From positions 1 to 57,534 of the forward strand of contig JAZKIU010000002.1 of assembly GCA_040384705.1 (NCBI GenBank): a stretch of 57,534 nucleotides of DNA, read 5' to 3'. The position numbers and the translations under genes were made by a program. Of the stretch, positions 1 to 57,534 are shown one piece after another. The stretch comes from Patescibacteria group bacterium. Its GTDB lineage: Bacteria > Patescibacteriota > Minisyncoccia > Phycocordibacterales > Phycocordibacteraceae. Below the pieces are notes generated by a model. That model saw only the letters and a list, made by a program, of their open reading frames with translations. It had not been told where the DNA came from and did not search any database. Within the stretch, counting starts at the first letter, position 1; every line of letters begins with the position of its first letter.

Positions 1-79
1 GTAGCGAGGAAGAGCGTGGAGGTCGCGCTCAAGGTCGTACCGTTCGCCGCGTAGTACGGGAACTGGCCGGTGGTGCCCG
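1..79 (-). repeat. Intragenic repeat copy, pairs with 3832..3910
   Basis: 79 nt with 1 mismatch to 3832..3910. The offset of 3831 nt (1277 codons) is in frame. It encodes ...GTTGQFPYYAANGTTLSATSTLFLAT. The repeat may extend left of the window. Confidence 0.9.
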
Positions 80-3000
80 AGCCCACGGTGCCGGAGCCGC
101 TTCCGCTACCGACGCAGGTGCCATTCACCGCGAAGCAGCCGGAGGCGAGATTGATGCCGTTCGCGAAGGTGGATGATGCTGACCCGGTCTGATTGATAGC
201 GAGGACGTTCAAGCCGCCTGCGAATGTGGAGGTGGCGGTCGTCGTGGCCGTGTAATGCGAAGCCACGACTTCTCCCACGACCGAGAGCTTGGCGTACGGC
301 GAGGAAGTACCTATACCGACCCTGCCGCTATCGCTTATGACCATGGAAAGGATCGGTGCTACGGCATCCGCATTCGATTGCTTTATATAGAACTCGAGCT
401 GGCCCTTGCTGAACGTATCGGTTCGCTGGAACACGATACCGGCGCCGACGTTCGGGTTGGTGCCTGCGGACCATGCGATACCTTGGCCGACGCCGGTGGA
501 TGCGGTCGTTAACTTGAATACTGTATTGTAATTGGCTACATCACCGAGATTCGTGTACGCATCCTTGCTTGTACTTACGTAGAGCGGAGCGAGCGGAGCG
601 GTGCTCCCGATGCCCACGTACCCGCTGGTCGCAAGGAAGATGCTCGATGTCGCCGTGAGCGTGGTGCCGTTCGCCGCGTAGTACGGGAACTGGCCGGTGG
701 TGCCCGAGCCCACGGTGCCGGAGCCGCCTGCGGCACCCACGCAGGTGCCGTTCACCGCGAAGCAGCCTGACGTAAGGTTGATGCCGCCCGTACCGTAAAG
801 GGTCGACGTCGCAGTGGTGAAGTTCGCAATACCACCAATGGACAGAGGCGATCCCGGAGTGGTGGTGCCTATACCGAGATACCCGTTGGTATTGATGGTG
901 AGCGCTGACATCGAGCTCGTCGCGTAGGTAGTCGGCGAAGACGTCGCGATGTAGAGATTCCCGTTTATCGAACGGAAGTTATACGGATTAGAGGAGGTCG
1001 AGCCGTCCGCGAGCATGAGCTGCGGGAGGGTCGAAGTCGCGATAGTGACCTGGCGTAGCGGCGTAGTACTGGTGCCGACCGCGAGCGTGGCCCCGATGAG
1101 CGCGTCCTGCTGGAGGAACGTATCGCCGGCCACCCCAAATATTCCGGCGAATGAGCCGCTCCCTTGAGAGAGGACGCTTCCCTCATCATCGACGTAGAAC
1201 ACGAACGTGTCGGTCGAGTCGTATACGTTGAAGAAGCCGCCTGCGCCGAGCTTCACGTCCACGCTCTCGGTACTAGTAAGCGAGAGACTTTCTTCAGCAT
1301 CCCCATTGAATTTGCTCTCAAGCGTTGCAAAGTTGCCGATATGCAGTTGCGCAATATCCGAGCCGGCCTTCACGCTGACCGCCCCGCTCGTGCTGATGCT
1401 GAGCGACGACGTCGCCGTAAGTGTGGTGCCGTTCGCAGCGTAGTACGGGAACTGACCGGTAGTGCCCGAGCCCACGGTGCCGAGACCGAGCGAGCTCGTC
1501 GCCGTCAGCGTATACCCTCCTGCACTGTTCCCCACCAGTATCTGTCCATACGATGGGAGCGTTGAGAGTCCCGTACCGCCGTACGCCACCGAGATGGTGG
1601 AGGAGGCGGAGACCACGCCATTGAGCGCTTGAAGAGGGCCGGTGAGGGAACCGATGGTAAGCCCGCCATTGAATGTATTGAGTGCGCTGAATGTGTTGGC
1701 GGTGTACGCCTTCGGTATGGTGGTCGAGGCGTGGATGTATGCGTTCACGCTCGCATCGAAGTCGCTGATCGTGGACGCCGCTTGGGTACCCGTGTGGTTG
1801 GCGCGGGCGAGGTAGTATGCGCCTTCCTGGCCATCGAAGGTGCCGGTCCAGTCGCCGGTGGCGTTGAGGGTGAGGGCGCCACCCACATTGCTGAGCCCGG
1901 TGCCCGTGAGGTCGGTGAAGGTCTCGCTGTTAATACCGAGGGAGGAGGTGGTGGCGTTGGTGGTGAGGAGCGTCGGGAATGTGTTAACCGTGGTCGAGGT
2001 CGAAGTGAAATACGAGGCGACCGCTTGGCCGGCGACGGAGAGTCGCGCGTACGGCGACGAAGTACCGATCCCGACGTTACCAGTCGCCGTATCTATATAG
2101 AGGCGGGAGTTCGAACCGTCCGTAACGTTCACCCCGGCAGCTGCCTCAAGATTGAGGACGTTAGCGCCTGCGGAGTTATAGATGTACGCGCGGTTCGTAC
2201 CGTTCTGCTGGAACGAGAGCGAGCCTCCACTCGTCGCGTTCCCGATGGAAACGACCGTGTAGCCGACGACGCTCGCTGGCGAGCCGTTCCCTATCCCGAC
2301 GTTACCCGTGTTCTCGATGAAGATGCGATTCGTGCCGTTCGTCTCGAATGCGAGCGCATTGTCATCGTTCGTACCGAGCGTCGCCGTATTAGCGAAGCTG
2401 TTCCCGTCCTGCTGGAAGAAGGAATAGCCGAGCGAGCTCGTCGCCGTCAGTGTGTATCCGCCCGAACCATTGCCCACGAGGACTTGCCCATAGCTCGGCG
2501 CGCTTGTGAGGCCGGTGCCGCCGTAGAGAACACCGATAGAGGTAGTGGCGGAGACCACACCGTTAAGCGCTTGAAGAGGGCCGGTGAGCGAGCCGATGGT
2601 GAGTCCACCATTAAATGTGTTGAGTGCGGTATATGTATTCGCGGTATATGCCTTCGGTATGGTGGTCGATGCATGGATGTATGCGTTCACTGAATCGTTG
2701 AAATCAGAGATGGTCGACGCCGCTTGGGTACCCGTGTGGTTCGCGCGTGCGAGGTAGTATGCACCTTCCTGGCCGTCGAAGGTGCCGGTCCAGTCGCCGG
2801 TGACATTCACGTTGAGGGAGCCACCCGAGATAGAGAGGCCGGTACCGGTGATGTCGGAGAGATAGTCCGCGCCGAGCGCGAAGCCGGTGAAGGAACCACC
2901 TGCTGCGGTGGAGGTCCCGGACAGGATTGCATTGCCTGTGTTGGTGACTGAGAAGAGCGTTGAGGTTGCCGAGGCGGTGGAGGAGCCGATGGCGAAGAGA

Positions 3001-6000
3001 GTCGTCGCGGTGTCTCCATTGTTCGTCTGGATGCTGAACTTCGCATACGGGGAGGAGGTACCGACGCCGAGCTTGCCGCTCGTCGGGAGCGTGAAGACGG
3101 TCGTCGTTGCAGGAAGAGTTCCGAAGACGAGGCCACCGATGTTGAGCTGGTTATTTGCGGTTCCTGATGGGAAGAATGTGTTGTTGCCGATGCCGATGTT
3201 GCCGGAGCCGGTCGTGAGATCGTTGTCGGAAGTCGAAGGACCGATGAGGATGTTGCTGTGCCCGGTCGAGACCAACTTACCCGACTGGTATCCCAGGAAG
3301 GTGTTGTAGTCGGAGCCGGTGACCATGGCATTACCGGCCTGATAACCGATAACGGTATACCCGCGAGCATTGAACGGCAGGCTGCCGGCAGAGAACGCAC
3401 CTATCGCTATAGTTGCGGTCGCGCTCGTATTGTTAGTGGATGCCTGGTAGCCGACCGCGACGTTATTACTTCCGGTGACGGTCTGCGAAAGTGCCGAATC
3501 CCCGACCGCGACGTTGTCTGTACCAGTCGTATTCCTCCGGAGCGCCTGGAAGCCGAACGCATCGTTACTGAGCCCGGTAGTGTTCGCGCTGAGCGCTCGG
3601 TAGCCGAAGGCAGATAGACGGAACGTTCCGCTCGTCGTCGCATTCTGGCCGCCAGCCTCAAGGCCGAAGATCGTCGTCGAATGCGTCGACGACGCATACC
3701 CGAGCAGGCGTCCGTCCAGCTTGTACCCGCCGGTGATAGCGGATGTATTGAAGAACCCGGATGCGTAGACGTCGCCCGCGACACCGAGCTTGGCCGCTGG
3801 TGTGGTCGAGCCGATGCCGACGTTGCCGGTAGTAGCGAGGAAGAGCGTGGAGGTCGCGCTCAAGGTCGTACCGTTCGCCGCGTAGTACGGGAACTGGCCC
3901 GTGGTGCCCGCGCCTGTCACGCCAAGCCCGAGGGAACTGGTTGCGGTGAGGGTGTACCCCCCTGCTGCATTCCCCACCAGTATCTGTCCGTACGATGGGA
4001 GCGTTGAGAGTCCGGTGCCTCCATATGCCACTGAGATGGTTGAGGAGGCGGAGACCACGCCGTTGAGCGCTTGGAGCGGACCGGTGAGCGAGCCGATGGT
4101 CATGCCGCCCGAGAAGATGTTGCTGCCAGTGAAGGTGTTGGCGGTGTACGCCTTCGGTATCGTCGTGGAGGCGTGGATGTATGCGTTGACCGAGGCGTCG
4201 AAGTCGCTGATGGTCGACGCCGCTTGCGTCCCCGTGTGGTTCGCGCGGTCGAGATAGTAGGAACCTTCCTGGCCGTCGAAGGTGCCGGTCCAGTCGCCTG
4301 ACACACTTGCATTGAGGACACCGGCAGTGATGGTAAGCCCCGTACCAGTGATGTCGGTGAGATAGTCCGCGCCGAGCGCGAAGCCGGTAAAGGCGCCAGC
4401 GGCTGCGGTTGAAGTACCCGACAATATTGCGTTACCCGCGTTGGTCACAGAAAAGAGGGTCGATGTCGCGCTTGCGGTGGAGGAGCCGATGGCGAAGAGA
4501 GTCGTCGCGGTGTCTCCATTGTTCGCGTGGATGCTGAACTTCGCAGCCGAAGATGACGACCCTACGGAGAGAGTGCCGGTGGTCGGGAGTCTGAATACGC
4601 TATCGGTCGACGTCGCCGGGAGCGTACCGAATACGAAGTTACCGAGATTGAACTGATTATTCCCCGTCGCGCTCGGGAAGCGGGAATTGAAGCCGATGCC
4701 GATATTGTTATCGCCGGTCGTGATATATCCAGCACCGGTGGTGTTGGTCTGCGCACCGAGGATGATGTTGTTGTACCCAGTGGTGTTGAGGTACCCAGCC
4801 TGGAACCCGAGGAAAGTGTTGTAGTCGGACTGGTTGCTGACCCTATACCCGGCACGATGCCCGAGATACACGCTCCCTTGCGAGGCGAAGAGACCGGATC
4901 CGGTGCCGGCCTGCGTACCGATGGCGACCGTGCTCGTCGCGGCGGTCGCGAGCGTCAGCGCCTCGTAACCCATGACTACGTTGTCCTGTCCCGTCGCCAA
5001 TAGTGGTGCAGCATTGAAGCCCATCACCGTGTTACCGCTGCCTCTCGTGTTGGACGACAGCGCAAGATCGCCTACCGCCGTATTGTTGCCGCCGACCGTA
5101 TTCAGTTCGAGCGCTCGCTGACCGATAGCGGTGTTGTGCTCTCCCGTGGTGTTCGCGCTGAGCGCCCGGGAACCGAAGGCACTGTTGCTGAAGATGCCCG
5201 AAGATGTCGTTGCGCTCTGTCCGCCGGCACCGATACCGAAGACGGTGACGGCGTTCGTGGACGACGCATATCCCACGAGCTGGTTGTCTATCTTGTACCC
5301 GCCCGTGGTTCCGCTGGTATTGAAGAAGCCGGATGCATAGACGTCGCCCGCGACACCGAGCTTCGCTGCAGGAGTCGTCGTGCCGATACCAACGTTCGTA
5401 CCGGTGCTGTTGTATATGTCGGAGCCGGAGACGGACCAGTAGTTGGAGAGACCCAAGCTCGATGTCGCCGTCAGCGTATACCCTCCTGCACTGTTCCCCA
5501 CCAGTATCTGTCCGTACGAGGGGAGCGTTGAGAGTCCGGTGCCTCCATATGCCACTGAGATGGTTGAGGAGGCGGAGACCACGCCGTTGAGCGCTTGGAG
5601 CGGACCGGTGAGCGAGCCGATGGTCATGCCGCCCGAGAAGATGTTGCTGCCAGTGAAGGTGTTGGCGGTGTACGCCTTCGGTATCGTCGTGGAGGCGTGG
5701 ATGTATGCGTTGACCGAGGCGTCGAAGTCGCTGATGGTCGACGCCGCTTGCGTCCCCGTGTGGTTCGCGCGGTCGAGATAGTAGGAACCTTCCTGGCCGT
5801 CGAAGGTGCCGGTCCAGTCGCCCGTTGCGTTGAGGGTGAGGGCGCCACCCACATTGCTGAGCCCGGTGCCCGTGAGGTCGGTGAAGGTCTCGCTGTTAAT
5901 ACCGAGGGAGGAGGTGGTGGCGTTGGTGGTGAGGATGTTCCCGAATGTCTGCGTTCCTGCCCAGGTGTTGCTGGTGGTGGTGCCGAAGGCGAGGCTTATC

Positions 6001-9000
6001 GCATTAAGGGTGCGCACGAGCGGGTATGCAAAGGAGAGGGCGTTCTCGTAATCGACGCCGGCGAGGGCCGAGAGTATGCCGCCCGTACCGTTCCCCTTCA
6101 GAATACCCGTGAGCGTGGTGGAGCCGGTGCCGCCGTACGCCACCGAGATGGTGGAGGAGGCGGATACCACCCCGTTGAGCGCTTGAAGAGGACCGGTGAG
6201 CGAGCCGAGGGTGAGATTTCCTGCAGTGACCGTACCGGTCGCGGTAAGGTTCGCGAGCGAGAGATTGCCGGAGAAGAGCGCGTTGCCCTGCACCGAGAGC
6301 TGGGTCGACGCGGTGGTCGTACCGATGCCGAGGAAGTTGGAGAAGTACGACTTGCCGTGCACTTCGAAGATGCTCGTGAGTGTCGAGGTCGCGCTGTTCC
6401 CTACGATGACCACATCCGAGGTGTCGGCCGGATAGACAGCGAGGCTGTCGGAGGTCGTGGCCCATGCGCCTGCGCCCCCGCCGCCGCCGGTCGTTAGATC
6501 AGCGCCCCACGCAGGAAGGCCGCCCGTCACCTTGAGCACCTGGCTCGGATTCCCTATTGGAAGCCTCGTCAGATTGCCCGAACCGTCAGCGTAGATGAGA
6601 TCGCCCGCCGCGTAGCTATCGAAGCCGGTGCCGCCGCGCGCCTGCCCGAGCGTGCCGGTAGTGTCGCCAAGCGCTATGCCGAGCGTCGATGTGGCGCGCG
6701 TTCCCCATGCGGAACCGGTCCAGGAAAGCAGATCACCGAATGCGCTACCGCCGATGTGCGGGACGGTCGATGAGCCGCTGATGTAGGAGCCCACCGCTGC
6801 GCTGAAATCAGAGATGGTCGACGCCACTTGGGTACCCGTGTGGTTGGCGCGGTCGAGGTAGTAGGAACCTTCCTGGCCGTCGAAGGTGCCGGTCCAGTCG
6901 CCCGTTGCGTTGAGGGTGAGGGCGCCACCCACATTGCTGAGCCCGGTGCCCGTGAGGTCGGTGAAGGTCTCGCTGTTAATACCGAGGGAGGAGGTGGTGG
7001 CGTTGGTGGTGAGGATGTTCCCGAATGTCTGCGTTCCTGCCCAGGTGTTGCTGGTGGTGGTCGAGAGTGCACTAGCGAAGACGCCTGTCGAGCTGTTGTA
7101 CGTGAGCGGGTAGACCGCGGAGAGCGATGTGGAGGAGACCTTGTTGTTGAAGACGGACCAGTCAGCTGGGATGAGGAAGCCCTTGGTCGAAGCGGAGGCC
7201 GCCTGACCGTTGGTGTAGTCGATGGAAATGTTGCCGGACGTCGCGTCGAAGTCCGCAGCAGTGAAGCTCGCAGCACCCTTCGTGGTCCCGTCTGCTGCGG
7301 CGTTCTGTATGGAAAGCGTGGAGCCGCTAAAGGAAAGCGGTGAGGAGACGGTAGTCGACTGCGCTTGTCCGCTCGCATTGGTGGAAAGGAGCGAAGAGGT
7401 CACGCCTGTGATCGCGAGGTTGGTCGACGTTGCGGTGCCGACCACCGTGAATCCGCCGTTCACGGTTGAGGACGCGGTCGAGAGGAATCCGCTCGTGAAC
7501 GTCTGGAGCGCGCCCCAGGTGTTGGCGGTCGTGGTGCCGAACGCGAGGCTGATGACATTGCTTGCGATCTGGAGAGGGTAGGTCGCGCCCGTGATGCGCG
7601 CGAGGTATGCAGCATTCCATTCCGTCGTCGAAGCGGTGAGCGGGATCACATAACCGGACGTGAGGGAGAAGTCGCCGGTGCCGCTGGTGTACGTGAGGCC
7701 GGTGGCGGACGAAGAGAAGAGGCCGCGCGCGGTAGAAGCGAAGTCGCTGATGGTCGAAGCGAGCTGTGTCCCCGTGTGGTTGGCGCGGGCGAGATAGTAC
7801 GCGCCTTCCTGGCCATCCAGCGTTCCCGTCCAGTCGCCGGTCCTATCGAGCGTGAGCGCGCCTGCGGTTATGACGAGTCCGGAGCCGGTGAGGTCAGTAA
7901 GGTAGTCGCTGCCGAAACGGAGCGCGTTCGTTATCTGCGCGAGCGCGAAGGTAGAAGTTGCGGTGGTCGAGGTCGCGGTGAAGTATTCCGCGACCGCCTG
8001 CCCTACCACCGAGAGCTTCGCGTACGGCGAAGTGGTGCCGATGCCGACGTTCCCCGTCGGCGATACGAAGACGCTCGATGTCGCGGAGACCGTCGTGCCG
8101 TTCGATTCGTAGTATGCAATCTGGCCAGCGGTACCGGTGTTCACGGTGCCTGACCCACCGCCTCCTCCGCCCGTGACGCATGTCCCGTTTACCGCGAAGC
8201 AGCCGCCCGTGAGATTGATGCCGCCCGTCGCGTAGAAGGTGGAGGTCGCGGTGGTGAAGTTCGCGATGTTCGCGAGCGAGAGGAGCGAGCCAGGCGTCGA
8301 GGTGCCGACACCTACGTTGCCCGAGGAGTCGACGGTGATACGCGGAAGGTTATTCGTCTCGAGCTGGAGGCCCTGCGCGTCATTGGTGCCGAGCACCGCG
8401 GTCGTGCCGAAACTGTTCCCGTTCTGGAGGAAGAAGCCGGATGCGAGGCTCGAGGTCGAGACCGAGAGGACACCGCTCGCATTCATGAGGCCGTTGCCGA
8501 GAAGCGACGTGAAGAGATTGCTACCGAGGCGGAAGTTCGTCGTCGAGAAGGTGGTGGAGGTTGCGTATGTCGAGGAAGCGTTCGTCGCGAGGATCGTATC
8601 GATGTATGCGTTGCGCCAGGTGCGGGTCGACGACCCGAGGTCGTAGGTGCTCGTGGTGGACGGGATGAGCGACGAATCGATGGAGGAATTGATAGTGAGC
8701 GTGTCGCTCGAAGCATCGCCGAGGGTCGTGTTGCCGTTCGCCGCGATGTTGCCGGAGAAGACCGACGTTGCGGTGGTCGAGGTCGCGAGCACGTACGGTC
8801 CTGCGAGATAGTCGCCCGCCTCGATGCGCTTCGCGTAGAAGCCGCCCGCGAAGCTCGAGGTCGCGGTGGTCGAGGTGGCGGTGAACGATGGCCCGATGAG
8901 CGAGCTCGTGACGGAGAGGTTCGAGACGGTGAAGCTACCGACCGTGAGCGTTCCGGTGATGTTCGAGTCGCCGGTGACGGTGAGGTCGCCATTCACGGTG

Positions 9001-10727
9001 GTGTTGCCTGCGGAGAGCGCACCGGCGAACGCTCCAGTCGTATCGACGATGAGCGAGTTCACATGGATATCACCCGAGACCGAGGTTATGCCGCCACCCC
9101 CGCCATCGTTCTGGTTCTCGGCGTTCGTATTGATAGCTCGCTGGAGCCTGGCGACCCACGTATCGACGTATGCGATAGAGGCGCCTTCAGTGAACTGGTT
9201 CTGGTAGATGTTCTGCACCACCGTGCTCGTACCGGTACTGATGATATTCGTGGTGCCTGCGCCCGTTCCGGAGCGAGGATAATCGACCATGACTATCGGG
9301 AACCGGTTCGTGTACGGGTCGGTGAAGGTGGCGACCGCATAGCCCGCCCAGTCGAAGAATGCGGAGAAGGAACCGTAGGTGGCCCGTGCCAAGTACTGGG
9401 CACGGCCGAGGAACCAGCTCGGCAGCAGGGATACCGCGTCAGATGGGAAGGCAGCGAATGGCGAAGCAAGCCCCGCATTTGCAGCGACCGCCACGATCGG
9501 TTCTTCCTCGACGTACGCCAGCTCTTGTTCCTCTGCCGCGAGCGTCTTCGAAGCGTCCTCGCGCGCAGGCGTGCCGATGAGTCCTGCGTCGTACGCAAGC
9601 GAACCGAACGAGGTACCTATCGCGAGTTCGGTCGTGAGCGCTTGATGAGCGATGGTTCGGCTCGCCTCGGAGAAATCCGTGACACTGCGCTCGTATGCGA
9701 GGGGGGCCGTATGGATGCCGGTCGCAAGCGAGCTAGAGATGTTCCTTCCGAGTGCGAGCGCGCTCTCCGTCGCGAACGCAGGCACATCGTGCGCGCCCTC
9801 GGCCCATGCATACACGCCATGCTCGTACGCGTCCTGTACTGCGGTCACTCCCGCTGCGAATGAATTCCCGAATGAAAGGTAGGTGGCGGGAAGCGTTGCG
9901 ACGCCATCCCGTATGAATACTCCTATCGAAAGAAGACTGCTTCCGCTTCCATCGATGTGTGCGAGATATGCGCGCTTCGCATGCTCGACGCTTGCGAGCG
10001 GATCAAGGAGTGTTACGACCGCGTCATGCGCAAGATTCGCGGATGGATCCGGGACGAACGCGGTGCGCTCCTCGATGAGGGTGAACGCGGAAAATCCGGC
10101 GGGTGCGGATAGCACGTCCGCACTAGTCAGCATCGCGCTGCCGAACGCAAGAATATCTACGGGTTCCGGCGCAGCCACCGCGTACACGTGAGGAGAAGAA
10201 ACGGACGAGTTGCTCTCGATGCCGCGAATGCTGGTAGCGAGGCGAAGGCTGGTATCGACGAACGAGGCGATGAGACCCGAGGAAGCGACAGCTGAACTCG
10301 CCCCAAGAATGACTATAGTGAGCGCGAGCGCATACACCTGCCGAGTAAATACGGCGATCTTCGACGCATAAGGCGATGGAACCGATGTGATTGGGACGTG
10401 TCGTGGTACCGGCGCGACTGACTGCACCACTTCCTTTACAACCTCAATTTCCGCTGGCTCTACAACATCCTTGACCGTTTCGCTAACTACTTTCTGATAT
10501 TCAACCTCACGCGCCTTAGACAAGGACTCAGCGAGTACTCGCTTTCGCTCCTCCTGTTCGCGAACGAACGCGAGTACGGATTCCTTCGAGACGAGCCATG
10601 CGCGACCGATTTGCTGTCCATCGATTTTTCCGGCACGGCACATGCGTGCGAGGTAGTCCGAATGGTACCCCGAAATTTCCGAGGCTTCCTTAGTCGAGAT
10701 TAAATTGTTTTCAAGGAGTGGATGCAT
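1..10727 (-). CDS. Giant surface fibre/adhesin-like protein: N-terminal excisionase/MerR-type HTH, one TM helix, then >3,400 aa of repetitive Thr/Ser/Gly/Asn-rich extracellular sequence. C-terminus lies beyond the window (partial, >=3575 codons).
   Basis: Hand translation of the minus strand. ATG at 10727, with an in-frame TAG 21 nt upstream, gives MHPLLENNLISTKEASEISGYHSDYLARMCRAGKIDGQQIGRAWLVSKESVLAFV... The TM helix is IAVFTRQVYALALTIVILGASSAVASSGLIASF. The same frame is still open at base 1 (...GTTGQFPYYAANGTTLSATSTLFLAT), and 10727-5 is divisible by 3. No in-frame stop was seen in the parts translated. It is absent from the ORF track because it has no stop in the window; all track ORFs in 1-10200 are other frames or antisense. 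Confidence 0.85.
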   Translation of the reverse strand, partial: MHPLLENNLISTKEASEISGYHSDYLARMCRAGKIDGQQIGRAWLVSKESVLAFVREQEERKRVLAESLSKAREVEYQKVVSETVKDVVEPAEIEVVKEVVQSVAPVPRHVPITSVPSPYASKIAVFTRQVYALALTIVILGASSAVASSGLIASFVDTSLRLATSIRGIESNSSVSSPHVYAVAAPEPVDILAFGSAMLTSADVLSAPAGFSAFTLIEERTAFVPDPSANLAHDAVVTLLDPLASVEHAKRAYLAHIDGSGSSLLSIGVFIRDGVATLPATYLSFGNSFAAGVTAVQDAYEHGVYAWAEGAHDVPAFATESALALGRNISSSLATGIHTAPLAYERSVTDFSEASRTIAHQALTTELAIGTSFGSLAYDAGLIGTPAREDASKTLAAEEQELAYVEEEPIVAVAANAGLASPFAAFPSDAVSLLPSWFLGRAQYLARATYGSFSAFFDWAGYAVATFTDPYTNRFPIVMVDYPRSGTGAGTTNIISTGTSTVVQNIYQNQFTEGASIAYVDTWVARLQRAINTNAENQNDGGGGGITSVSGDIHVNSLIVDTTGAFAGALSAGNTTVNGDLTVTGDSNITGTLTVGSFTVSNLSVTSSLIGPSFTATSTTATSSFAGGFYAKRIEAGDYLAGPYVLATSTTATSVFSGNIAANGNTTLGDASSDTLTINSSIDSSLIPSTTSTYDLGSSTRTWRNAYIDTILATNASSTYATSTTFSTTNFRLGSNLFTSLLGNGLMNASGVLSVSTSSLASGFFLQNGNSFGTTAVLGTNDAQGLQLETNNLPRITVDSSGNVGVGTSTPGSLLSLANIANFTTATSTFYATGGINLTGGCFAVNGTCVTGGGGGGSGTVNTGTAGQIAYYESNGTTVSATSSVFVSPTGNVGIGTTSPYAKLSVVGQAVAEYFTATSTTATSTFALAQITNALRFGSDYLTDLTGSGLVITAGALTLDRTGDWTGTLDGQEGAYYLARANHTGTQLASTISDFASTARGLFSSSATGLTYTSGTGDFSLTSGYVIPLTASTTEWNAAYLARITGATYPLQIASNVISLAFGTTTANTWGALQTFTSGFLSTASSTVNGGFTVVGTATSTNLAITGVTSSLLSTNASGQAQSTTVSSPLSFSGSTLSIQNAAADGTTKGAASFTAADFDATSGNISIDYTNGQAASASTKGFLIPADWSVFNNKVSSTSLSAVYPLTYNSSTGVFASALSTTTSNTWAGTQTFGNILTTNATTSSLGINSETFTDLTGTGLSNVGGALTLNATGDWTGTFDGQEGSYYLDRANHTGTQVASTISDFSAAVGSYISGSSTVPHIGGSAFGDLLSWTGSAWGTRATSTLGIALGDTTGTLGQARGGTGFDSYAAGDLIYADGSGNLTRLPIGNPSQVLKVTGGLPAWGADLTTGGGGGAGAWATTSDSLAVYPADTSDVVIVGNSATSTLTSIFEVHGKSYFSNFLGIGTTTASTQLSVQGNALFSGNLSLANLTATGTVTAGNLTLGSLTGPLQALNGVVSASSTISVAYGGTGSTTLTGILKGNGTGGILSALAGVDYENALSFAYPLVRTLNAISLAFGTTTSNTWAGTQTFGNILTTNATTSSLGINSETFTDLTGTGLSNVGGALTLNATGDWTGTFDGQEGSYYLDRANHTGTQAASTISDFDASVNAYIHASTTIPKAYTANTFTGSNIFSGGMTIGSLTGPLQALNGVVSASSTISVAYGGTGLSTLPSYGQILVGNSAGGYTLTATSSLGLSNYWSVSGSDIYNSTGTNVGIGTTTPAAKLGVAGDVYASGFFNTSGTTGGYKIDNQLVGYASSTNAVTVFGIGAGGQSATTSSGIFSNSAFGSRALSANTTGEHNTAIGQRALELNTVGGNNTAVGDLALSSNTRGSGNTVMGFNAAPLLATGQDNVVMGYEALTLATAATSTVAIGTQAGTGSGLFASQGSVYLGHRAGYRVSNQSDYNTFLGFQAGYLNTTGYNNIILGAQTNTTGAGYITTGDNNIGIGFNSRFPSATGNNQFNLGNFVFGTLPATSTDSVFRLPTTGTLSVGSSSSAAKFSIHANNGDTATTLFAIGSSTASATSTLFSVTNAGNAILSGTSTAAAGAFTGFALGADYLTDITGTGLTITAGVLNASVSGDWTGTFDGQEGSYYLDRANHTGTQAASTISDFDASVNAYIHASTTIPKAYTANTFTGSNIFSGGMTIGSLTGPLQALNGVVSASSTISVAYGGTGLSTLPSYGQILVGNAAGGYTLTATSSLGLGVTGAGTTGQFPYYAANGTTLSATSTLFLATTGNVGIGSTTPAAKLGVAGDVYASGFFNTSAITGGYKLDGRLLGYASSTHSTTIFGLEAGGQNATTSGTFRLSAFGYRALSANTTGLSNDAFGFQALRRNTTGTDNVAVGDSALSQTVTGSNNVAVGYQASTNNTSATATIAIGAFSAGSLPFNARGYTVIGYQAGNAMVTGSDYNTFLGYQSGKLVSTGHSNILIGPSTSDNDLTTGSGNIGIGNNTFFPSGTANNQLNIGGLVFGTLPATTTVFTLPTSGKLGVGTSSPYAKFSIQTNNGDTATTLFAIGSSTASATSTLFSVTNTGNAILSGTSTAAGGSFTGFALGADYLSDITGTGLSISGGSLNVNVTGDWTGTFDGQEGAYYLARANHTGTQAASTISDFNDSVNAYIHASTTIPKAYTANTYTALNTFNGGLTIGSLTGPLQALNGVVSATTSIGVLYGGTGLTSAPSYGQVLVGNGSGGYTLTATSSLGYSFFQQDGNSFANTATLGTNDDNALAFETNGTNRIFIENTGNVGIGNGSPASVVGYTVVSIGNATSGGSLSFQQNGTNRAYIYNSAGANVLNLEAAAGVNVTDGSNSRLYIDTATGNVGIGTSSPYARLSVAGQAVASYFTSTSTTVNTFPTLLTTNATTSSLGINSETFTDLTGTGLSNVGGALTLNATGDWTGTFDGQEGAYYLARANHTGTQAASTISDFDASVNAYIHASTTIPKAYTANTFSALNTFNGGLTIGSLTGPLQALNGVVSASSTISVAYGGTGLSTLPSYGQILVGNSAGGYTLTATSSLGLGTVGSGTTGQFPYYAANGTTLTATSSLSISTSGAVSVKAGSDIAQLHIGNFATLESKFNGDAEESLSLTSTESVDVKLGAGGFFNVYDSTDTFVFYVDDEGSVLSQGSGSFAGIFGVAGDTFLQQDALIGATLAVGTSTTPLRQVTIATSTLPQLMLADGSTSSNPYNFRSINGNLYIATSSPTTYATSSMSALTINTNGYLGIGTTTPGSPLSIGGIANFTTATSTLYGTGGINLTSGCFAVNGTCVGAAGGSGTVGSGTTGQFPYYAANGTTLTATSSIFLATSGYVGIGSTAPLAPLYVSTSKDAYTNLGDVANYNTVFKLTTASTGVGQGIAWSAGTNPNVGAGIVFQRTDTFSKGQLEFYIKQSNADAVAPILSMVISDSGRVGIGTSSPYAKLSVVGEVVASHYTATTTATSTFAGGLNVLAINQTGSASSTFANGINLASGCFAVNGTCVGSGSGSGTVGSGTTGQFPYYAANGTTLSATSTLFLA
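1861..1969 (-). repeat. Intragenic repeat copy, identical to 5827..5935 and 6907..7015
   Basis: 109 nt identical by eye. The offset of 3966 nt (1322 codons) is in frame. Confidence 0.85.
3832..3910 (-). repeat. Intragenic repeat copy, pairs with 1..79
   Basis: See 1..79. Confidence 0.9.
3971..4298 (-). repeat. 328-nt near-identical intragenic repeat, copy 1
   Basis: Matches 5495..5822 with a single mismatch seen (gtacgaTggg vs gtacgaGggg). The offset is 1524 nt (508 codons). Antisense track ORFs 3901..4257 and 5443..5781 share an identical 80+ aa tail as a by-product. Confidence 0.92.
5495..5822 (-). repeat. 328-nt near-identical intragenic repeat, copy 2
   Basis: See 3971..4298. Confidence 0.92.
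5779..5981 (-). repeat. 203-nt identical intragenic repeat, copy 1
   Basis: Identical by eye to 6859..7061. The offset is 1080 nt (360 codons). It overlaps the previous repeat family, so the repeats are mosaic. Confidence 0.9.
6859..7061 (-). repeat. 203-nt identical intragenic repeat, copy 2
   Basis: See 5779..5981. Confidence 0.9.
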
Positions 10728-10786
10728 GTCGGATAACCGAATTAACTAAATTCTATCTGTCTTTTCGGAAATACCGCAGTAATTTT

Positions 10787-10846
10787 TGTGGATAGCTTTA
10801 GAAACTTTTCATGAAGGGAATTTACTCATCACGCGCGAAAAGTTTT
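10787..10846 (-). promoter_or_regulatory. Upstream motif of the giant gene: TGTGGATAGCTTTA (near DnaA-box 9-mer) plus inverted repeat GAAACTTTTC / GAAAAGTTTT
   Basis: tgtggatagcttta at 10787..10800 matches tgtggataacttta at 17657..17670 in 13 of 14 positions. gaaaagtttt at 10837..10846 is identical to 17673..17682. gaaacttttc at 10801..10810 is its near-perfect inverted partner. The function is unknown. Confidence 0.35.
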
Positions 10847-11088
10847 AACGGCGAGGCTAATTAATACAGTGATCTTCAAAGAAGAAATCTTAAGCATGTA
10901 ATCCCCTAAGAGGTTCTACGGTAAGGATGAATTCAAGAAAATGAGGGGACTATGCACGTCGATAGTTCGTAATGCGTGACTTCAGAGGCTCAAAATGGCT
11001 CGTAGAAGGCCGTTCGAATCAAAGACTGTGGAAATATGTGTCTCGAAATCTTAATTGAAGTAGCTAGTTGCAATAGTTGATACAAAAG

Positions 11089-11114
11089 AAATAAAAAACT
11101 CCGCATGTGCGGAG
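11089..11114 (-). terminator. Rho-independent terminator downstream of 11167..12141
   Basis: The minus strand reads CTCCGC-acat-GCGGAG followed by TTTTTTATTT. Confidence 0.8.
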
Positions 11115-11166
11115 ATTTTACTTGGTACCAATCTCGTATATACGAGACGAGAAATGCTTTACATAC

Positions 11167-12141
11167 CTACTTCTTTATCTCGCTCTCTCCGCGTACGAAA
11201 TCAAATACATGTCCGCGTACGCTTGTATCAATCCCGCGTTGAGCTAGAAATGCATCCATTACTCCGCTACCTACAAGGGCGGTTATGAGCGCCATACCTG
11301 CCACAGCTACCAGCACCGCTTGAATGCTGTTCACCCTTGAGCGTGATTTCCCGGTAATAGGCGCAGCGATTCGAGCATTCGTTCTTGGTCGAGGCGCTGA
11401 CGTTCTCCTCGATAGATCAATGACTCCCCCGCTAACATGCGCACGCGGTGGCATAGCTTCGGCAGGAGATGGTTCAGGTCGCTTTATGGTAAATGGAACT
11501 CTCTCCTCTTCTTCAAATGAATCGAACTGCTCCTGCGCTTCGACATTCGATTGAGGGATTGTCGCTGGCGGTATTAGCTCCTGTGAAACATTAGATATGT
11601 TGTATTCATTAGATATGTCGGTTGCCCGAACCGCGACAGTATCTTCTTCGGGCATTTCTACCGGTGACTCAACCTCGACTTCCAATTGGGGGTACGGCTC
11701 ATCCTCCATTGCCTTCTCCTCGTTCTGAGGAAGCGATCTTTCGCGCGTCTCGAACCACTCCTTCCAGGCATCTTGCATCATGGAAACAGCTGGTGTGGGC
11801 TCCACTGCTTCCACAACCACCTCTGGTGGCTTTGTAGCAGCAAATACGGGCATAAGCGGTGCTTCGGGCTCAGATACGTAGCGCGGAGCCTCCCATATCG
11901 CCGTAGATGCCTCCACCTTGAATTCAGACGAGTCCGTTGCTACCTCTTTCTTCACTGATTCGTTGCCAAAACGATGCGCTCTTATGGCAGATTCCAGTAC
12001 ATACCAGCTTCGTCCGACCAAACGAGCCTCGACACGACCCTCTCGGCACAATTGGCCGACATAATCCTTCGCATATCCTGTTATCTTGGCCGCCCGCTTC
12101 GACGAGATATATATCTTGTCTCCAATAGTCAGTTCATCCAT
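11167..12141 (-). CDS. HTH (excisionase/MerR-like) protein with long acidic Pro/Glu-rich linker and C-terminal TM helix; paralogue of the N-terminus of the giant protein
   Basis: 324-aa ORF. Its N-terminus IYISSKRAAKITGYAKDYVGQLCREGRVEARLVGRSWYVLESAIRAH aligns with giant-protein residues 9-56. The TM helix is IQAVLVAVAGMALITALVGSGVM, near the C-terminus. It has its own -10 box and terminator. Confidence 0.8.
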   Translation of the reverse strand: MDELTIGDKIYISSKRAAKITGYAKDYVGQLCREGRVEARLVGRSWYVLESAIRAHRFGNESVKKEVATDSSEFKVEASTAIWEAPRYVSEPEAPLMPVFAATKPPEVVVEAVEPTPAVSMMQDAWKEWFETRERSLPQNEEKAMEDEPYPQLEVEVESPVEMPEEDTVAVRATDISNEYNISNVSQELIPPATIPQSNVEAQEQFDSFEEEERVPFTIKRPEPSPAEAMPPRAHVSGGVIDLSRRTSAPRPRTNARIAAPITGKSRSRVNSIQAVLVAVAGMALITALVGSGVMDAFLAQRGIDTSVRGHVFDFVRGESEIKK

Positions 12142-12147
12142 GCTTTG

Positions 12148-12153
12148 AGTATA
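12148..12153 (-). promoter_or_regulatory. -10 box TATACT, 6 nt upstream of the ATG at 12141 (leaderless-type)
   Basis: The minus strand reads GCTTATACTCAAAGC-ATG. Confidence 0.55.
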
Positions 12154-12214
12154 AGCTTTTCTCGTCTTGTATGAAATGGGTTGTTAACAAGATTCATATA
12201 TGATTCGAGGACAA

Positions 12215-12235
12215 GTAAAAAACACCCCTCGGGTG
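12215..12235 (-). terminator. Rho-independent terminator downstream of gatB
   Basis: The minus strand reads CACCC-gag-GGGTG followed by TTTTTTAC. A T-run is also present on the plus side. Confidence 0.7.
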
Positions 12236-12267
12236 CTTTTTATGCTCACTAATCTGCCGCATCTCCC

Positions 12268-13665
12268 CTATGACGGCTTCCTGATTTCCTCTGCTAGAAG
12301 AGTGGATATGGTCCCAGGATTGCCCGCTCCCTTAGACGCCTTCATCCCCTGGCCCACCAAGAACTGGAGGACGCTCTCCTTGCCTGCCAGGTACTCCGCT
12401 ACGACAGTCGGGTGTTCAGCGATGACTGCCTGGACGATGGTGCGGAGCGCTTCGGGATCGCTCACCTGAAGCACCCCTAGCTCTTGAGCGACAGCGACAG
12501 ATGAGGTGGCACCGGTTGCCACGAGCGTGGCGAGCACCTCTTTCGCACCTCGCGAGGATATCTCTCCCTGTTCGATCATTCGCGCGAGCTCTGCGAACGC
12601 TTGCGGCGAGAGCTTCGCGTGCTCGCCTGCAACATCCGATATTAAATAGTTGGCACCGATCTTCACGAGCGCCTGATTATTCTCAACCTCAGCTAGGAAC
12701 ATATCGAAGAAGGTGCTGTCTTCGACGCTTCCCGCAAGTTGCACTGCTGTTACATCGTTGAGTCCGAGGGATGCATACCGAGCGCGCCGCTCCCATGGGA
12801 GTTCCGGCATGGACAGGGCCAGCTCTTCCTTCGTCAGCCACGGTATCTCTGAGAGCACGAGCTTTGGGAGGTCGGGCTCCGGGAAGTATCGGTAGTCGGC
12901 ACTCCCCTCCTTGAGCCGCTGCGGAAAAGTAATCTGTTTATTCTCGTCCCATCCACGGGTCTCCTGCGTCACTCGGCCTCCTGACTCAATGAGTTCTATC
13001 TGCCGTGCTACTTCGAACTCTATCGCGCGCTCGACCGAACGGAACGAGTTGAGGTTCTTGACCTCGACCTTCGTCCCGAATGTATCGTCCTTCGAAACGG
13101 AGATATTCGCCTCGACGCGCATCTCGCCCTTCTCAAGATTCGCGTGCGACGCGCCGAGCGTGCGCAGGAGAAGCTGGAGTTCCCGCGCGAAGCGTCCGGC
13201 CGTCTCGGCGTCATGGATGACCGGTTCAGTGACGAGCTCCATGAGGGGAACGCCGGCACGATTGAAGTCGACGATGCTTCCCTTCGCGCTATGAGCGGAG
13301 CGCGCAGTGTCTTCTTCTAGATGCACGCGAGTCACCGCGACCCCTGTGAGCTCGCCACCCGATACAAGCGGTCGCTCGTACTGGCTGATCTGGTATCCCT
13401 TCGGAATGTCCGGGTAGAAATAGGACTTGCGATCGAACTCGGTATAGTCCGCGAGCGTGCCGCCGATAGCGGTCCCGACGCGTCCAATGTGGCGGAGCGC
13501 TTCCTGGTTTATGACCGGAAGCGTACCGGGGTGCGCGAGGCAGACCGGGCAGATATTGGTGTTGGGTTCGCTCCCATCCGGATCGTTCGCGGAGTCGCAG
13601 AACATCTTGGTCCGCGTCGCGAGCTCCGCGTGCACTTCAAGGCCGATGGTGGGGCGATAACTCAT
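12268..13665 (-). CDS. gatB: Asp-tRNA(Asn)/Glu-tRNA(Gln) amidotransferase subunit B
   Basis: 465 aa. The N-terminus MSYRPTIGLEVHAELATRTKMFCDS...ICPVCLAHPGTLPVIN is typical GatB, as is the overall length. Confidence 0.96.
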   Translation of the reverse strand: MSYRPTIGLEVHAELATRTKMFCDSANDPDGSEPNTNICPVCLAHPGTLPVINQEALRHIGRVGTAIGGTLADYTEFDRKSYFYPDIPKGYQISQYERPLVSGGELTGVAVTRVHLEEDTARSAHSAKGSIVDFNRAGVPLMELVTEPVIHDAETAGRFARELQLLLRTLGASHANLEKGEMRVEANISVSKDDTFGTKVEVKNLNSFRSVERAIEFEVARQIELIESGGRVTQETRGWDENKQITFPQRLKEGSADYRYFPEPDLPKLVLSEIPWLTKEELALSMPELPWERRARYASLGLNDVTAVQLAGSVEDSTFFDMFLAEVENNQALVKIGANYLISDVAGEHAKLSPQAFAELARMIEQGEISSRGAKEVLATLVATGATSSVAVAQELGVLQVSDPEALRTIVQAVIAEHPTVVAEYLAGKESVLQFLVGQGMKASKGAGNPGTISTLLAEEIRKPS

Positions 13666-13706
13666 TGGCTACACGGTACCCCGAGGGCGAGCCCTGGCGC
13701 AAGCGG

Positions 13707-14681
13707 CTACCGTCCGGGCGTGAGCTCTTTCGTGAGCCTGTCCGCGAACGCTTTCAGGAGCTCGTCATCGATGACCGAGAGCGGTATGACCTCCTTCCCT
13801 ATCGCCTTGGAGAGGGTGGCAACAGCGGCTTCCCGCTCTGATTCAGGCAGTATATCCACCTTGGAGAGGACAACGATCTCCTGCTTATCCGTAAGATTCC
13901 CATCGACGGTAGCGAGCTCTTTTCGTATATCCTGATAGCTTTTTGCAGGGTCTTCTTGTTCAGCCGAGACGAGATGCACAAGGAATCGCGTGCGTTCGAT
14001 ATGGCGAAGGAACTTGGCTCCGAGACCTCGTCCGCTCGAGGCTCCCTCGATGAGACCAGGAATATCAGCGAGAAGGAACCCGTAGAAGTCACCGAGATGG
14101 GGGTCGAGCGTGGTGAATGGATATGCCGCCACCTTGGACTTGGAGCGGGTAAGCGAGTTCACGAGGGAGGACTTCCCCGCGTTCGGGAAGCCGATGAATC
14201 CAGCGTCCGCGATGAGTTTGAGGGTGATATGGATATCCCCACCCTGCCCCTTCTTACCCTTCGTGGTCTCGAACGGATTGCGGTTAACCGAGCTCTTGAA
14301 GTGGGCATTGCCGAACCCGCCTCCCCCTCCCTTATAGACGATGATGCGCTCGCCCTCCGAGAGTATCTCGTAGGTCTCGCCGGTAGAGGTCGTCGCAACG
14401 GTACCCACCGGTACCCGTATCACTGCTGGCTCGCCATCTTTCCCATGCTTGTCGTTGCCTCCTCCTGGGCCTCCGTCCTCTCCCTTGAAGCTCTTCGTGA
14501 ACCGGTATGACGCGAGTACCGCGAGATCGCGCACTCCCTCGAGCACGACATCACCGCCACGCCCGCCATCACCGCCGGCAGGCCCCGCTTTCTCGAGCCC
14601 CTTCAAGTGGAGCCAACGCACGACGCCATCGCCACCGCGGCCAGCGGTTGCGCGTACGTTCATTTCATCGACGAGTGCCAT
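13707..14681 (-). CDS. obg: GTPase Obg/CgtA
   Basis: The Obg fold appears as MALVDEMNVRATAGRGGDGVV...GGDGGRGGDV. G motifs are GFPNAGKSS and DIPGLIEGA. The track ORF extends to 14762, but that extension crosses the secA terminator palindrome. The ATG at 14681 matches the usual Obg N-terminus. Confidence 0.92.
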   Translation of the reverse strand: MALVDEMNVRATAGRGGDGVVRWLHLKGLEKAGPAGGDGGRGGDVVLEGVRDLAVLASYRFTKSFKGEDGGPGGGNDKHGKDGEPAVIRVPVGTVATTSTGETYEILSEGERIIVYKGGGGGFGNAHFKSSVNRNPFETTKGKKGQGGDIHITLKLIADAGFIGFPNAGKSSLVNSLTRSKSKVAAYPFTTLDPHLGDFYGFLLADIPGLIEGASSGRGLGAKFLRHIERTRFLVHLVSAEQEDPAKSYQDIRKELATVDGNLTDKQEIVVLSKVDILPESEREAAVATLSKAIGKEVIPLSVIDDELLKAFADRLTKELTPGR

Positions 14682-14718
14682 ATAACTTGAGCCTACCTGG
14701 TCGCGCATGAAAATACCA

Positions 14719-14758
14719 GAAAGGCCCCCGAGCTCCATATGGAGCTCGGGGGCCTTTC
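14719..14758 (-). terminator. Perfect 40-nt palindrome (up to 20 bp self-complementary per arm; no unpaired centre) immediately after the secA stop; likely terminator or attenuator
   Basis: gaaaggcccccgagctccat|atggagctcgggggcctttc. On the minus strand it is followed by TGGTATTTTC. Confidence 0.65.
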
Positions 14759-14768
14759 TCAAACGAGA

Positions 14769-17294
<2,526 letters not shown>

Positions 17295-17340
17295 ATACGG
17301 AGCACTATACCTCTACGACGGCTTCGAAGATAGGCCGTAA

Positions 17341-17369
17341 GGAAAAGGAAAAACGCCCCACTGGGGCGT
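17341..17369 (-). terminator. Rho-independent terminator after the small Lys-rich gene
   Basis: The minus strand reads ACGCCCC-agt-GGGGCGT followed by TTTTTCCTTTTCC. Confidence 0.8.
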
Positions 17370-17386
17370 CGTTCCTAAGAATGCAA

Positions 17387-17524
17387 TTACTTGCGCTTCT
17401 TTGCTGCCTTGCGCTTGGTCGTCTTCTTTGCAGTAGACTTCTTTGCGGCCTTCTTTGCAGGCTTGCGCTTGGTCGTCTTCTTTGCAGTAGACTTCTTCGC
17501 AACCTTCCTCTTTTTTGCTGCCAT
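17387..17524 (-). CDS. 45-aa lysine-rich basic protein (histone H1/Hc1-like low-complexity DNA-binding type)
   Basis: Hand translation gives MAAKKRKVAKKSTAKKTTKRKPAKKAAKKSTAKKTTKRKAAKKRK*. It is below the 60-aa track cutoff. It contains an internal direct repeat (KKSTAKKTTKRK twice) and is followed by its own terminator. The overlapping 87-aa Arg-rich track ORF is another frame and runs through that terminator. Confidence 0.55.
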   Translation of the reverse strand: MAAKKRKVAKKSTAKKTTKRKPAKKAAKKSTAKKTTKRKAAKKRK

Positions 17525-17656
17525 ATGTCTGGATGAAAATTTCTACAACTAGTATTGTCGACCCACACGCAAATTCTTCCGAAGAAGTTCTTGCACGTGT
17601 GTTCCGTTATTTATTATTGCGCGTGCAGGATTTTTTTGTAACGAAAAAATAAAATG

Positions 17657-17682
17657 TGTGGATAACTTTATAGAAAAGTTTT
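17657..17682 (-). promoter_or_regulatory. Second copy of the TGTGGATAACTTTA...GAAAAGTTTT motif; contains a perfect DnaA-box 9-mer (TTATCCACA on the minus strand)
   Basis: See 10787..10846. It lies about 130-160 nt upstream of the Lys-rich gene. Confidence 0.35.
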
Positions 17683-17707
17683 GCGTAAATATTTCTGCGA
17701 AAAAAAA

Positions 17708-18757
17708 TTATTCACTCGGAATATTCCGTACTTCGCGCTCGATGGTGATGCCGGTCGCGTCGAATACTTTCCGCGCGACTTCGTTCGCGAGCGTGTCGAC
17801 ATCAGACGCACGCGCTTCGCTGTCCGCAACGAGCACGAGCGGCTGATTCTCGAATAGGTGCGCGCGCGCGTTTCCATACCCACGCAGGCCGAGCACCTTA
17901 TCCAGCACGTACGCGAGCGGTATCTTTATCTCTCCTGTTTGACCGAGCGGATACTGCGGTATCGCCCCATGCTGGGCAATGACCTCCCGGAATCGTTCGG
18001 AAAGCTCCGCGTATTTCTCCTTCGTGATAATGGGATTCTTGAAGAAGGAACCTGCCGAGCCATATACCGCGAGATCAGGGAACTTACGTGTCCGTACTTG
18101 GCGGACGGCATCTCCGATGCGCTTCGGCGTATCGAGCGGGATACCTCCCTCGGCGAGCCGTGCCAGGTCGCTATACCCCACCTGCGGCATGTTCTCATTC
18201 CCAAGACGGAGCGTCACCGCAATGATGATGAGATTGGGCTCACGCTTGAAACGGCTGTCACGGTAGCTGAAGCCGCACTCGTCCCGCGGCAAGGTATGAA
18301 TAGTTCCGTCGGAGGCGTCCATGCACACGACCGACTCGAGCGCTCGCTCGAGCTCCATCCCGTACGCGCCGATGTTCTGGACAGGCGCGGCGCCCACCGT
18401 GCCAGGAATGCCGGCCAGGTTCTCGATGCCCCACAGGCCGCGCGTAGCTGCAGCCTCGACCAGCTCGTCCCAGATAACGCCCGCTCCCGCTTCGAGAGTG
18501 GTTACATTCTCATCCTCGACGAATGAGACACCTGGTATGCGCATGCGGAAGATGACGCCTTCGTACCCTGCGTCATGCGCAAGCACATTGCTTCCCTCTC
18601 CGAGCACAGCATATGGAAGCGTTCGTTCACGCGCGAACGCTATCGCTTCCGCCAGCTCGCTCTTCGTATGTATATCTATGACATAGCGCGCAGGGCCCCC
18701 GACGCGAAGCGTGGTAAGTGTCGCGAGCGGGACGTCTTCTCGCACCGTCATCTTCAT
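17708..18757 (-). CDS. murB: UDP-N-acetylenolpyruvoylglucosamine reductase
   Basis: 349 aa. LATLTTLRVGGPARY...LGEGSNVL is the FAD-binding MurB pattern. There is a TAATG overlap with the upstream gene. Confidence 0.94.
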   Translation of the reverse strand: MKMTVREDVPLATLTTLRVGGPARYVIDIHTKSELAEAIAFARERTLPYAVLGEGSNVLAHDAGYEGVIFRMRIPGVSFVEDENVTTLEAGAGVIWDELVEAAATRGLWGIENLAGIPGTVGAAPVQNIGAYGMELERALESVVCMDASDGTIHTLPRDECGFSYRDSRFKREPNLIIIAVTLRLGNENMPQVGYSDLARLAEGGIPLDTPKRIGDAVRQVRTRKFPDLAVYGSAGSFFKNPIITKEKYAELSERFREVIAQHGAIPQYPLGQTGEIKIPLAYVLDKVLGLRGYGNARAHLFENQPLVLVADSEARASDVDTLANEVARKVFDATGITIEREVRNIPSE

Positions 18758-20922
18758 TACGGAAGGCTACCGAGGAACGCCTGGCCCTGCGCTTGCGTCT
18801 CGGGATAGCGGGCCATGGCCGCCTGCGCTTCCATGCGTGCCTCGCGATACCGACCAGCAAGCGCGTACGCGGTCGCCAGTCGATAGCGCGCTGCGGCAGT
18901 GCTGCCTGCGCGCTCGACCGAGAAACGCAGGATACGTATGAGGTCATCGTATCGCTTCGATTCGTAATAAGCGCGGACGAGCGCAGGATGGTCTACGGTC
19001 GTCGTGCCGAAGTGCTCAAGGAGGAGCGCATCCGCTTTGCCATCCTCTCCGGTAAGGAAGTACCCGCTTGCAGCGTATGCGGCTAGATCGGGGAACTGGG
19101 GATCGAGCTCGTATGCAGCGCGGTACACATCTCGTGCTTCTTCGTACTTCCCTGCCGCCATAAGTATGGTCCCGTGCTCAAGGAGGAAGTTCTGCCGCTT
19201 GGGCGATAAGCGCTCGGCCACCCTGACTGCAGCGAGCGCATTCTCGTAATCCCCTATCGTTCGGTAGAGAAGCGCCATTTCTATATACAGCCTGGCATCG
19301 TCCGGAGCGCGCTTTATCTCCTTGCCCATCTCGGCAAGCGCAAGCGTGACGAATTCCGCACGGAGCGTTTCCGGGATATTCGGCTGCGTTACTACCTGAG
19401 CTGAATAGTTTATTAACTGCTCCCGTATCTCCTGCGTCGCGAACGGCTCGTCCTCGAGCGCCGCCTTGAAGCGAGCGAGGTTCTCTGCCGGACCGCCCGG
19501 GAGCGGGGATATGGCATAGACAAGATTGCTTGCCGCGCTCATGTTCGAGACGTTCACGATGAATACCAGGAGCAGCGCGACGACGCATGCGATAGGCGCG
19601 ATGATCGCTTGCGCCTGCCCCCCCTTCGCTTCAGGTAATCGCTCGAGCACCCGCACGGGACGCGCGGAGGCTGCATGGGCCATTGCGAGCACCGCCGCGA
19701 GCGGTACATACGAAAAGAGATTGTCGAATACGAAGAGCGCCTGGAAGGCATACGCCACGATGGCGCCCGTAAGGAATATGCTTTCGGGGCGTGAGATAGG
19801 AGCTCGCAGGAGCGCGAGGACACCTGCCCCGAGCAAGCCGACGAAAAGCAGGAGCCCGGGTATGCCGCCCGCCACCAGCCAGTCGACGAATACGTTATGG
19901 GCCCTATCGAACCATGGCTCCTGGGCGAAGAGCGATGGGCGGTAGTGCTCGTTGAAGACGTAATTGAAGCCTTCCTGTCCGTACCCGATGAGCGGTCGCT
20001 CGGCGATAGCTTCGCCCGCCATCCTCCAGAGCGTGAAGCGGGTCTGTCCTTCGGCGAGCGATATCGAAGCGATACGGGAGAATACGGGGCTCTCGCGTAT
20101 AACGCTTGCATCCCGCGCGAGCCAGAAGCCGCCGATGAGCACGAGTAGCCCGATGACGGCTCCGGCAGCGACGCCGCGCGCGCGCTTTCCGGAACGCACG
20201 AGCCAGAGGAATGCGCAGACAAGGGCCGCGGCAATGAGGCCGATGACGGCACCGCGTGTCGCGGTGTTGAACAGGACGACGATCTCGATGAGCGCGAGCG
20301 CGCCGAGGACATAGCGCATCCGGCCCCGGGACTCGAACGCTTGCCACAGGGTTACCGCTATCGCGAACAGGAGGTATACCGCGAGGTACGTAGCGTTGCC
20401 CAGGGAGGCATCGAGGCGAGCGGTGCTTTGATGGATGGCGAATACGGCTCCGGACGCGCCGCATGCCTGTCCTGCGCAGAGAAGCTGCATCAACCCGTGC
20501 CCGCACACGAATGCAGCAACACCGATGAAGGTCAGCCACCATTTGCGCCACAGGTTCCCCACCGACAGGACGGAGCCTGCGACCACGAAGAACAGGAAGA
20601 GGTGGATGAGGGTGATCCAGCCATCCATGCGCTCGAGATTGCTCCATAAGGCCTTGTGCGCATTTATCGCTAGGATGTCCGCGATGAACATCCATGCGGT
20701 AAAGGCACCGAACACGACCAGCGTCCAGGAGAAGCGGGGACGGTATTTCTTATCGGCTATCGCAAGGACGATGTACGCGACGGCAGCTATCTCGACGAGT
20801 ATACGGAACGCGAAGCCCTTCCCGGTGATGAACGGGAAGAACATGTCATTCGCGACATATAAAGGAAGGAGCGGGACGAGGAACAGTGCAGCGATCGCTA
20901 TCCATCGGGCGGCGTCTTTCAT
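18757..20922 (-). CDS. O-antigen ligase/polymerase-like (Wzy_C) polytopic membrane protein with C-terminal TPR repeats
   Basis: 721 aa. About 12 hydrophobic segments are followed by TPR-like repeats (…YRTIGDYENALAAVRVAERLSP…AGKYEEARDVYRAAYELDP…). Confidence 0.8.
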   Translation of the reverse strand: MKDAARWIAIAALFLVPLLPLYVANDMFFPFITGKGFAFRILVEIAAVAYIVLAIADKKYRPRFSWTLVVFGAFTAWMFIADILAINAHKALWSNLERMDGWITLIHLFLFFVVAGSVLSVGNLWRKWWLTFIGVAAFVCGHGLMQLLCAGQACGASGAVFAIHQSTARLDASLGNATYLAVYLLFAIAVTLWQAFESRGRMRYVLGALALIEIVVLFNTATRGAVIGLIAAALVCAFLWLVRSGKRARGVAAGAVIGLLVLIGGFWLARDASVIRESPVFSRIASISLAEGQTRFTLWRMAGEAIAERPLIGYGQEGFNYVFNEHYRPSLFAQEPWFDRAHNVFVDWLVAGGIPGLLLFVGLLGAGVLALLRAPISRPESIFLTGAIVAYAFQALFVFDNLFSYVPLAAVLAMAHAASARPVRVLERLPEAKGGQAQAIIAPIACVVALLLVFIVNVSNMSAASNLVYAISPLPGGPAENLARFKAALEDEPFATQEIREQLINYSAQVVTQPNIPETLRAEFVTLALAEMGKEIKRAPDDARLYIEMALLYRTIGDYENALAAVRVAERLSPKRQNFLLEHGTILMAAGKYEEARDVYRAAYELDPQFPDLAAYAASGYFLTGEDGKADALLLEHFGTTTVDHPALVRAYYESKRYDDLIRILRFSVERAGSTAAARYRLATAYALAGRYREARMEAQAAMARYPETQAQGQAFLGSLP

Positions 20923-20931
20923 AATACGAGG

Positions 20932-20937
20932 AGTATA
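20932..20937 (-). promoter_or_regulatory. -10 box TATACT, 9 nt upstream of the ATG at 20922
   Basis: The minus strand reads GGTATACTCCTCGTATT-ATG. Confidence 0.45.
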
Positions 20938-20973
20938 CCTTGAAAATAGGCGGTGAAGGGTGCCTTTCCGTGA

Positions 20974-21840
20974 TTATACGCCTTCTGCAGGCTCTGCGAA
21001 TCCTTGGTTCACCCCGAGGATATTCGCGTACGTATCGCCCGACAGCCGTTGCGTGAAGAGAGCCAGGTCCTCTATGGCCGTCACCGTCTTCTTGTTCTCG
21101 TCTATCTCGAACAATCGATAGCCGTACGCCCTGAGGCTCTCGAGCATGCTCATCGGGTTGGTTCCCGACCCTCGGAGGATTGCTGGTTCGTACTCCGTGA
21201 AGAGAGCGCGGCTTTCCCGGAGCGTACGCTCCATGCCCGCGAACGCGCGCGGCTCCGCTCCTTGTATATCGATCTTTATCACCCCGACGTTCGTGACGCC
21301 CCGCTCTTCGAGCCAATCGTCCATCCGTATGGTCTCGACCGGTTGCGTCGTGCCCGATCCCGAGTCATCGATCAATGAATGGTTCCCTTTATTATCCTCG
21401 GATATGAAGAGTGCCCCGGTCCCGCTCGCATCCGACACAGCGCATTGAACTGCCTCTGCAGTGGTAAGGTCATTCGCCTGGATATTCTCCGAGAGGATGG
21501 AGAAATTCTCTCGTTCCGGCTCGAAGGCGAAGACGTGCCCGGCCGCACCTGCCTGCTTCGCAGCGATAAGCGTGTACAGACCGATATTCGCGCCGATATC
21601 GAGCACCGTATCCCCTTCCTGCACGTAGGAACGGAACACTTCCATCTGGAACGGCTCATAGACGCCGAGCATCAAGGCTCCCGATATGACCGGGTCGTGA
21701 GGGTGGAGGAGGAGCCTTCCTTCCGGAAGGGCGACCGACCGCGGAAGGATAAAGAGGAGCATCTTATTCGTCACCCACCGCAGGGGTGCGGGCTTGAGCA
21801 GTCGGGTATACACGAAGGATGCGGCTCCTGCTAGGGTCAT
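20974..21840 (-). CDS. FkbM-family SAM-dependent methyltransferase
   Basis: LDIGANIGLYTL...FAFEPERENF...IKIDIQGAE is the FkbM pattern. The track ORF start at 22017 overlaps the upstream gene. The ATG at 21840 lies 16 nt after that gene's stop. Confidence 0.85.
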   Translation of the reverse strand: MTLAGAASFVYTRLLKPAPLRWVTNKMLLFILPRSVALPEGRLLLHPHDPVISGALMLGVYEPFQMEVFRSYVQEGDTVLDIGANIGLYTLIAAKQAGAAGHVFAFEPERENFSILSENIQANDLTTAEAVQCAVSDASGTGALFISEDNKGNHSLIDDSGSGTTQPVETIRMDDWLEERGVTNVGVIKIDIQGAEPRAFAGMERTLRESRALFTEYEPAILRGSGTNPMSMLESLRAYGYRLFEIDENKKTVTAIEDLALFTQRLSGDTYANILGVNQGFAEPAEGV

Positions 21841-21856
21841 ACGTACCAGTGTACCG

Positions 21857-23122
21857 TTATCGCCGCACGAAGATGACCAGGCGGTAGACGAAGAAGCTCC
21901 ACGTCGAAAGAAGGATGAGGATGAGGAACTGCGCCAAGAGATACCACACAGCGAGATATTCCACGAGCGCATAGAGCGCGACCGCATTGAACACGAGCCC
22001 GAACGCATTATTAGCAAGGAAGAATGCCACCTCCCTACTACGGACCTCGTCGCCAGCCGTGTGCGAGAAGGTCCAGAACTTCTGAAGCAGGAAGCTTACG
22101 ACCACGGCCGCGACAAACGCGACGGATGCCGAGAGCATGTACCACGCCCCGAAGAGTTCCGTGCCCACATACAAGATGCCGAGGTTCGTCGCTGCGGCAA
22201 GAATGCCGCTTGTGGTGAAGCGAGCCAGCTCAAGCACGCGCGACCCCGTGCCTGCGAACGTATCGTCCTTAAAAGAGCGAAGCAGGTCCGCAAAGGCGGG
22301 ATCCATGAGGAGCTCGCGCTCGCGAGCGCGCCAAGCGGAAGCGTGCCATGCGACATCCCCATGCCATCCGTCGAGCGCCGGCTCCGACCCGGGATGGAAC
22401 GCTATCTCCACGCTCTCGGCTCCCTTTCGCCTCGCCTCGCCGAGTGCGCTCGCTACCGCTCCCATCGTGAGCGTTCCGGAAAGCAGGGTGCCGATGAAGT
22501 GGCTGGTGTGGGGCATGCCGTGGCGCGCGGCCGTAGGGCGATTGATAGCGGAAAGGATGTTGAGGCCGAGGTGACGGATGAGGCCCGTGGAAAGATACGC
22601 GAAGGGGAATTCCGTCGCCACGAAGAACGGCTCCCGCGGCATGCGGATGCGCGCGAACGGCGCGCGAACGAGGATGCTGAATACGCACGGGATCATATGT
22701 ATGTGCTGATGGCCGTCGACCGCAAGCGGCGCGTCTCCTATCTCCCTGCGTATCAGTTCTATCTGCGCGCCTATCTCCTTCTCCAACTCCTGCCGCAGTA
22801 TCCTGCGCGTCTTAGGCGATAGCGCATAGCACTTCAGGAGCAGCCCGAACGGGGAGTGGCGGAAGACTCCTCTTGCATCAGCGAGGTGCGGTATATCGTC
22901 TGGCGTCGAGAGCGCGATCCCCTCGGTAAGGTTCAGGTGCAGGGAAAGCGATAGAGTGTCGCTGCGTTTCTTCCATTCCTCGAGCGCGTACATGACCGCC
23001 TGGCCGTTCGGGATAACGCTTACGCACGATAGGGCTCCCCCATCGACCGCTTCGAGGACGGTGTCGGTAGCGCCGCGCGTGAGACCGAAATCATCCGCGG
23101 TAATGATAAGGCGTGCCGGCAT
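21857..23122 (-). CDS. Fusion protein: YdjC/ChbG/HpnK-type carbohydrate deacetylase (N-terminal) + GtrA-like 4-TM domain (C-terminal)
   Basis: MPARLIITADDFGLTRGATDTVLEAVDGG... is the YdjC N-terminal signature. The C-terminal ~130 aa (FTTSGILAAATNLGILYV...LLQKFWTF...VYRLVIF) is GtrA-like. The track start at 23143 is GTG; the ATG at 23122 gives the canonical YdjC start. Confidence 0.85.
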   Translation of the reverse strand: MPARLIITADDFGLTRGATDTVLEAVDGGALSCVSVIPNGQAVMYALEEWKKRSDTLSLSLHLNLTEGIALSTPDDIPHLADARGVFRHSPFGLLLKCYALSPKTRRILRQELEKEIGAQIELIRREIGDAPLAVDGHQHIHMIPCVFSILVRAPFARIRMPREPFFVATEFPFAYLSTGLIRHLGLNILSAINRPTAARHGMPHTSHFIGTLLSGTLTMGAVASALGEARRKGAESVEIAFHPGSEPALDGWHGDVAWHASAWRARERELLMDPAFADLLRSFKDDTFAGTGSRVLELARFTTSGILAAATNLGILYVGTELFGAWYMLSASVAFVAAVVVSFLLQKFWTFSHTAGDEVRSREVAFFLANNAFGLVFNAVALYALVEYLAVWYLLAQFLILILLSTWSFFVYRLVIFVRR

Positions 23123-23129
23123 CGTGCTT

Positions 23130-24071
23130 TTATGCTCGTTCACGCTTCACCACGAATAATGGCCGATTCACCGTGTCCTGATGTATCTTCTCGATATAGA
23201 AGGAAGTGAGCCCGAGGCAGATGAGCACGAGGCCGTTCAGGAAGAGAATCATGACCGCTATCATCCCGATGGGAGATACATCGACGGCGAGCGGATCTCC
23301 GAGAAGCAGCTGCTCGATGATTATGAAAAGGCCGAGGCTGCCCGCGAATATCGTGATGGGGATACCGAGGTACGCGGCGACACGGAGCGGGATCTTGCTA
23401 TGCGAGACGAGCGCGGAGAAGCCGAGCGCTATGAGCTTCCGGTACCCGTAGCGCGCGGTGCCCGTGTGGCGCTTGTCGGCATCGAACGATACATACGCAC
23501 GATGGAAGCCGAGCCAATCGATGAGCCCACGGGTCATCCGTCCATGCTCGGTGAATCGCTTGAACTCGTCGACGACCCTGCGATCGAGGAGTCGGTAATC
23601 GGTCGCTCCGGAGACGCTCGGGACATCGCTCATCACACGCATGAGGTAGGAGAATGTCCGGGAGCTCAGCTTGCGGAATGCGCCTTCGTCGGGATTGCGC
23701 TTGCGCACGCCGATGACCACGTCCGCGCCCTTCTCCCACTCCTGTATGAGCGCGGGGATGAGTGCCGGAGGATGCTGCAGATCGGCGTCCATAAGCACCA
23801 CCGCTTCCCCGTCCGCGTTCGCAATGCCGGCTGAAAGCGCCGCCTCCTTCCCGAAGTTGCGCGAGAGCTCGATGCACGAGACCTGTGCACCAGCGTCCGC
23901 CATGGCTTTAATGACTGAACGGCTCTCGTCAGTACTTCCGTCATCGACGAAGAGCACCTGGTAGTCATACCCCGTAAGGTTCGCGAAGACCTCCCCGATA
24001 CGCCCGTAGAGCATCTCTACATTCCCGGCCTCGTTGAACACCGGGACGACGACGGTTATACGCGTATCCAT
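23130..24071 (-). CDS. GT2 polyprenyl-phosphate glycosyltransferase (GtrB/ArnC/DPM1-like) with 2 C-terminal TM helices
   Basis: VVVPVFNEAGNV...FVDDGSTDES...LMDADLQHPP, with a C-terminal hydrophobic pair. Confidence 0.9.
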   Translation of the reverse strand: MDTRITVVVPVFNEAGNVEMLYGRIGEVFANLTGYDYQVLFVDDGSTDESRSVIKAMADAGAQVSCIELSRNFGKEAALSAGIANADGEAVVLMDADLQHPPALIPALIQEWEKGADVVIGVRKRNPDEGAFRKLSSRTFSYLMRVMSDVPSVSGATDYRLLDRRVVDEFKRFTEHGRMTRGLIDWLGFHRAYVSFDADKRHTGTARYGYRKLIALGFSALVSHSKIPLRVAAYLGIPITIFAGSLGLFIIIEQLLLGDPLAVDVSPIGMIAVMILFLNGLVLICLGLTSFYIEKIHQDTVNRPLFVVKRERA

Positions 24072-24087
24072 ATATAGATGTGCAGAT

Positions 24088-24096
24088 AGTATAGCA
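24088..24096 (-). promoter_or_regulatory. Extended -10 TGCTATACT upstream of the GT2 gene (16-nt leader)
   Basis: The minus strand reads TTGCTATACT-N16-ATG(24071). Confidence 0.45.
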
Positions 24097-24140
24097 ATCG
24101 AGACGGAAGTAAACGGGAGCCGAATACCTCCGCCCGCCCC

Positions 24141-25796
24141 CTATTCCGGGACCGGCACGACGATATGACGGGTCGTAACGACAGCACCCGGAAGCTCCGT
24201 GAACGCGACGAATCTCTCGATGCGCGGAAGGACGAGGAAATGCCCGGAAACGCCCGTCGCGAACCCGAACACCTTCGACACATCCGCGGTCGACAATGCT
24301 TCACGCTGCGCAAGGTATGCTGCGTGCCATTCCACGAGATCAGAACGCGAGAGGAACGTATATGCCGCGCCTTCTTCGAAAGAGGAGTTGAGGTTTGACT
24401 TGCAGTAATAGCGCAAGCCGAAATCGTTGCTCACGATCGTATCCGCTGACGTCGCCCCCATCCGCGCGAGCGCAGCGCAGGTCTCGCGGTATTCGCTCGA
24501 GGATATGTCATCGGGAACGCCCGAAAGCGCCTGCGGTATGTATGCTTCGGTATAGTCCGGATACCCGATAGCGAACTGCGCTATCTCAAATACAAGCGAG
24601 GAACTCCCGATACCGGCCACGACGAGAAGTACCACGATACCTTTCTTGTATCGGTATGCGCTTGCCTGAAACCCCATCCACAGGCTTCCTACCATCGGCA
24701 CCATCGCGATGAACAGCCCGAGATAATAGAACTTCGATATCCGGCTCCATTGCTGGAAGATATAGGACGCGTTCGCATGCTCCATGAGGTAGAGATTGAG
24801 GCCGGGCGCGAGCAGGGCAAGCACGAGCGCTAGGACCATCATGGAAATGCCCCACGTCATGACGATTCTCGCGTGCGGGAACGGATACCGCTTCCGGAAT
24901 GCACGGACACGCGGAAGCAGATAGAAGAATGCGATCGCAAGGACGAAGCATGCGCTCACTACTCCCATGTGCCGGTACCACTGCAAGCTCGCTTCCGGGA
25001 ATTCCCATGCGTTGCGGAAGACCACAGCGCTTACATATGCCGCGGTCGGAGCAGCGGTATCAGCGACCGTATTGGATAGGCGCGAGAATACCTCGACGAA
25101 GAAATACGAACCTGCGGCCATGAACGCGACACCCGACACGAATGCTTCTCGGATGACGGTTACCACTCGCGTGCGTTCGATAAGGCGCGTGACCACAACC
25201 GCGCCGAGCGCAACAAACGCGAAGAGCGTCACCGTTACCGGATGAAGGAAGAGGAAGATCCCGAAGAGGGCGAACACGGGCCAGAGCGGTTGCCGCTCCA
25301 GCATGCGCCGCACCAGGAGACCGCTTCCTAGGAGGAAGAGCGGGAACGCAGCGGACCGTCCGATAGCCTCCCGGAAGGTGAAGACGCCGAAGAATTCTAT
25401 GCCGGCGGCCGCACGCGGAAGCAGCAGGACCACCGCAAGCAGGAGCGCAGGCACCCACGGAAGGAAGATGAGCCGGAATAATGCATAGGCAGCGAGGCCG
25501 GTCGCGAGAATAAGCACGAAGAGGTACAGCGACTTGAAGGCATCGTGGCCAAGCGGCTCATACCATGCGAGCAGCACCTTCGGATGCAGGTACGGACCGA
25601 ATTCGTATCCCTGGAGCATGTATGCGTCCGGCAAATCCCCGTCCCTCGCTTCAAGCGCGCCCGTCAGGTACACCAGCTCGTCATCGCTCTTTATGTGCGG
25701 GGCGGAGAGACTGAGCAGGATGCCCAACGCCGCGATGAGGGCGAAGGTCCCCATGACTACCGCGCTCCTGCGCACGTTCATGACAGAGCGCATCAT
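24141..25796 (-). CDS. Polytopic membrane protein, possible GT-C-type (ArnT/PMT-like) glycosyltransferase
   Basis: 551 aa with more than 10 hydrophobic segments. There is an acidic SDDELVY motif in the first loop after TM1 and a soluble C-terminal ~150 aa. The functional call is inferred from topology and context only. Confidence 0.5.
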   Translation of the reverse strand: MMRSVMNVRRSAVVMGTFALIAALGILLSLSAPHIKSDDELVYLTGALEARDGDLPDAYMLQGYEFGPYLHPKVLLAWYEPLGHDAFKSLYLFVLILATGLAAYALFRLIFLPWVPALLLAVVLLLPRAAAGIEFFGVFTFREAIGRSAAFPLFLLGSGLLVRRMLERQPLWPVFALFGIFLFLHPVTVTLFAFVALGAVVVTRLIERTRVVTVIREAFVSGVAFMAAGSYFFVEVFSRLSNTVADTAAPTAAYVSAVVFRNAWEFPEASLQWYRHMGVVSACFVLAIAFFYLLPRVRAFRKRYPFPHARIVMTWGISMMVLALVLALLAPGLNLYLMEHANASYIFQQWSRISKFYYLGLFIAMVPMVGSLWMGFQASAYRYKKGIVVLLVVAGIGSSSLVFEIAQFAIGYPDYTEAYIPQALSGVPDDISSSEYRETCAALARMGATSADTIVSNDFGLRYYCKSNLNSSFEEGAAYTFLSRSDLVEWHAAYLAQREALSTADVSKVFGFATGVSGHFLVLPRIERFVAFTELPGAVVTTRHIVVPVPE

Positions 25797-26425
25797 AGCG
25801 AGCGGAGATACTCACGCAATTCATCATTCATGGGCGACGTACCTCTTTCTGGCATGGTCCAAAGCGACACACTCTTCACGCGCAGGATGGTGAACACCGT
25901 TGCGGCGTTGCGTCGCACTGCTTCCTCCCACGAAGCGAGCGCTGCGCTCCCCTTCCTGACACGGGGATGCAGCATCGCGTGGGCGGCATGAAATCGATGG
26001 AAATCCCCGGTGCGTGCGAATACGAATGCATCGGCAAGCGGTATCCTTCCTATCCACCCTTCCATCTCCCTATCGGTAAGCACTTGCTCGGGCAAGACGC
26101 AGAGCACGTGCACAAGACCCTCATCGATAATTGCGAGTGTTTCTTCAGGCTGTCGGGATGCCTTCTGATGCTTCGCGCACGCGCGGAGCATCAGATGGAA
26201 CGAATACCAGAAGAGGCCGCGCATATGGTTGCGCGCCACGAACAGGCAAAGCCACGAGAATGAGATCGGATGGGAAAGCGCGAACCCGGTCGCATAGCTG
26301 AGCTCGGGAAGGCGCCGGTACATATCGATGGTCACGAGGGAGACTTCTCCCGGGTACCGCTCGTTATACTCACGTATATGGGTACTCTTGCCGCCGCCCG
26401 GGACGCCGCAGAATTCAACTACCAT
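25793..26425 (-). CDS. P-loop NTPase/kinase-like hypothetical protein
   Basis: MVVEFCGVPGGGKSTHI... carries a Walker A motif. There is an ATGA overlap with the downstream gene start at 25796. The rest of the 499-aa track ORF is antisense to the flippase gene. An alternative in-frame GTG at 26461 lies 5 nt after a TATACT box. Confidence 0.6.
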   Translation of the reverse strand: MVVEFCGVPGGGKSTHIREYNERYPGEVSLVTIDMYRRLPELSYATGFALSHPISFSWLCLFVARNHMRGLFWYSFHLMLRACAKHQKASRQPEETLAIIDEGLVHVLCVLPEQVLTDREMEGWIGRIPLADAFVFARTGDFHRFHAAHAMLHPRVRKGSAALASWEEAVRRNAATVFTILRVKSVSLWTMPERGTSPMNDELREYLRSL

Positions 26426-26479
26426 GGAGGGTGGGGGCGTGCTGGCGCATATATCCTTCACTCTATAGTATAAATCAGA

Positions 26480-27733
26480 ATGATTGAACGATTGAGGACG
26501 TCCCTGGTCCGCGTGCTCCGCTTGAGCGAGAAGTATACGAGAACCGATATGGTGTACCTCACCAAGGGCGGCTTTTGGCTTCTCGTCGGGCACGCCATAC
26601 AGGCGGTGAGCGGGCTCGTCCTCGCGATAGCATTCGCGAACCTCATCCCTAAAGAGGTGTACGGAACGTACCAGTTCGTCATGTCGGCGGCGGTCATCGT
26701 TTCCGCGTTCACGCTCACGGGCATGGATGCCGCCGTCTCGCGCGCGGTGGCGCGCGGTTCCGAAGGCGCGCTGCGCGCCGGGTTCCACGCGCAGCTTAGG
26801 TGGAGCGTGCTTATCGCGCTTGCGGGCGCGGTGCTCGCAGCCTATTACCATCTGAATGGGAACGATGTCCTCGCGCTCTCGTTCCTCATCGTCGGAGCAT
26901 GCTCTCCCCTTCTTGAGGGGTTCGGGCTCGCTCGCTCGTACCTGGTGGGCAAGAAGCTCTTCCGCGAGACGGCGCTCCAGGGGCTCGCCCGCAGGATTCT
27001 TCCCGTGATGCTCCTCATTGTCACGGTCTTCGTGACGCACGACCCGGTACTCATCGTGCTTATGTACTTCGTCTCGCACACCGTATCGGCTGGTTTTCTC
27101 TATCTCCTCGTCGTGCGCCACTACCGCCTCCCGAAGACCGAGGAGACGGAGATGGTGGCGTACAGCAAGCACCTCAGCGTCCTGCGAACGCTGTCGGACA
27201 TAACAGGACAAGCGGACAAGGTGCTGGTCTGGGCATTTCTCGGGGCCGCTCCCTTGGCCGCCTATGCGCTCGCGCAACTGCCCGTAACCCACCTCCAGGG
27301 CATATTCAAGCTGTTCCGGTCGCTCGTTGCGCCGAAGTTCGCCACCGCCTCGTTCACCGACCTTAAGGAGACCCTGCCCCGGAAAGTGCGAATCTTCTTC
27401 CTCATAACGGTCGCGATAGCCGCCGGATACATTCTTGCGGCCCCGTTCCTATTCGCGCTTATCTTCCCCAGCTATCCAGAAGCGGTACCGCTCTCGCAGG
27501 CGTTCGCGCTCGCATTGCTCGGGGCTTCCGGCATATTCTACAGCCAGGCCCTGACCGCGCATGAGAAGAAGCGTGAGCTCTATACCATAAGCATCAGCCA
27601 GAACATCCTGCGCATAGCATTGCTGGTAGTACTCTTGCCTCTCTATGGCATATGGGGCGCGGTCGCGGCCTTCCTCTTCCATCATCTCTATATAAATGTC
27701 GCGATACGTATATTATTCAGGTATGCGAAATAG
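26480..27733 (+). CDS. Oligosaccharide/polysaccharide flippase (Wzx / MOP superfamily)
   Basis: 417 aa, about 12 TM helices, typical Polysacc_synt-type sequence. TAGTAT/TATAAA -10 boxes lie 5-8 nt upstream of the ATG. Confidence 0.85.
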   Translation: MIERLRTSLVRVLRLSEKYTRTDMVYLTKGGFWLLVGHAIQAVSGLVLAIAFANLIPKEVYGTYQFVMSAAVIVSAFTLTGMDAAVSRAVARGSEGALRAGFHAQLRWSVLIALAGAVLAAYYHLNGNDVLALSFLIVGACSPLLEGFGLARSYLVGKKLFRETALQGLARRILPVMLLIVTVFVTHDPVLIVLMYFVSHTVSAGFLYLLVVRHYRLPKTEETEMVAYSKHLSVLRTLSDITGQADKVLVWAFLGAAPLAAYALAQLPVTHLQGIFKLFRSLVAPKFATASFTDLKETLPRKVRIFFLITVAIAAGYILAAPFLFALIFPSYPEAVPLSQAFALALLGASGIFYSQALTAHEKKRELYTISISQNILRIALLVVLLPLYGIWGAVAAFLFHHLYINVAIRILFRYAK

Positions 27734-27753
27734 GCGTACGCCATACCCGAGCA

Positions 27754-27762
27754 TGCTACAGT
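27754..27762 (+). promoter_or_regulatory. Extended -10 TGCTACAGT, 13 nt upstream of the ATG at 27776
   Basis: Read directly from the plus strand. Confidence 0.4.
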
Positions 27763-27775
27763 TACGCTTTCCATC

Positions 27776-28513
27776 ATGGCACCAGACTTGAGCGATACGC
27801 AGCGCCATCTTCCCTTCTTCAAGCGCTGGCTGAAATCAGTACTCTCCCTGCCCGTGGTCGTGAAGCACGTCCGGCGCATCCTCGAGCTCCAGGACTGGTT
27901 CATCGTTCCCACTACCCCAGAGCAGAAAGAGATAGTTCGTCTCGTAAAGCGGATAAAGCGTGAGGTCCGCATGGCGCTCAACAACCAGGAGGCCTATCAG
28001 ATATACACGACGGTCCAGAAGGTAGCGAAAGTCAAAGGCGCGCTCGCTGAGGTCGGCGTATTCAAGGGAGCGTCCGCACGCCTCATCTGCCGCGTGAAGG
28101 GCGAGAAGAAGCTCTATCTCTTCGATACGTTCGATGGCCTTCCGCCGCTCGAGAAGATAGACGAAGCGCATTTCTATGAAGGCCAGTTCGCGACCGACTT
28201 CGAGAAGGTCTCCGCATTCTTCGCGAATGACCCGAACGTCATCATAGGGAGAGGCCTATTCCCCGCCGATACCGGACACATCGCGAAGGACGAAACGTTC
28301 TCATTCGTGCACCTCGACGTGGATCTATACCAGGGCACGAAGGACTGCCTGGAGTATTTCTATCCACGACTCGCCACCGGTGGCGTTATCCTCTGCCACG
28401 ATTACGCGACCATCCCGGGCGTACGCAAAGCCGTCGATGATTTCTTCAGGGACAAGCGCGAGGTCGTCCTGGAGTCCTCCCGGAGCCAAGCGCTTATCGT
28501 AAAAGTTTCCTGA
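27776..28513 (+). CDS. TylF/MycF-family (macrocin-type) O-methyltransferase
   Basis: GALAEVGVFKGASARL...LFDTFDGLP...VHLDVDLY...GGVILCHDY matches the TylF-family pattern. Confidence 0.85.
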   Translation: MAPDLSDTQRHLPFFKRWLKSVLSLPVVVKHVRRILELQDWFIVPTTPEQKEIVRLVKRIKREVRMALNNQEAYQIYTTVQKVAKVKGALAEVGVFKGASARLICRVKGEKKLYLFDTFDGLPPLEKIDEAHFYEGQFATDFEKVSAFFANDPNVIIGRGLFPADTGHIAKDETFSFVHLDVDLYQGTKDCLEYFYPRLATGGVILCHDYATIPGVRKAVDDFFRDKREVVLESSRSQALIVKVS

Positions 28514-29543
28514 GAAAGGAGGTGAGCCCGGTCGTGCTCGCCGCATTCCGGACGATGTTCCACAAATGCCAAACAGCGAGTCCGGCACCGGTCAGGGCCC
28601 TGTCCACGAGCGAGATCTTCCGGCCCTCCGTCTCGCAGAGGAACAGGAAGTAGCGCTCCCAGTGCGTGCTTATGAATGCAGGCACATCGGGCGTTCGCTT
28701 CGCGCTCGGCATCCCTTCCCCGAGCTGCTGGCGCAGATGCGGCTCGCTGAGGAGGCTTCCGCGCCATAGGAGCGTCCGGAAGATAGCGGAATCGAGGGGA
28801 ACGAATACGTTCTCGAGCATGTACGAGAATATCCGCTTCGTCTGCGCGCTCGCTCCGCACGGCGGCCAGTGCGGGAAGTATGCGGAGCCGGGTACCTCGA
28901 TAGCATCCCTGAACTGCACGTACGCGTATTTCAGGATGCTATCGCGATGCACGCAGGATATGAATTCGAACAGGTCGAACGCTAGTATCGCATCGCAGAA
29001 ATCCTTCAGGGCTTCGCGGCGAGCGATGAAATAGAAGTCGTGGATGAAATAATCTACCGGGCGCGCAAGCGGCACCCCGATGCTGCCTGGGTGATACGAA
29101 TCGTTTTGCATGCCAGCGAAGAACGAGTCGAGCAGCTTCCTCAGGTCCACGTACGTATCGGTCCGTACCCGCACCACGTATTCGACGTCCGCGAGCTTCT
29201 CGAGCTCGATGAGGCCATGGCGTATCCCGATGAACTGCCGGTATTTGTTGCGGCTCCTCGTCGTGTACTTCCTTCTCCGCACCTCGCCCGGGTCGGGCAT
29301 GGAGACGAGCGTCGCTCCCTTCCACCCATCGTCCGGAAGCACTTCGCTGTCCCACGTCGCGACGACTATCGTATCAAAAAGCGCGCCGTACTCGTCGATC
29401 ATCCGCTGGATGTTCTCCCGGCAATCGTAGCGGACGAATCCCTTCTCTCCGAGGACCTTTTTCTGTATGTGCGCCTTCTTTCCTTCGTTTCCGATGGATA
29501 GAAGCGGGCCCTGGATGACGAGACCTATCTTCTCCTTCGTCAT
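28494..29543 (-). CDS. Hypothetical glycan-biosynthesis protein (possibly WavE-family)
   Basis: 349 aa. The N-terminal IGLVIQGPL resembles my recollection of WavE proteins, so this is tentative. There is an ATGA overlap with the upstream nucleotidyltransferase gene. Confidence 0.5.
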   Translation of the reverse strand: MTKEKIGLVIQGPLLSIGNEGKKAHIQKKVLGEKGFVRYDCRENIQRMIDEYGALFDTIVVATWDSEVLPDDGWKGATLVSMPDPGEVRRRKYTTRSRNKYRQFIGIRHGLIELEKLADVEYVVRVRTDTYVDLRKLLDSFFAGMQNDSYHPGSIGVPLARPVDYFIHDFYFIARREALKDFCDAILAFDLFEFISCVHRDSILKYAYVQFRDAIEVPGSAYFPHWPPCGASAQTKRIFSYMLENVFVPLDSAIFRTLLWRGSLLSEPHLRQQLGEGMPSAKRTPDVPAFISTHWERYFLFLCETEGRKISLVDRALTGAGLAVWHLWNIVRNAASTTGLTSFLRKLLR

Positions 29544-30256
29544 ACAAGCGCGCGGAGCAGGCGTTCCGCCTCCTGCAAGGCCGGAATGTTACCCGTATCA
29601 AGCCAGGTCCTGAAAGGTATCCACTTGAACTTCGTGCCCTGCGCGCTCATGCGCTCTACGACAGGCACGTCCCCGAGCGACTGATCGGCAGGGTCGTTCA
29701 GATACACTTCTTCCACTGCGTCCCAGAATGATTCGTAGCTATGAATGCCCGTCATGCCTATGTGGATGGAATCGAATCGAGCAGCTCCCTTGCTTTGGAT
29801 TTCCGTTATGTATCCATCGACTACCGTATGGCTCCCGTATTGAGCAATATCTATAGCGCTCGGCTCGGTGAGGTAGCCTGCCACCCAGTCCTCGGTTGGC
29901 GGCGGCACCGCCTCAAGGACGATGGTATCGCAGGCGTGGAATATGAACGGGCACTGGAGCAGCGCCTTTGCGGAGCGCATGGAGTACAGGAGGCTACTTC
30001 CCTCGCCGATGAACGGGTCGACCGTTACGAATTCGAACTTCCTGTCGGGGTACTCGGAAAGAAGAAAGTCCTTGACCTGGTCTCCCAGATATCCGAGCGT
30101 GACTACGACCGGGATGTCCTTCGCGTATGAATCGAGGACATACGAGACCGTCGCCCGGCCATTAACAGGAACGAGCGCCTTGTTGGTGTCCTTGGTCAAT
30201 TCACCAAGGCGCGAGCCTGTTCCCGATGCGGTGAGCAGTAGCTTGTACGAGGGCAT
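29540..30256 (-). CDS. Sugar-phosphate nucleotidyltransferase (stand-alone paralogue of the N-terminal domain of 30267..31829)
   Basis: LLLTASGTGSRLGELTKDTNKALVPV... It is roughly 50% identical by eye to the neighbour's first 230 aa, including QCPFIFHACDT. Confidence 0.85.
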   Translation of the reverse strand: MPSYKLLLTASGTGSRLGELTKDTNKALVPVNGRATVSYVLDSYAKDIPVVVTLGYLGDQVKDFLLSEYPDRKFEFVTVDPFIGEGSSLLYSMRSAKALLQCPFIFHACDTIVLEAVPPPTEDWVAGYLTEPSAIDIAQYGSHTVVDGYITEIQSKGAARFDSIHIGMTGIHSYESFWDAVEEVYLNDPADQSLGDVPVVERMSAQGTKFKWIPFRTWLDTGNIPALQEAERLLRALV

Positions 30257-30266
30257 GGAGCAAGGA

Positions 30267-31829
30267 TTACGCCTGAAGGGAGCGCCACAGATGCAGCTTG
30301 CCGAAATAATAGAGGAAGAGATTGAACGGATGGTGATGCAGCGGCGCCATGTTGAGCCAGATGAGCGCGGTGAGCGTCTCTACCCTGCGGGTATCATACC
30401 CATGCTCCGCGAGGAACCGCAGCAGTACCGCCTGGCAATCGACGAGCGCGCTCGGCCGCAGGATATCGACCAGCACATTCTTGCCCTCCGTTTCCATGGA
30501 ATACAGGTTCTCGTTGATCATCCGATGGTTAACGGTGAGATTATGGTTGAGCTTCGCAAGGTCGTAGTACCTATCGCCCGAACGGAGCAGCCCGCCGAAG
30601 TCCTGCCTCCAGTCGATGAGGCAATAGCCGTCCTCCGTCTTCAGGATGTTGTCGAGTATGAAATCCCCGTGGAAGCGGGACTGGAGGCCCTGCGAGAGCG
30701 AATCGAAGTCCACCTGCTCGAGCATCTCCTTGAGCGATGGGATTTGCTCCCCATTGATGATGTGCTCAGTATCCTGCAGGCTGTTCGCCTCCAGGAACTG
30801 TGCGATACGCTTCTGCGTCTTATTCTGGTAGAAGGAACGGCAGACCTCGGAGAACGTCGCGGGGTCGACCTCGTCCTCTTCGTTCCAGAACGCCTCCTCT
30901 ATCCACGTCAGGAACTTCTTGAAGTCGGCCGGCTGGGCGACATGCGAGTATAGGTCACCCTGAACGAATGCGTAGCGGTAGAAGTTCCCCGCGACCCCCT
31001 CCATCCTTGGGACGAACCCGTTGAGCAAGTGTCCACGCTCGGCACGGTTCTTGACGACGTTCGCATCAGCAAAGAATTTGATGACGTGAGTATCGAAAAT
31101 GAATATGGTCTCGCCCGACTTATAGAGATCGTCGGGCGAGCTTCCCTCTTCGCGCCTGGCAGCCTGAAGCCCGGCCACGTTGCCGACATCATTCCAGGTC
31201 CCGAACTCAGCGGTAGCGACCGGCGTTCCGGACGCTATCATGTCCGCGAGCACGCGGCAGTCGTTCAACGCCTCGCCCGCGAAGTCGGTTCCCACCAATC
31301 GACCGAGCGTATCCCAGAACAACTGGAAGTCATGCACTCCTATTAGGCCGATATGGATGTAATCAGAATCGATAGCGCCCTTGTCATGAAATTGCAGCGT
31401 TCCTTCTTGGAGCGTCCATGATGCGTACTGCGAGGTGTCCTCGCCTTTGAAGACGCCGACCCAGTTCTCTGTTGGTGCCGGGATCTCGTCCGTTACCAAC
31501 GTGTCGCACGCATGGAAGATGAACGGGCACTGAAGCGCGTCCTTCGCCTGGAACATCGAACGCCCGAGACTGCTGCCCGGTCCTTCGTACGGGTCGACGG
31601 TGACGTACTCGACCGCGAGCTTCGGATACGCCAAACCGATGAAGTCCCGTACCTGTTCCCCGAAATAGCCGAGCGTGACGACGAAATGCGTGTCTTCCGG
31701 GTACGATTCGATGATGTGCGATATCACGGGCTTCGTGCCGATGCGCACCAACGCCTTATTGGTGTACTCCGTCAATTCTCCGAGCCGCTGCCCGACGCCG
31801 GAGGTGGTGATGAGGACCTTGTGGGTCAT
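30267..31829 (-). CDS. Bifunctional nucleotidyltransferase + APH-fold kinase (AmgK/NahK/choline-kinase type)
   Basis: The N-terminus VLITTSGVGQRLGELTEYTNKALV is the nucleotidyltransferase part. The C-terminus has HGDFILDNIL...LIDWRQDFGG (HxDxxxxN and D-x-x kinase motifs). The ATG at 31829 forms an ATGA overlap with the rpe stop; the track start at 31925 lies inside rpe. Confidence 0.85.
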   Translation of the reverse strand: MTHKVLITTSGVGQRLGELTEYTNKALVRIGTKPVISHIIESYPEDTHFVVTLGYFGEQVRDFIGLAYPKLAVEYVTVDPYEGPGSSLGRSMFQAKDALQCPFIFHACDTLVTDEIPAPTENWVGVFKGEDTSQYASWTLQEGTLQFHDKGAIDSDYIHIGLIGVHDFQLFWDTLGRLVGTDFAGEALNDCRVLADMIASGTPVATAEFGTWNDVGNVAGLQAARREEGSSPDDLYKSGETIFIFDTHVIKFFADANVVKNRAERGHLLNGFVPRMEGVAGNFYRYAFVQGDLYSHVAQPADFKKFLTWIEEAFWNEEDEVDPATFSEVCRSFYQNKTQKRIAQFLEANSLQDTEHIINGEQIPSLKEMLEQVDFDSLSQGLQSRFHGDFILDNILKTEDGYCLIDWRQDFGGLLRSGDRYYDLAKLNHNLTVNHRMINENLYSMETEGKNVLVDILRPSALVDCQAVLLRFLAEHGYDTRRVETLTALIWLNMAPLHHHPFNLFLYYFGKLHLWRSLQA

Positions 31830-32512
31830 GAGGTTCGTGCGAGCTCTGCGTCGATATGATTGCGGAATGAACGCACGGACTCCGCCAGGTCCGGACCCTT
31901 CTTGTATACCGCGGAGGTGCCGCATACGAGCAGGTCCGCTCCTGCGTTCACCATGGCCGCTGCGCTCTCGGGGGAGACGCCCCCGTCTATCTCGATACGT
32001 ATACCGGGATATCCTTCGAGCTTCGTCCGCAGGTCGCTGATCTTATCCATCATGGAAGGTATGAGCTTGTGGCCCAGGATGCCCGGGTTTATCGCCATGA
32101 GCATGACGAGCTCGATGTCGCCGAGCACGTAGTCGAGCACGGAAAGCGAAGTGGCAGGATTCAATGCGACGCCCGCACGCGCGCCGAGGGCGCGAATGGT
32201 TCGAATGGTCTGATGGAGATGCTTCGTCGACTCCGCGTGCACCACCATGATATCGGCGCCCGCGTCGATGAATACCTTCGCGTAGCGCTCCGGGTCATCG
32301 ATCATGAGGTGCACATCAACCGGCAGCGTGCTCAGCTCCTTCACCGAAGCGAGGAGTTCCGGATACAGCCCGAGGCGCGGCACGAAGCTGCCGTCCATGA
32401 CATCGAAGTGGAGCGCGTCCATGCCGCCCGCTTCGAGCGCTTTCAGCTCTTCGGCAAGCGTTGCCGGAGAACCGCAGATGAGGGAAGCCGATAGTTGGTA
32501 GGGGCGAGCCAT
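31826..32512 (-). CDS. rpe: Ribulose-phosphate 3-epimerase family (Rpe/AlsE-like)
   Basis: HFDVMDGSFVPRLG...VDVHLMIDDP...EIDGGV is the family signature. Confidence 0.88.
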   Translation of the reverse strand: MARPYQLSASLICGSPATLAEELKALEAGGMDALHFDVMDGSFVPRLGLYPELLASVKELSTLPVDVHLMIDDPERYAKVFIDAGADIMVVHAESTKHLHQTIRTIRALGARAGVALNPATSLSVLDYVLGDIELVMLMAINPGILGHKLIPSMMDKISDLRTKLEGYPGIRIEIDGGVSPESAAAMVNAGADLLVCGTSAVYKKGPDLAESVRSFRNHIDAELARTS

Positions 32513-32515
32513 ATG

Positions 32516-33070
32516 TTATTCGAGATTAGAGTGACGGCCCCACATGGTCTCGTGGGTTTCCCCCATATCTTTCATGAGACGCAATACTACCGCGTCGAAG
32601 AATATTCCCAAGCACTGCTCGTTGAGCGTCGTCATTGGCTGAACGGAAATGAAGTCCGCTACGAGCTTTGTCTTGGATGGGGCTTCTACCTTTACCACTA
32701 CATCTGCAAGGGTGCCCATGCGTGACTCCGGATTACCGGTGATGAGCGCGATACGAGCGTTATTCTTTTTAGCGATGGCAACGAGATCGTAGATGGTCTG
32801 GGTCTCGCCGGAACCTGAAGCCACGAGCAGGAGATCCCCTTCCGAGATAGAGGGTACCGTGGCGTCCCCGAGCATGTGCGCATCGAGACCCAGGTGAGCG
32901 AGCCGCATCGCGAACCCGCGTACTGCCATGCCCACCCTTCCTGCGCCTACGAGCGCTATCTTCCGTGCCGAGCGTATGGCGCCCACCAACTCGTTCACCT
33001 CCTGTTCGTCCACCTTGCCGAGGACCGTTCCTATCTCCGCTAGGATGGTGGCGATGTCTTGCCTGGTCAT
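32516..33070 (-). CDS. SIS-domain sugar-phosphate isomerase, 6-phospho-3-hexuloisomerase (PHI/HxlB)-like
   Basis: VGAGRVGMAVRGFAMRLAHLG...GDLLLVASGSGET...ITGNPESRMGTLAD follows the HxlB pattern. The ATG at 33070 is preferred over the GTG at 33103, which overlaps the upstream gene. Confidence 0.8.
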   Translation of the reverse strand: MTRQDIATILAEIGTVLGKVDEQEVNELVGAIRSARKIALVGAGRVGMAVRGFAMRLAHLGLDAHMLGDATVPSISEGDLLLVASGSGETQTIYDLVAIAKKNNARIALITGNPESRMGTLADVVVKVEAPSKTKLVADFISVQPMTTLNEQCLGIFFDAVVLRLMKDMGETHETMWGRHSNLE

Positions 33071-33087
33071 ACCTCTATAGTACAGCG

Positions 33088-33606
33088 TTATTGCGTGCCC
33101 CACTCACCCGCAGTGAGCTTGCCGTTCATAGGATCGAACGGCGTGAAGAACTTCTCGAGTATATGCAGGCAGGCTTCGGCGACCGCGCTATTCCCGCCGA
33201 CCGACTCGGTGACGAAATCGGCTTTCGCTTTCGTCGTATAGAACGCGTTCGCTGGAGCGATGCCATAGGCGACCGCATCGAAGACCGCAGCATCGAATAT
33301 CCCGTCCCCCATATATATGGTCTCCTCCGGGGCGAACCCGTTCTCCTTCATCCAGGCGACCCGCTCGAACGTGCTCGCGAGCTCCAGTCGGAGCTTCATA
33401 TCATCCACTATCCGCCTCTTCGAGATGTCGAACCCTTTCCTGTCCCCGGTCACGGCGCAGATATTCAGGTGAGGCTTGAGGAGGAGGAGCGCATCGTTAT
33501 CATCGGCCCCGAAGGCCTTCATGACCTTGCCTTCGGTCGAGTAGTAGAAACGGCCGTCCGTGAGCACGCCGTCCACGTCGAGGATGAAGTTCTTGACCTT
33601 TTCCAT
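33088..33606 (-). CDS. HAD-IIIA phosphatase, KdsC/sugar-acid-phosphate phosphatase-like
   Basis: FILDVDGVLTDG...KAFGADDNDAL...YMGDGIFDA is the KdsC-family pattern. Confidence 0.82.
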   Translation of the reverse strand: MEKVKNFILDVDGVLTDGRFYYSTEGKVMKAFGADDNDALLLLKPHLNICAVTGDRKGFDISKRRIVDDMKLRLELASTFERVAWMKENGFAPEETIYMGDGIFDAAVFDAVAYGIAPANAFYTTKAKADFVTESVGGNSAVAEACLHILEKFFTPFDPMNGKLTAGEWGTQ

Positions 33607-33614
33607 AGGGCCTC

Positions 33615-33623
33615 ATTCTAGCA
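33615..33623 (-). promoter_or_regulatory. Extended -10 TGCTAGAAT, 8 nt upstream of the ATG at 33606 (leaderless-type)
   Basis: The minus strand reads GGTGCTAGAATGAGGCCCT-ATG. Confidence 0.55.
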
Positions 33624-33655
33624 CCAGCCGAGCCTAGGAGGTTACTGCCAGGAGA

Positions 33656-33684
33656 TTGACAAAACTAAACAATATGAGTATAAT
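33656..33684 (+). promoter_or_regulatory. Consensus sigma70-type promoter TTGACA-N17-TATAAT for the Nudix gene
   Basis: ttgaca at 33656..33661, a 17-nt spacer, then tataat at 33679..33684. An AGGAG Shine-Dalgarno-like motif follows, then the ATG at 33720. Confidence 0.75.
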
Positions 33685-33719
33685 AGAAGCTGGACGTTGA
33701 TCATAGGAGATTCTTAGAG

Positions 33720-34154
33720 ATGGGACACAGTAAGCACGGATGCGGCATGTTGCTGCTTACCGAGCGCTGCCGGAACCGGGGAGCATACCCCTGGATGAAG
33801 CAGATGCCGGAAGCCCCGGCCCTCCTGCTTCTGCAGCGCGGATACGCCGCCCCCACCTTCCCTGGCCACTGGGGAGCCCCCGGCGGACTCACAGAACTGG
33901 GCGAGACGAGGACGGAAACCGCTGTCCGCGAGACCCTCGAGGAGATCGGGATCGTGGCCACGCCCGACCCGAATCCCTTCTACGAGGGTGAATGGGTCGA
34001 CCGCGACCTGTCGTACTTCACCGGCGACTGGCACGGGCCGGAAGTCCTTCTTCCTCAGGCCAGCGAGGTCTGCGGATACGGGTTCTTCCTGTACGAGCAC
34101 GCGCTCGCGCTTCACCTCTCTTTCAAGTACCGGGAAGCGATCCAGCTTCTCTAG
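33720..34154 (+). CDS. NUDIX hydrolase
   Basis: The Nudix box is GGLTELGETRTETAVRETLEEIGI. Confidence 0.85.
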   Translation: MGHSKHGCGMLLLTERCRNRGAYPWMKQMPEAPALLLLQRGYAAPTFPGHWGAPGGLTELGETRTETAVRETLEEIGIVATPDPNPFYEGEWVDRDLSYFTGDWHGPEVLLPQASEVCGYGFFLYEHALALHLSFKYREAIQLL

Positions 34155-34287
34155 ACCACCCTGCCGTCCGGATTCAACCCCGGGCGGCAGACTTTTTACA
34201 TACCGATGCAACTCCACGTCCCGACACCTGGTTCACTCTATTGTCCCCCACGCCCCAGCGGGTGTATAACAATCAGTATTCGCCTCA

Positions 34288-35274
34288 ATGGATAAGAAGG
34301 TACTCATCACCGACGCGGTTCACCCCGACGCGATAGCCCGCCTCAGGGAGGAGGGGTTTTCGGTGACCGAGCTCGCTGAAGAGGAGCGCGAGAACCTCCA
34401 CGATCTGATCGAACCCTATCATGCGGTCGTCTGCCGCACGTCGACGACCTGCGACATCACTATGTTCGAGAAGGCGCCGAACCTTTCCGCCATCGCCATC
34501 GCTTCTACCGGATACGATCGGATAGACACCGCCGAAGCGAAGCGCCGCAATATCGCGGTCCTCGGGCTCCCTTCGTTCAATCACGACATCGACCCCGAGC
34601 AGGACGGGAACTTCGTCTCGACCGCAGAGCATGCCGTACTCCTCATCCTCGCCGTCCTCGGCGATTTCTATCACGCATACGAGAGCATGAAGGCCGGCCG
34701 CTGGGAGAAGAAGTTCCTGGTCGGGAACGAGCTCGCGAACAAGACGGTAGGGCTCTTCGGCTATGGACGCATCGCGACCCTAGTCGCACGGCGCCTTCAA
34801 GCGTTCCGTGTCTCGGTCATCGCCCACGACCCGTATGCGGACCCGGAGAAGGCGGTACGCGAGAATGTCGAGCTCGTCCCGTTCGAAGAGCTCTGCGAAC
34901 GCTCGGACCTCATCAGCATCCACGCGCCCCGCACGAAGGAGACCGAAGGCAGGTTCGACCGCGACGCATTCGCACGGATGAAGGAGGGCGTATTCATCGT
35001 GAACACCGCGCGCGCTATCGTCATCGATGAGCCAGCGCTCATCGATGCCCTGCATTCAGGCAAGGTGAAGCGTGTCGCCATGGACGTCTTCCACGACGAG
35101 CCGGACGGAGTGCATGAGGGCATGAGCCGGAAGCTCATCGAAATGCCCTGCGTCATCGCGACCCCACATATCGGCGGATCGACCCACGAAGCATGGCGAC
35201 GCATATCCATGAACGCTGCGGATAACGTGATTTCCTTCTTCAAGGGAGAGGAGGTGAAGAATCGTATCGTATGA
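34288..35274 (+). CDS. D-isomer-specific 2-hydroxyacid dehydrogenase (PGDH/GyaR-like), NAD-binding
   Basis: GLFGYGRIATLVARRL, HAPRTKET, NTARA..IDE and TPHIGGST motifs are present. Confidence 0.88.
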   Translation: MDKKVLITDAVHPDAIARLREEGFSVTELAEEERENLHDLIEPYHAVVCRTSTTCDITMFEKAPNLSAIAIASTGYDRIDTAEAKRRNIAVLGLPSFNHDIDPEQDGNFVSTAEHAVLLILAVLGDFYHAYESMKAGRWEKKFLVGNELANKTVGLFGYGRIATLVARRLQAFRVSVIAHDPYADPEKAVRENVELVPFEELCERSDLISIHAPRTKETEGRFDRDAFARMKEGVFIVNTARAIVIDEPALIDALHSGKVKRVAMDVFHDEPDGVHEGMSRKLIEMPCVIATPHIGGSTHEAWRRISMNAADNVISFFKGEEVKNRIV

Positions 35275-35996
35275 AGGCGATAATCCTCGCGGCAGGAGAA
35301 TCGAAACGGCTATACCCGCTCACGCTCGATAAGCCGAAGTCGCTCCTTCCGATAGAGGACAAGACCATTCTCGATCATCAGGTCGAAAGCTTGGTCGCCG
35401 TAGGGATAGAGGAACTCATACTCGTCGTTGGATACCACAAGCAACTGATCGTGGACCATCTGAAGGAGAAGGGCTATCCGATACGGATAACCTACATCGA
35501 GAACGAGCAATACAGAACGACGGGTCCTATCCTCGGCGGCCTCGCGCTCGTTAAGGAATACTTCCAAGAGCCGGTCATCTTCTTCCACTGCGACGTCCTC
35601 TTCGAGACCGATGCGCTCACGCGCCTTCTCGCGGACCCGCGTGACTCGGTCATGCTCTACCGCGCAGGAGCCTGGGACGAAGAAGCGGGCAAGATAGTCG
35701 TCGATCCTCAAACGAGCCGTGTTCTCGAATGCGGCAAGCACATCGAGCAGGAGCGCGCGAGCGGAGAATACCTGCAGATCGCAAAGTTCGGCGCTAGCTT
35801 CGGAGCCGCGCTTGTCGACACTATCGAGCTTCGAGGAACTACCGGTAACGACGGGTTCACTATCGATGCATTCAATGACGTCGTGCGCGCAGGCGAGATA
35901 GAAGCGTACGGACTCCCCTTCGACGCCCTCACTTCGGAGATAGATACGCCCGAAGACTATGAAGCAGCGAAGCGGGCGTGGAAGGAAAGGATATGA
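35271..35996 (+). CDS. Nucleotidyltransferase (LicC/NTP_transferase-like)
   Basis: MKAIILAAGESKRLYPLTLDKPKSLLPI. There is an ATGA overlap with the dehydrogenase stop. Confidence 0.85.
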   Translation: MKAIILAAGESKRLYPLTLDKPKSLLPIEDKTILDHQVESLVAVGIEELILVVGYHKQLIVDHLKEKGYPIRITYIENEQYRTTGPILGGLALVKEYFQEPVIFFHCDVLFETDALTRLLADPRDSVMLYRAGAWDEEAGKIVVDPQTSRVLECGKHIEQERASGEYLQIAKFGASFGAALVDTIELRGTTGNDGFTIDAFNDVVRAGEIEAYGLPFDALTSEIDTPEDYEAAKRAWKERI

Positions 35997-37117
35997 ACAC
36001 CCTCCGACACCTGCGGGAAGGGATAACGTACGGTCTGTTCCTGCTTTCCTGCCTCATGCCCCGGGACCAGCGTCTCTGGGCCTGCATCGGCTGGCACATA
36101 GGTGCCGGGACGGAAGTCTTCGCTGACAATACGAAATACCTCTTCCTGCATATCGCGAACAACCGGAAGGACTTGCGTGCCGTATGGCTCGCCAAGGACC
36201 CGGAGCTCGCCAGGATCCTGCGCGCGCGCGGGTATAGCTCCTACTACCAGCACAGCCTTATGGGAGTGTGGTGCGCGCTGCGCGCTGGCACCACCGTCAT
36301 CGACGCGTACCTGCAGCCCGAGAACTATCGATGGTCCGGACGGACCCGTCTCGTGCAATTGCTCCACGGCAAGGGCATGAAGAAGGGCGGGTACGCGCAG
36401 AAGCCGCTGCATGCTCAAGATCGCATCTTCAGCACCTCCCCGTTCGTGAGCTCGATGCTGCCGCAGGTATTCGTCGAGAAGAGCCCTATCGTGGTCGCAG
36501 GATATTCTCGCGGGGACCTGTTCTTCAAGGAAATCCCGGGAAGCGATATCGGCGTGCATGAGCCCACGCGCATGATGCTCGAGGACACGCGCTACGCGAA
36601 ACGCTTCCTGTACGCGCCGACATTCAGGCGAGGAGCGAAGACATTGAATATAGAGACGTTCCTCGACATACCGCACCTCTCTACGTGGCTCTTGGAACGA
36701 AGGTATCTGATGGTCATAAGCTTGCATCCGAAGTACCGGGACCAGGTGCGGAACCTTTCCTACCCGAACATCCACTTCCTCGAGGACTCGGACGTGTACC
36801 CGCTCCTTCCTCTCGTGGATATCCTCATCAATGACTACTCGTCGATATTCACCGACTACCTGCTTCTTGATAGGCCGATCATCTTCTATCCGTACGACCT
36901 TGCGGCATATACCGAGAACGAGGGCCTATCGTTCGAGAGCTATGACGAATACACGCCAGGCCCCAAAGCGTATACCTATCCGGAGCTTATACGGACGCTC
37001 GAAGAGACCGTGGCGCGCGATAGCCATGCAGGCGAACGCGCACGCGTCCGTGACCTATACCACACGTATCAGAATGGAGAGTCGTCCGAGCGCATCATGC
37101 GTGCGCTCGAGCGGTAG
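35993..37117 (+). CDS. TagF/TagB-family CDP-alditol (glycerol/ribitol)-phosphotransferase-like enzyme
   Basis: LYAPTFRRG and the C-terminal ...DYSSIFTDYLLLDRPIIFYPYD... are typical of the Glyphos_transf family. The ATG at 35993 (ATGA overlap, GGAAAGG upstream) is preferred to the GTG at 35978. Confidence 0.82.
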   Translation: MNTLRHLREGITYGLFLLSCLMPRDQRLWACIGWHIGAGTEVFADNTKYLFLHIANNRKDLRAVWLAKDPELARILRARGYSSYYQHSLMGVWCALRAGTTVIDAYLQPENYRWSGRTRLVQLLHGKGMKKGGYAQKPLHAQDRIFSTSPFVSSMLPQVFVEKSPIVVAGYSRGDLFFKEIPGSDIGVHEPTRMMLEDTRYAKRFLYAPTFRRGAKTLNIETFLDIPHLSTWLLERRYLMVISLHPKYRDQVRNLSYPNIHFLEDSDVYPLLPLVDILINDYSSIFTDYLLLDRPIIFYPYDLAAYTENEGLSFESYDEYTPGPKAYTYPELIRTLEETVARDSHAGERARVRDLYHTYQNGESSERIMRALER

Positions 37118-37120
37118 TCC

Positions 37121-38233
37121 TTAGCACGCCACCTCCTCGATCAGGGCCTCGTAGGCACGTGCTGTTTTCTCTATACTGAAATGGCTCGCGCTTTCCCGCG
37201 CGTATGCCCGCATCGAGTCTGGACTCGCACGGACCATCCGCTCGAGCGCGGCTGCAACCCCTTCAGGGGTCTCTTCATCGATGAAGAAGCCATTCCTTCC
37301 CTCTTCTATCATCCGATCGGGTCCTGCGGTTCGCGTTGACACGAGCGGGAGGCCTGCCGCAAGCGCTTCGGCATGGGCCAGGCCGAACCCCTCGATGCTC
37401 GACGTTGATACGAAGAATTCGCTCGCTCCATAGAAACGGAACACGTCCTGCTGGCTGCCGAGGAAGCGGATTCGGTCCTCGAGCTTCTGCTCCTTCGCGA
37501 GCTCCGTAAGCGGCTGGCGCTCTCCCCCATCGCCCACCATAAGGAGGTCGTAGTCGGGATGCGAGTGCGCGAATAGGGAGAATCCTTCAAGGAGGAGGCG
37601 TTGGTTCTTCTGCGGCACGAGACGGCTCACGTTCACGATATAGCGCCGGACCGGGTCGAGCCCGAGCTCTTGCTTGAATTCCTGCGCGCTCCTGTTCGCG
37701 AGCGCGGCTTGTATGCCGCGGACATCTACGCCGTTTTGTATGATCGTGAACTTGTCCGGCTGGATTCCTTCCTGCGCCATAGTGAAGGTTTGTACAGTCG
37801 GAGACACCGCTACTATCCGCTTCGTGCCGTACGACAAGAAACGATCGAGTCGGATTTGCGCCTTCGTCTTGTCCACGTACGTATTGTGCTCAACGATTAT
37901 CGTTGGGTACCGCAGGATGAGCCCGAGCACACGCGTGATGGTATTGCTGAAAAATAGGTTCGAGAGCACGACTTGGGGCCGCTTCTTAACGAGCAGTACC
38001 GCAAGGGCTATCCAGCCTGGGATATCGAAGAATCCTCGAAACGAAAGCCGGTGGACCGGAAGATCGGCAGGAAGCAGATGATACATGTCATTGCGCCCTT
38101 CGAACGTGCGCAGGGTAACGAGGGTGATATCGAAGCGGGTCCGGTCAATGTGGGCCACAAGTCCCGCAAGCAACCGTTGCGCGCCGCCGACCAGGAAGTC
38201 GTTTATGACGATGACTATCCTAGTCCGCTTCAT
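37121..38233 (-). CDS. GT4-family glycosyltransferase
   Basis: MKRTRIVIVINDFLVGGAQR...EGFGLAHAEALAAGLPLVST. The ATG at 38233 lies 5 nt after the upstream stop; the track N-terminal extension overlaps the upstream gene. Confidence 0.85.
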   Translation of the reverse strand: MKRTRIVIVINDFLVGGAQRLLAGLVAHIDRTRFDITLVTLRTFEGRNDMYHLLPADLPVHRLSFRGFFDIPGWIALAVLLVKKRPQVVLSNLFFSNTITRVLGLILRYPTIIVEHNTYVDKTKAQIRLDRFLSYGTKRIVAVSPTVQTFTMAQEGIQPDKFTIIQNGVDVRGIQAALANRSAQEFKQELGLDPVRRYIVNVSRLVPQKNQRLLLEGFSLFAHSHPDYDLLMVGDGGERQPLTELAKEQKLEDRIRFLGSQQDVFRFYGASEFFVSTSSIEGFGLAHAEALAAGLPLVSTRTAGPDRMIEEGRNGFFIDEETPEGVAAALERMVRASPDSMRAYARESASHFSIEKTARAYEALIEEVAC

Positions 38234-38238
38234 GGCCG

Positions 38239-38991
38239 CTATGCACGCATCACGTATACGTAGCTCTCGGTCGCGCGTTCGGTGAGGAACGGGACGACGA
38301 GCGCGCCATGGGACCAGACGGCTATCCTGTGCGCGACATCGAATAATACGCGCATGGGAGCGAAGGCCGCCTTCCATCTGAGCACGGCTGGGTAGGTGTG
38401 CTCGATGGTAAGTCCCGCCTGTCGGGCGAGGCTTTGCATATCGCTGCGGGTGAGCTGATCGCTATGGAGCGTCTGGTTCTGCGAGGACGCGGTCGTGATG
38501 AGCTTCGCGTTCTTCGTGATTATGATGATGCGTCCTCCAGGAGCCAGGAGCGTGCGCATCTTTGCGAGAGCGCCCGGCTTGTCATCGAAATACTCGAAGC
38601 AGCGGATGGCCGCGATGAGATCGTTCTCGCCCGGCGGGTTCGACGCCTGGAAGTCGCTATGCTCGAACGAGATACCTTCCATGCCGGTGAATCGCGCCTG
38701 CGCACGCTTCAGCATCTCCTGCGACTGCTCGACGAGATAAAGGGGCCCGGTGACCTTCGACTTTATGAGCTCGGTCCATACGCCGTCGCCCGGCCCCACT
38801 TCAAGCGCCCGTCCGTAGGTTCGGTTCCCGAGCGCTTCCTCAAGGGCGCGCTTCGTCTGGCGGTACTCGAAGGCCCGCACGGGCGATGAATGCCAGCGGT
38901 CCTGGGTATACGACTCGAGCGGCCCGACCTGGGTGTCGTAATAGCGTTTAGCGTATTCGTTCGTGAGCGGAAGGCCTACTTTCTGTTCCAT
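38239..38991 (-). CDS. Class I SAM-dependent methyltransferase
   Basis: The ALEVGPGDGVWT motif I is present, in a 250-aa protein. Confidence 0.82.
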   Translation of the reverse strand: MEQKVGLPLTNEYAKRYYDTQVGPLESYTQDRWHSSPVRAFEYRQTKRALEEALGNRTYGRALEVGPGDGVWTELIKSKVTGPLYLVEQSQEMLKRAQARFTGMEGISFEHSDFQASNPPGENDLIAAIRCFEYFDDKPGALAKMRTLLAPGGRIIIITKNAKLITTASSQNQTLHSDQLTRSDMQSLARQAGLTIEHTYPAVLRWKAAFAPMRVLFDVAHRIAVWSHGALVVPFLTERATESYVYVMRA

Positions 38992-38998
38992 GCGTCAT

Positions 38999-40045
38999 TC
39001 AGATTAGCATATGCTGCGATTCAAGTTCGGCAGCGAGACGCTCCGCGAGCAGGGGTAGCGCATGCATGGCGGCCGCATCTTTTTGGAATTTCCGTATACC
39101 ATCCTGCTCTCCGTCCGAGGCTTCAAGCATGCTCGTGAGGCGTTCTGCGAGCGATGCCGCGTCGGTGAATGCGGTCCCGCCACCCGCCATGCGTGCGAAG
39201 TCATCGCTTATGGCAAGCACCACGCACCCGGCCGCGATAGCCTCGAAGAGCGTCTTATCGAACATGCCTGACGGGGAGCAGTTCACGAAGATATCGTGCG
39301 CACGGAAGACGGGAGCAGCCTTCTCGTTCGGCACGCCCGGATAGAACCGGACCCTATCGTGGAGGCCGAGCGCTTCCACACGGCCCTCGAGGCTGTCGTG
39401 GTACGCAGCGTCAGCAGGAAGCGAGGAACCGTATATCGAGGCCACGAAGCTTATGCCCTTCCCTATCAAGAGCCCGAGCGCTTCGATGAACATGTCCGGG
39501 CGCTTCGAGGGAGCTATGCGCGACAGGAAAAGGATGGAGCGGGGTGCGCGCGGCGTCGCATCCGCCCCTTCGAACCGAGCGAGGTCCACGCCGACCGGCA
39601 TGAGTACCGTCTTGCGATACCGCGCGGTATACGAGTGCATCGAGGTGCAGAATACCTTCGCGCAGAACGCTGCGGCGATGTCGGTCAGCAATGTTCCGGC
39701 GTAGTGGTTGCGCCACAGGTACATGCGCTTGCCGAGCAGCTTCCACAGCCAGCCGGCGGCGAGCACGTACTCCTGATTCATGTGCACGAATACGGCATCG
39801 TAGTCGCTGCGCAGGCGCCACGCATGCCTGAGGAACCGGACCGCATAGACGAGCGCAGAGCGAATACCGCGCTCTTTCCCGAGCGAGTGCACCCGCACGT
39901 TCGCGGGCAACGCGTGCTCGCCCTCGTACAGGCAGATGACCTCGATCGTCTCGAAACGCTTCGCGAGCTCTATGAGCCAGCCATGGTACGCGCCGAGCGC
40001 CTCGTCATTCCTATCGACGACCTGGGTTACGAACAGCAGCTTCAT
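38999..40045 (-). CDS. GT4-family glycosyltransferase
   Basis: MKLLFVTQVVDRND...SPSGMFDKTLFEAIAAGC. There is an ATGA overlap with the upstream gene. Confidence 0.82.
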   Translation of the reverse strand: MKLLFVTQVVDRNDEALGAYHGWLIELAKRFETIEVICLYEGEHALPANVRVHSLGKERGIRSALVYAVRFLRHAWRLRSDYDAVFVHMNQEYVLAAGWLWKLLGKRMYLWRNHYAGTLLTDIAAAFCAKVFCTSMHSYTARYRKTVLMPVGVDLARFEGADATPRAPRSILFLSRIAPSKRPDMFIEALGLLIGKGISFVASIYGSSLPADAAYHDSLEGRVEALGLHDRVRFYPGVPNEKAAPVFRAHDIFVNCSPSGMFDKTLFEAIAAGCVVLAISDDFARMAGGGTAFTDAASLAERLTSMLEASDGEQDGIRKFQKDAAAMHALPLLAERLAAELESQHMLI

Positions 40046-40494
40046 GGAAGTTCGGACAACGTACGTACGGACGACCACCTCCCATCTTCCTTCGTCCCAT
40101 CACGAAGGATCTGGAACACCTGCACTCCCGGGCACGCGCTGCTCATATTCTCCAGCTGCTCCACCGAGTCATCCACGAAGACCGGGGATGTCCCGTACAT
40201 GCTGATATGGGGAGCGAGGTACTCGCCCTTCGCCTTCCCAGCGGTGTATATGACGGCGATACGCGGGATGCCCGAAAGGGCGTTCTCGATCTTGCTAGCG
40301 CCATATTCCTTGTCCATGGCGGTTATAACCATGGCACTGTTCCCTTTGTCGCGCAGGAAACCGGCAGCGTCGGGGTAGAGGAACTGCGCTAATTCTCCCG
40401 GAGCGAATGGCTGTTCAGCCTCTCTCCCCTTCATATAGGCATCGAACGCAGCCGTATCGAAAAGCGTTCCCGCGAAATCGACGAGGTACATCAT
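40042..40494 (-). CDS. HAD-like hydrolase-fold protein with degenerate motif I
   Basis: YLVDFAGTLFD reads DxAGT instead of DxDxT, and FVDDS is motif IV-like. There are ATGA overlaps at both ends. Confidence 0.55.
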   Translation of the reverse strand: MMYLVDFAGTLFDTAAFDAYMKGREAEQPFAPGELAQFLYPDAAGFLRDKGNSAMVITAMDKEYGASKIENALSGIPRIAVIYTAGKAKGEYLAPHISMYGTSPVFVDDSVEQLENMSSACPGVQVFQILRDGTKEDGRWSSVRTLSELP

Positions 40495-41648
40495 GCCGTC
40501 GTGCCCGCTATCGTGCGGGCGAGATCCTGCGCGACACGTGCCGGTTGATCAGTGGCGCCCGCAAGGTGCGCTAGCGCCTTGCGCTCGGCGTTCATGGTAA
40601 GTATCTTTCGTGACTGCACGTCCTCGATGAGCCCGACGATATGCACGGCAAGCGCGGCCGGGTCGCCCGGCGGCGCCACCAATACGTCCTCATATCCCGT
40701 AAACACCTCCCCGACGATGCCGACATCGGTCGTGATGATAGGCACGCGCGCGAGCGCTGCTTCTATGAGGGTGAGACCATAGCCTTCGTATGCGCTCGCC
40801 TGGATGTACGCCTGCGCGCTTCGCATGAGGGCGAGAGCGTCAGGGCGCCATCCGAGGAATATGACCTTGTCCTCAAGGCCGAGGGCATGCGCACGCTTCT
40901 CAAGCGAATGCCGCGAGCGCCCATCACCGATGATGAAGAGGCCTGCCGAAGGATAGAGTGTGGTGACGCGAGCGAGGGCCGCGAGTATATCCTCGATACG
41001 CTTCTCGGGTTCGAGTCTTCCAACGGTCACGAGCGCGAAGGAGAATGGGTGCGGTGGGAGCGCGACCGGTTCAGGAAGCTCGACGCTCGTTGCGATAGGT
41101 ATGACCGTCACGGGAGCGATGCGGTTCCCGTAGCGTGCGATGAGCGACGCCTCGATACGCTTCGATACCACACGTATGCCATTTGCCTTTGGCAGCACCT
41201 TATTCGCGAGATGTAACCGAACCCTGTTCAAGAACGGCACGGGAACCTTTGGCGAGCGCATCACCCCGCTCCGGGTGAACCAGGGCGAGCAGAAGTCGGT
41301 GTGCACCTGGAGATGGAGCTTCGCTGCCGTCCCCTTCACCGCCTCGGACGCCACCCATCCGTACTCGAACGGGTCTTGGGACGACACGATCTCTATGCCC
41401 GCTTCCATAATGAGCTCCCGCGCCTTCCGCTTGAGCGCGAACAGGCTCGCAAGCTTCCCTCCCCCGACCGCGATAAGGATGAGCCCGCCTTCCTGCACTC
41501 CTTCTGCGTAGGTGCGTACGTCTTTAGAGTGCGCTCGCGACAGCACGTACAGCGTGCCTATCGACGCAGCATACATCTGCATGCGGGCACGCACCGGGCT
41601 CGCAGGATTGAAGAGGTTCGGGTCGTTCGAGATAAAGAGCGCCTTCAT
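40491..41648 (-). CDS. GT4-family glycosyltransferase
   Basis: 385 aa, with ...ASAYEGYGLTLIEAALARVPIITTDVG... Confidence 0.85.
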   Translation of the reverse strand: MKALFISNDPNLFNPASPVRARMQMYAASIGTLYVLSRAHSKDVRTYAEGVQEGGLILIAVGGGKLASLFALKRKARELIMEAGIEIVSSQDPFEYGWVASEAVKGTAAKLHLQVHTDFCSPWFTRSGVMRSPKVPVPFLNRVRLHLANKVLPKANGIRVVSKRIEASLIARYGNRIAPVTVIPIATSVELPEPVALPPHPFSFALVTVGRLEPEKRIEDILAALARVTTLYPSAGLFIIGDGRSRHSLEKRAHALGLEDKVIFLGWRPDALALMRSAQAYIQASAYEGYGLTLIEAALARVPIITTDVGIVGEVFTGYEDVLVAPPGDPAALAVHIVGLIEDVQSRKILTMNAERKALAHLAGATDQPARVAQDLARTIAGTTA

Positions 41649-42736
41649 GCAATTGAGGTGAGGAGGGATTTGGTCGCGATTATCATCGCTTCCATGCTGA
41701 ACCGTGCTGAGGATAGGCGTGCTCCTTCGCTAAGGCGTGCGCGCAGCGGCGCGTCACCGAGCAGACGCATGAGTGCTGCCCGGAGCGCATCGGTGTCCCG
41801 GGATGCTATGAGGAGCCCGTTCTCTTCATGGGTTACGAGTTCCGGGTTCCCTCCCACCGAGGTCGCGATGGACGGGACGCCGAGCGACAATGCCTCGATA
41901 AGCAGATGCGAGAGGCCTTCGTAGGATGAGTTGAGCACGAAGATATCGGCCTCCCGCAGGGTCGCGAGGGTCGCATCGTGCGCAAGCGCTCCAGTGAACA
42001 AGACTTTCCCGGGAGCGAGCTGCGCGGCCCTCTGCTCGATCCGTTCACGCGATGGGCCATCGCCCACGATGATGAGCGATGCGCCATCGATATCCGTAAC
42101 CGCATCGATAACCCCCTCCATATGCTTCCAGGGAACCAAGCGCCCTATGGAAACGATGCGCGGCCGAGGGAGCGCGAGCACGCTAGCTGGCGCGGCTCCC
42201 GTCGTTTCATCGCGCATCGCGTTATAGATGACGGTGATGGCGTCGGCGTCGATTCCTTTCCAGGTCGAGACGATGCGCTTGAGGTACTCGCTCGGGACAA
42301 TGATATGTACCGCTCTTTGGGCGACCCACGACTCCACGTCCTGAAGGAACCTGACCTCGAACGGGAGGCTCCGCGCCGTCACGAATTGGTCGAGCGTGTC
42401 GGTCACGCCGAAGCGTTGGCGTCCTTGTTCCCACGCATAATCCCCTACGACCTTCACGACCAGCGGCTTCCTGAGGATGCCTGCCGCAAGCGCCGCAGGA
42501 AGGCCCACCGACACGGGATCGAGCGCGAGAATGACATCAGCGTTCTTCCCGCTCCTGAGGAGCATGAAGAAGTAGAGGATATGGCGTATGCCGCTTGGAT
42601 AGCGCCGCACGTGACCGAATTTCGCCACGATGACTTCTACACCCACCTCAGGCAAGGCTTGCTCAAGGGAGCGGGCATAGGTCGCAGGCCCGCCGGGATC
42701 CGGCGGATAGAGAGGGGCCGCGATAAGAACGCGCAT
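41645..42736 (-). CDS. GT4-family glycosyltransferase
   Basis: MRVLIAAPLYPPDPGGPATY...SSYEGLSHLLIEALSLGVPSIAT. The ATG at 42736 has TACAAT 6 nt upstream. Confidence 0.85.
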   Translation of the reverse strand: MRVLIAAPLYPPDPGGPATYARSLEQALPEVGVEVIVAKFGHVRRYPSGIRHILYFFMLLRSGKNADVILALDPVSVGLPAALAAGILRKPLVVKVVGDYAWEQGRQRFGVTDTLDQFVTARSLPFEVRFLQDVESWVAQRAVHIIVPSEYLKRIVSTWKGIDADAITVIYNAMRDETTGAAPASVLALPRPRIVSIGRLVPWKHMEGVIDAVTDIDGASLIIVGDGPSRERIEQRAAQLAPGKVLFTGALAHDATLATLREADIFVLNSSYEGLSHLLIEALSLGVPSIATSVGGNPELVTHEENGLLIASRDTDALRAALMRLLGDAPLRARLSEGARLSSARFSMEAMIIATKSLLTSIA

Positions 42737-42742
42737 ACGTAT

Positions 42743-42748
42743 ATTGTA
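42743..42748 (-). promoter_or_regulatory. -10 box TACAAT, 6 nt upstream of the ATG at 42736 (leaderless-type)
   Basis: The minus strand reads GGATACAATATACGT-ATG. Confidence 0.5.
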
Positions 42749-42821
42749 TCCGGTTCGTGACTGCCCGTCGAAAGAGGCCTGTACGCTCCTGGTTCCATGA
42801 CCTAGAATGCAGTTGACCACC

Positions 42822-43814
42822 ATGGACACGCGGATACATATCACAGGCGGCTGCGGCTACGTCGGGAGCCGCGTGGCGGCAGCGCTCGCCCGGAAGGGAT
42901 ATGCGCTCACCATCATCGATAAGGCGACCCCGCAAGAACGCGGCGTCATCCTTCCGGAGAAGGCGGAGTACCGCAAGGCCGACCTCACCGATCCTGCGCA
43001 GGCGCGCGAATCCCTTAAGGACGCGGAATACGTTCTCCACTTTGCCTCGAACATCGGGCCCCTCAACTACATGTGGGAGCGGCAAGGAGAGATCCTCTGG
43101 GAAAATACCGCGATAGATGCGGCAGTATATCCCGCCCTGCGGGACGCCGGCACGAAACTCATCGTCTACTCCGGAAGCTCGATGGCTTTCCAGCACGCGC
43201 GCCGCTACCCGTATACGGAAACCGATCTGAAGGACACGCCCACTACCACGAATGTGTACGGCTTCTCGAAGCTCGCCGGGGAATACTTCTGCCGCGCATT
43301 CCGCCAGCAGTACGGGAACCCGCGGTTCGTCATCATGCGGTTCCATAACATCTATGGGCCGGGCGAGGACTCCAAGGGAAGCACCCCGGGCGATATCCAT
43401 GTCATCCCTGCCCTGCTCGAGAAGGTGCTGCGCGGGCAGTACCCGCTCGAATTCATCGGCAACCCCGAGAAGCAGACGCGCCCGTTCACGTATGTCGACG
43501 ATGCTATCGATATCGTCGTGGCGCTCCTCGAGGGGGCGCTCAAAGGAAATGAGGCGGTACTGGATCAGGACTTCAACGTTGCGTCCTCACCGGACGCGAC
43601 GAACATCCTCGCCCTGGGCGAGCTCATATGGAAACTATTTGGCGACGATAGAGAGTTCAAATGGACGGCTGAAGAGACCGATGCGTCGAGAACGACCGCG
43701 GAACGCCGTGAAGTGGATATAGCAAAGCTTCGGTCGGTCATCGATATCGCTCCTGGAGTCTCTCTCGAAGAAGGGATACGACGCACGGCCGAGTGGGTGA
43801 AAACAAAGCTCTAA
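42822..43814 (+). CDS. NAD-dependent nucleotide-sugar epimerase/dehydratase (extended SDR)
   Basis: MDTRIHITGGCGYVGSRV...YGFSKLAGE has the YxxxK motif. An ATG at 42807 is also open, but it overlaps a TAGAAT -10 box (42803..42808). Confidence 0.85.
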   Translation: MDTRIHITGGCGYVGSRVAAALARKGYALTIIDKATPQERGVILPEKAEYRKADLTDPAQARESLKDAEYVLHFASNIGPLNYMWERQGEILWENTAIDAAVYPALRDAGTKLIVYSGSSMAFQHARRYPYTETDLKDTPTTTNVYGFSKLAGEYFCRAFRQQYGNPRFVIMRFHNIYGPGEDSKGSTPGDIHVIPALLEKVLRGQYPLEFIGNPEKQTRPFTYVDDAIDIVVALLEGALKGNEAVLDQDFNVASSPDATNILALGELIWKLFGDDREFKWTAEETDASRTTAERREVDIAKLRSVIDIAPGVSLEEGIRRTAEWVKTKL

Positions 43815-43830
43815 GAAGTACACGTGGAAA

Positions 43831-43854
43831 GCCGCCGGCATTTCTGCCGGCGGC
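43831..43854. terminator. Bidirectional terminator hairpin between convergent genes
   Basis: GCCGCCGGCA-tttc-TGCCGGCGGC, flanked by A-rich sequence on the left and T-rich sequence on the right. Confidence 0.8.
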
Positions 43855-43879
43855 CTTTGCTTTGTAGTTGAGCGTGCGA

Positions 43880-44473
43880 TTAGGGCATCGCCGCAAGCGC
43901 GAGATGCGCGACCCGGAACGGGTACCAGTGCTGTTCGTGCTCCGGGATGCGGTTCAGGTCATCGGCCGTGAAGAGGCCCACGGAGTCGTGCTCCGCATTC
44001 ATGCCCATCTTCGCGTCGATCACCTCGACAGGAACGTGCGCCGCGTAGCAGGGTTGCGTCGTGGACTGGATCAAGTCGGCCGCCGAGGTGCGATACACCC
44101 CAATGAGCGCTTCCGGATGCACGGGAACCCCGCATTCCTTCTCCGCCCGTCGGGCGATGAACTCGATGAGGGAGCCGTAGGCGGAGATGGAGCCGCCGTA
44201 GATCCACCAGAGGCCGCCGAACGCTTCCGTGCCTTTCCGCTTGGAGAGAAGCACGGCGGGCGTCCCGTCAGCGAGCCTGGTCACGATGACGATGTCGACG
44301 CAGGCGAGGTCCTTGGCCGCCTTGACGGCCAGGAGCATGTTCACGTCTTCGACGAAACTGGTGACGCCATCGGGGATAGCGACTGGCGCAGCCACGGCGA
44401 CGAACGAGTGGTGCCGGAGCTTCCAATCTTCAGCAAGATTCGGATTCTCGGTAATGATTCCATCGGTCCCCAT
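43880..44473 (-). CDS. NUDIX-fold protein with degenerate Nudix box
   Basis: GGSISAYGSLIEFIARRAEKECGV only partly matches GX5EX7REUXEEXGU. Confidence 0.55.
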   Translation of the reverse strand: MGTDGIITENPNLAEDWKLRHHSFVAVAAPVAIPDGVTSFVEDVNMLLAVKAAKDLACVDIVIVTRLADGTPAVLLSKRKGTEAFGGLWWIYGGSISAYGSLIEFIARRAEKECGVPVHPEALIGVYRTSAADLIQSTTQPCYAAHVPVEVIDAKMGMNAEHDSVGLFTADDLNRIPEHEQHWYPFRVAHLALAAMP

Positions 44474-44533
44474 TTCATGGGCCTTTCTGCTAGCCGTTAG
44501 AGCGATCCGGTCAGGAGACCGGCTTCCGTGTAT

Positions 44534-44562
44534 ATTTTAGCCACATAATATGTATATGTCAA
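44534..44562 (-). promoter_or_regulatory. Sigma70-type promoter TTGACA-N17-TAAAAT (minus strand)
   Basis: The reverse complement reads TTGACA (44562..44557), a 17-nt spacer, then TAAAAT (44539..44534). The -35 box overlaps the stop codon of 44559..45530. Confidence 0.65.
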
Positions 44563-45530
44563 TCTCTGCCCTTCCGTCCTCCGAGATAGCGAGCAAGTAG
44601 AGGCCCTGGGTTGCGGAGATTCTTCCGTAGTGAAAAAGCGAGTTCGCGGAGCGCCACGAATCCGGAAAGATGCGGGAGCGGCCAAGAGGAATACCATTCA
44701 GGGAGCACCGCATGCCGCTTCTGAAGTTCCTCATGCTTATCGTTTGCCGCATATGTGCCACGAAGCATGTCTACGCTCTTCCCGTCATTAGCATAGAACT
44801 GCATGAAGGCACGCATGTCCTTCGGGAGGCAGTGGCCTCCGAACGCGCGACCGTAGCGCAGATACGATTCGCCTCGCATTACGAAGTTGATGATACGCTC
44901 GACGGAATCGAGCTCCTCCTTGGAGTGAGGCGTCCCGATAACATCACCGAACTCGTTCACGAAAGCGATACGAACCGCGTTCCAGAGATTGGAGAGGTAC
45001 TTCACGAATGCAGCTTCACGAGGCGTGCCCGTGAAGATTCGAGGCGTCTTCGCGCGCCACAGATTCAGGAAACTCGGCTCTTTCTTCATCGTACCGCCGG
45101 TCCCTACGACCACGTAAAACGGAGCGAGGCATTCCTCAACCGCCTTTTTCTCGTGAAGGAATTCGGGAACATAGTAATCAAACGCGAGCGATTCGAGGGA
45201 ATCCGGTAGCACCGTCGAGCGCAGCACGACCGTGCCCTGTACGCCCTTCAGGGAATCGAGTGCGGCAGTGATGAGTGAAATATCCTGCACTCCCTCTTCG
45301 CTCACTCGATCACCGACGCACACGAGGTAGCAGGTGGTGAGAGAATCCTTAGCGAGAAGGCTCTCAAGACGTTCCATACGTTCATAGGCGGCTGCGTAGG
45401 TATCGTAGTGGCGCGTAGGACTGCCTGGGTCGTAGAAGGCGACAGGATATCCCATTATATCGAGCGCTATCGCGTTCGCCTGCCCCACCCAACCGAACCC
45501 GACAACGACGACCTGTTCACGTGTATTCAT
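44559..45530 (-). CDS. Nucleotide-sugar dehydrogenase family (UDP-glucose/GDP-mannose dehydrogenase-like), short form
   Basis: VVVGFGWVGQ is the Rossmann motif and FGGHCLPKD is the catalytic Cys motif. Only about 90 aa follow the Cys, so the usual C-terminal nucleotide-sugar-binding domain seems truncated. Confidence 0.6.
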   Translation of the reverse strand: MNTREQVVVVGFGWVGQANAIALDIMGYPVAFYDPGSPTRHYDTYAAAYERMERLESLLAKDSLTTCYLVCVGDRVSEEGVQDISLITAALDSLKGVQGTVVLRSTVLPDSLESLAFDYYVPEFLHEKKAVEECLAPFYVVVGTGGTMKKEPSFLNLWRAKTPRIFTGTPREAAFVKYLSNLWNAVRIAFVNEFGDVIGTPHSKEELDSVERIINFVMRGESYLRYGRAFGGHCLPKDMRAFMQFYANDGKSVDMLRGTYAANDKHEELQKRHAVLPEWYSSWPLPHLSGFVALRELAFSLRKNLRNPGPLLARYLGGRKGRD

Positions 45531-45591
45531 AGGTTTGTTTGCAACTATAACGAGCGCTCGCTCGACTGTCTATCGAACCCTTAACATCGGG

Positions 45592-45597
45592 TATACT
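45592..45597 (+). promoter_or_regulatory. -10 box TATACT, 6 nt upstream of the ATG at 45604 (leaderless-type)
   Basis: The plus strand reads GGGTATACTCTCCAA-ATG. Confidence 0.55.
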
Positions 45598-45603
45598 CTC
45601 CAA

Positions 45604-46695
45604 ATGAAGCTCGACGACGCCGGACGGAAGCGATTCGTATATATAACCCCCTACTATGATCCGAAGGTGCACTCCGGAGCGAACCGCAGATGCAACGAAC
45701 TAATCGAGCGGTTCGTACGGGATTACCCCGACACGTTCACCCTCATCGTTACCAAGGGGAAGGCGCCAGACGGGTATGCGGGGAACCTGGTCGAGGTCGA
45801 TTATCATTTCAACCATCTGAGTAAGTTCGCTGCGGCGCGCGAGATATCTCGCGCGCTCGACGCGCTTCCGCCTTCCATAGTCATTTGCGAATCGGTCCCC
45901 ATCCCCTTCAAGGCGCTTTCTCGGCATGTGCATTTCCAGGTCGCGTACGATTTCCGCTATTTCACCGGCGAGAGTAAAGGGTTCTGGTATCGTCTTTTCT
46001 TTTCGAACTATCTCCGCAAGCAATGGCACGACTCGGAATTCATGGTCACGTGCAGCGAGTTCTCCATCGATGAGCTCAAGAAATACGTCGGGTACGATCC
46101 GGCTCGCGTCGTTAAGAGCTTCTTCGGCATCGACGAACGCGTGCTCGAGCTTGCGAAGACGCCGACTCCCGCCAAGGAGCTCGATATCATCTACGTGGGC
46201 CATTTCGAGAAGCGGAAGAACCATGAGCCGCTGCTCCGTGCGATAGCTGCTCTCGATCCCACGCTACGCGTGCTGTGCATCGGGAGGGACAACGGCCTCC
46301 TGGCTTCGCTGTCAGAGCTTTCTAGCGAGCTCGGGCTCACGAACACCACGCTCACCTCCGAGAGTCTCACTGACGCCGAACTTTGGGATCTCTACCGCAA
46401 GAGCCGCCTTTTCGTCTATCCGTCCGTGTACGAGGGCTTCGGCATCCCGCTCATCGAGGCGATCGGGCTACAGGTGCCCATCATCTGCACCGATATGCCC
46501 GTCTTCCATGAGGTCGGGGCGGATTTCCCGCTGTTCTTCGATGCGAACGACCCATCCGATATCGCCCTGAAGATACAGGAAGGGCTCGCGCATCCTCGGA
46601 CCTATGAGGATTCAGCCGTGCACGAACACCTGAAACAATTCTTCTGGGAGACCATCTACCAGGATTTCGTTCGCGATCTCCAGGCGCGGGGATAG
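45604..46695 (+). CDS. GT4-family glycosyltransferase
   Basis: MKLDDAGRKRFVYITPYYD...PSVYEGFGIPLIEAIGLQVPIICTD. The track start at 45535 is TTG. Confidence 0.85.
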   Translation: MKLDDAGRKRFVYITPYYDPKVHSGANRRCNELIERFVRDYPDTFTLIVTKGKAPDGYAGNLVEVDYHFNHLSKFAAAREISRALDALPPSIVICESVPIPFKALSRHVHFQVAYDFRYFTGESKGFWYRLFFSNYLRKQWHDSEFMVTCSEFSIDELKKYVGYDPARVVKSFFGIDERVLELAKTPTPAKELDIIYVGHFEKRKNHEPLLRAIAALDPTLRVLCIGRDNGLLASLSELSSELGLTNTTLTSESLTDAELWDLYRKSRLFVYPSVYEGFGIPLIEAIGLQVPIICTDMPVFHEVGADFPLFFDANDPSDIALKIQEGLAHPRTYEDSAVHEHLKQFFWETIYQDFVRDLQARG

Positions 46696-46822
46696 CGATA
46701 CGCCGCCCCGCGGGCGCTCGGCGTTAGCCTATCCCGCGGGGCGTCTATACGTTCTGCATACGTGCCGCTTATCTCCTAATGCTTACCTTTAATAGTACTG
46801 AGCGTACGGGGAAAACGTTGCA

Positions 46823-48601
46823 CTAGAACTTGTCCTTGAAGATATCGCGGAGTACGTTCTCAGGCACTTCGAATGCATCGGACTTGGGTTCTTCAGGTCG
46901 GCGCTCGGGCGTAGGAGGACGGGGTTCCGGGGGCTTCGGTCGGTCGTTGCGTTGCTGCGGGCGGGGAGGCTCCGGACGCGACTCCTTCTCGATGACTCCA
47001 GCGAGCGCGGACTTGAGAGAGGTATGGGTCTGCGTTCCCTTCTCTTCCTTCGCGGATTTAGCATTCGCCATCGTGCTCCTGAGTATCGCCTTCAGATCCT
47101 CCGCGCTCTTATTGCTCGATGGAGGAACGCTGCGGACTTCCTCGCGCCTCGGTTCGGGTCGCGGGTCTCGGCGCGGCGCATCGCTTTGCGGGCGTGGAGC
47201 GGGTCGCGCGGTGGACGGGCTCGGTCGCGGTCTATCATTTGCGCTCGACTCCTTCGGCGGGTATTTAGGAGGATACTTCTTCACCGGAGGTTCCGGTGGT
47301 TCCTCGTTCGCTGTGAGCGTGAGCTCGCTGTATATGGCTTCCTCGATACCGGCGCGGGGGTTGCCGAAGTGCGTGCGGGACGACTCGATGACTTCCGGGC
47401 GGAACGAGCGCGGCGGCTGGTCGATGGGCGGGATGGTAACCGCGGAGAACGGCCGAGAACCGATGCCGTCAATCATGAGCGACAGGTATATCTGCGCGAA
47501 TCCCAGGTTCACGAGGTCTTCCGGGATGAATTCTGGCGCGAACACGACCTCGAGCTTCTCCGCATCGAACGGACCGACCCGGAACGCGATGGTCGTACCC
47601 ACGTTACCGAACACGGCGGCGGCCACCTCCTCTTCCATCTGCTCCACGTACTGGTGCGCGATGATGAGGTTTAATTGGTACTTGCGGGCCTCGGAGAGTA
47701 TCTCGGCGAACGTCTCGTTGGCGAAGTTCTGGAATTCGTCCACATAGAAATAGAACTTGGGAGCTTTCTTGAGCTCATGGCCCGGCAGGTCGGCGCGGCT
47801 CATCGCGCCAAGGAAGAGGCGCGTCGTTATCATCGAGCCGAGCAGCTTCATGTTTGTGTCGCCGACGAGACCCTTGGAGAGATTGATGAGGAGTATCTTG
47901 CGCTGGTCCATCATCTCGCGGATATCGAACGAGGACTTCGGCTGCCCGATGATGTTGCGGATGAGCGGGTTGCTCGTGAACTGCCCGATCTTGTTCTGGA
48001 TGGCAGGCGTCGCTTCCTGCGTATAGCGATCGGTGTACGTATTGAACTCCTTTATCCAGAAGTCCTTCACGACCGGATCCTTCACGTTATCGATGACTTT
48101 CTTCCTATACGCCTTGTCGGTATACATGCGGTTCACGCCGAGAAGGGTCGCTCCCGGATACTCAAGGAGCGCGAGCAGCGTATTGGAGAGGATGTACTCC
48201 ATGCGGGCGGACCAGGCGTCCACCCATATCTTCTTGAACGTCGCCATGAGGCCCGACACCACGAGATGCCGCTTGTCGTATCCCACGTCCTCCATGACGT
48301 TGAAGGCGATGGGCTGCTCGAGGTCGAACGGGGCGAAGTACACCACGTCCTTGATACGGTTCTCCGGTATGAAATCCAGCAGCTTATCTATCGCGCTTCC
48401 GTGCGGGTCGATGAAGGCCATGCCCTCCCCGTTACGGATATCCTGGATGGCCATGTTCTCGAGCAGGGTCGACTTGCCCATGCCCGTCTTCCCGATGACG
48501 TACATATGGCGCTCCCTATCCTTCGCCTTGATGCCGAAGGGCGTGCGCTTGCCACGTGAATCGGTGGCGGCGAAATAGGTTACTCGTTCCGGATTCTCCA
48601 T
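46823..48601 (-). CDS. Soluble type-IV-secretion coupling-protein-like / DUF87-HerA-like P-loop ATPase with a ~190-aa Pro/Arg/Glu-rich disordered C-terminal tail
   Basis: Walker A is VIGKTGMGKSTLL and Walker B is FYFYVDEFQNF. No N-terminal TM helix is present. The tail reads ...EPPEPPVKKYPPKYPPK...RPEPPRPQQRNDRPKPPEPRPPTPERRPEEP... The ATG at 48601 has TATACT 8 nt upstream. Confidence 0.7.
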   Translation of the reverse strand: MENPERVTYFAATDSRGKRTPFGIKAKDRERHMYVIGKTGMGKSTLLENMAIQDIRNGEGMAFIDPHGSAIDKLLDFIPENRIKDVVYFAPFDLEQPIAFNVMEDVGYDKRHLVVSGLMATFKKIWVDAWSARMEYILSNTLLALLEYPGATLLGVNRMYTDKAYRKKVIDNVKDPVVKDFWIKEFNTYTDRYTQEATPAIQNKIGQFTSNPLIRNIIGQPKSSFDIREMMDQRKILLINLSKGLVGDTNMKLLGSMITTRLFLGAMSRADLPGHELKKAPKFYFYVDEFQNFANETFAEILSEARKYQLNLIIAHQYVEQMEEEVAAAVFGNVGTTIAFRVGPFDAEKLEVVFAPEFIPEDLVNLGFAQIYLSLMIDGIGSRPFSAVTIPPIDQPPRSFRPEVIESSRTHFGNPRAGIEEAIYSELTLTANEEPPEPPVKKYPPKYPPKESSANDRPRPSPSTARPAPRPQSDAPRRDPRPEPRREEVRSVPPSSNKSAEDLKAILRSTMANAKSAKEEKGTQTHTSLKSALAGVIEKESRPEPPRPQQRNDRPKPPEPRPPTPERRPEEPKSDAFEVPENVLRDIFKDKF

Positions 48602-48609
48602 TGGCTCAC

Positions 48610-48615
48610 AGTATA
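48610..48615 (-). promoter_or_regulatory. -10 box TATACT, 8 nt upstream of the ATG at 48601
   Basis: The minus strand reads GCGGTATACTGTGAGCCA-ATG. Confidence 0.5.
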
Positions 48616-48630
48616 CCGCGCAAACGCGAG

Positions 48631-48665
48631 GGAAAAGTAACGACCCACTCATGCGGAGTGGGTCG
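48631..48665 (-). terminator. Rho-independent terminator after 48686..48997
   Basis: The minus strand reads CGACCCACT-ccgcatg-AGTGGGTCG followed by TTACTTTTCC. Confidence 0.7.
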
Positions 48666-48685
48666 AGACATACGAACGCTTGGAT

Positions 48686-48997
48686 TTAGCACATCTGCTT
48701 GAGATCGCCGTTGGCATCCCGGACGCCGGTCGCAACATCGTCCTGAAGTTCACGAAGCCAATCAAGCGCGTCACAGATGACGTCGAGCAAGGGGTTGGCC
48801 TTGCGGACCTCGGACGTAGCTCCTGCCTCGGCCTGGATGAAGAGTGCAGGATGCTCCGAACTAAGCATCTTTAAGCGTTCCTGAACAAGTTCCGGATTGA
48901 AGAGCTTCCGAATAGGCATCTGCTCCAGATAGTCGGAGTAGTTACCGCCCTCCGGATTACCGGTGGTGATGATGAAAGGGTCGCTATGATTACCCAT
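48686..48997 (-). CDS. Hypothetical acidic 103-aa protein
   Basis: Complete ORF. A canonical Shine-Dalgarno GGGAGGA lies upstream (GGAGG at 49003..49007, 5 nt before the ATG), and the gene has its own terminator. Confidence 0.6.
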   Translation of the reverse strand: MGNHSDPFIITTGNPEGGNYSDYLEQMPIRKLFNPELVQERLKMLSSEHPALFIQAEAGATSEVRKANPLLDVICDALDWLRELQDDVATGVRDANGDLKQMC

Positions 48998-49058
48998 GGG
49001 TTCCTCCCGACAAAGCCTCTGCTTGGAAAATACTACCGAAAGGAGGAGCTGTCCATCG

Positions 49059-50141
49059 TTACTGATACTGGATAAACATCGGCCGCGGCGTGAGCTTCAG
49101 CAGGTCAGCGGGCTGAAGCAGTCTGTCGGACGGCGGCTTCATATCGTTCTTATAGAATATCTTGAATCCGGTGAACTGGACCGGTTCCGGCGCGATGAAG
49201 CTCTTGTACGTGTTTATCTTCTTCGCCGGCGGTCCCCATCCGTCCATGACCATGACTATCTGCACTTCAGGCCGCGTCTCGATGAGAGCATAGTCCGTGA
49301 CCATCCTTTGGGTGAATCGATGGATGACCAGGATCTTGGGCGGCAGGTCATGCTCCTGCACGAGCCGCGCGAGGTATGCGGACGCGCGATTGATGTCGCC
49401 TGCCGACACCGTACCGATAACCGTGCCGGGTGCTTCCCCACCTTTCATATTGAACTCGGGATCTATCGCGAGATGGCCATTCACGCGCGCGAGGTACGGC
49501 TCGAGGGTCTCTATCTCCGCCTGCAGCGGAGCGAGCCCAGCCTGCACCTCAAGTATGACGATTCCGTCCACTTGCCCGGCCATCGTGAATGCTTTCTCGA
49601 TATGCTCGTCCGGCATCTGCAGCCGATAGTAGCCTTTCGGGCCGGGGCTTTCCTGCGCGGTGGAGGATATATAGTCGATGGCCATGACCACGGGCGTAGA
49701 GGGATCAGCTGCTTCCCATTTCGCCTTCTCTCCCTTGAGGCGCGCGAGCACGACGTCCGGCTCGAACTCGCCCAGTATGCCCATCTTCGTGGAATAGAAG
49801 TTGCCGTAGTACGCGATGATGCGCTTCATCGGCAGGATGGCGCCCACCTTCGGGTACGCGGTCTGGACCGGCCACTTCCGTACGGTCGTGGTCGAGGTAG
49901 TGGAGGCGTAGTTCGCCATAGCGATGAGCCGTTCGTCATAGAGCGCGGTATCGAGCTTTGGGGGTACGGGCGGCAGGAACTTCGCAGCGAGCGAGGTGGT
50001 GGCGGTAGTCCCCTCCCTCGAATAGTTCGCATGCATCGCTATCGCGTACGGGATGCCGTGCACCGTCACCGCGGTCACGATGAGGCCGAGGCCAAGTATG
50101 GCGACTATCGGATTACGAAAGAACCGTTTGAGATGCTTCAT
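49059..50141 (-). CDS. Hypothetical membrane-anchored extracytoplasmic protein
   Basis: 360 aa. The N-terminal signal-anchor is PIVAILGLGLIVTAVTV. No family was recognised by eye. Confidence 0.65.
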   Translation of the reverse strand: MKHLKRFFRNPIVAILGLGLIVTAVTVHGIPYAIAMHANYSREGTTATTSLAAKFLPPVPPKLDTALYDERLIAMANYASTTSTTTVRKWPVQTAYPKVGAILPMKRIIAYYGNFYSTKMGILGEFEPDVVLARLKGEKAKWEAADPSTPVVMAIDYISSTAQESPGPKGYYRLQMPDEHIEKAFTMAGQVDGIVILEVQAGLAPLQAEIETLEPYLARVNGHLAIDPEFNMKGGEAPGTVIGTVSAGDINRASAYLARLVQEHDLPPKILVIHRFTQRMVTDYALIETRPEVQIVMVMDGWGPPAKKINTYKSFIAPEPVQFTGFKIFYKNDMKPPSDRLLQPADLLKLTPRPMFIQYQ

Positions 50142-50319
50142 GTATTGAGGATGTGCGTTCCGCTCGGCGCTTCCGGCGGATGCGCAGCGTTACGCCTATC
50201 AGGGCGACGATGAGCCCGAGGGCGAGATAGAACCACATGAGAATAGAAAGCGGAAGCCCGGTGAACGGAGAGATCATGAGGAGCGCTCCTATGATGATGA
50301 GCAGGCTTTCACGCGACAT
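50113..50319 (-). CDS. Small 2-TM membrane protein (68 aa)
   Basis: LLIIIGALLMISPFTGLPLSILMWFYLALGLIVALIGV, followed by a basic tail. TGCTATACT lies 7 nt upstream of the ATG. It overlaps the next gene by 29 nt. Confidence 0.5.
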   Translation of the reverse strand: MSRESLLIIIGALLMISPFTGLPLSILMWFYLALGLIVALIGVTLRIRRKRRAERTSSIHEASQTVLS

Positions 50320-50326
50320 GGGACCA

Positions 50327-50335
50327 AGTATAGCA
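50327..50335 (-). promoter_or_regulatory. Extended -10 TGCTATACT, 7 nt upstream of the ATG at 50319
   Basis: The minus strand reads CTGCTATACTTGGTCCC-ATG. Confidence 0.5.
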
Positions 50336-50431
50336 GTTCCCGTCTCGCTCTAGAATTCCCCTATCTTCGGGAGCGTATTAACGATGATGGCCTTCATGAG
50401 CCCCCCAGATGAGTCGATAGGTGTCTATGGC

Positions 50432-51115
50432 CTAGACGCTGACGCAAACCACGAATTCCCCACGGACCTGGTCAGGATGGTCCTTGAAGTGGGTCACTAC
50501 GTCTTCTGCGCTCCCTTCTACGAGGGATTCGTGTATCTTCGTGAGCTCCCGGAGGACGGTGACCTTCCGCTCAGCCGGGAGGACTTCAACGAGCGACGCG
50601 AGCGCCTTCTCGATGCGATGCGGGGATTCATAGAACACGACGGTACGTTCCATCTCCGCTATCTCCTTGAAGAGCGTCTGCCGTCCTTTCTTGTGCGGGA
50701 GGAACCCGAGGAATATGAATTCGTCGGTGCGGACGCCGGCGATGGAAAGCGCGGCGGTGAGCGCGGAAGGTCCGGGGAGCGCCTCGATGATAACGTCGTC
50801 CCCGAGCCTGTCCCTCGCTTCGCGCACGAGTGCGCTCCCGGGGTCCGAGATGCCGGGCGTCCCGGCGTCGGTCACGAGCGCGATATGCTTCCCTTCCCCG
50901 AGCAGCGTGAGGACGCGCGTCGCCGCGAGCTTCCCGCTCCGTGCGTGGTACACGAGCAACGGCTTCTGTATGTCGTAGCGGGAGAGGAGCTTCGAGGTCA
51001 TGCGCGTGTCCTCGCAGGCGATGGCGTCCGCGGCCTTGAGCGTATCGAGCGCACGAAGCGTTATATCAGCGAGGTTCCCGATAGGGGTCGCGACGACCGA
51101 AAGCGTTCCTTTCAT
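50432..51115 (-). CDS. rsmI: 16S rRNA (cytidine1402-2'-O)-methyltransferase
   Basis: LSVVATPIGNLADITLRALDTLKAADAIACEDTR is the RsmI signature. Confidence 0.93.
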   Translation of the reverse strand: MKGTLSVVATPIGNLADITLRALDTLKAADAIACEDTRMTSKLLSRYDIQKPLLVYHARSGKLAATRVLTLLGEGKHIALVTDAGTPGISDPGSALVREARDRLGDDVIIEALPGPSALTAALSIAGVRTDEFIFLGFLPHKKGRQTLFKEIAEMERTVVFYESPHRIEKALASLVEVLPAERKVTVLRELTKIHESLVEGSAEDVVTHFKDHPDQVRGEFVVCVSV

Positions 51116-51158
51116 ACCGATACCCTACTCGCTCGACGGGTAAAAAGCGAGGTGCAAC

Positions 51159-52433
51159 TTACGCGACAAGCATATCCGCGACCTTGTAGATGTCGCCCGC
51201 GCCCATGGTCATGACCACATCCCCTTCTCCTGCTTCCTCGAGCTTTTCGCGTATCTCATCGAAGGAGTCGAGCGTTATCGCGTTCACGCCATGTTTCCGT
51301 ATCTCATCCGCAAGGATCTTATTTGAGACCGTTCCGTCATCCACCTCACGAGCTGCATATATTGGAGCGATGACCACGATATCGGCCCCTGCGAATGCGG
51401 TCGCGAAATCAGGAAGGAGGTCACGTGTCCGGCTGTAGAGATGCGGGTGGAATGCGACGTATACCTTACCTTCCGTCTTCTTGCGCAGCTCGGTGATGGT
51501 GTTGCGCACCGCGGTCGGGTGATGCGCATAGTCGTCGTACACCAGCGCTCCGCTCTTCGCCCTTCCTTTGTATTCAAAGCGGCGCCACGTGCCTTCGAAC
51601 GCTGCGAGGGAGGTGCGTATTGATTCATGAGAAATGTCAGGGAGCGCTGCTTTGGCGGCGGCGGCGGCGGCGCGCGCATTCATCTGATTGAATTCTCCCG
51701 GCATGCGAAGCTCGAAGTCCCCTTCCTGGGTGTAGTCGATGACGGTGGCGGGCAACCCCTCGAGCACTGGAGCGATGGTAGGGCTATTCGGATCGGTCAC
51801 GATGAACCCATCCGCGGGTACCTTCTCCGCGAGCGTACGGAACGCCTGCTGCACGTCCGCGAGGTCATGGTAGTAGTCGGTGTGATCGAACTCTATGTTC
51901 GTGATGACGAGGATGGAGGGCGCGAGCGTAAGGAAGTCACGCTTGTATTCGCAGGCTTCCACCACGAACAGGTCAGAGGTCCCGGGAAGGTAGTTCGAGC
52001 CGAAGTCGCGCACGATGCTCCCCACGATAGCGGAAGGGGCCGCACCTGCGTCCCTAAGTATGCGCGCCGCCATGCCGGTGGTCGTGGTCTTTCCGTGGGT
52101 TCCGGCTATCGCGATGGTCCGCTTCCCCGTCGACACTTCCCCGAGCGCAGTGAAGTATGACTTCTGCTGGATGCCCAGCTCCTTCGCGCGCATACGCTCG
52201 GGATTGTCTTCCCATACTGCTTCGCTGTATATAACTACATCGGCATCGCTGGGCACGTTCTCCGCCTTCTGGCCTATCAATACCGAGATACCCTTCCGCT
52301 CGAGCATCTCCGTCACCGGGCTCTCCTCCCTATCGGAACCCGTAACGACGACACCGCGGTCAGCAAGAAGCTGCGCGAGCGCGGACATGCCGATGCCGCC
52401 GATGCCGACGAAATATGCGCGCTTATGCTCCAT
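51159..52433 (-). CDS. murC: UDP-N-acetylmuramate--L-alanine ligase
   Basis: AYFVGIGGIGMSALAQLL...GTHGKTTTT. The ATG at 52433 (MEHKRAYF) is preferred. An upstream ATG at 52472 is also open. Confidence 0.93.
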   Translation of the reverse strand: MEHKRAYFVGIGGIGMSALAQLLADRGVVVTGSDREESPVTEMLERKGISVLIGQKAENVPSDADVVIYSEAVWEDNPERMRAKELGIQQKSYFTALGEVSTGKRTIAIAGTHGKTTTTGMAARILRDAGAAPSAIVGSIVRDFGSNYLPGTSDLFVVEACEYKRDFLTLAPSILVITNIEFDHTDYYHDLADVQQAFRTLAEKVPADGFIVTDPNSPTIAPVLEGLPATVIDYTQEGDFELRMPGEFNQMNARAAAAAAKAALPDISHESIRTSLAAFEGTWRRFEYKGRAKSGALVYDDYAHHPTAVRNTITELRKKTEGKVYVAFHPHLYSRTRDLLPDFATAFAGADIVVIAPIYAAREVDDGTVSNKILADEIRKHGVNAITLDSFDEIREKLEEAGEGDVVMTMGAGDIYKVADMLVA

Positions 52434-53742
52434 ACGCTTTGATGAGGGCCATGAATTGGTCTCCCCTATCATACTCGTTCTTGAACATGCCGAATGATGC
52501 GAACGCCGGCGAGAAGAGCACGGTGTCGCCTGGCTCGGCTATAGCGAAGGCTGCCTCGACCGCAGCTGCGAGCGTCCCATGCACTGATGCGCCCGGAAGC
52601 GATGCACGGATGCGCTCCGTGCCCGTTCCCTCAAGGAGCATCACGGCTTTCGTCGCCGCAGGGATCCGTTCGAGAAGCGCATCCATATCGAGCCCCTTAT
52701 CAGCGCCGCCCATGATGAGCACCACATTCCCTGCAGGCAATGCATCGAGCGCGGCGAGCGTCGCCTCGGGCGTCGTCGCCGTCGTGTCGTTATACACCGC
52801 GACACCATCCACTTCGCGCACGTATTCAAGCCGGCCCGGCACCCCCGCGAACGCTTCAAGCGCGGCTTTCGATACTTCGTCGTTGATTCCCATGCTGCGG
52901 GCTGCGGCAAGGGCGAGCGCGGCATCGTACCGGGCGTGAGCTCCTGGGATACGCAACTTCCACCCGCTCGGCATATCCTCGTTCCCTACGAGTGCGAGCT
53001 GTCCCTTTATACATCCCTGGTATTTCTCTTCTATGAGCTCCATGCACTGCCTCCCGAGTACGAACGTGTCCTCAGGCCCCTGGAAGAGGAATATGTTCGC
53101 CTTGTCGCTCAGGTACGCATCGAGATCATCGTGGTAGTAGTTCAGGTGATCGGGGAAGAAGGTAGTAAAGACCGCGGTATGCGGGCTCATCTTGCTTTCG
53201 CCGAATCCCTGGAGCTGCCACGAATCGAGCTCGAACAATGCGACGTGTTCTGGTGTCGCTTCCGTAAGGAGCGAGAGCGTGGATACGCCTCGGACGTTCC
53301 CGCCGAGCAGCGTCGGCACTCCTGCCGCCTGCAATATTCCATGCAGCATATGAGTCGTCGTGGACTTGCCGCGCGTTCCCGTGATGCCGATGACCGGAAT
53401 GCCTGCGAGCTCGGCGAACCATGACGCGCTCATCTTTATAGGAGTGCCTGCAGCGCGCGCTGCGTCGAGGTATACCGAGGGATCCGGCACGCCCGCCGCT
53501 TTCAGTATGAAATCGCGCCCCCGGAAGTCCTCGATGCGGTGCTCCCCGAGGGTGTAGGTAATGTTCGGGAACCCGGCGAGCTTCTCGAGGGATTCGGTGA
53601 GCTCTTCCTTCGATTTGAGGTCGGTGATGATGAGCTCAGCGCCCATAGACGCAAGGTAGTGAGCGTCTCCCACGCCACGCCCCAGGAGCCCGAGCCCGAG
53701 GACGGTTATCTTCTTCCCCTCGAAATACTGGCGCGCGTCCAT
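52423..53742 (-). CDS. murD: UDP-N-acetylmuramoylalanine--D-glutamate ligase
   Basis: MDARQYFEGKKITVLGLGLLGRG...GITGTRGKSTT. Alternative ATG at 53751. The track start at 53847 overlaps the upstream gene and its terminator. Confidence 0.92.
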   Translation of the reverse strand: MDARQYFEGKKITVLGLGLLGRGVGDAHYLASMGAELIITDLKSKEELTESLEKLAGFPNITYTLGEHRIEDFRGRDFILKAAGVPDPSVYLDAARAAGTPIKMSASWFAELAGIPVIGITGTRGKSTTTHMLHGILQAAGVPTLLGGNVRGVSTLSLLTEATPEHVALFELDSWQLQGFGESKMSPHTAVFTTFFPDHLNYYHDDLDAYLSDKANIFLFQGPEDTFVLGRQCMELIEEKYQGCIKGQLALVGNEDMPSGWKLRIPGAHARYDAALALAAARSMGINDEVSKAALEAFAGVPGRLEYVREVDGVAVYNDTTATTPEATLAALDALPAGNVVLIMGGADKGLDMDALLERIPAATKAVMLLEGTGTERIRASLPGASVHGTLAAAVEAAFAIAEPGDTVLFSPAFASFGMFKNEYDRGDQFMALIKAYGA

Positions 53743-53773
53743 GCTAGGCATCCTAGCGTATTTGCAGGGTTTA

Positions 53774-53805
53774 CCAAACAAAAGGAGAGGGCCGAAACCC
53801 TCTCC
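53774..53805 (-). terminator. Rho-independent terminator after the VanX-like gene
   Basis: The minus strand reads GGAGAGGG-tttcgg-CCCTCTCC followed by TTTTGTTTGG. Confidence 0.8.
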
Positions 53806-53809
53806 CTCG

Positions 53810-54601
53810 TTATGCTGGCAGGACTGCTGAGTAGTACGCCGCCACATCGGTCTTGGTCTTGAACGACGTCAGCTTCGCCCACATCTGGTCGCCGATCGAG
53901 TAGTGCCACCACTCGGTCGGGTTATTCACGAACCCCGCCTCGCTCATGAGCCAATACAGCAGTCGCCTGTTCCTCATCCCCTCCTCTTCCGAGAAAGAAG
54001 ATTGATTCTTCTCCAGGTAGTCGGTGTGCGCGGGCGCCGAGACATCGTCGAAGATCGTTCCCATCCAGAGCTGTTCTCCTCCTATCTTCCGAACGGTCAC
54101 GTCGAGCGCAGCACCGGTCGCGTGCGGCGGCGGCGAGTTCGGATCTATCTCCGCTTGGGTGCGTGCGCCCCTTGCCCAATACCGTTCCACCTCCTTCGTC
54201 ACCTCGTCTTCTGTCCACGCGGGATGCTGCTGCCGGATACGCTCAGGGAACCACACGTCGTGGAAATGGTTCTGGATGGCGAGCGGCCGCCACGCATCGA
54301 ACACGAATAGCTGGAGATCGGCCGTAGCGAGCCGGGTATTCACCGGCACGAGTGCCTCGACGACGCTCTGCCGCAGGAAGAGTTCAGGCACCGCGCCCGG
54401 GATGCGCTGATAGTAAGGAGCGGCATCGGTGCGGTAGTAGTGGTTCTCCCCCGCGATGCCTGCGTTCCGGATGTCGATACATGGTTCATGCGACGCAGCG
54501 GAAGGCACGAGCGACCACTGCCGATAGCCGAGCTTCGCCTCTCGAGTGGCTTCAAGGTCCGGAATAGGCCGGTCCCTATATTCTTCAAGCGCTTTGAACA
54601 C
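53810..54601 (-). CDS. D-Ala-D-Ala dipeptidase (VanX/DdpX, peptidase M15D-like)
   Basis: ...PPPHATGAALDVTV... and ...NPTEWWHYSIGD... follow the VanX-type metal-ligand pattern. The start is GTG at 54601, with AAGGAA 8 nt upstream. Confidence 0.75.
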   Translation of the reverse strand: MFKALEEYRDRPIPDLEATREAKLGYRQWSLVPSAASHEPCIDIRNAGIAGENHYYRTDAAPYYQRIPGAVPELFLRQSVVEALVPVNTRLATADLQLFVFDAWRPLAIQNHFHDVWFPERIRQQHPAWTEDEVTKEVERYWARGARTQAEIDPNSPPPHATGAALDVTVRKIGGEQLWMGTIFDDVSAPAHTDYLEKNQSSFSEEEGMRNRRLLYWLMSEAGFVNNPTEWWHYSIGDQMWAKLTSFKTKTDVAAYYSAVLPA

Positions 54602-54665
54602 GGCGTTGTTCCTTATGGGTTGGACTCCGGAAGGACTATACCCGGCTTGCGTAGAATGCGGAAGC

Positions 54666-55211
54666 CTAGCTCGCGCACGGGATCTTCGTCACGGTATCTA
54701 CCGCTTCGAGGTACCGCATGCTTATCGGAACCCGTATGAGCTGGTACGGCTGCGTGAGCGCATCGGTGACGGTGCAGCCGGCTCCTGGTTCCATCTGGCT
54801 TATGGAAACGGTACGGGTATCGCCCGCGTCCGTTACCTTCGTTACCTCGATGACGTGACCGCCGGATGACTTGGTGCCCGCGAAGACGCCGATGACGTAT
54901 TCCTTCGAGAAGTCGATGGACGGTACCGCCATCTTGTCGTCGCCATGCGCGAGCTTCCATACGCGCAGGAACGATTCCTGGTCGCGGGCGGCATAGTTCT
55001 TACGCTCCGCCATATCGCTCGCGTTAGCTCCGCTATCAAGAACGGAGAACGTGACATCGGTCTCGATATCGGGCGCGCTCGGTACACTCGCTACCTGGTT
55101 CTCGAACGAGGTCGGGGTGCCAGTCGCGCTGTCCGGCGCATAGAAATAGAAGTAAGCACCGAGGACTATGGCGACGACGCACAGAGCGAGGACGACGAGC
55201 GTATTTCTCAT
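54666..55211 (-). CDS. PrcB_C-domain (protease-complex subunit PrcB-like) membrane-anchored protein
   Basis: MRNTLVVLALCVVAIVLGAYFYF is the signal anchor. SSGGHVIEV and PYQLIRVP motifs are present. The track N-terminal extension to 55502 overlaps the upstream gene and its terminator. Confidence 0.7.
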   Translation of the reverse strand: MRNTLVVLALCVVAIVLGAYFYFYAPDSATGTPTSFENQVASVPSAPDIETDVTFSVLDSGANASDMAERKNYAARDQESFLRVWKLAHGDDKMAVPSIDFSKEYVIGVFAGTKSSGGHVIEVTKVTDAGDTRTVSISQMEPGAGCTVTDALTQPYQLIRVPISMRYLEAVDTVTKIPCAS

Positions 55212-55217
55212 ACGGAA

Positions 55218-55223
55218 AGTATA
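55218..55223 (-). promoter_or_regulatory. -10 box TATACT, 6 nt upstream of the ATG at 55211 (leaderless-type)
   Basis: The minus strand reads GCGGTATACTTTCCGT-ATG, directly downstream of a terminator. Confidence 0.55.
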
Positions 55224-55260
55224 CCGCTGCCGGGCGGATGAAGGGACGCGGGTGGGTATA

Positions 55261-55291
55261 GGAAAAGCGCGCGACCCGGAGGCCGCGCGCT
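55261..55291 (-). terminator. Rho-independent terminator after 55300..55914
   Basis: The minus strand reads AGCGCGCG-gcctccgggt-CGCGCGCT followed by TTTTCC. Confidence 0.75.
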
Positions 55292-55299
55292 TAACCGCG

Positions 55300-55914
55300 T
55301 TAGAGCGGCGTTGTGAGCGTACGCAACGCGCACCACGAACCCATGAGCGGTCGTTCGCTCCTGAAGTAGAGGTCTCGCGCACGTCGATATATGTCGAGCC
55401 TCCGCAGGCTATCCCGGATGTGTCGAGCGTCGCGCACCGCCCGATTGATGCAGAACCACCCGAACTGCCGGATGGATTCCTCTCCTGACCGCAATGCGAC
55501 ATCGGCGCACGTTAGCTCGAGAGACTGACGCACGGATTCGCATACGGGTTCGAGGATGGCGCGATCGAGGCCGCAGCGAGCGGCTTCAAGCGCCTGCTCC
55601 CGCAAGAGGTTGCCGGTAGGTTCTCCCGGAAACCAGGTGCCGTACCACAGAAGAAGAGCGGAGACGGCCTCCAACTCCTCGGGATTACCTCCCTGCATGG
55701 CGACGGCTGCCGCCTCCTGGATGTCCGGCATCAGGCGGAGCAGTTCCGCCGTGACGTTCACGTAGTCGCGCGCGTCGTAGTAGACCTTTGCGACCTTGAG
55801 CACATTCTCGGTGGAACGGTCCCTCATAAAGCTCATGCGAGCGTTATCGACATTTCGGGCGTAATCCTCCACTCGGGGGAGCCGCGCGATTACGCGGGGG
55901 CTTGCGAACGACAT
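55300..55914 (-). CDS. Hypothetical alpha-helical protein (204 aa)
   Basis: The ATG at 55914 is preceded by a perfect AAAGGAGGTGAT Shine-Dalgarno (GGAGG at 55923..55927, 8-nt spacing). The track start at 55923 is a GTG inside that Shine-Dalgarno. Confidence 0.7.
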   Translation of the reverse strand: MSFASPRVIARLPRVEDYARNVDNARMSFMRDRSTENVLKVAKVYYDARDYVNVTAELLRLMPDIQEAAAVAMQGGNPEELEAVSALLLWYGTWFPGEPTGNLLREQALEAARCGLDRAILEPVCESVRQSLELTCADVALRSGEESIRQFGWFCINRAVRDARHIRDSLRRLDIYRRARDLYFRSERPLMGSWCALRTLTTPL

Positions 55915-55975
55915 GTTAATCACCTCCTTTCAGGTGCAGTTGTCTGTCCGCACTATGCTATGAAAACTATATTAG

Positions 55976-56048
55976 TGCAAGCGGAAGGATTCGAACCTTC
56001 GACCGCTCGAGTATCAGTCGAGTGCTCTACCAACTGAGCTACGCTTGC
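55976..56048 (-). tRNA. tRNA-Ile (anticodon GAT)
   Basis: The minus strand reads GCAAGCGTAGCTCAGTTGGTAGAGCACTCGACTGATACTCGAGCGGTCGAAGGTTCGAATCCTTCCGCTTGCA. It has a 7-bp acceptor stem, anticodon loop CTGATAC and a TTCGAAT T-loop. CCA is not encoded. Confidence 0.93.
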
Positions 56049-56263
56049 GAACCTCCGGATACTATCAGAAATCCCCACCCCATTCCAGTTCCCTCCGGTT
56101 TCTTCGATATACTGCACGTAAGGATGGTACATCGCGGAACAACCCGTGAAGCCAAAGGCCTCAACCAAGCGAGGCAGTCTACCATTGAGGAAAAGCAGAG
56201 ACGTCACCGTAATAAGCTCCGTATCTGGAGGAGAGCGGTGAAGCGCCTTGCGCTCGCGCCCGC

Positions 56264-56314
56264 ATAAAAGTACAGGGCGGACGACTCTCCGAGGAGAATC
56301 GTCCGCCCTGTACT
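56264..56314 (-). terminator. Long hairpin (16-bp outer stem) plus T-run between the 16S and tRNA-Ile; terminator-like or processing stem
   Basis: The minus strand reads AGTACAGGGCGGACGA-ttctcctcggagag-TCGTCCGCCCTGTACT followed by TTTAT (the hairpin's terminal T plus this tract read TTTTAT). Confidence 0.55.
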
Positions 56315-56513
56315 CTAGTGTGTATCTAAGAAATCTCGCCCTCTTGTGTTCCGCCTATTCAAGCTCGTGAAAGCGTCAATTGAGCGCTTCCACTTACTAC
56401 CGGTGCGTTTTTCCGGCGTCCGAGTGCCTGTTTAAGGACAGAGCACCATCTCCTCAACAATCCGAAGATTGTCGATCGACCGGATGAGCGTGATTCCTCA
56501 CGACTCTGTTCCG

Positions 56514-57534
56514 ATTGGATATGTTCCACGACCAGCTTCCGCTAGCCGTGCCTTGTTACGACTTACTCCCTGTCACTGAATTTACCGTAGTCCTGCGTAA
56601 AGCAAGATTTCGGGTACCCCCAGCTTCCTTGAGTTGACGGGCGGTGAGTACAAGACTCGAGAACGTATTCACCCTGGTATGGCTGACCCAGGATTACTAG
56701 CGATTCCATCTTCACGAGGTCGGTTGCAGACCTCGATCCGTACTGGGGTCGGTTTTGGGGATTTGCTCCACCTTACGGTATTGCGTCCTTCTGTACCGAC
56801 CATTGTATCACGTGTGCAGCCCCAGGCATCAAGGGACATGCTGATTTGGCGTCATCCACACCTTCCTCCCCCGTGAGGGGGCAGTCTCGCCTGACATATA
56901 TAACAGACAACGTGGGTTGCGTTCGTTACCCCACTGAAGGGAACAGCTCAAGCCACGAACTGACGACAACCATGCATCACCTGCCAAACACCCTCGAAGG
57001 CTTCCTCCGTTTCTGGAGGCGTGCAGTTTGGTTTCTAGCCTGGGTAAGGTTCTTCGCTTACCGACGAATTAAGCCACATGATCCACCGCTTGTGCGAGTC
57101 CCCGTCTATTCCTTTGAGTTTTAATCTTGCGATCGTACTACCCAGGCGGCTCGCTTACCGCGTTAGCTTAGTCCCGCAGAGGGTCGATACTCCGCAGAAC
57201 GAGCGAGCAACGTTTAGGGCCAGGACTACTGGGGTATCTAATCCCATTCGCTACCCTGGCTTTCGTGTGTGAGCGTCAGATTCGGGCCAGTGCACTGCCT
57301 TCGCCTTTGGTGTTCCCCACGATATCAACGGATTTCACCCCTACACCGTGAGTTCCATGCACCTCTCCCGACCTCAAGTCATGCCGTTTCTCCCGCGGGC
57401 CAGAAGTTGAGCTCCTGGATTTTACGGAAGACTAACATGACCGCCTTGACACCCTTTACGCCCAATGATTCCGGATAACGCTTGGGGCCTCTGTATTACC
57501 GCTCCTGCTGGCACAGAGTTAGGAGCCCCTTATT
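56514..57534 (-). rRNA. 16S rRNA, 3' ~1,020 nt (5' part beyond the window)
   Basis: The reverse complement contains GTGCCAGCAGGAGCGGTAATACAG (57491..57514, a variant of the 515 region). It also contains GGATTAGATACCCCAGTAGTCC (57223..57244) and AAGTCGTAACAAGG (56551..56564). Helix 45 is CACGGCTAGC-GGAA-GCTGGTCGTG. The 3' end was estimated by alignment to the E. coli tail. Confidence 0.9.

Follow-up and report, generated by a model that had tools for sequence, protein, structure and literature searches.

The closest described systems to the protein analyzed here fall into two groups, one resembling its fiber and the other its N-terminus. The mosaic adhesive trimer (MAT) proteins of Bdellovibrio bacteriovorus, such as Bd3182 and Bd2133, are about 1000 aa long and carry an invariant N-terminal domain, lacking a solved structure, that is thought to bind a surface element; the full-length construct begins at residue 21 behind a PelB leader, and structures are available for a fiber part of Bd3182 (8OJN, 8ONB, and 8ONC) and for Bd2133 (8OND) (Caulton et al. 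2024, PMC10769870). Phage tail fibers and tailspikes with a Peptidase_S74 intramolecular chaperone form a second set of relatives on the fiber side. On the N-terminal side, the regulators ToxR, TcpP, CadC, and TfoS/ChiS are built in the order cytoplasmic DNA-binding-type domain, one transmembrane (TM) helix, and external C-terminal part (PMC7888679, PMC11856585). The DNA-binding domain of these regulators has the OmpR-type Trans_reg_C fold, and their sensor domain is small. A winged-HTH fold like that of the giant protein occurs in RacA (Bacillus subtilis), BldC, Xis, and TraN/AM32, which are soluble proteins, none of them known to carry a TM helix or a surface fiber. RacA consists of a MerR-type winged HTH and a long helix, as does the cytoplasmic end of the giant protein, and attaches DNA to the cell envelope by anchoring the origin region to the pole, reaching the membrane through DivIVA. 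RodZ, with an N-terminal cytoplasmic HTH, a single TM helix, and a small periplasmic C-terminal domain, sets a precedent for an HTH as a docking module, since its XRE-type HTH binds MreB; it has no sequence relation to the giant protein in a Pfam scan.

The protein described here is encoded on the minus strand of the window, the whole 57,534-nucleotide (57.5-kb) stretch of DNA that was analyzed. Like MAT proteins, its family has a mosaic repeat build with S74 and non-S74 (NS74) variants that differ in their C-terminal tips, and both are made by a bacterium living on other bacteria; the giant protein, however, has three to four times their length and begins with a cytoplasmic winged HTH and a TM helix. 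Phage tail fibers resemble it in their modules (30–40% identity), in their PHROG families, and in the S74 domain of its homologs, but the giant gene is chromosomal and lies in a housekeeping neighborhood, its product is predicted to be anchored in the cell membrane rather than in a baseplate, and its homologs carry ∼350–450 residues after S74, an Ig-like domain included. The first-pass annotation had proposed a winged HTH joined by one TM helix to a very long fiber, with the topology of ToxR/CadC-type regulators. All parts of this architecture are present, and the topology agrees by prediction, whereas the fold is excisionase/MerR-like (HTH_17) and not OmpR-like, and the external part is a fiber of thousands of residues. 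We likewise know of no characterized example, as had been claimed: the family bears no public names beyond “helix-turn-helix domain-containing protein” and “hypothetical protein,” and we found no description in the literature of HTH-anchored giant CPR proteins.

A giant open reading frame and its fiber body

In a six-frame check of 10.7 kb, the minus-strand frame running from the ATG at 10727 to base 3 contains 3575 codons and 0 stops; each of the other five frames contains 34–215 stops over the same sequence. Thus, the frame is open over the entire 10.7 kb and past base 1, as the first-pass annotation had stated, and it is indeed missing from the mechanical ORF list, because that list omits ORFs running off the source. 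Between an in-frame TAG 21 nt upstream and ATG 10727 there is no earlier possible start. When the first 80 codons are compared with those of eight related genomes, the differences accumulate at third codon positions (2/1/14 at codon positions 1/2/3 for L002, the closest genome, and 16/11/43 for L004), a pattern of divergence that supports translation from the proposed start at 10727. The 10.7-kb frame is a real gene, cut by the contig end.

The C-terminus of the giant protein is missing because the contig ends inside a repeat (bases 1–159 are 84% identical to bases 628–786), and no Peptidase_S74 or tip domain is found within the window's 3575 aa, which stop at that point. In attempts to extend the contig, an exact-protein look-up of the partner gene returned only a 6.4-kb Logan contig, an exact 61-mer near base 170 had no match in metagenome contigs, and the contig of L002 also breaks within the giant gene. 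Identity between the internal DNA repeats does not exceed 91% over 300 nt, which makes them assemblable; the module order of the gene (Table 1) is that of one short-read assembly.

Table 1. Coordinates of the giant gene, the domains of its product, and the adjacent conserved elements in the window.
Feature	Position	Strand	Basis or remark
Giant ORF, 3575 codons, C-terminal end cut by contig end	3..10727	-	No stop; start by third-position divergence; complete homologs 2369–4524 aa
Conserved promoter and operator-like element	10728..10794	-	Near-invariant in 42 sequences from different species
Cytoplasmic winged HTH, HTH_17/excisionase-MerR fold (aa 8–58)	10554..10706	-	Pfam, AF2, Foldseek, PDB sequence match
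Conserved charged α-helix after HTH (aa 59–89), Q..RK.E.A..L...RE.EYR	10461..10553	-	AF2 helix 48–89; conservation
Variable Pro/Val/Glu-rich cytoplasmic linker (aa 90–123)	10359..10460	-	No conservation among homologs
Single transmembrane signal-anchor helix, predicted (aa 124–153)	10269..10358	-	Kyte-Doolittle; homologs; positive-inside bias
Ala/Ser-rich extracellular base (aa 154–520), predicted mostly helical	9168..10268	-	Conserved only in closer relatives
Fiber body (aa 521–3575), mosaic of diverged repeat modules	3..9167	-	Self-BLAST, DNA repeats, PHROG
Segment homologous to solved fiber part of Bdellovibrio MAT Bd3182 (aa 780–913)	7989..8390	-	phmmer
NTA[IV]G-type repeat-rich module (aa 1848–2028), phage-tail-fiber-like	4644..5186	-	tblastn; PHROG in same region
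Inverted copy of partner motif (TTTCTCGTCTCGT...ACGAGA; 11142–11152) just past partner stop, then terminator-like hairpin (11099–11114) and T-run	11099..11152	-	
Partner gene, 324 aa: paralogous winged HTH, acidic/Pro-rich linker, C-terminal TM helix, short external tail	11167..12141	-	
Partner promoter motif ACGAGACGAGA (in the window ACAAGACGAGA), then -10 TATACT, ATG 6 nt on	12160..12170	-	Conserved in 39 sequences

The composition of the body (T 15.9%, G 14.3%, S 12.3%, A 11.2%, and N 6.9% over aa 521–3575) bears out the earlier description of Thr/Ser/Gly/Asn-rich, fiber-like modules. Self-BLAST reveals amino acid identity of up to 95% over 160 aa, and the motif DGQEG.YY(L.RANHTGTQ) occurs in six copies; Tandem Repeats Finder detected no true tandem arrays, the repeats being long, diverged, and interspersed. 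PHROG matches of the body are to tail fiber, tail spike, and virion structural families (phrog_6002, 2.8e-29; phrog_4636, 3e-22). The segment homologous to MAT proteins matched 8OJN/8ONB/8ONC (Bd3182) with E = 1.1e-8 and 8OND (Bd2133) with E = 4.1e-6 in phmmer, and the module at aa 1848–2028, of which a second copy lies at about aa 2350–2530, showed 30–40% identity in tblastn to the tail fibers of Pelagibacter phage HTVC111P, Roseobacter phages, and P-SSM2. Judged by these matches, the fiber is of the phage tail-fiber/Bdellovibrio MAT type. The base that precedes it has no Pfam match over aa 154–520, and its AF2 model (aa 150–530, pLDDT 35) is unusable.

Complete homologs terminate in one of two ways, with a Peptidase_S74 chaperone and an Ig-like domain or with a small tip domain. 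S74, with the SDERLK Ser-Lys motif, is present in L039, P0036, P0040, P0020, P0056, P0030, L027, P0058, and P0129, and a non-S74 tip in L020, P0061, and P0084. Of the models suggested earlier for the body, the tail-fiber families apply, Peptidase_S74 applies in complete homologs, and Hep_Hag/YadA does not. We rejected a YadA/Hep_Hag trimeric autotransporter, which has no Pfam match over the whole body at E≤1 and does not suit an N-terminal anchor; a YadA-type C-terminal β-barrel anchor was also not detected by Pfam in the complete homologs. Bactofilin, at 14 bits in the Pfam scan, fell below the cut-off and was rejected as well.

The N-terminal winged helix and the membrane anchor

The earlier assignment of an excisionase/MerR-type winged HTH came with the suggestion of searching the N-terminus against HTH models. 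Pfam HTH_17 (PF12728) matched aa 10–58 (E = 4e-8), its score of 33.8 bits exceeding the curated cut-off of 27, and the narrower NCBIfam model TIGR01764 “excise” scored 25 bits, below its cut-off of 28.8. The AF2 model of the domain (pLDDT 89.4) displays a β-α-α-β-β arrangement (E9–11, H12–19, H23–31, E37–40, and E43–47) that Foldseek aligned with Pukovnik Xis (4j2n) at an RMSD of 1.6 Å over 47 columns (TMt of 0.69). All Foldseek matches are DNA-binding winged-HTH proteins, of the Xis, TraN, BldC, RacA, GlnR, and CarH type, and a sequence match in the PDB was obtained to AM32 of the TraN family (E = 2.2e-5). The Pfam scan that listed HTH_17 contained no Trans_reg_C (OmpR-type winged helix) at E≤1. 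The profile match and the structural model thus confirm the N-terminal fold as an HTH_17/excisionase-MerR winged helix. The N-terminus is the most conserved part of the giant protein, with nine invariant columns and a retained GR.W wing motif among 38 sequences, in which residues Q58, K62, L69, R73, E76, and Y77 of the adjoining charged helix are invariant or nearly so. Averaged over each class, the HTH carries a net charge of +1.8 among the giant proteins and +3.9 among the partners; the window's own giant HTH is slightly acidic, at about −2 over aa 1–60.

This acidic HTH would suit a possible but doubtful alternative, in which the same fiber and anchor end in a foot that does not bind DNA, the HTH serving to dock the fiber onto the partner HTH-TM protein or some other cytoplasmic structure, or else as a folded stop-transfer plug. 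The RodZ precedent of an HTH-TM protein with a non-DNA ligand points in the same direction, and the two paralogous HTH-TM proteins are always encoded next to each other, as would fit a hetero-complex. Yet the close structural matches are all DNA binders, the GR.W motif and the basic mean charge are retained across the family, and a docking foot leaves the near-invariant promoter motif of each gene unexplained. The conserved wing motif, the basic mean charge, and the conserved promoter palindrome together lend indirect support to DNA binding by the HTH.

In a Kyte-Doolittle analysis with a 19-residue window, the giant protein has a sole hydrophobic segment of TM type, peaking at 1.96 at aa 124–153 (KIAVFTRQVYALALTIVILGASSAVASSGLIASFV). 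The first-pass annotation had correctly described a single helix but placed it at aa 95–127, ∼30 residues too close to the N-terminus. Nearly all homologs have one TM at aa ∼95–160. Within the 15 aa flanking this helix, the K+R count across 110 homologs averages 2.17 on the N-terminal side versus 1.01 on the C-terminal side, with N>C in 74 homologs and N<C in 8, and because of this positive-inside bias we predict that the giant is a type-II (N-in) membrane protein with one signal-anchor helix. The last 80 residues of fifteen long homologs contain no LPxTG-like motif (the sequence in the window stops short of the C-terminus), and since complete homologs lack this signal, the N-terminal helix is probably the only anchor.

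A syntenic family with conserved promoter motifs

A genome scan for the N-terminal module, using a profile built from 8 sequences, located the same HTH module at 47 loci in species-representative Patescibacteria MAGs, and in ∼40 of them one TM helix and then a giant ORF come next. Where the DNA extends 10 kb downstream, this ORF exceeds 3400 aa with few exceptions. The contig ends at most 10 kb downstream of the giant's start in 30 of 45 related loci, and the gene is therefore systematically truncated or missing in gene catalogs. The family became visible through an exhaustive HMMER search (2500 matches at E≤1e-3; 450 representative proteins at E≤1e-10), whereas a word-indexed protein search did not show it, yielding no match for aa 1–500 and only short nameless fragments with the N-terminal profile. 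The order MurB-SecA-Obg-GatB-partner-giant is kept in ∼40 loci, the partner, a 320-aa HTH-TM paralog, being encoded directly upstream of the giant; among 39 species, most columns of the partner's N-terminal 58 aa show an identity of 80% or more. The giant protein thus represents a conserved, syntenic family across Patescibacteria and is no singular oddity.

The neighbors of the giant gene in the window are GatB, Obg, SecA, MurB, and a glycosylation (glycosyltransferase) cluster, with no phage structural genes. It is highly improbable, and largely refuted, that the frame is a prophage or phage tail fiber gene or a chimeric repeat assembly rather than the gene of a cellular membrane protein. Although the body modules match phage tail fiber families and the contig ends in a repeat, the housekeeping neighbors keep their order in ∼40 species, the N-terminal pattern has no relative among 2.9 million viral contigs, the DNA repeats are diverged, and the same continuous HTH-TM-fiber ORF appears in independent assemblies, among them contigs of 600–740 kb. 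The giant gene is chromosomal and belongs to an ultrasmall CPR bacterium of the Paceibacteria type.

The promoters of the two HTH genes each bear a distinct, near-invariant DNA motif. That of the giant gene is the palindrome TCGGATATCCGA, which abuts the start codon. The full element consists of a TATCCACA box (10787–10794), ∼31 nt, a -10-like TAGAAT, 8 nt, and TTCGGTTATCCGAC (10728–10741) abutting the ATG, and the palindrome, TCGG(A/T)TATCCGA, overlaps the predicted transcription start. The 14-mer has one copy in the 57.5-kb window and one per ∼20-kb locus in 29 loci. The partner gene has a promoter-like TTCATA-16-TATACT site.

This distribution bears on the distinctly unlikely possibility that the HTH binds DNA as a RacA-like chromosome-to-membrane tether, positioning the nucleoid or the locus under the fiber base, and is not a transcription regulator. 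RacA-DNA complexes are among the fold matches, the design of a winged HTH followed by a long helix is common to both proteins, and the giant protein cannot leave the membrane; a single 14-mer per locus and per window, exactly at the promoter, nevertheless fits an operator better than dispersed tether sites.

Other readings of the 5′ element were also considered. An RNA hairpin was rejected, its folding energy of −4.3 kcal/mol (z of −1.5) being no better than that of shuffled sequence, and no Rfam family matched in the region. No compensatory or co-varying substitutions in the palindrome distinguish a protein operator from an RNA element or a binding site for another factor. The TATCC[AC]CA box resembles a DnaA box, and an unrelated small gene has it upstream too, so a general factor may account for at least part of the element. 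A replication origin in the low-GC intergenic region with the DnaA-box-like TTATCCACA was rejected for now, given that the box is single and recurs upstream of another gene; the GC skew, which mainly reflects codon bias in the giant gene, also counts against an origin.

A candidate host-contact fiber and its possible link to gene control

We favor, with moderate confidence, an N-in membrane-anchored, probably trimeric host-contact fiber with a cytoplasmic HTH that binds DNA, its own operator being the most plausible site. By analogy with MAT proteins and S74 tail fibers, three chains would fold from the C-terminal chaperone or tip, which is not seen in the window because the contig ends, into one long trimeric fiber. 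The fiber would extend outward and attach to the surface of a host or prey cell, while the N-terminal helices would hold it in the membrane. Three HTH domains would then lie at the inner membrane face, most plausibly bound to DNA, with the palindrome at the giant's own predicted transcription start as the best candidate site and autoregulation or locus tethering as the outcome. The 320-aa partner may act likewise on its own ACGAGACGAGA motif.

A more far-reaching version, which we regard as unlikely, is that one polypeptide physically links a host-contact fiber, possibly 100–200 nm long, to the chromosome, with a trimeric HTH foot on the palindrome of its own gene and the partner on ACGAGACGAGA. 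The state of the fiber (assembly, S74 processing, tension, or host contact) would be read at the DNA, or the nascent HTH would shut off its own promoter in cis during expression of the 10-kb gene. CPR bacteria have very few conventional regulators, and such a link, if true, would constitute a new, CPR-specific class of membrane-spanning adhesin-regulator.

To our knowledge, host recognition and attachment are largely unknown for most CPR/Patescibacteria, and outside Saccharibacteria almost nothing has been tested. The giant protein is a strong candidate for the structure with which Paceibacteria contact their hosts, because its position is conserved in dozens of species, because it is built like Bdellovibrio prey-recognition and phage receptor-binding fibers, and because the C-terminal tips vary between homologs. 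Its N-terminus is unprecedented: a strongly conserved cytoplasmic DNA-binding-type domain, connected by one helix to the fiber and accompanied by a paralogous partner and matching DNA motifs. Together, the giant, its partner, and their motifs provide a concrete hypothesis in which a surface fiber would be wired to gene control.

The giant open frame and its N-terminal module

The minus-strand frame that begins at position 10727 runs for 3575 codons without a stop and leaves the contig at base 3, and the remaining five frames of the same stretch carry 34–215 stops. The first-pass annotation had described this frame as open over the whole 10.7 kb and past base 1, which translation confirms, and as missing from the ORF track; the mechanical ORF list leaves out ORFs running off the source, and the giant is absent only for that reason. 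Bases 1–159 repeat bases 628–786 with 84% identity, so the contig end is an assembly break and the giant's C-terminus is missing. Of 45 related loci, 30 likewise have a contig that stops less than 10 kb downstream of the giant-gene start, and the partial 16S rRNA at the other end of the window places both contig ends in repeats. The start proposed at 10727 is the first ATG past an in-frame TAG 21 nt upstream. Substitutions in its first 80 codons, compared with eight relatives, favour this start: differences by codon position number 2/1/14 (L002), 16/11/43 (L004) and 13/9/41 (L005; L numbers denote loci of species-representative Patescibacteria MAGs with the same HTH module). Many long “shadow” ORFs (≤354 aa) overlap the giant gene on the plus strand and in the other minus frames (window 1–10200). 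Most probably they arise as a side effect of the giant's GC-rich, repetitive coding sequence; where a truncated giant ORF goes unlisted, annotation could mistake them for genes.

Residues 10–58 of the giant match Pfam HTH_17 (33.8 bits against a curated threshold of 27), the NCBIfam “excise” model scores slightly under its cut-off, and PHROG excisionase and DNA-binding families match weakly. From a 38-sequence alignment, AF2 modelled residues 1–90 with confidence (pLDDT 89.4) as a beta-alpha-alpha-beta-beta winged helix followed by a single long helix (residues 48–89). Foldseek matched this fold in the PDB to mycobacteriophage Pukovnik Xis (rmsd 1.6 Å over 47 columns) and further to TraN (a DNA-binding T4SS protein), BldC, RacA, Tn916 Xis, RdfS, GlnR and CarH, and a profile search of PDB sequences found the TraN-family protein AM32 (E 2.2e-5). 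The Pfam match and the fold uphold the excisionase/MerR-type winged HTH first read at the N-terminus. The single hydrophobic helix that had been described after it also exists, at aa ~124–153 rather than aa 95–127. Across 110 homologues, the 15 residues flanking this helix hold a mean of 2.17 Lys+Arg on the N-side versus 1.01 on the C-side (N>C in 74, N<C in 8), a bias that fits an N-in signal anchor with a predicted cytoplasmic HTH.

Family, fibre body and C-terminal ends

The giant is a family member and not a one-off. An exhaustive HMMER search with residues 1–520 against 1.84 billion representatives returned 2500 matches at E≤1e-3, of which 450 reach E≤1e-10. Among the best 150, most are alignable over the stretch from residue 1 to the end of the TM helix, with exactly one TM at aa ~95–160, and 41 of them are 900–4524 aa long. 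With each GTDB species represented by one genome, a scan gave 47 loci with the N-terminal module, all in Patescibacteria MAGs (labelled Paceibacterota, Parcubacteria, Minisyncoccia, Doudnabacteria and, for some, the generic “Saccharibacteria”), where the ORF usually exceeds 3400 aa if 10 kb of downstream DNA is present. The family's N-terminus is strikingly conserved, with nine invariant columns (consensus M..LL.KNLISTKEASELSGY.SDYLARLCR.GKI.G.QVGR.WLV...SL..F...Q..RK.E.A..L...RE.EYR). The extracellular base (aa 154–520), for which the AF2 model was unusable, is kept only among closer relatives.

Residues 521–3575, with their high content of Thr, Gly, Ser, Ala and Asn, match no Pfam family and form a mosaic of long diverged repeats (≤95% amino acid identity over 160 aa; ≤91% DNA identity over 300 nt). 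These modules match PHROG tail fibre, tail spike and virion structural families (phrog_6002, 2.8e-29; phrog_4636, 3e-22) and, by tblastn, share 30–40% identity with proteins annotated as tail fibres in phages of Pelagibacter, Roseobacter and Prochlorococcus. Residues 780–913 are homologous to the structurally solved part of the Bd3182 fibre of Bdellovibrio (8OJN, 8ONB, 8ONC; E 1.1e-8) and to Bd2133 (8OND; E 4.1e-6), whose structures define “mosaic adhesive trimer” (MAT) fibres, found on the predator's surface in S74 (Peptidase_S74 chaperone) and non-S74 subfamilies with variable adhesive tips (PMC10769870). Composition and matches alike bear out the earlier description of fibre-like modules over thousands of residues. 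A motif centred on DGQEG recurs six times in the body, and matches to the PHROG families “head decoration” and “tail collar” fall at these copies. By analogy with other fibres, the motif's single conserved His could lie on a trimer axis and bind a metal.

Complete copies are present in L007 (2920 aa), L020 (2369 aa), L039 (2462 aa) and L022 (764 aa). Some complete homologues carry Peptidase_S74 near the C-terminus with an SDERLK Ser-Lys motif, then a Bact_surface_Ig-like domain and a Pro-rich tail; other ends are listed in the table, and no LPxTG signal was found at the C-terminus of the complete homologues examined. One HTH-TM N-terminus is thus joined to differing outside parts in different species, and the N-terminal module behaves as a portable anchor.

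Synteny, the partner gene and two promoter motifs

The genes MurB-SecA-Obg-GatB-partner-giant lie on one strand in about 40 species-level Patescibacteria genomes. GatB of the syntenic loci is 58–93% identical to that of the window, and the order is unusually stable for a GatB identity of just about 60–70%. A phage gene or an assembly chimera is largely refuted: this synteny and independent assemblies (contigs up to 743 kb) contradict it, and no relative was found among 2.9 million viral contigs scanned with the N-terminal pattern. The partner, a paralogous HTH-TM gene directly upstream of the giant, has a winged HTH 36–54% identical to the giant's across loci, followed by an acidic/Pro-rich linker, a C-terminal TM helix and ~30 external residues; its residues 1–58 show at least 80% identity in most columns among 39 species.

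Elsewhere the window carries what is usual for a chromosome: a large glycosyltransferase/O-antigen-ligase cluster, Mur ligases, a TrwB/TraG-like ATPase, tRNA-Ile and partial 16S rRNA. The glycosylation cluster, which could act on the envelope or on the giant's Thr/Ser-rich fibre, also encodes FkbM and TylF methyltransferases, YdjC-GtrA, nucleotidyltransferases and a UDP-glucose dehydrogenase-like protein. A 45-aa ORF in the syntenic block looks, from its composition, like a histone-H1-like nucleoid protein.

The element upstream of the giant is near-invariant and common to 42 of 42 sequences (~110 nt upstream of the giant start in L002–L042). It is far more conserved than the adjoining coding DNA, which shows 57–76% nucleotide identity in the seven more distant of eight genomes and 93% in L002. 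Its 14-mer contains the palindrome TCGGATATCCGA, abuts the start codon, and is found a single time in the 57.5-kb window and a single time in each of 29 loci. The spacing from the 14-mer to the -10-like box stays constant even when the start codon is displaced downstream by 13 nt. The 14-mer varies in its central four bases, and as RNA it would form only a 4-bp hairpin (-4.3 kcal/mol, z -1.5). The TATCC[AC]CA box of the same element resembles a DnaA box and recurs upstream of the 45-aa ORF, so it may belong to another factor. At the partner, inverted ACGAGACGAGA copies bracket the gene at the same relative positions in most loci, and the ATG lies 6 nt past the TATACT box, suggesting a leaderless-like mRNA.

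Two conserved HTH domains and two conserved motifs, one per promoter, form the pattern expected of autoregulating DNA binders, and we infer from this arrangement that the giant and the partner may both be such proteins. A RodZ-like role, with the HTH as a protein-docking foot, is possible but would leave the DNA motifs unexplained. A RacA-like chromosome tether, with which the fold and the long helix agree, differs only in purpose.

Positions of the features discussed, in the window or in the locus named
Feature	Sequence	Position	Strand	Remarks
DGQEG motif, six copies	window	~1830-7815	minus	(GDWTGT[FL])DGQEG.YY(L.RANHTGTQ); giant aa 971, 1283, 1643, 2151, 2651, 2965
Example shadow ORF	window	1629-2693	plus	overlaps giant gene
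Giant promoter-proximal element	window	10728-10794	minus	TATCC[A/C]CA, ~31 nt, TA.AAT, 8 nt, TTCGG(A/T)TATCCGAC
MurB-to-giant synteny	window	10727-18757	minus	
Terminator-like hairpin	window	11099-11114		after inverted ACGAGACGAGA copy
Inverted ACGAGACGAGA copy	window	11142-11152		right behind partner stop codon
Partner	window	11167-12141	minus	324 aa; paralogous winged HTH, weak HTH_17 match
Partner motif ACGAGACGAGA(A/T)A	window	12160-12170		between -35 and TATACT box of partner promoter
45-aa ORF MAAKKRKVAKKSTAKKTTKRK...	window	17387-17524	minus	between MurB and SecA; nearly all Lys, Ala, Thr, Arg
Perfect DnaA-box-like TTATCCACA	window	17657-17665		upstream of 45-aa ORF; same box as before giant gene
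Glycosylation cluster	window	about 18757-46695		O-antigen-ligase-like Wzy_C+TPR protein, GT2, several GT1/GT4 glycosyltransferases
609-aa protein	window	46823-48652	minus	TrwB/TraG-type type IV secretion coupling-protein domains
tRNA-Ile(GAT)	window	55976-56048	minus	adjoins partial 16S rRNA
Partial 16S rRNA	window	56514-57534	minus	cut by contig end
S74, Ig-like and Pro-rich tail end	L039	10001-17389		also homologous proteins P0036, P0040
Small tip domain in common	L020	10001-17110		also homologous proteins P0061, P0084
Seven LVIVD repeats	L007	10001-18763		

A proposed mechanism

We propose that the giant's HTH would fold in the cytoplasm, that its TM helix would serve as a signal anchor, and that the long C-terminal part would be exported; in every locus the SecA gene lies three genes from the giant, perhaps by coincidence. 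In analogy to S74 tail fibres and MAT proteins, a C-terminal chaperone or tip would nucleate trimerisation, and the three chains would then zip up into one long fibre. The long tail fibre of phage T4 spans ~0.06 nm per residue, and at this scale ~3000 residues would yield a fibre of ~100–200 nm, comparable to the cell itself. That the tips vary hints at a role in recognising the surfaces of hosts or prey. At the inner face, the three HTH domains would most plausibly bind the palindrome at the giant's own start, to repress or to tether, and the partner would act likewise at its own sites. In this scheme trimerisation, surface exposure, adhesion and DNA binding are inferred; the analysis itself shows the ORF, the HTH fold, the single TM helix, the homology of the modules, the conservation of the family, the synteny and the motifs.

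The giant's parts are all of known kinds: an excisionase-type winged HTH, a signal anchor and a MAT/tail-fibre-type fibre with S74. In keeping with the first-pass annotation, which knew of no characterised example, we found no characterised counterpart in which a single helix connects a cytoplasmic DNA-binding-type domain with a surface fibre of giant size, and public names of homologues are generic (“helix-turn-helix domain-containing protein, partial”, “hypothetical protein”). What appears to be new is the combination of HTH, helix and giant fibre, which is conserved along with its paralogous partner and DNA motifs dedicated to them.

What the first reader, a model, noticed from the sequence alone, without database searches (positions are those of the whole stretch)
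11167..12141. Neighbouring 324-aa paralogue carries the same HTH and TM helix but no fibre
- Residues 10-57 (IYISSKRAAKITGYAKDYVGQLCREGRVEARLVGRSWYVLESAIRAH) align without gaps to giant-protein residues 9-56, at roughly one third identity by eye.
- Both proteins also share a TM helix followed by a similar juxtamembrane segment (SGLIASFVDTSLRLATSIRG vs SGVMDAFLAQRGIDTSVRG).
- Here the HTH and TM helix are separated by an acidic Pro/Glu-rich linker of about 225 aa, and only about 30 residues are extracellular.
- Two adjacent genes with the same HTH-TM chassis suggest a family of membrane-tethered HTH proteins. They could act as partner or decoy, or form a heteromeric anchor. Each gene has its own promoter and terminator.
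Basis: partly seen in the sequence, partly recalled or inferred. Interest (0 to 1): 0.65.

Follow-up and report, generated by a model that had tools for sequence, protein, structure and literature searches.

The report
Membrane-anchored HTH partner of giant protein
A small, very conserved membrane-anchored protein with a DNA-binding-type domain sits just upstream of a giant surface-fibre gene that starts with a related domain; the pair is kept together in at least 73 species of ultra-small Paceibacteria, which points to an undescribed link between cell surface and DNA.

Summary
The ORF is real (11167-12141, minus strand, 324 aa). Its first ~60 residues are homologous to the N-terminus of the giant ORF that starts at 10727 (BLASTP E=6e-12; family profile comparison 98.6%, E=6e-16). 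Each protein has one hydrophobic helix. The TM and juxtamembrane similarity is not significant.

The organism is a Paceibacteria (Patescibacteria) bacterium.
- The small protein belongs to a large unnamed family (1,682 database hits).
- Its winged HTH has an Xis/BldC-like fold and is about 83% identical across species. That is more conserved than SecA.
- The "linker" holds invariant motifs.
- In 73 of 74 related species loci with enough sequence, a gene with the giant-type HTH follows on the same strand. Its length ranges from 248 to more than 3,300 aa.

Conserved non-coding elements surround the pair.
- A CGAGACGAGA element lies in the small gene's leaderless-type promoter.
- Its inverted copy lies just after the stop codon.
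- A third copy is embedded in obg, where synonymous sites are frozen.
- A palindrome abuts the giant's ATG.

Best reading: a tail-anchored DNA-binding protein that autoregulates and works with the giant's HTH. DNA binding and partnership are inferred, not shown. I rate it a new variant of membrane-tethered HTH proteins, of moderate to high interest.

The parts
11167..12141 (-). Small gene: 324-aa single-pass membrane protein with the HTH at the N-terminus and the TM helix near the C-terminus
   Evidence: ORF list and translation. There are 1,682 homologues, mostly full length at 270-330 aa.
11965..12141 (-). Residues 1-59: winged helix-turn-helix (strand-strand-helix-helix-strand-strand-helix) of the HTH_17 / excisionase / MerR-like type. 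It is nearly invariant in the family.
   Evidence: - Pfam HTH_17, E=5.9e-4.
- AF2 pLDDT above 90.
- Foldseek matches Xis 4j2n (TM-score on the target 0.70) and BldC 6ama (0.77).
- Median 83% identity over 82 loci.
11878..11895 (-). Invariant W83-x-x-P86-x-Y88 motif in the cytoplasmic region
   Evidence: Alignments A1 and A2
11734..11793 (-). Residues 117-136: conserved amphipathic helix (M122-Q-x-A-W-x-x-W-F130)
   Evidence: Invariant columns. AF2 models a helix with pLDDT about 93.
11335..11733 (-). Residues 137-269: disordered acidic Pro/Glu-rich spacer that ends in a basic cluster (7 Arg/Lys in the 25 residues before the TM helix)
   Evidence: Composition. pLDDT below 55. Variable in length and sequence across the family.
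11257..11334 (-). Residues 270-295: transmembrane helix with invariant G291 and G293
   Evidence: Hydropathy, AF2 helix 268-292, invariant columns
11170..11256 (-). Residues 296-324: short tail outside the cytoplasm, with two short helices and invariant G318
   Evidence: The N-in/C-out topology is inferred from the positive-inside rule.
12148..12175 (-). Promoter-like site TTCATA-16-TATACT. The -10 box ends 6 nt before the ATG, which indicates a leaderless-type transcript.
   Evidence: Consensus scan. A TAyAnT box ends 6-7 nt before the ATG in 76 of 83 distinct upstream regions.
12158..12169 (-). Conserved CGAGACGAGA(A/T)A-type element (here CAAGACGAGAAA) in the promoter spacer; a candidate operator
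   Evidence: Conserved across loci. The core AGACGAGAAA occurs exactly only twice in the 57.5-kb window.
11143..11154 (-). Inverted copy of that element (TTTCTCGTCTCG), 13 nt after the stop codon. It is usually the 5' arm of a hairpin.
   Evidence: TCGTCTCG is present just after the stop in 51 of 74 distinct loci (two further matches lie elsewhere in the spacer). Exact match in the window. Hairpin mean z = -1.68, but some loci have no hairpin.
11099..11114 (-). Terminator-like hairpin CTCCGCACATGCGGAG followed by TTTTTTATTT
   Evidence: Consensus scan
13965..13974 (-). Third copy of TCTCGTCTCG, embedded in obg (codons His-Leu-Val-Ser), where synonymous sites are almost invariant
   Evidence: The GTC codon is used in 99% and TCG in 100% of species, against a median top-codon share of 0.43 over 70 conserved degenerate codons.
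10728..10755 (-). Conserved region just before the giant's ATG: TAGAAT-T-TAGTTAA-TTCGG-TTAT-CCGAC. The arms TCGG and CCGA are conserved and the centre varies.
   Evidence: An exact TTCGG-N(2-4)-CCGA match lies just upstream of the giant-type gene in 52 of 74 distinct loci; the other loci carry close variants.
10787..10794 (-). TATCCACA box 31 nt upstream of the giant's -10-like hexamer
   Evidence: About 70 loci carry it here. The same box sits upstream of a small Lys/Ala-rich protein gene.
10548..10727 (-). Giant protein residues 1-60: the paralogous HTH_17 domain
   Evidence: Pfam 32.4 bits, BLASTP and hhalign
10263..10340 (-). Giant protein residues about 130-155: the single N-terminal TM helix (signal anchor). 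The repeat-rich Thr/Ser/Gly ectodomain follows and runs off the window.
   Evidence: Hydropathy, sequence. No Pfam domain beyond HTH_17.

Best explanation
The 324-aa protein is the small, constant member of a conserved two-gene module of a Paceibacteria (Patescibacteria) clade.

Shown:
- It is a single-pass membrane protein.
- Its N-terminal ~60 residues form an Xis/BldC/MerR-like winged HTH, homologous to the N-terminus of the giant protein encoded immediately downstream.
- This HTH is more conserved than SecA.
- The module is kept together in 73 of 74 species loci.
- Both genes are surrounded by conserved non-coding elements.

Inferred:
- The HTH faces the cytoplasm and binds DNA. The most likely target is the CGAGACGAGA element. 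That element sits in the spacer of the gene's own leaderless-type promoter, again inverted just after its stop codon, and a third time inside obg.
- The protein would therefore autoregulate and hold this locus at the membrane.
- It probably acts together with the giant protein's HTH as a hetero-oligomer. This would mirror Xis and BldC, which bind DNA as head-to-tail arrays, and related Paceibacteria proteins that carry two such HTHs in one chain.
- In this way the variable surface fibre would be coupled to a constant cytoplasmic DNA-binding unit.
For: - Homology of the two HTHs.
- Fold of the small HTH: AF2 pLDDT above 90. Foldseek best matches are the DNA binders Xis 4j2n, BldC 6ama, TraN 4p0z, RacA 5i44 and RdfS 8dgl.
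- The HTH has a net charge of about +4, counted from the sequence.
- Topology: one TM helix preceded by 7 Arg/Lys.
- Family size and conservation: 1,682 hits; 221 species genomes, all but a few evidently mislabelled records titled Patescibacteria or a constituent group.
- Conservation level: the HTH is 83% identical to the window's copy at the median, against about 75% for SecA and about 65% for Obg and GatB.
- Module conservation: 73 of 74 loci have a giant-type HTH gene a median 593 nt downstream on the same strand, with lengths of 248 to more than 3,300 aa. The pair survives a change of upstream context in L042.
- Candidate operators: the element lies in the promoter spacer, and its inverted copy follows the stop codon.
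- A third copy in obg has frozen synonymous sites.
- The 5' arm sequence is kept even where no hairpin can form, which argues for sequence recognition rather than structure.
- HTHs of this type often work in pairs: 51 of 148 top relatives have tandem HTHs before the TM helix, and the closest solved tandem is TraN.
Against: - No experiment or transcript data exist. Only three DNA metagenome runs hold the sequence.
- The small protein's HTH_17 score is below Pfam's cut-off.
- The whole secA-obg-gatB-small-giant block is syntenic in 83 of 84 loci. Adjacency could therefore be inherited rather than selected, and only one locus breaks the context.
- Nothing links the conserved DNA elements to this protein rather than to another factor or to an RNA-level role.
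- I could not scan whole genomes, so the specificity of the element rests on 57.5 kb plus 1.24 Mb of the same region.
- No physical small-giant interaction could be modelled.
- The TM regions are not demonstrably homologous.
Confidence: 0.45

Rival explanations
1. The small protein is an independent membrane-bound regulator or housekeeping factor. It lies next to the giant gene only because the whole secA-obg-gatB region is syntenic in this clade. The two HTHs are old paralogues with unrelated roles.
For: - gatB is immediately upstream in 83 of 84 loci, and secA and obg are also in place.
- The two genes have different conserved upstream elements.
- The small gene has a terminator-like site after it.
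- The small HTH is far more conserved (83%) than the giant's (about 58%).
Against: - The pair stays together in L042, where the upstream genes differ.
- Insertions occur between secA and obg and between obg and gatB, but the small-giant order is never broken in 73 of 74 loci.
- Tandem HTH-TM relatives suggest these domains work in pairs.
Confidence: 0.25
2. The HTH is used for protein-protein contacts rather than DNA binding, as in RodZ, whose HTH binds MreB. The small protein would then be a membrane scaffold that recruits a conserved cytoplasmic partner (a cytoskeletal, secretion or division protein). It might do so to help export or position the giant fibre.
For: - Near-invariance of the whole 60-residue domain, plus extra invariant cytoplasmic motifs (W-x-x-P-x-Y, M-Q-x-A-W-x-x-W-F), fits a conserved protein partner.
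- The architecture (HTH, spacer, basic juxtamembrane stretch, TM helix) resembles RodZ; this comparison rests on my own knowledge.
- secA is a near neighbour.
Against: - The closest structures are all DNA binders.
- The HTH is basic.
- Conserved, gene-specific DNA elements sit exactly at this gene's promoter and 3' end.
- There is no Pfam match to RodZ-type domains.
Confidence: 0.15
3. The conserved TCTCGTCTCG / CGAGACGAGA copies are RNA-level signals unrelated to the HTH protein. They could be long-range pairing, processing or stability elements in read-through transcripts from obg-gatB. The protein's target would then lie elsewhere.
For: - Two of the three copies lie on the coding strand inside transcribed regions.
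- The central copy is complementary to both.
- A local hairpin follows the stop codon in about 60% of loci.
Against: - The promoter copy lies upstream of the predicted -10 box of a leaderless-type promoter and after a terminator-like hairpin behind gatB. It would therefore often not be transcribed.
- The sequence is kept where no hairpin forms.
- Ten base pairs across 1-1.8 kb is weak pairing.
Confidence: 0.1
4. The gene is a remnant of a mobile element: an excisionase (recombination directionality factor) gene flanked by inverted repeats.
For: - HTH_17 is the excisionase family, and the giant's HTH hits phage excisionase families weakly.
- 12-bp inverted repeats flank the small ORF.
Against: - No integrase or recombinase is nearby.
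- The same position between gatB and the giant gene is kept in more than 80 species.
- The protein is 324 aa with a TM helix, and it matches no PHROG family.
Confidence: 0.02

Closest known systems
Xis / BldC / RdfS-type small MerR-like winged-HTH proteins (Pfam HTH_17, TIGR01764 excisionase family)
   Same: - Same fold for residues 1-58 (Foldseek: Xis 4j2n TM-score on the target 0.70, rmsd 1.6 A; BldC 6ama 0.77).
- Weak HTH_17 sequence match.
- These proteins bind DNA cooperatively as arrays, which would fit HTHs that work in pairs.
   Different: - Those proteins are soluble, 50-80 aa, and have no membrane anchor.
- Here the domain is fused to about 210 cytoplasmic residues, a TM helix and a short external tail.
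- There is no integrase or mobile-element context.
- DNA binding has not been shown.
RacA of Bacillus subtilis (MerR-like winged HTH that anchors the chromosome to the cell pole through DivIVA)
   Same: - An N-terminal MerR-like winged HTH followed by a long spacer that leads to a membrane-proximal anchor.
- Structural match of the HTH (5i44, TM-score on the target about 0.55).
- RacA binds 14-bp inverted repeats, comparable in size to the palindrome at the giant's ATG (RacA facts from my own knowledge).
   Different: - RacA has a coiled coil and binds DivIVA; it has no TM helix.
- There is no sequence relationship beyond the fold.
TraN of plasmid pIP501 (tandem winged-HTH double-stranded DNA binder of a type IV secretion system)
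   Same: It is the best structural match for the tandem-HTH relatives of this family (4p0z, E=6e-3). It also matches the single HTH.
   Different: - TraN is cytosolic, with no TM helix.
- The relative arrangement of the two domains does not superpose (rmsd 11 A).
ToxR / CadC / TcpP membrane-bound one-component transcription factors
   Same: A cytoplasmic N-terminal DNA-binding domain, one TM helix and N-in topology. Some of them work with a second membrane protein (from my own knowledge).
   Different: - Those use an OmpR-type winged helix and a folded periplasmic sensor domain.
- The small protein has only 29 external residues.
- The paralogue's external part is a fibre of thousands of residues.
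RodZ
   Same: HTH, spacer, basic juxtamembrane stretch, single TM helix; N-in topology.
   Different: RodZ has an Xre-type HTH that binds MreB and a C-terminal periplasmic domain. Pfam gives no match here.

Membership tests
Pfam HTH_17 (PF12728) / excisionase-family winged HTH | Sequence match at or above the curated gathering score (27 bits) | tested here: not met
   The small protein scores 20.5 bits, E=5.9e-4. The giant paralogue scores 32.4 bits and meets the cut-off. NCBIfam TIGR01764 matches only the giant, at 23.4 bits against a cut-off of 28.8.
Pfam HTH_17 (PF12728) / excisionase-family winged HTH | Homology to a bona fide member, shown by profile comparison | tested here: met
   hhalign of the small family against the giant N-terminal family: probability 98.6%, E=5.9e-16 over residues 1-69. 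BLASTP E=6e-12.
Pfam HTH_17 (PF12728) / excisionase-family winged HTH | Compact strand-helix-helix-strand-strand-helix winged-helix fold | tested here: met
   The AF2 model has pLDDT above 90 for residues 1-58. Foldseek matches Xis, BldC and RdfS with probability 0.92-1.0, although the E-values are only 0.07-0.4 because the query is 324 aa.
Pfam HTH_17 (PF12728) / excisionase-family winged HTH | Sequence-specific DNA binding | not testable with these tools
   Only indirect evidence: conserved candidate sites at its own promoter and 3' end.
Excisionase (recombination directionality factor) of a mobile element | Small stand-alone protein encoded next to an integrase within an integrated element | tested here: not met
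   The protein is 324 aa with a TM helix. The neighbours are gatB, obg, secA and murB, and the same position is kept in more than 80 species. No PHROG match.
MerR-family transcription regulators | HTH followed by a long dimerisation coiled coil and a C-terminal effector-binding region; binding within an overlong (19-20 bp) promoter spacer | tested here: not met
   No Pfam MerR hit. No coiled coil follows the HTH in the model. The promoter spacer is 16 nt. The only resemblance is that the candidate site lies in the spacer.
ToxR/CadC-like membrane-bound transcription factors | OmpR-type winged-helix DNA-binding domain | tested here: not met
   Pfam finds only HTH_17, and the structural neighbours are MerR/Xis-like.
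ToxR/CadC-like membrane-bound transcription factors | Single TM helix with a cytoplasmic N-terminus | tested here: inconclusive
   There is one hydrophobic helix, with 7 Arg/Lys on its N-terminal side. The orientation is inferred from the positive-inside rule, not measured.
ToxR/CadC-like membrane-bound transcription factors | Folded periplasmic or external sensor domain | tested here: not met
   Only 29 residues follow the TM helix.
RodZ | Xre-type HTH (HTH_25) and a C-terminal DUF4115 domain | tested here: not met
   No such Pfam hits at E<=1.
Conserved Paceibacteria 'small HTH-TM' family (unnamed) | MDE(I/L)TIGDK N-terminus; invariant HTH; W-x-x-P-x-Y; M-Q-x-A-W-x-x-W-F; C-terminal TM helix with G-x-G; a giant-type HTH gene downstream | tested here: met
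   Alignments A1 and A2. Loci analysis.

The most novel reading that the evidence does not exclude
The small protein and the giant fibre protein form a membrane-embedded hetero-oligomeric DNA-binding complex that docks on conserved sites in and around their own locus. Those sites are the three TCTCGTCTCG elements, the palindrome abutting the giant's ATG and the TATCCACA box. The gene would thereby be physically tethered to the membrane. This would couple transcription, translation and Sec-dependent export of a protein of more than 3,500 aa. Alternatively, it would convert contact or tension on the surface fibre directly into transcriptional control, without kinases. Either way it would be a surface-to-chromosome link peculiar to ultra-small Patescibacteria.
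Probability: 0.12. Interest if true: 0.85.

Novelty: new variant of a known kind. Interest (0 to 1): 0.6.

Why it matters
Patescibacteria (the CPR) are ultra-small, mostly uncultured bacteria. Giant surface proteins are thought to mediate their attachment to hosts (for example PMC8080830). How these proteins are regulated, exported and anchored is unknown.

- Here the giant proteins of a whole Paceibacteria clade begin with a cytoplasmic DNA-binding-type domain.
- They are always preceded by a small paralogue lacking an ectodomain, and that paralogue's HTH is more conserved than SecA.
- If the two HTHs bind the conserved DNA elements found around the locus, this would be a simple, previously undescribed way to connect a cell-surface fibre to the chromosome or to gene expression.
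- The organisms involved have few regulators, no anti-Shine-Dalgarno sequence and leaderless-type promoters.

The family is large: 1,682 close hits, and 3,568 cluster representatives of the wider HTH-TM set. It has no name, no Pfam or NCBIfam model for the whole protein and no solved relative. A modest set of experiments would therefore annotate thousands of 'hypothetical proteins'.

Tried and rejected
- **Giant N-terminus in the word-indexed protein search.** It gave only 4 hits and was uninformative. I replaced it with the exhaustive HMMER search.
- **Sequence search of the small family against PDB.** It returned only a designed coiled coil matching the TM helix, which is meaningless.
- **NCBIfam and PHROGs.** Neither has a family for the small protein.
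- **Rfam and tRNA scans of the window.** They found nothing in the 10.7-12.3 kb region.
- **Rosetta-stone idea.** I asked whether tandem-HTH relatives are fusions of a small-type and a giant-type HTH. Scoring each domain with both HMMs gave GG, SS and SG patterns with close scores, so the typing is ambiguous. The result shows only that pairs of these HTHs are common.
- **AF2 of a tandem relative.** Both domains are confident, but the tool gives no inter-domain error estimate. The TraN superposition has rmsd 11 A, so nothing can be said about how two HTHs pack.
- **Palindrome before the giant's ATG as an RNA hairpin or lineage-specific Shine-Dalgarno site.** GGAUAU is complementary to the altered 16S tail AUAUCC.
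  - Many species change the left arm (TTCGTTC, TTCGCTC) without compensation, so neither reading is supported.
  - No other gene in the window has GGATAT upstream.
- **Invertible-segment or mobile-element reading of the 12-bp inverted repeats.** Rejected, because there is no recombinase and the position is fixed in more than 80 species.
- **Transcriptomics.** No RNA run holds this sequence.
- **Literature searches.** They found no description of HTH_17-TM or giant HTH proteins in Patescibacteria.
Full report
**1. What is at the coordinates**

- The ORF at 11167-12141 (minus strand) starts with ATG and encodes 324 aa.
- Downstream on the same strand, after a 439-bp spacer, a second ORF starts at ATG 10727. 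It stays open to the left end of the window, so it is at least 3,575 aa.
- That second ORF is a Thr/Ser/Gly-rich, highly repetitive protein. Its only Pfam domain is an N-terminal HTH_17.
- Upstream on the same strand lie gatB, obg, secA, murB, a Wzy_C/TPR protein and glycosyltransferases.
- The window also holds a 16S rRNA fragment and a tRNA-Ile.
- Homologues of the small protein come from MAGs labelled Candidatus Paceibacterota, Parcubacteria, Kaiserbacteria or Patescibacteria. The organism is therefore a member of the Paceibacteria.
- The only public runs that hold the sequence are three watershed DNA metagenomes.

**2. Check of the observation**

- The N-terminal similarity is real. BLASTP aligns small residues 12-92 with giant residues 10-91 at 33% identity, E=6e-12.
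- I built a profile from 83 small proteins and another from about 70 giant N-termini. They align over residues 1-69 and 1-65 with 98.6% probability, E=5.9e-16.
Small residue 12 pairs with giant residue 10.
- Pfam HTH_17 passes its curated threshold for the giant (32.4 bits) but not for the small protein (20.5 bits, E=5.9e-4).
- Each protein has exactly one strongly hydrophobic stretch: small 270-295, giant about 130-155.
- In the small protein, seven Arg/Lys lie in the 25 residues before the helix, and the 29 residues after it are about neutral. By the positive-inside rule, the HTH should be cytoplasmic.
- The claimed juxtamembrane similarity (SGLIASFVDTSLRLATSIRG against SGVMDAFLAQRGIDTSVRG) is not significant. 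BLASTP gives E=1.3 and hhalign gives 1.4% probability. The shared 'TS.RG' is not conserved in either family.
- Paralogy is therefore shown for the HTH only. The shared HTH-spacer-TM plan is real, but it may be either inherited or convergent.

**3. Anatomy of the small protein**

- Alignments of 26 and 117 homologues show an almost invariant N-terminus: MDE(I/L)TIGDKxYISSKRAAKITGYAKDYVGQLCREGRVEARLVGRNWYVLESAIREHRFG.
- Further invariant positions are W83, P86, Y88, P98 and M122-Q-x-A-W-x-x-W-F130.
- Next comes a variable acidic stretch, then a basic cluster, then a TM helix with invariant G291 and G293, then a short tail with invariant G318.
- AlphaFold2 on the 117-sequence alignment is confident for residues 1-58, which form a strand-strand-helix-helix-strand-strand-helix winged HTH.
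- It is also confident for a helix at 117-136, for the TM helix 268-292 and for two short C-terminal helices. The rest is predicted disordered.
- Foldseek against the PDB places the HTH next to mycobacteriophage Xis (4j2n, rmsd 1.6 A), BldC (6ama), TraN (4p0z), RacA (5i44) and the RdfS excisionase (8dgl). All of these are MerR-like or excisionase-type DNA binders.
- There is no sequence relative in the PDB, no NCBIfam model and no PHROG family.

**4. Conservation and context**

- The word-indexed search found 1,682 relatives, nearly all full length at 270-330 aa.
- A pattern scan of one genome per GTDB species found the gene in 221 species. I analysed the 80 loci that were returned, plus four from contig look-ups.
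- I searched all six-frame ORFs with HMMs of the small-type and giant-type HTH.
- In 73 of the 74 loci with at least 1 kb downstream, a gene with a giant-type HTH follows the small gene on the same strand, at a median distance of 593 nt.
- Of those downstream ORFs, 25 are still open at 2,000 aa or more when the locus ends.
- The closed ones range from 248 aa to 3,309 aa, apart from one 46-aa fragment, so the external part is very variable.
- A few loci carry further giant-type HTH genes, or two HTHs in one giant (L037, L059, L071, L075).
- The small HTH is 83% identical to the window's copy at the median. This compares with about 75% for SecA, about 65% for Obg and GatB, and about 58% for the giant's HTH.
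- One caveat matters. The block secA-obg-gatB-small-giant is syntenic in 83 of 84 loci, so adjacency alone is weak evidence of a functional link.
- The one exception is L042. There the upstream genes are an arylsulfotransferase, a sulfatase and an Lnt-like protein, and the small-giant pair is still together.

**5. The wider family**

- HMMER of the giant's first 170 residues against 1.84 billion cluster representatives found 3,568 proteins at E<=1e-3, and 642 at E<=1e-10. Their lengths range from 66 to 7,275 aa.
- Ten were looked up by exact sequence. The four that carry an organism name are from Parcubacteria/Paceibacterota and are annotated 'HTH domain-containing' or 'hypothetical'.
- Among the top 148, 51 carry two HTHs in tandem (one carries three), and in most of these a TM helix follows.
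- A sister family (P0122 and relatives) has one or two HTHs, a TM helix and a conserved external domain of about 60 aa.
- HTH_17-TM is thus a common chassis in this lineage. These HTHs are often present in pairs, as in TraN, which is the best structural match for the tandem model.
- I could not establish that the tandems are fusions of a small-type and a giant-type HTH. The two HMM scores are too close.

**6. Conserved non-coding elements**

These were found while checking the 'own promoter and terminator' claim.

- **(a) Upstream of the small gene.**
  - The consensus is CTaTTcnAtA-CGAGaCGAGA(a/t)A-gcc-TATACT, then 6-7 nt, then ATG.
  - A TAyAnT box ends 6-7 nt before the ATG in 76 of 83 distinct sequences. 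This indicates a leaderless-type transcript.
  - It fits the 16S 3' end, which lacks the anti-Shine-Dalgarno sequence: GGAACATATCCAAT instead of GGATCACCTCCTTA.
  - It also fits the absence of Shine-Dalgarno motifs before other genes in the window.
  - Loss of the anti-SD is known for a Parcubacteria subgroup (PMC9297842).
- **(b) After the small gene's stop codon.**
  - Between 7 and 22 nt after the stop lies (A/T)T(A/T)TCTCGTCTCG, the inverted copy of the promoter element. It is present at that place in 51 of 74 distinct loci.
  - In the window, the exact core AGACGAGAAA occurs only at these two places in 57.5 kb.
  - A local hairpin is frequent (mean z = -1.68). Some species have none, yet the sequence is still kept.
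  - A separate terminator-like hairpin with a T-run follows at 11114-11099.
- **(c) Inside obg.**
  - A third copy of TCTCGTCTCG lies inside obg, in the codons for His-Leu-Val-Ser.
  - Its synonymous positions are almost invariant: GTC in 99% and TCG in 100% of species. The median top-codon share over 70 conserved degenerate codons of obg is 0.43.
  - This shows selection on the nucleotide sequence itself.
- **(d) Upstream of the giant.**
  - The conserved pattern is a TATCC(A/C)CA box, a -10-like TAnAAT, and then TAGTTAA-TTCGG-N4-CCGAC directly before the ATG.
  - The arms TCGG and CCGA are conserved and the centre varies.
  - Species that change the left arm do not compensate in the right arm. 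This argues against a required RNA hairpin.
  - The TATCCMCA box also sits at a similar distance upstream of a conserved 45-aa Lys/Ala-rich protein gene between murB and secA.

**7. Most likely mechanism**

Shown:
- It is a conserved single-pass membrane protein with an Xis/BldC-like HTH that is homologous to the giant's.
- It forms a conserved gene pair with a partner of very variable length.
- Conserved, locus-specific DNA elements sit at its own promoter spacer and 3' end.

Inferred:
- The HTH is cytoplasmic and binds DNA. The CGAGACGAGA element is the best candidate site, which would give autoregulation from within the promoter spacer.
- Because the protein is membrane-anchored, binding would hold the locus at the membrane.
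- The small protein probably cooperates with the giant's HTH. The grounds are the paired and tandem use of these domains in relatives, and the head-to-tail binding mode of the closest structural relatives.
- The near-invariance of the small HTH fits a domain constrained on several surfaces at once: DNA, a neighbouring HTH, and perhaps the 117-136 helix.

I put about 0.45 on this overall reading. The rivals are an independent regulator with inherited adjacency (0.25), a RodZ-like protein-binding scaffold (0.15), cis elements that act at the RNA level and are unrelated to the protein (0.1), and a mobile-element remnant (0.02).

**8. Comparison with known systems**

- In how it might work, it resembles membrane-bound one-component regulators (ToxR, CadC) and the chromosome anchor RacA.
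- It is not a member of those families. It has no OmpR-type domain, no sensor domain, no coiled coil or DivIVA link and no RodZ domains.
- By fold and by profile homology it belongs to the HTH_17 / excisionase-like superfamily, although it scores below Pfam's own threshold.
- It is not an excisionase in the functional sense.
- Four literature searches found no description of this architecture in Patescibacteria. Giant CPR surface proteins are discussed only as likely host-attachment factors.

**9. Verdict**

- The interpretation (a family of membrane-tethered HTH proteins, probably partners) is partly supported and considerably extended.
- It is a new variant of a known kind. The function is inferred rather than shown, and it can be tested with simple binding, topology and interaction assays.

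Noticed in passing
window 13965-13974 (-), inside obg (13707-14762): TCTCGTCTCG is embedded in the obg codons His-Leu-Val-Ser, and synonymous sites are almost frozen across about 78 species (GTC 99%, TCG 100%, against a median top-codon share of 0.43). This is a nucleotide-level element inside a housekeeping gene, identical to the element after the small gene's stop codon.
   Followed up: partly
window 56514-56560 (-), 16S rRNA 3' end; upstream regions of most genes in the window: The 16S 3' end reads GGAACATATCCAAT instead of GGATCACCTCCTTA, so it has no anti-Shine-Dalgarno sequence. No gene checked has a Shine-Dalgarno motif. Several (secA, the Wzy-like gene, a glycosyltransferase, the small gene) have a TATAnT box 6-15 nt before the ATG, which fits leaderless or very short leaders. 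Anti-SD loss is reported for a Parcubacteria subgroup in PMC9297842.
   Followed up: partly
window 10728-10755 (-): A strongly conserved TAGAAT-T-TAGTTAA-TTCGG-N4-CCGAC abuts the giant's ATG. The core GGATATCC contains both the complement of, and an identical copy of, the altered 16S tail AUAUCC. Variants change the left arm without compensation, so neither a hairpin nor a special ribosome-binding site is supported.
   Followed up: partly
window 10787-10794 (-) and 17657-17664 (-): A TATCC(A/C)CA box lies about 31-40 nt upstream of the -10-like hexamer, both at the giant gene (about 70 loci) and at a small Lys/Ala-rich protein gene between murB and secA (about 33 loci). This suggests a shared upstream promoter element or a common regulator site. 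A third conserved cluster lies on the opposite strand inside obg (48 loci) and may simply reflect coding constraint.
   Followed up: partly
window 17387-17524 (-): A conserved 45-aa Lys/Ala-rich, histone-H1-like basic protein (MAAKKRKVAKKSTAKKTTKRKPAKKAAKKSTAKKTTKRKAAKKRK) with an internal repeat, followed by a terminator-like hairpin. An orthologue is present in L001 (4581-4754, 57 aa). It has no Pfam family in the precomputed tables.
   Followed up: partly
window 11617-11630 (-), inside the small gene: A second match to TTCGG-N4-CCGAC (TTCGGGCAACCGAC) lies within the variable coding part of the small gene. Five of 100 shuffles give two or more matches, so it is probably chance.
   Followed up: no
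P0122, P0163, P0164, P0177, P0248 and relatives (alignment A4): A sister family in other Paceibacteria has one or two HTH_17 domains, a TM helix and a conserved external C-terminal domain of about 60 aa (...SFSDEV.V.PD.SGTAGVITPVFK...DFVYVLVPV) of unknown function.
   Followed up: partly
L071 19392-19470; L059, L071, L075 downstream parts: Some species have additional giant-type HTH genes after the first giant. In L071 the TCTCGTCTCG hairpin element recurs between the giant's stop codon and the next HTH gene. Other complete giants are followed directly by gapA, without the element.
   Followed up: partly
window 1-10727 (-): The giant ORF has long near-identical internal repeats (for example the ...TGDWTGTFDGQEGSYYLDRANHTGTQ... 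units recur five or more times) and poly-Gly hinges. Its strand shows a marked GC skew of +0.10 to +0.16. Apart from HTH_17, Pfam gives only weak hits, below or barely at their cut-offs with no domain passing on its own (Bactofilin, TonB_2, Imm33).
   Followed up: no
loci L005, L014, L016, L023 and others (record titles): Many MAGs that carry this Paceibacteria-specific syntenic block are labelled 'uncultured Candidatus Saccharibacteria'. One (L023) is labelled Bacillota, and one protein is labelled Nanoarchaeia. These are probably mislabelled bins or contamination.
   Followed up: no
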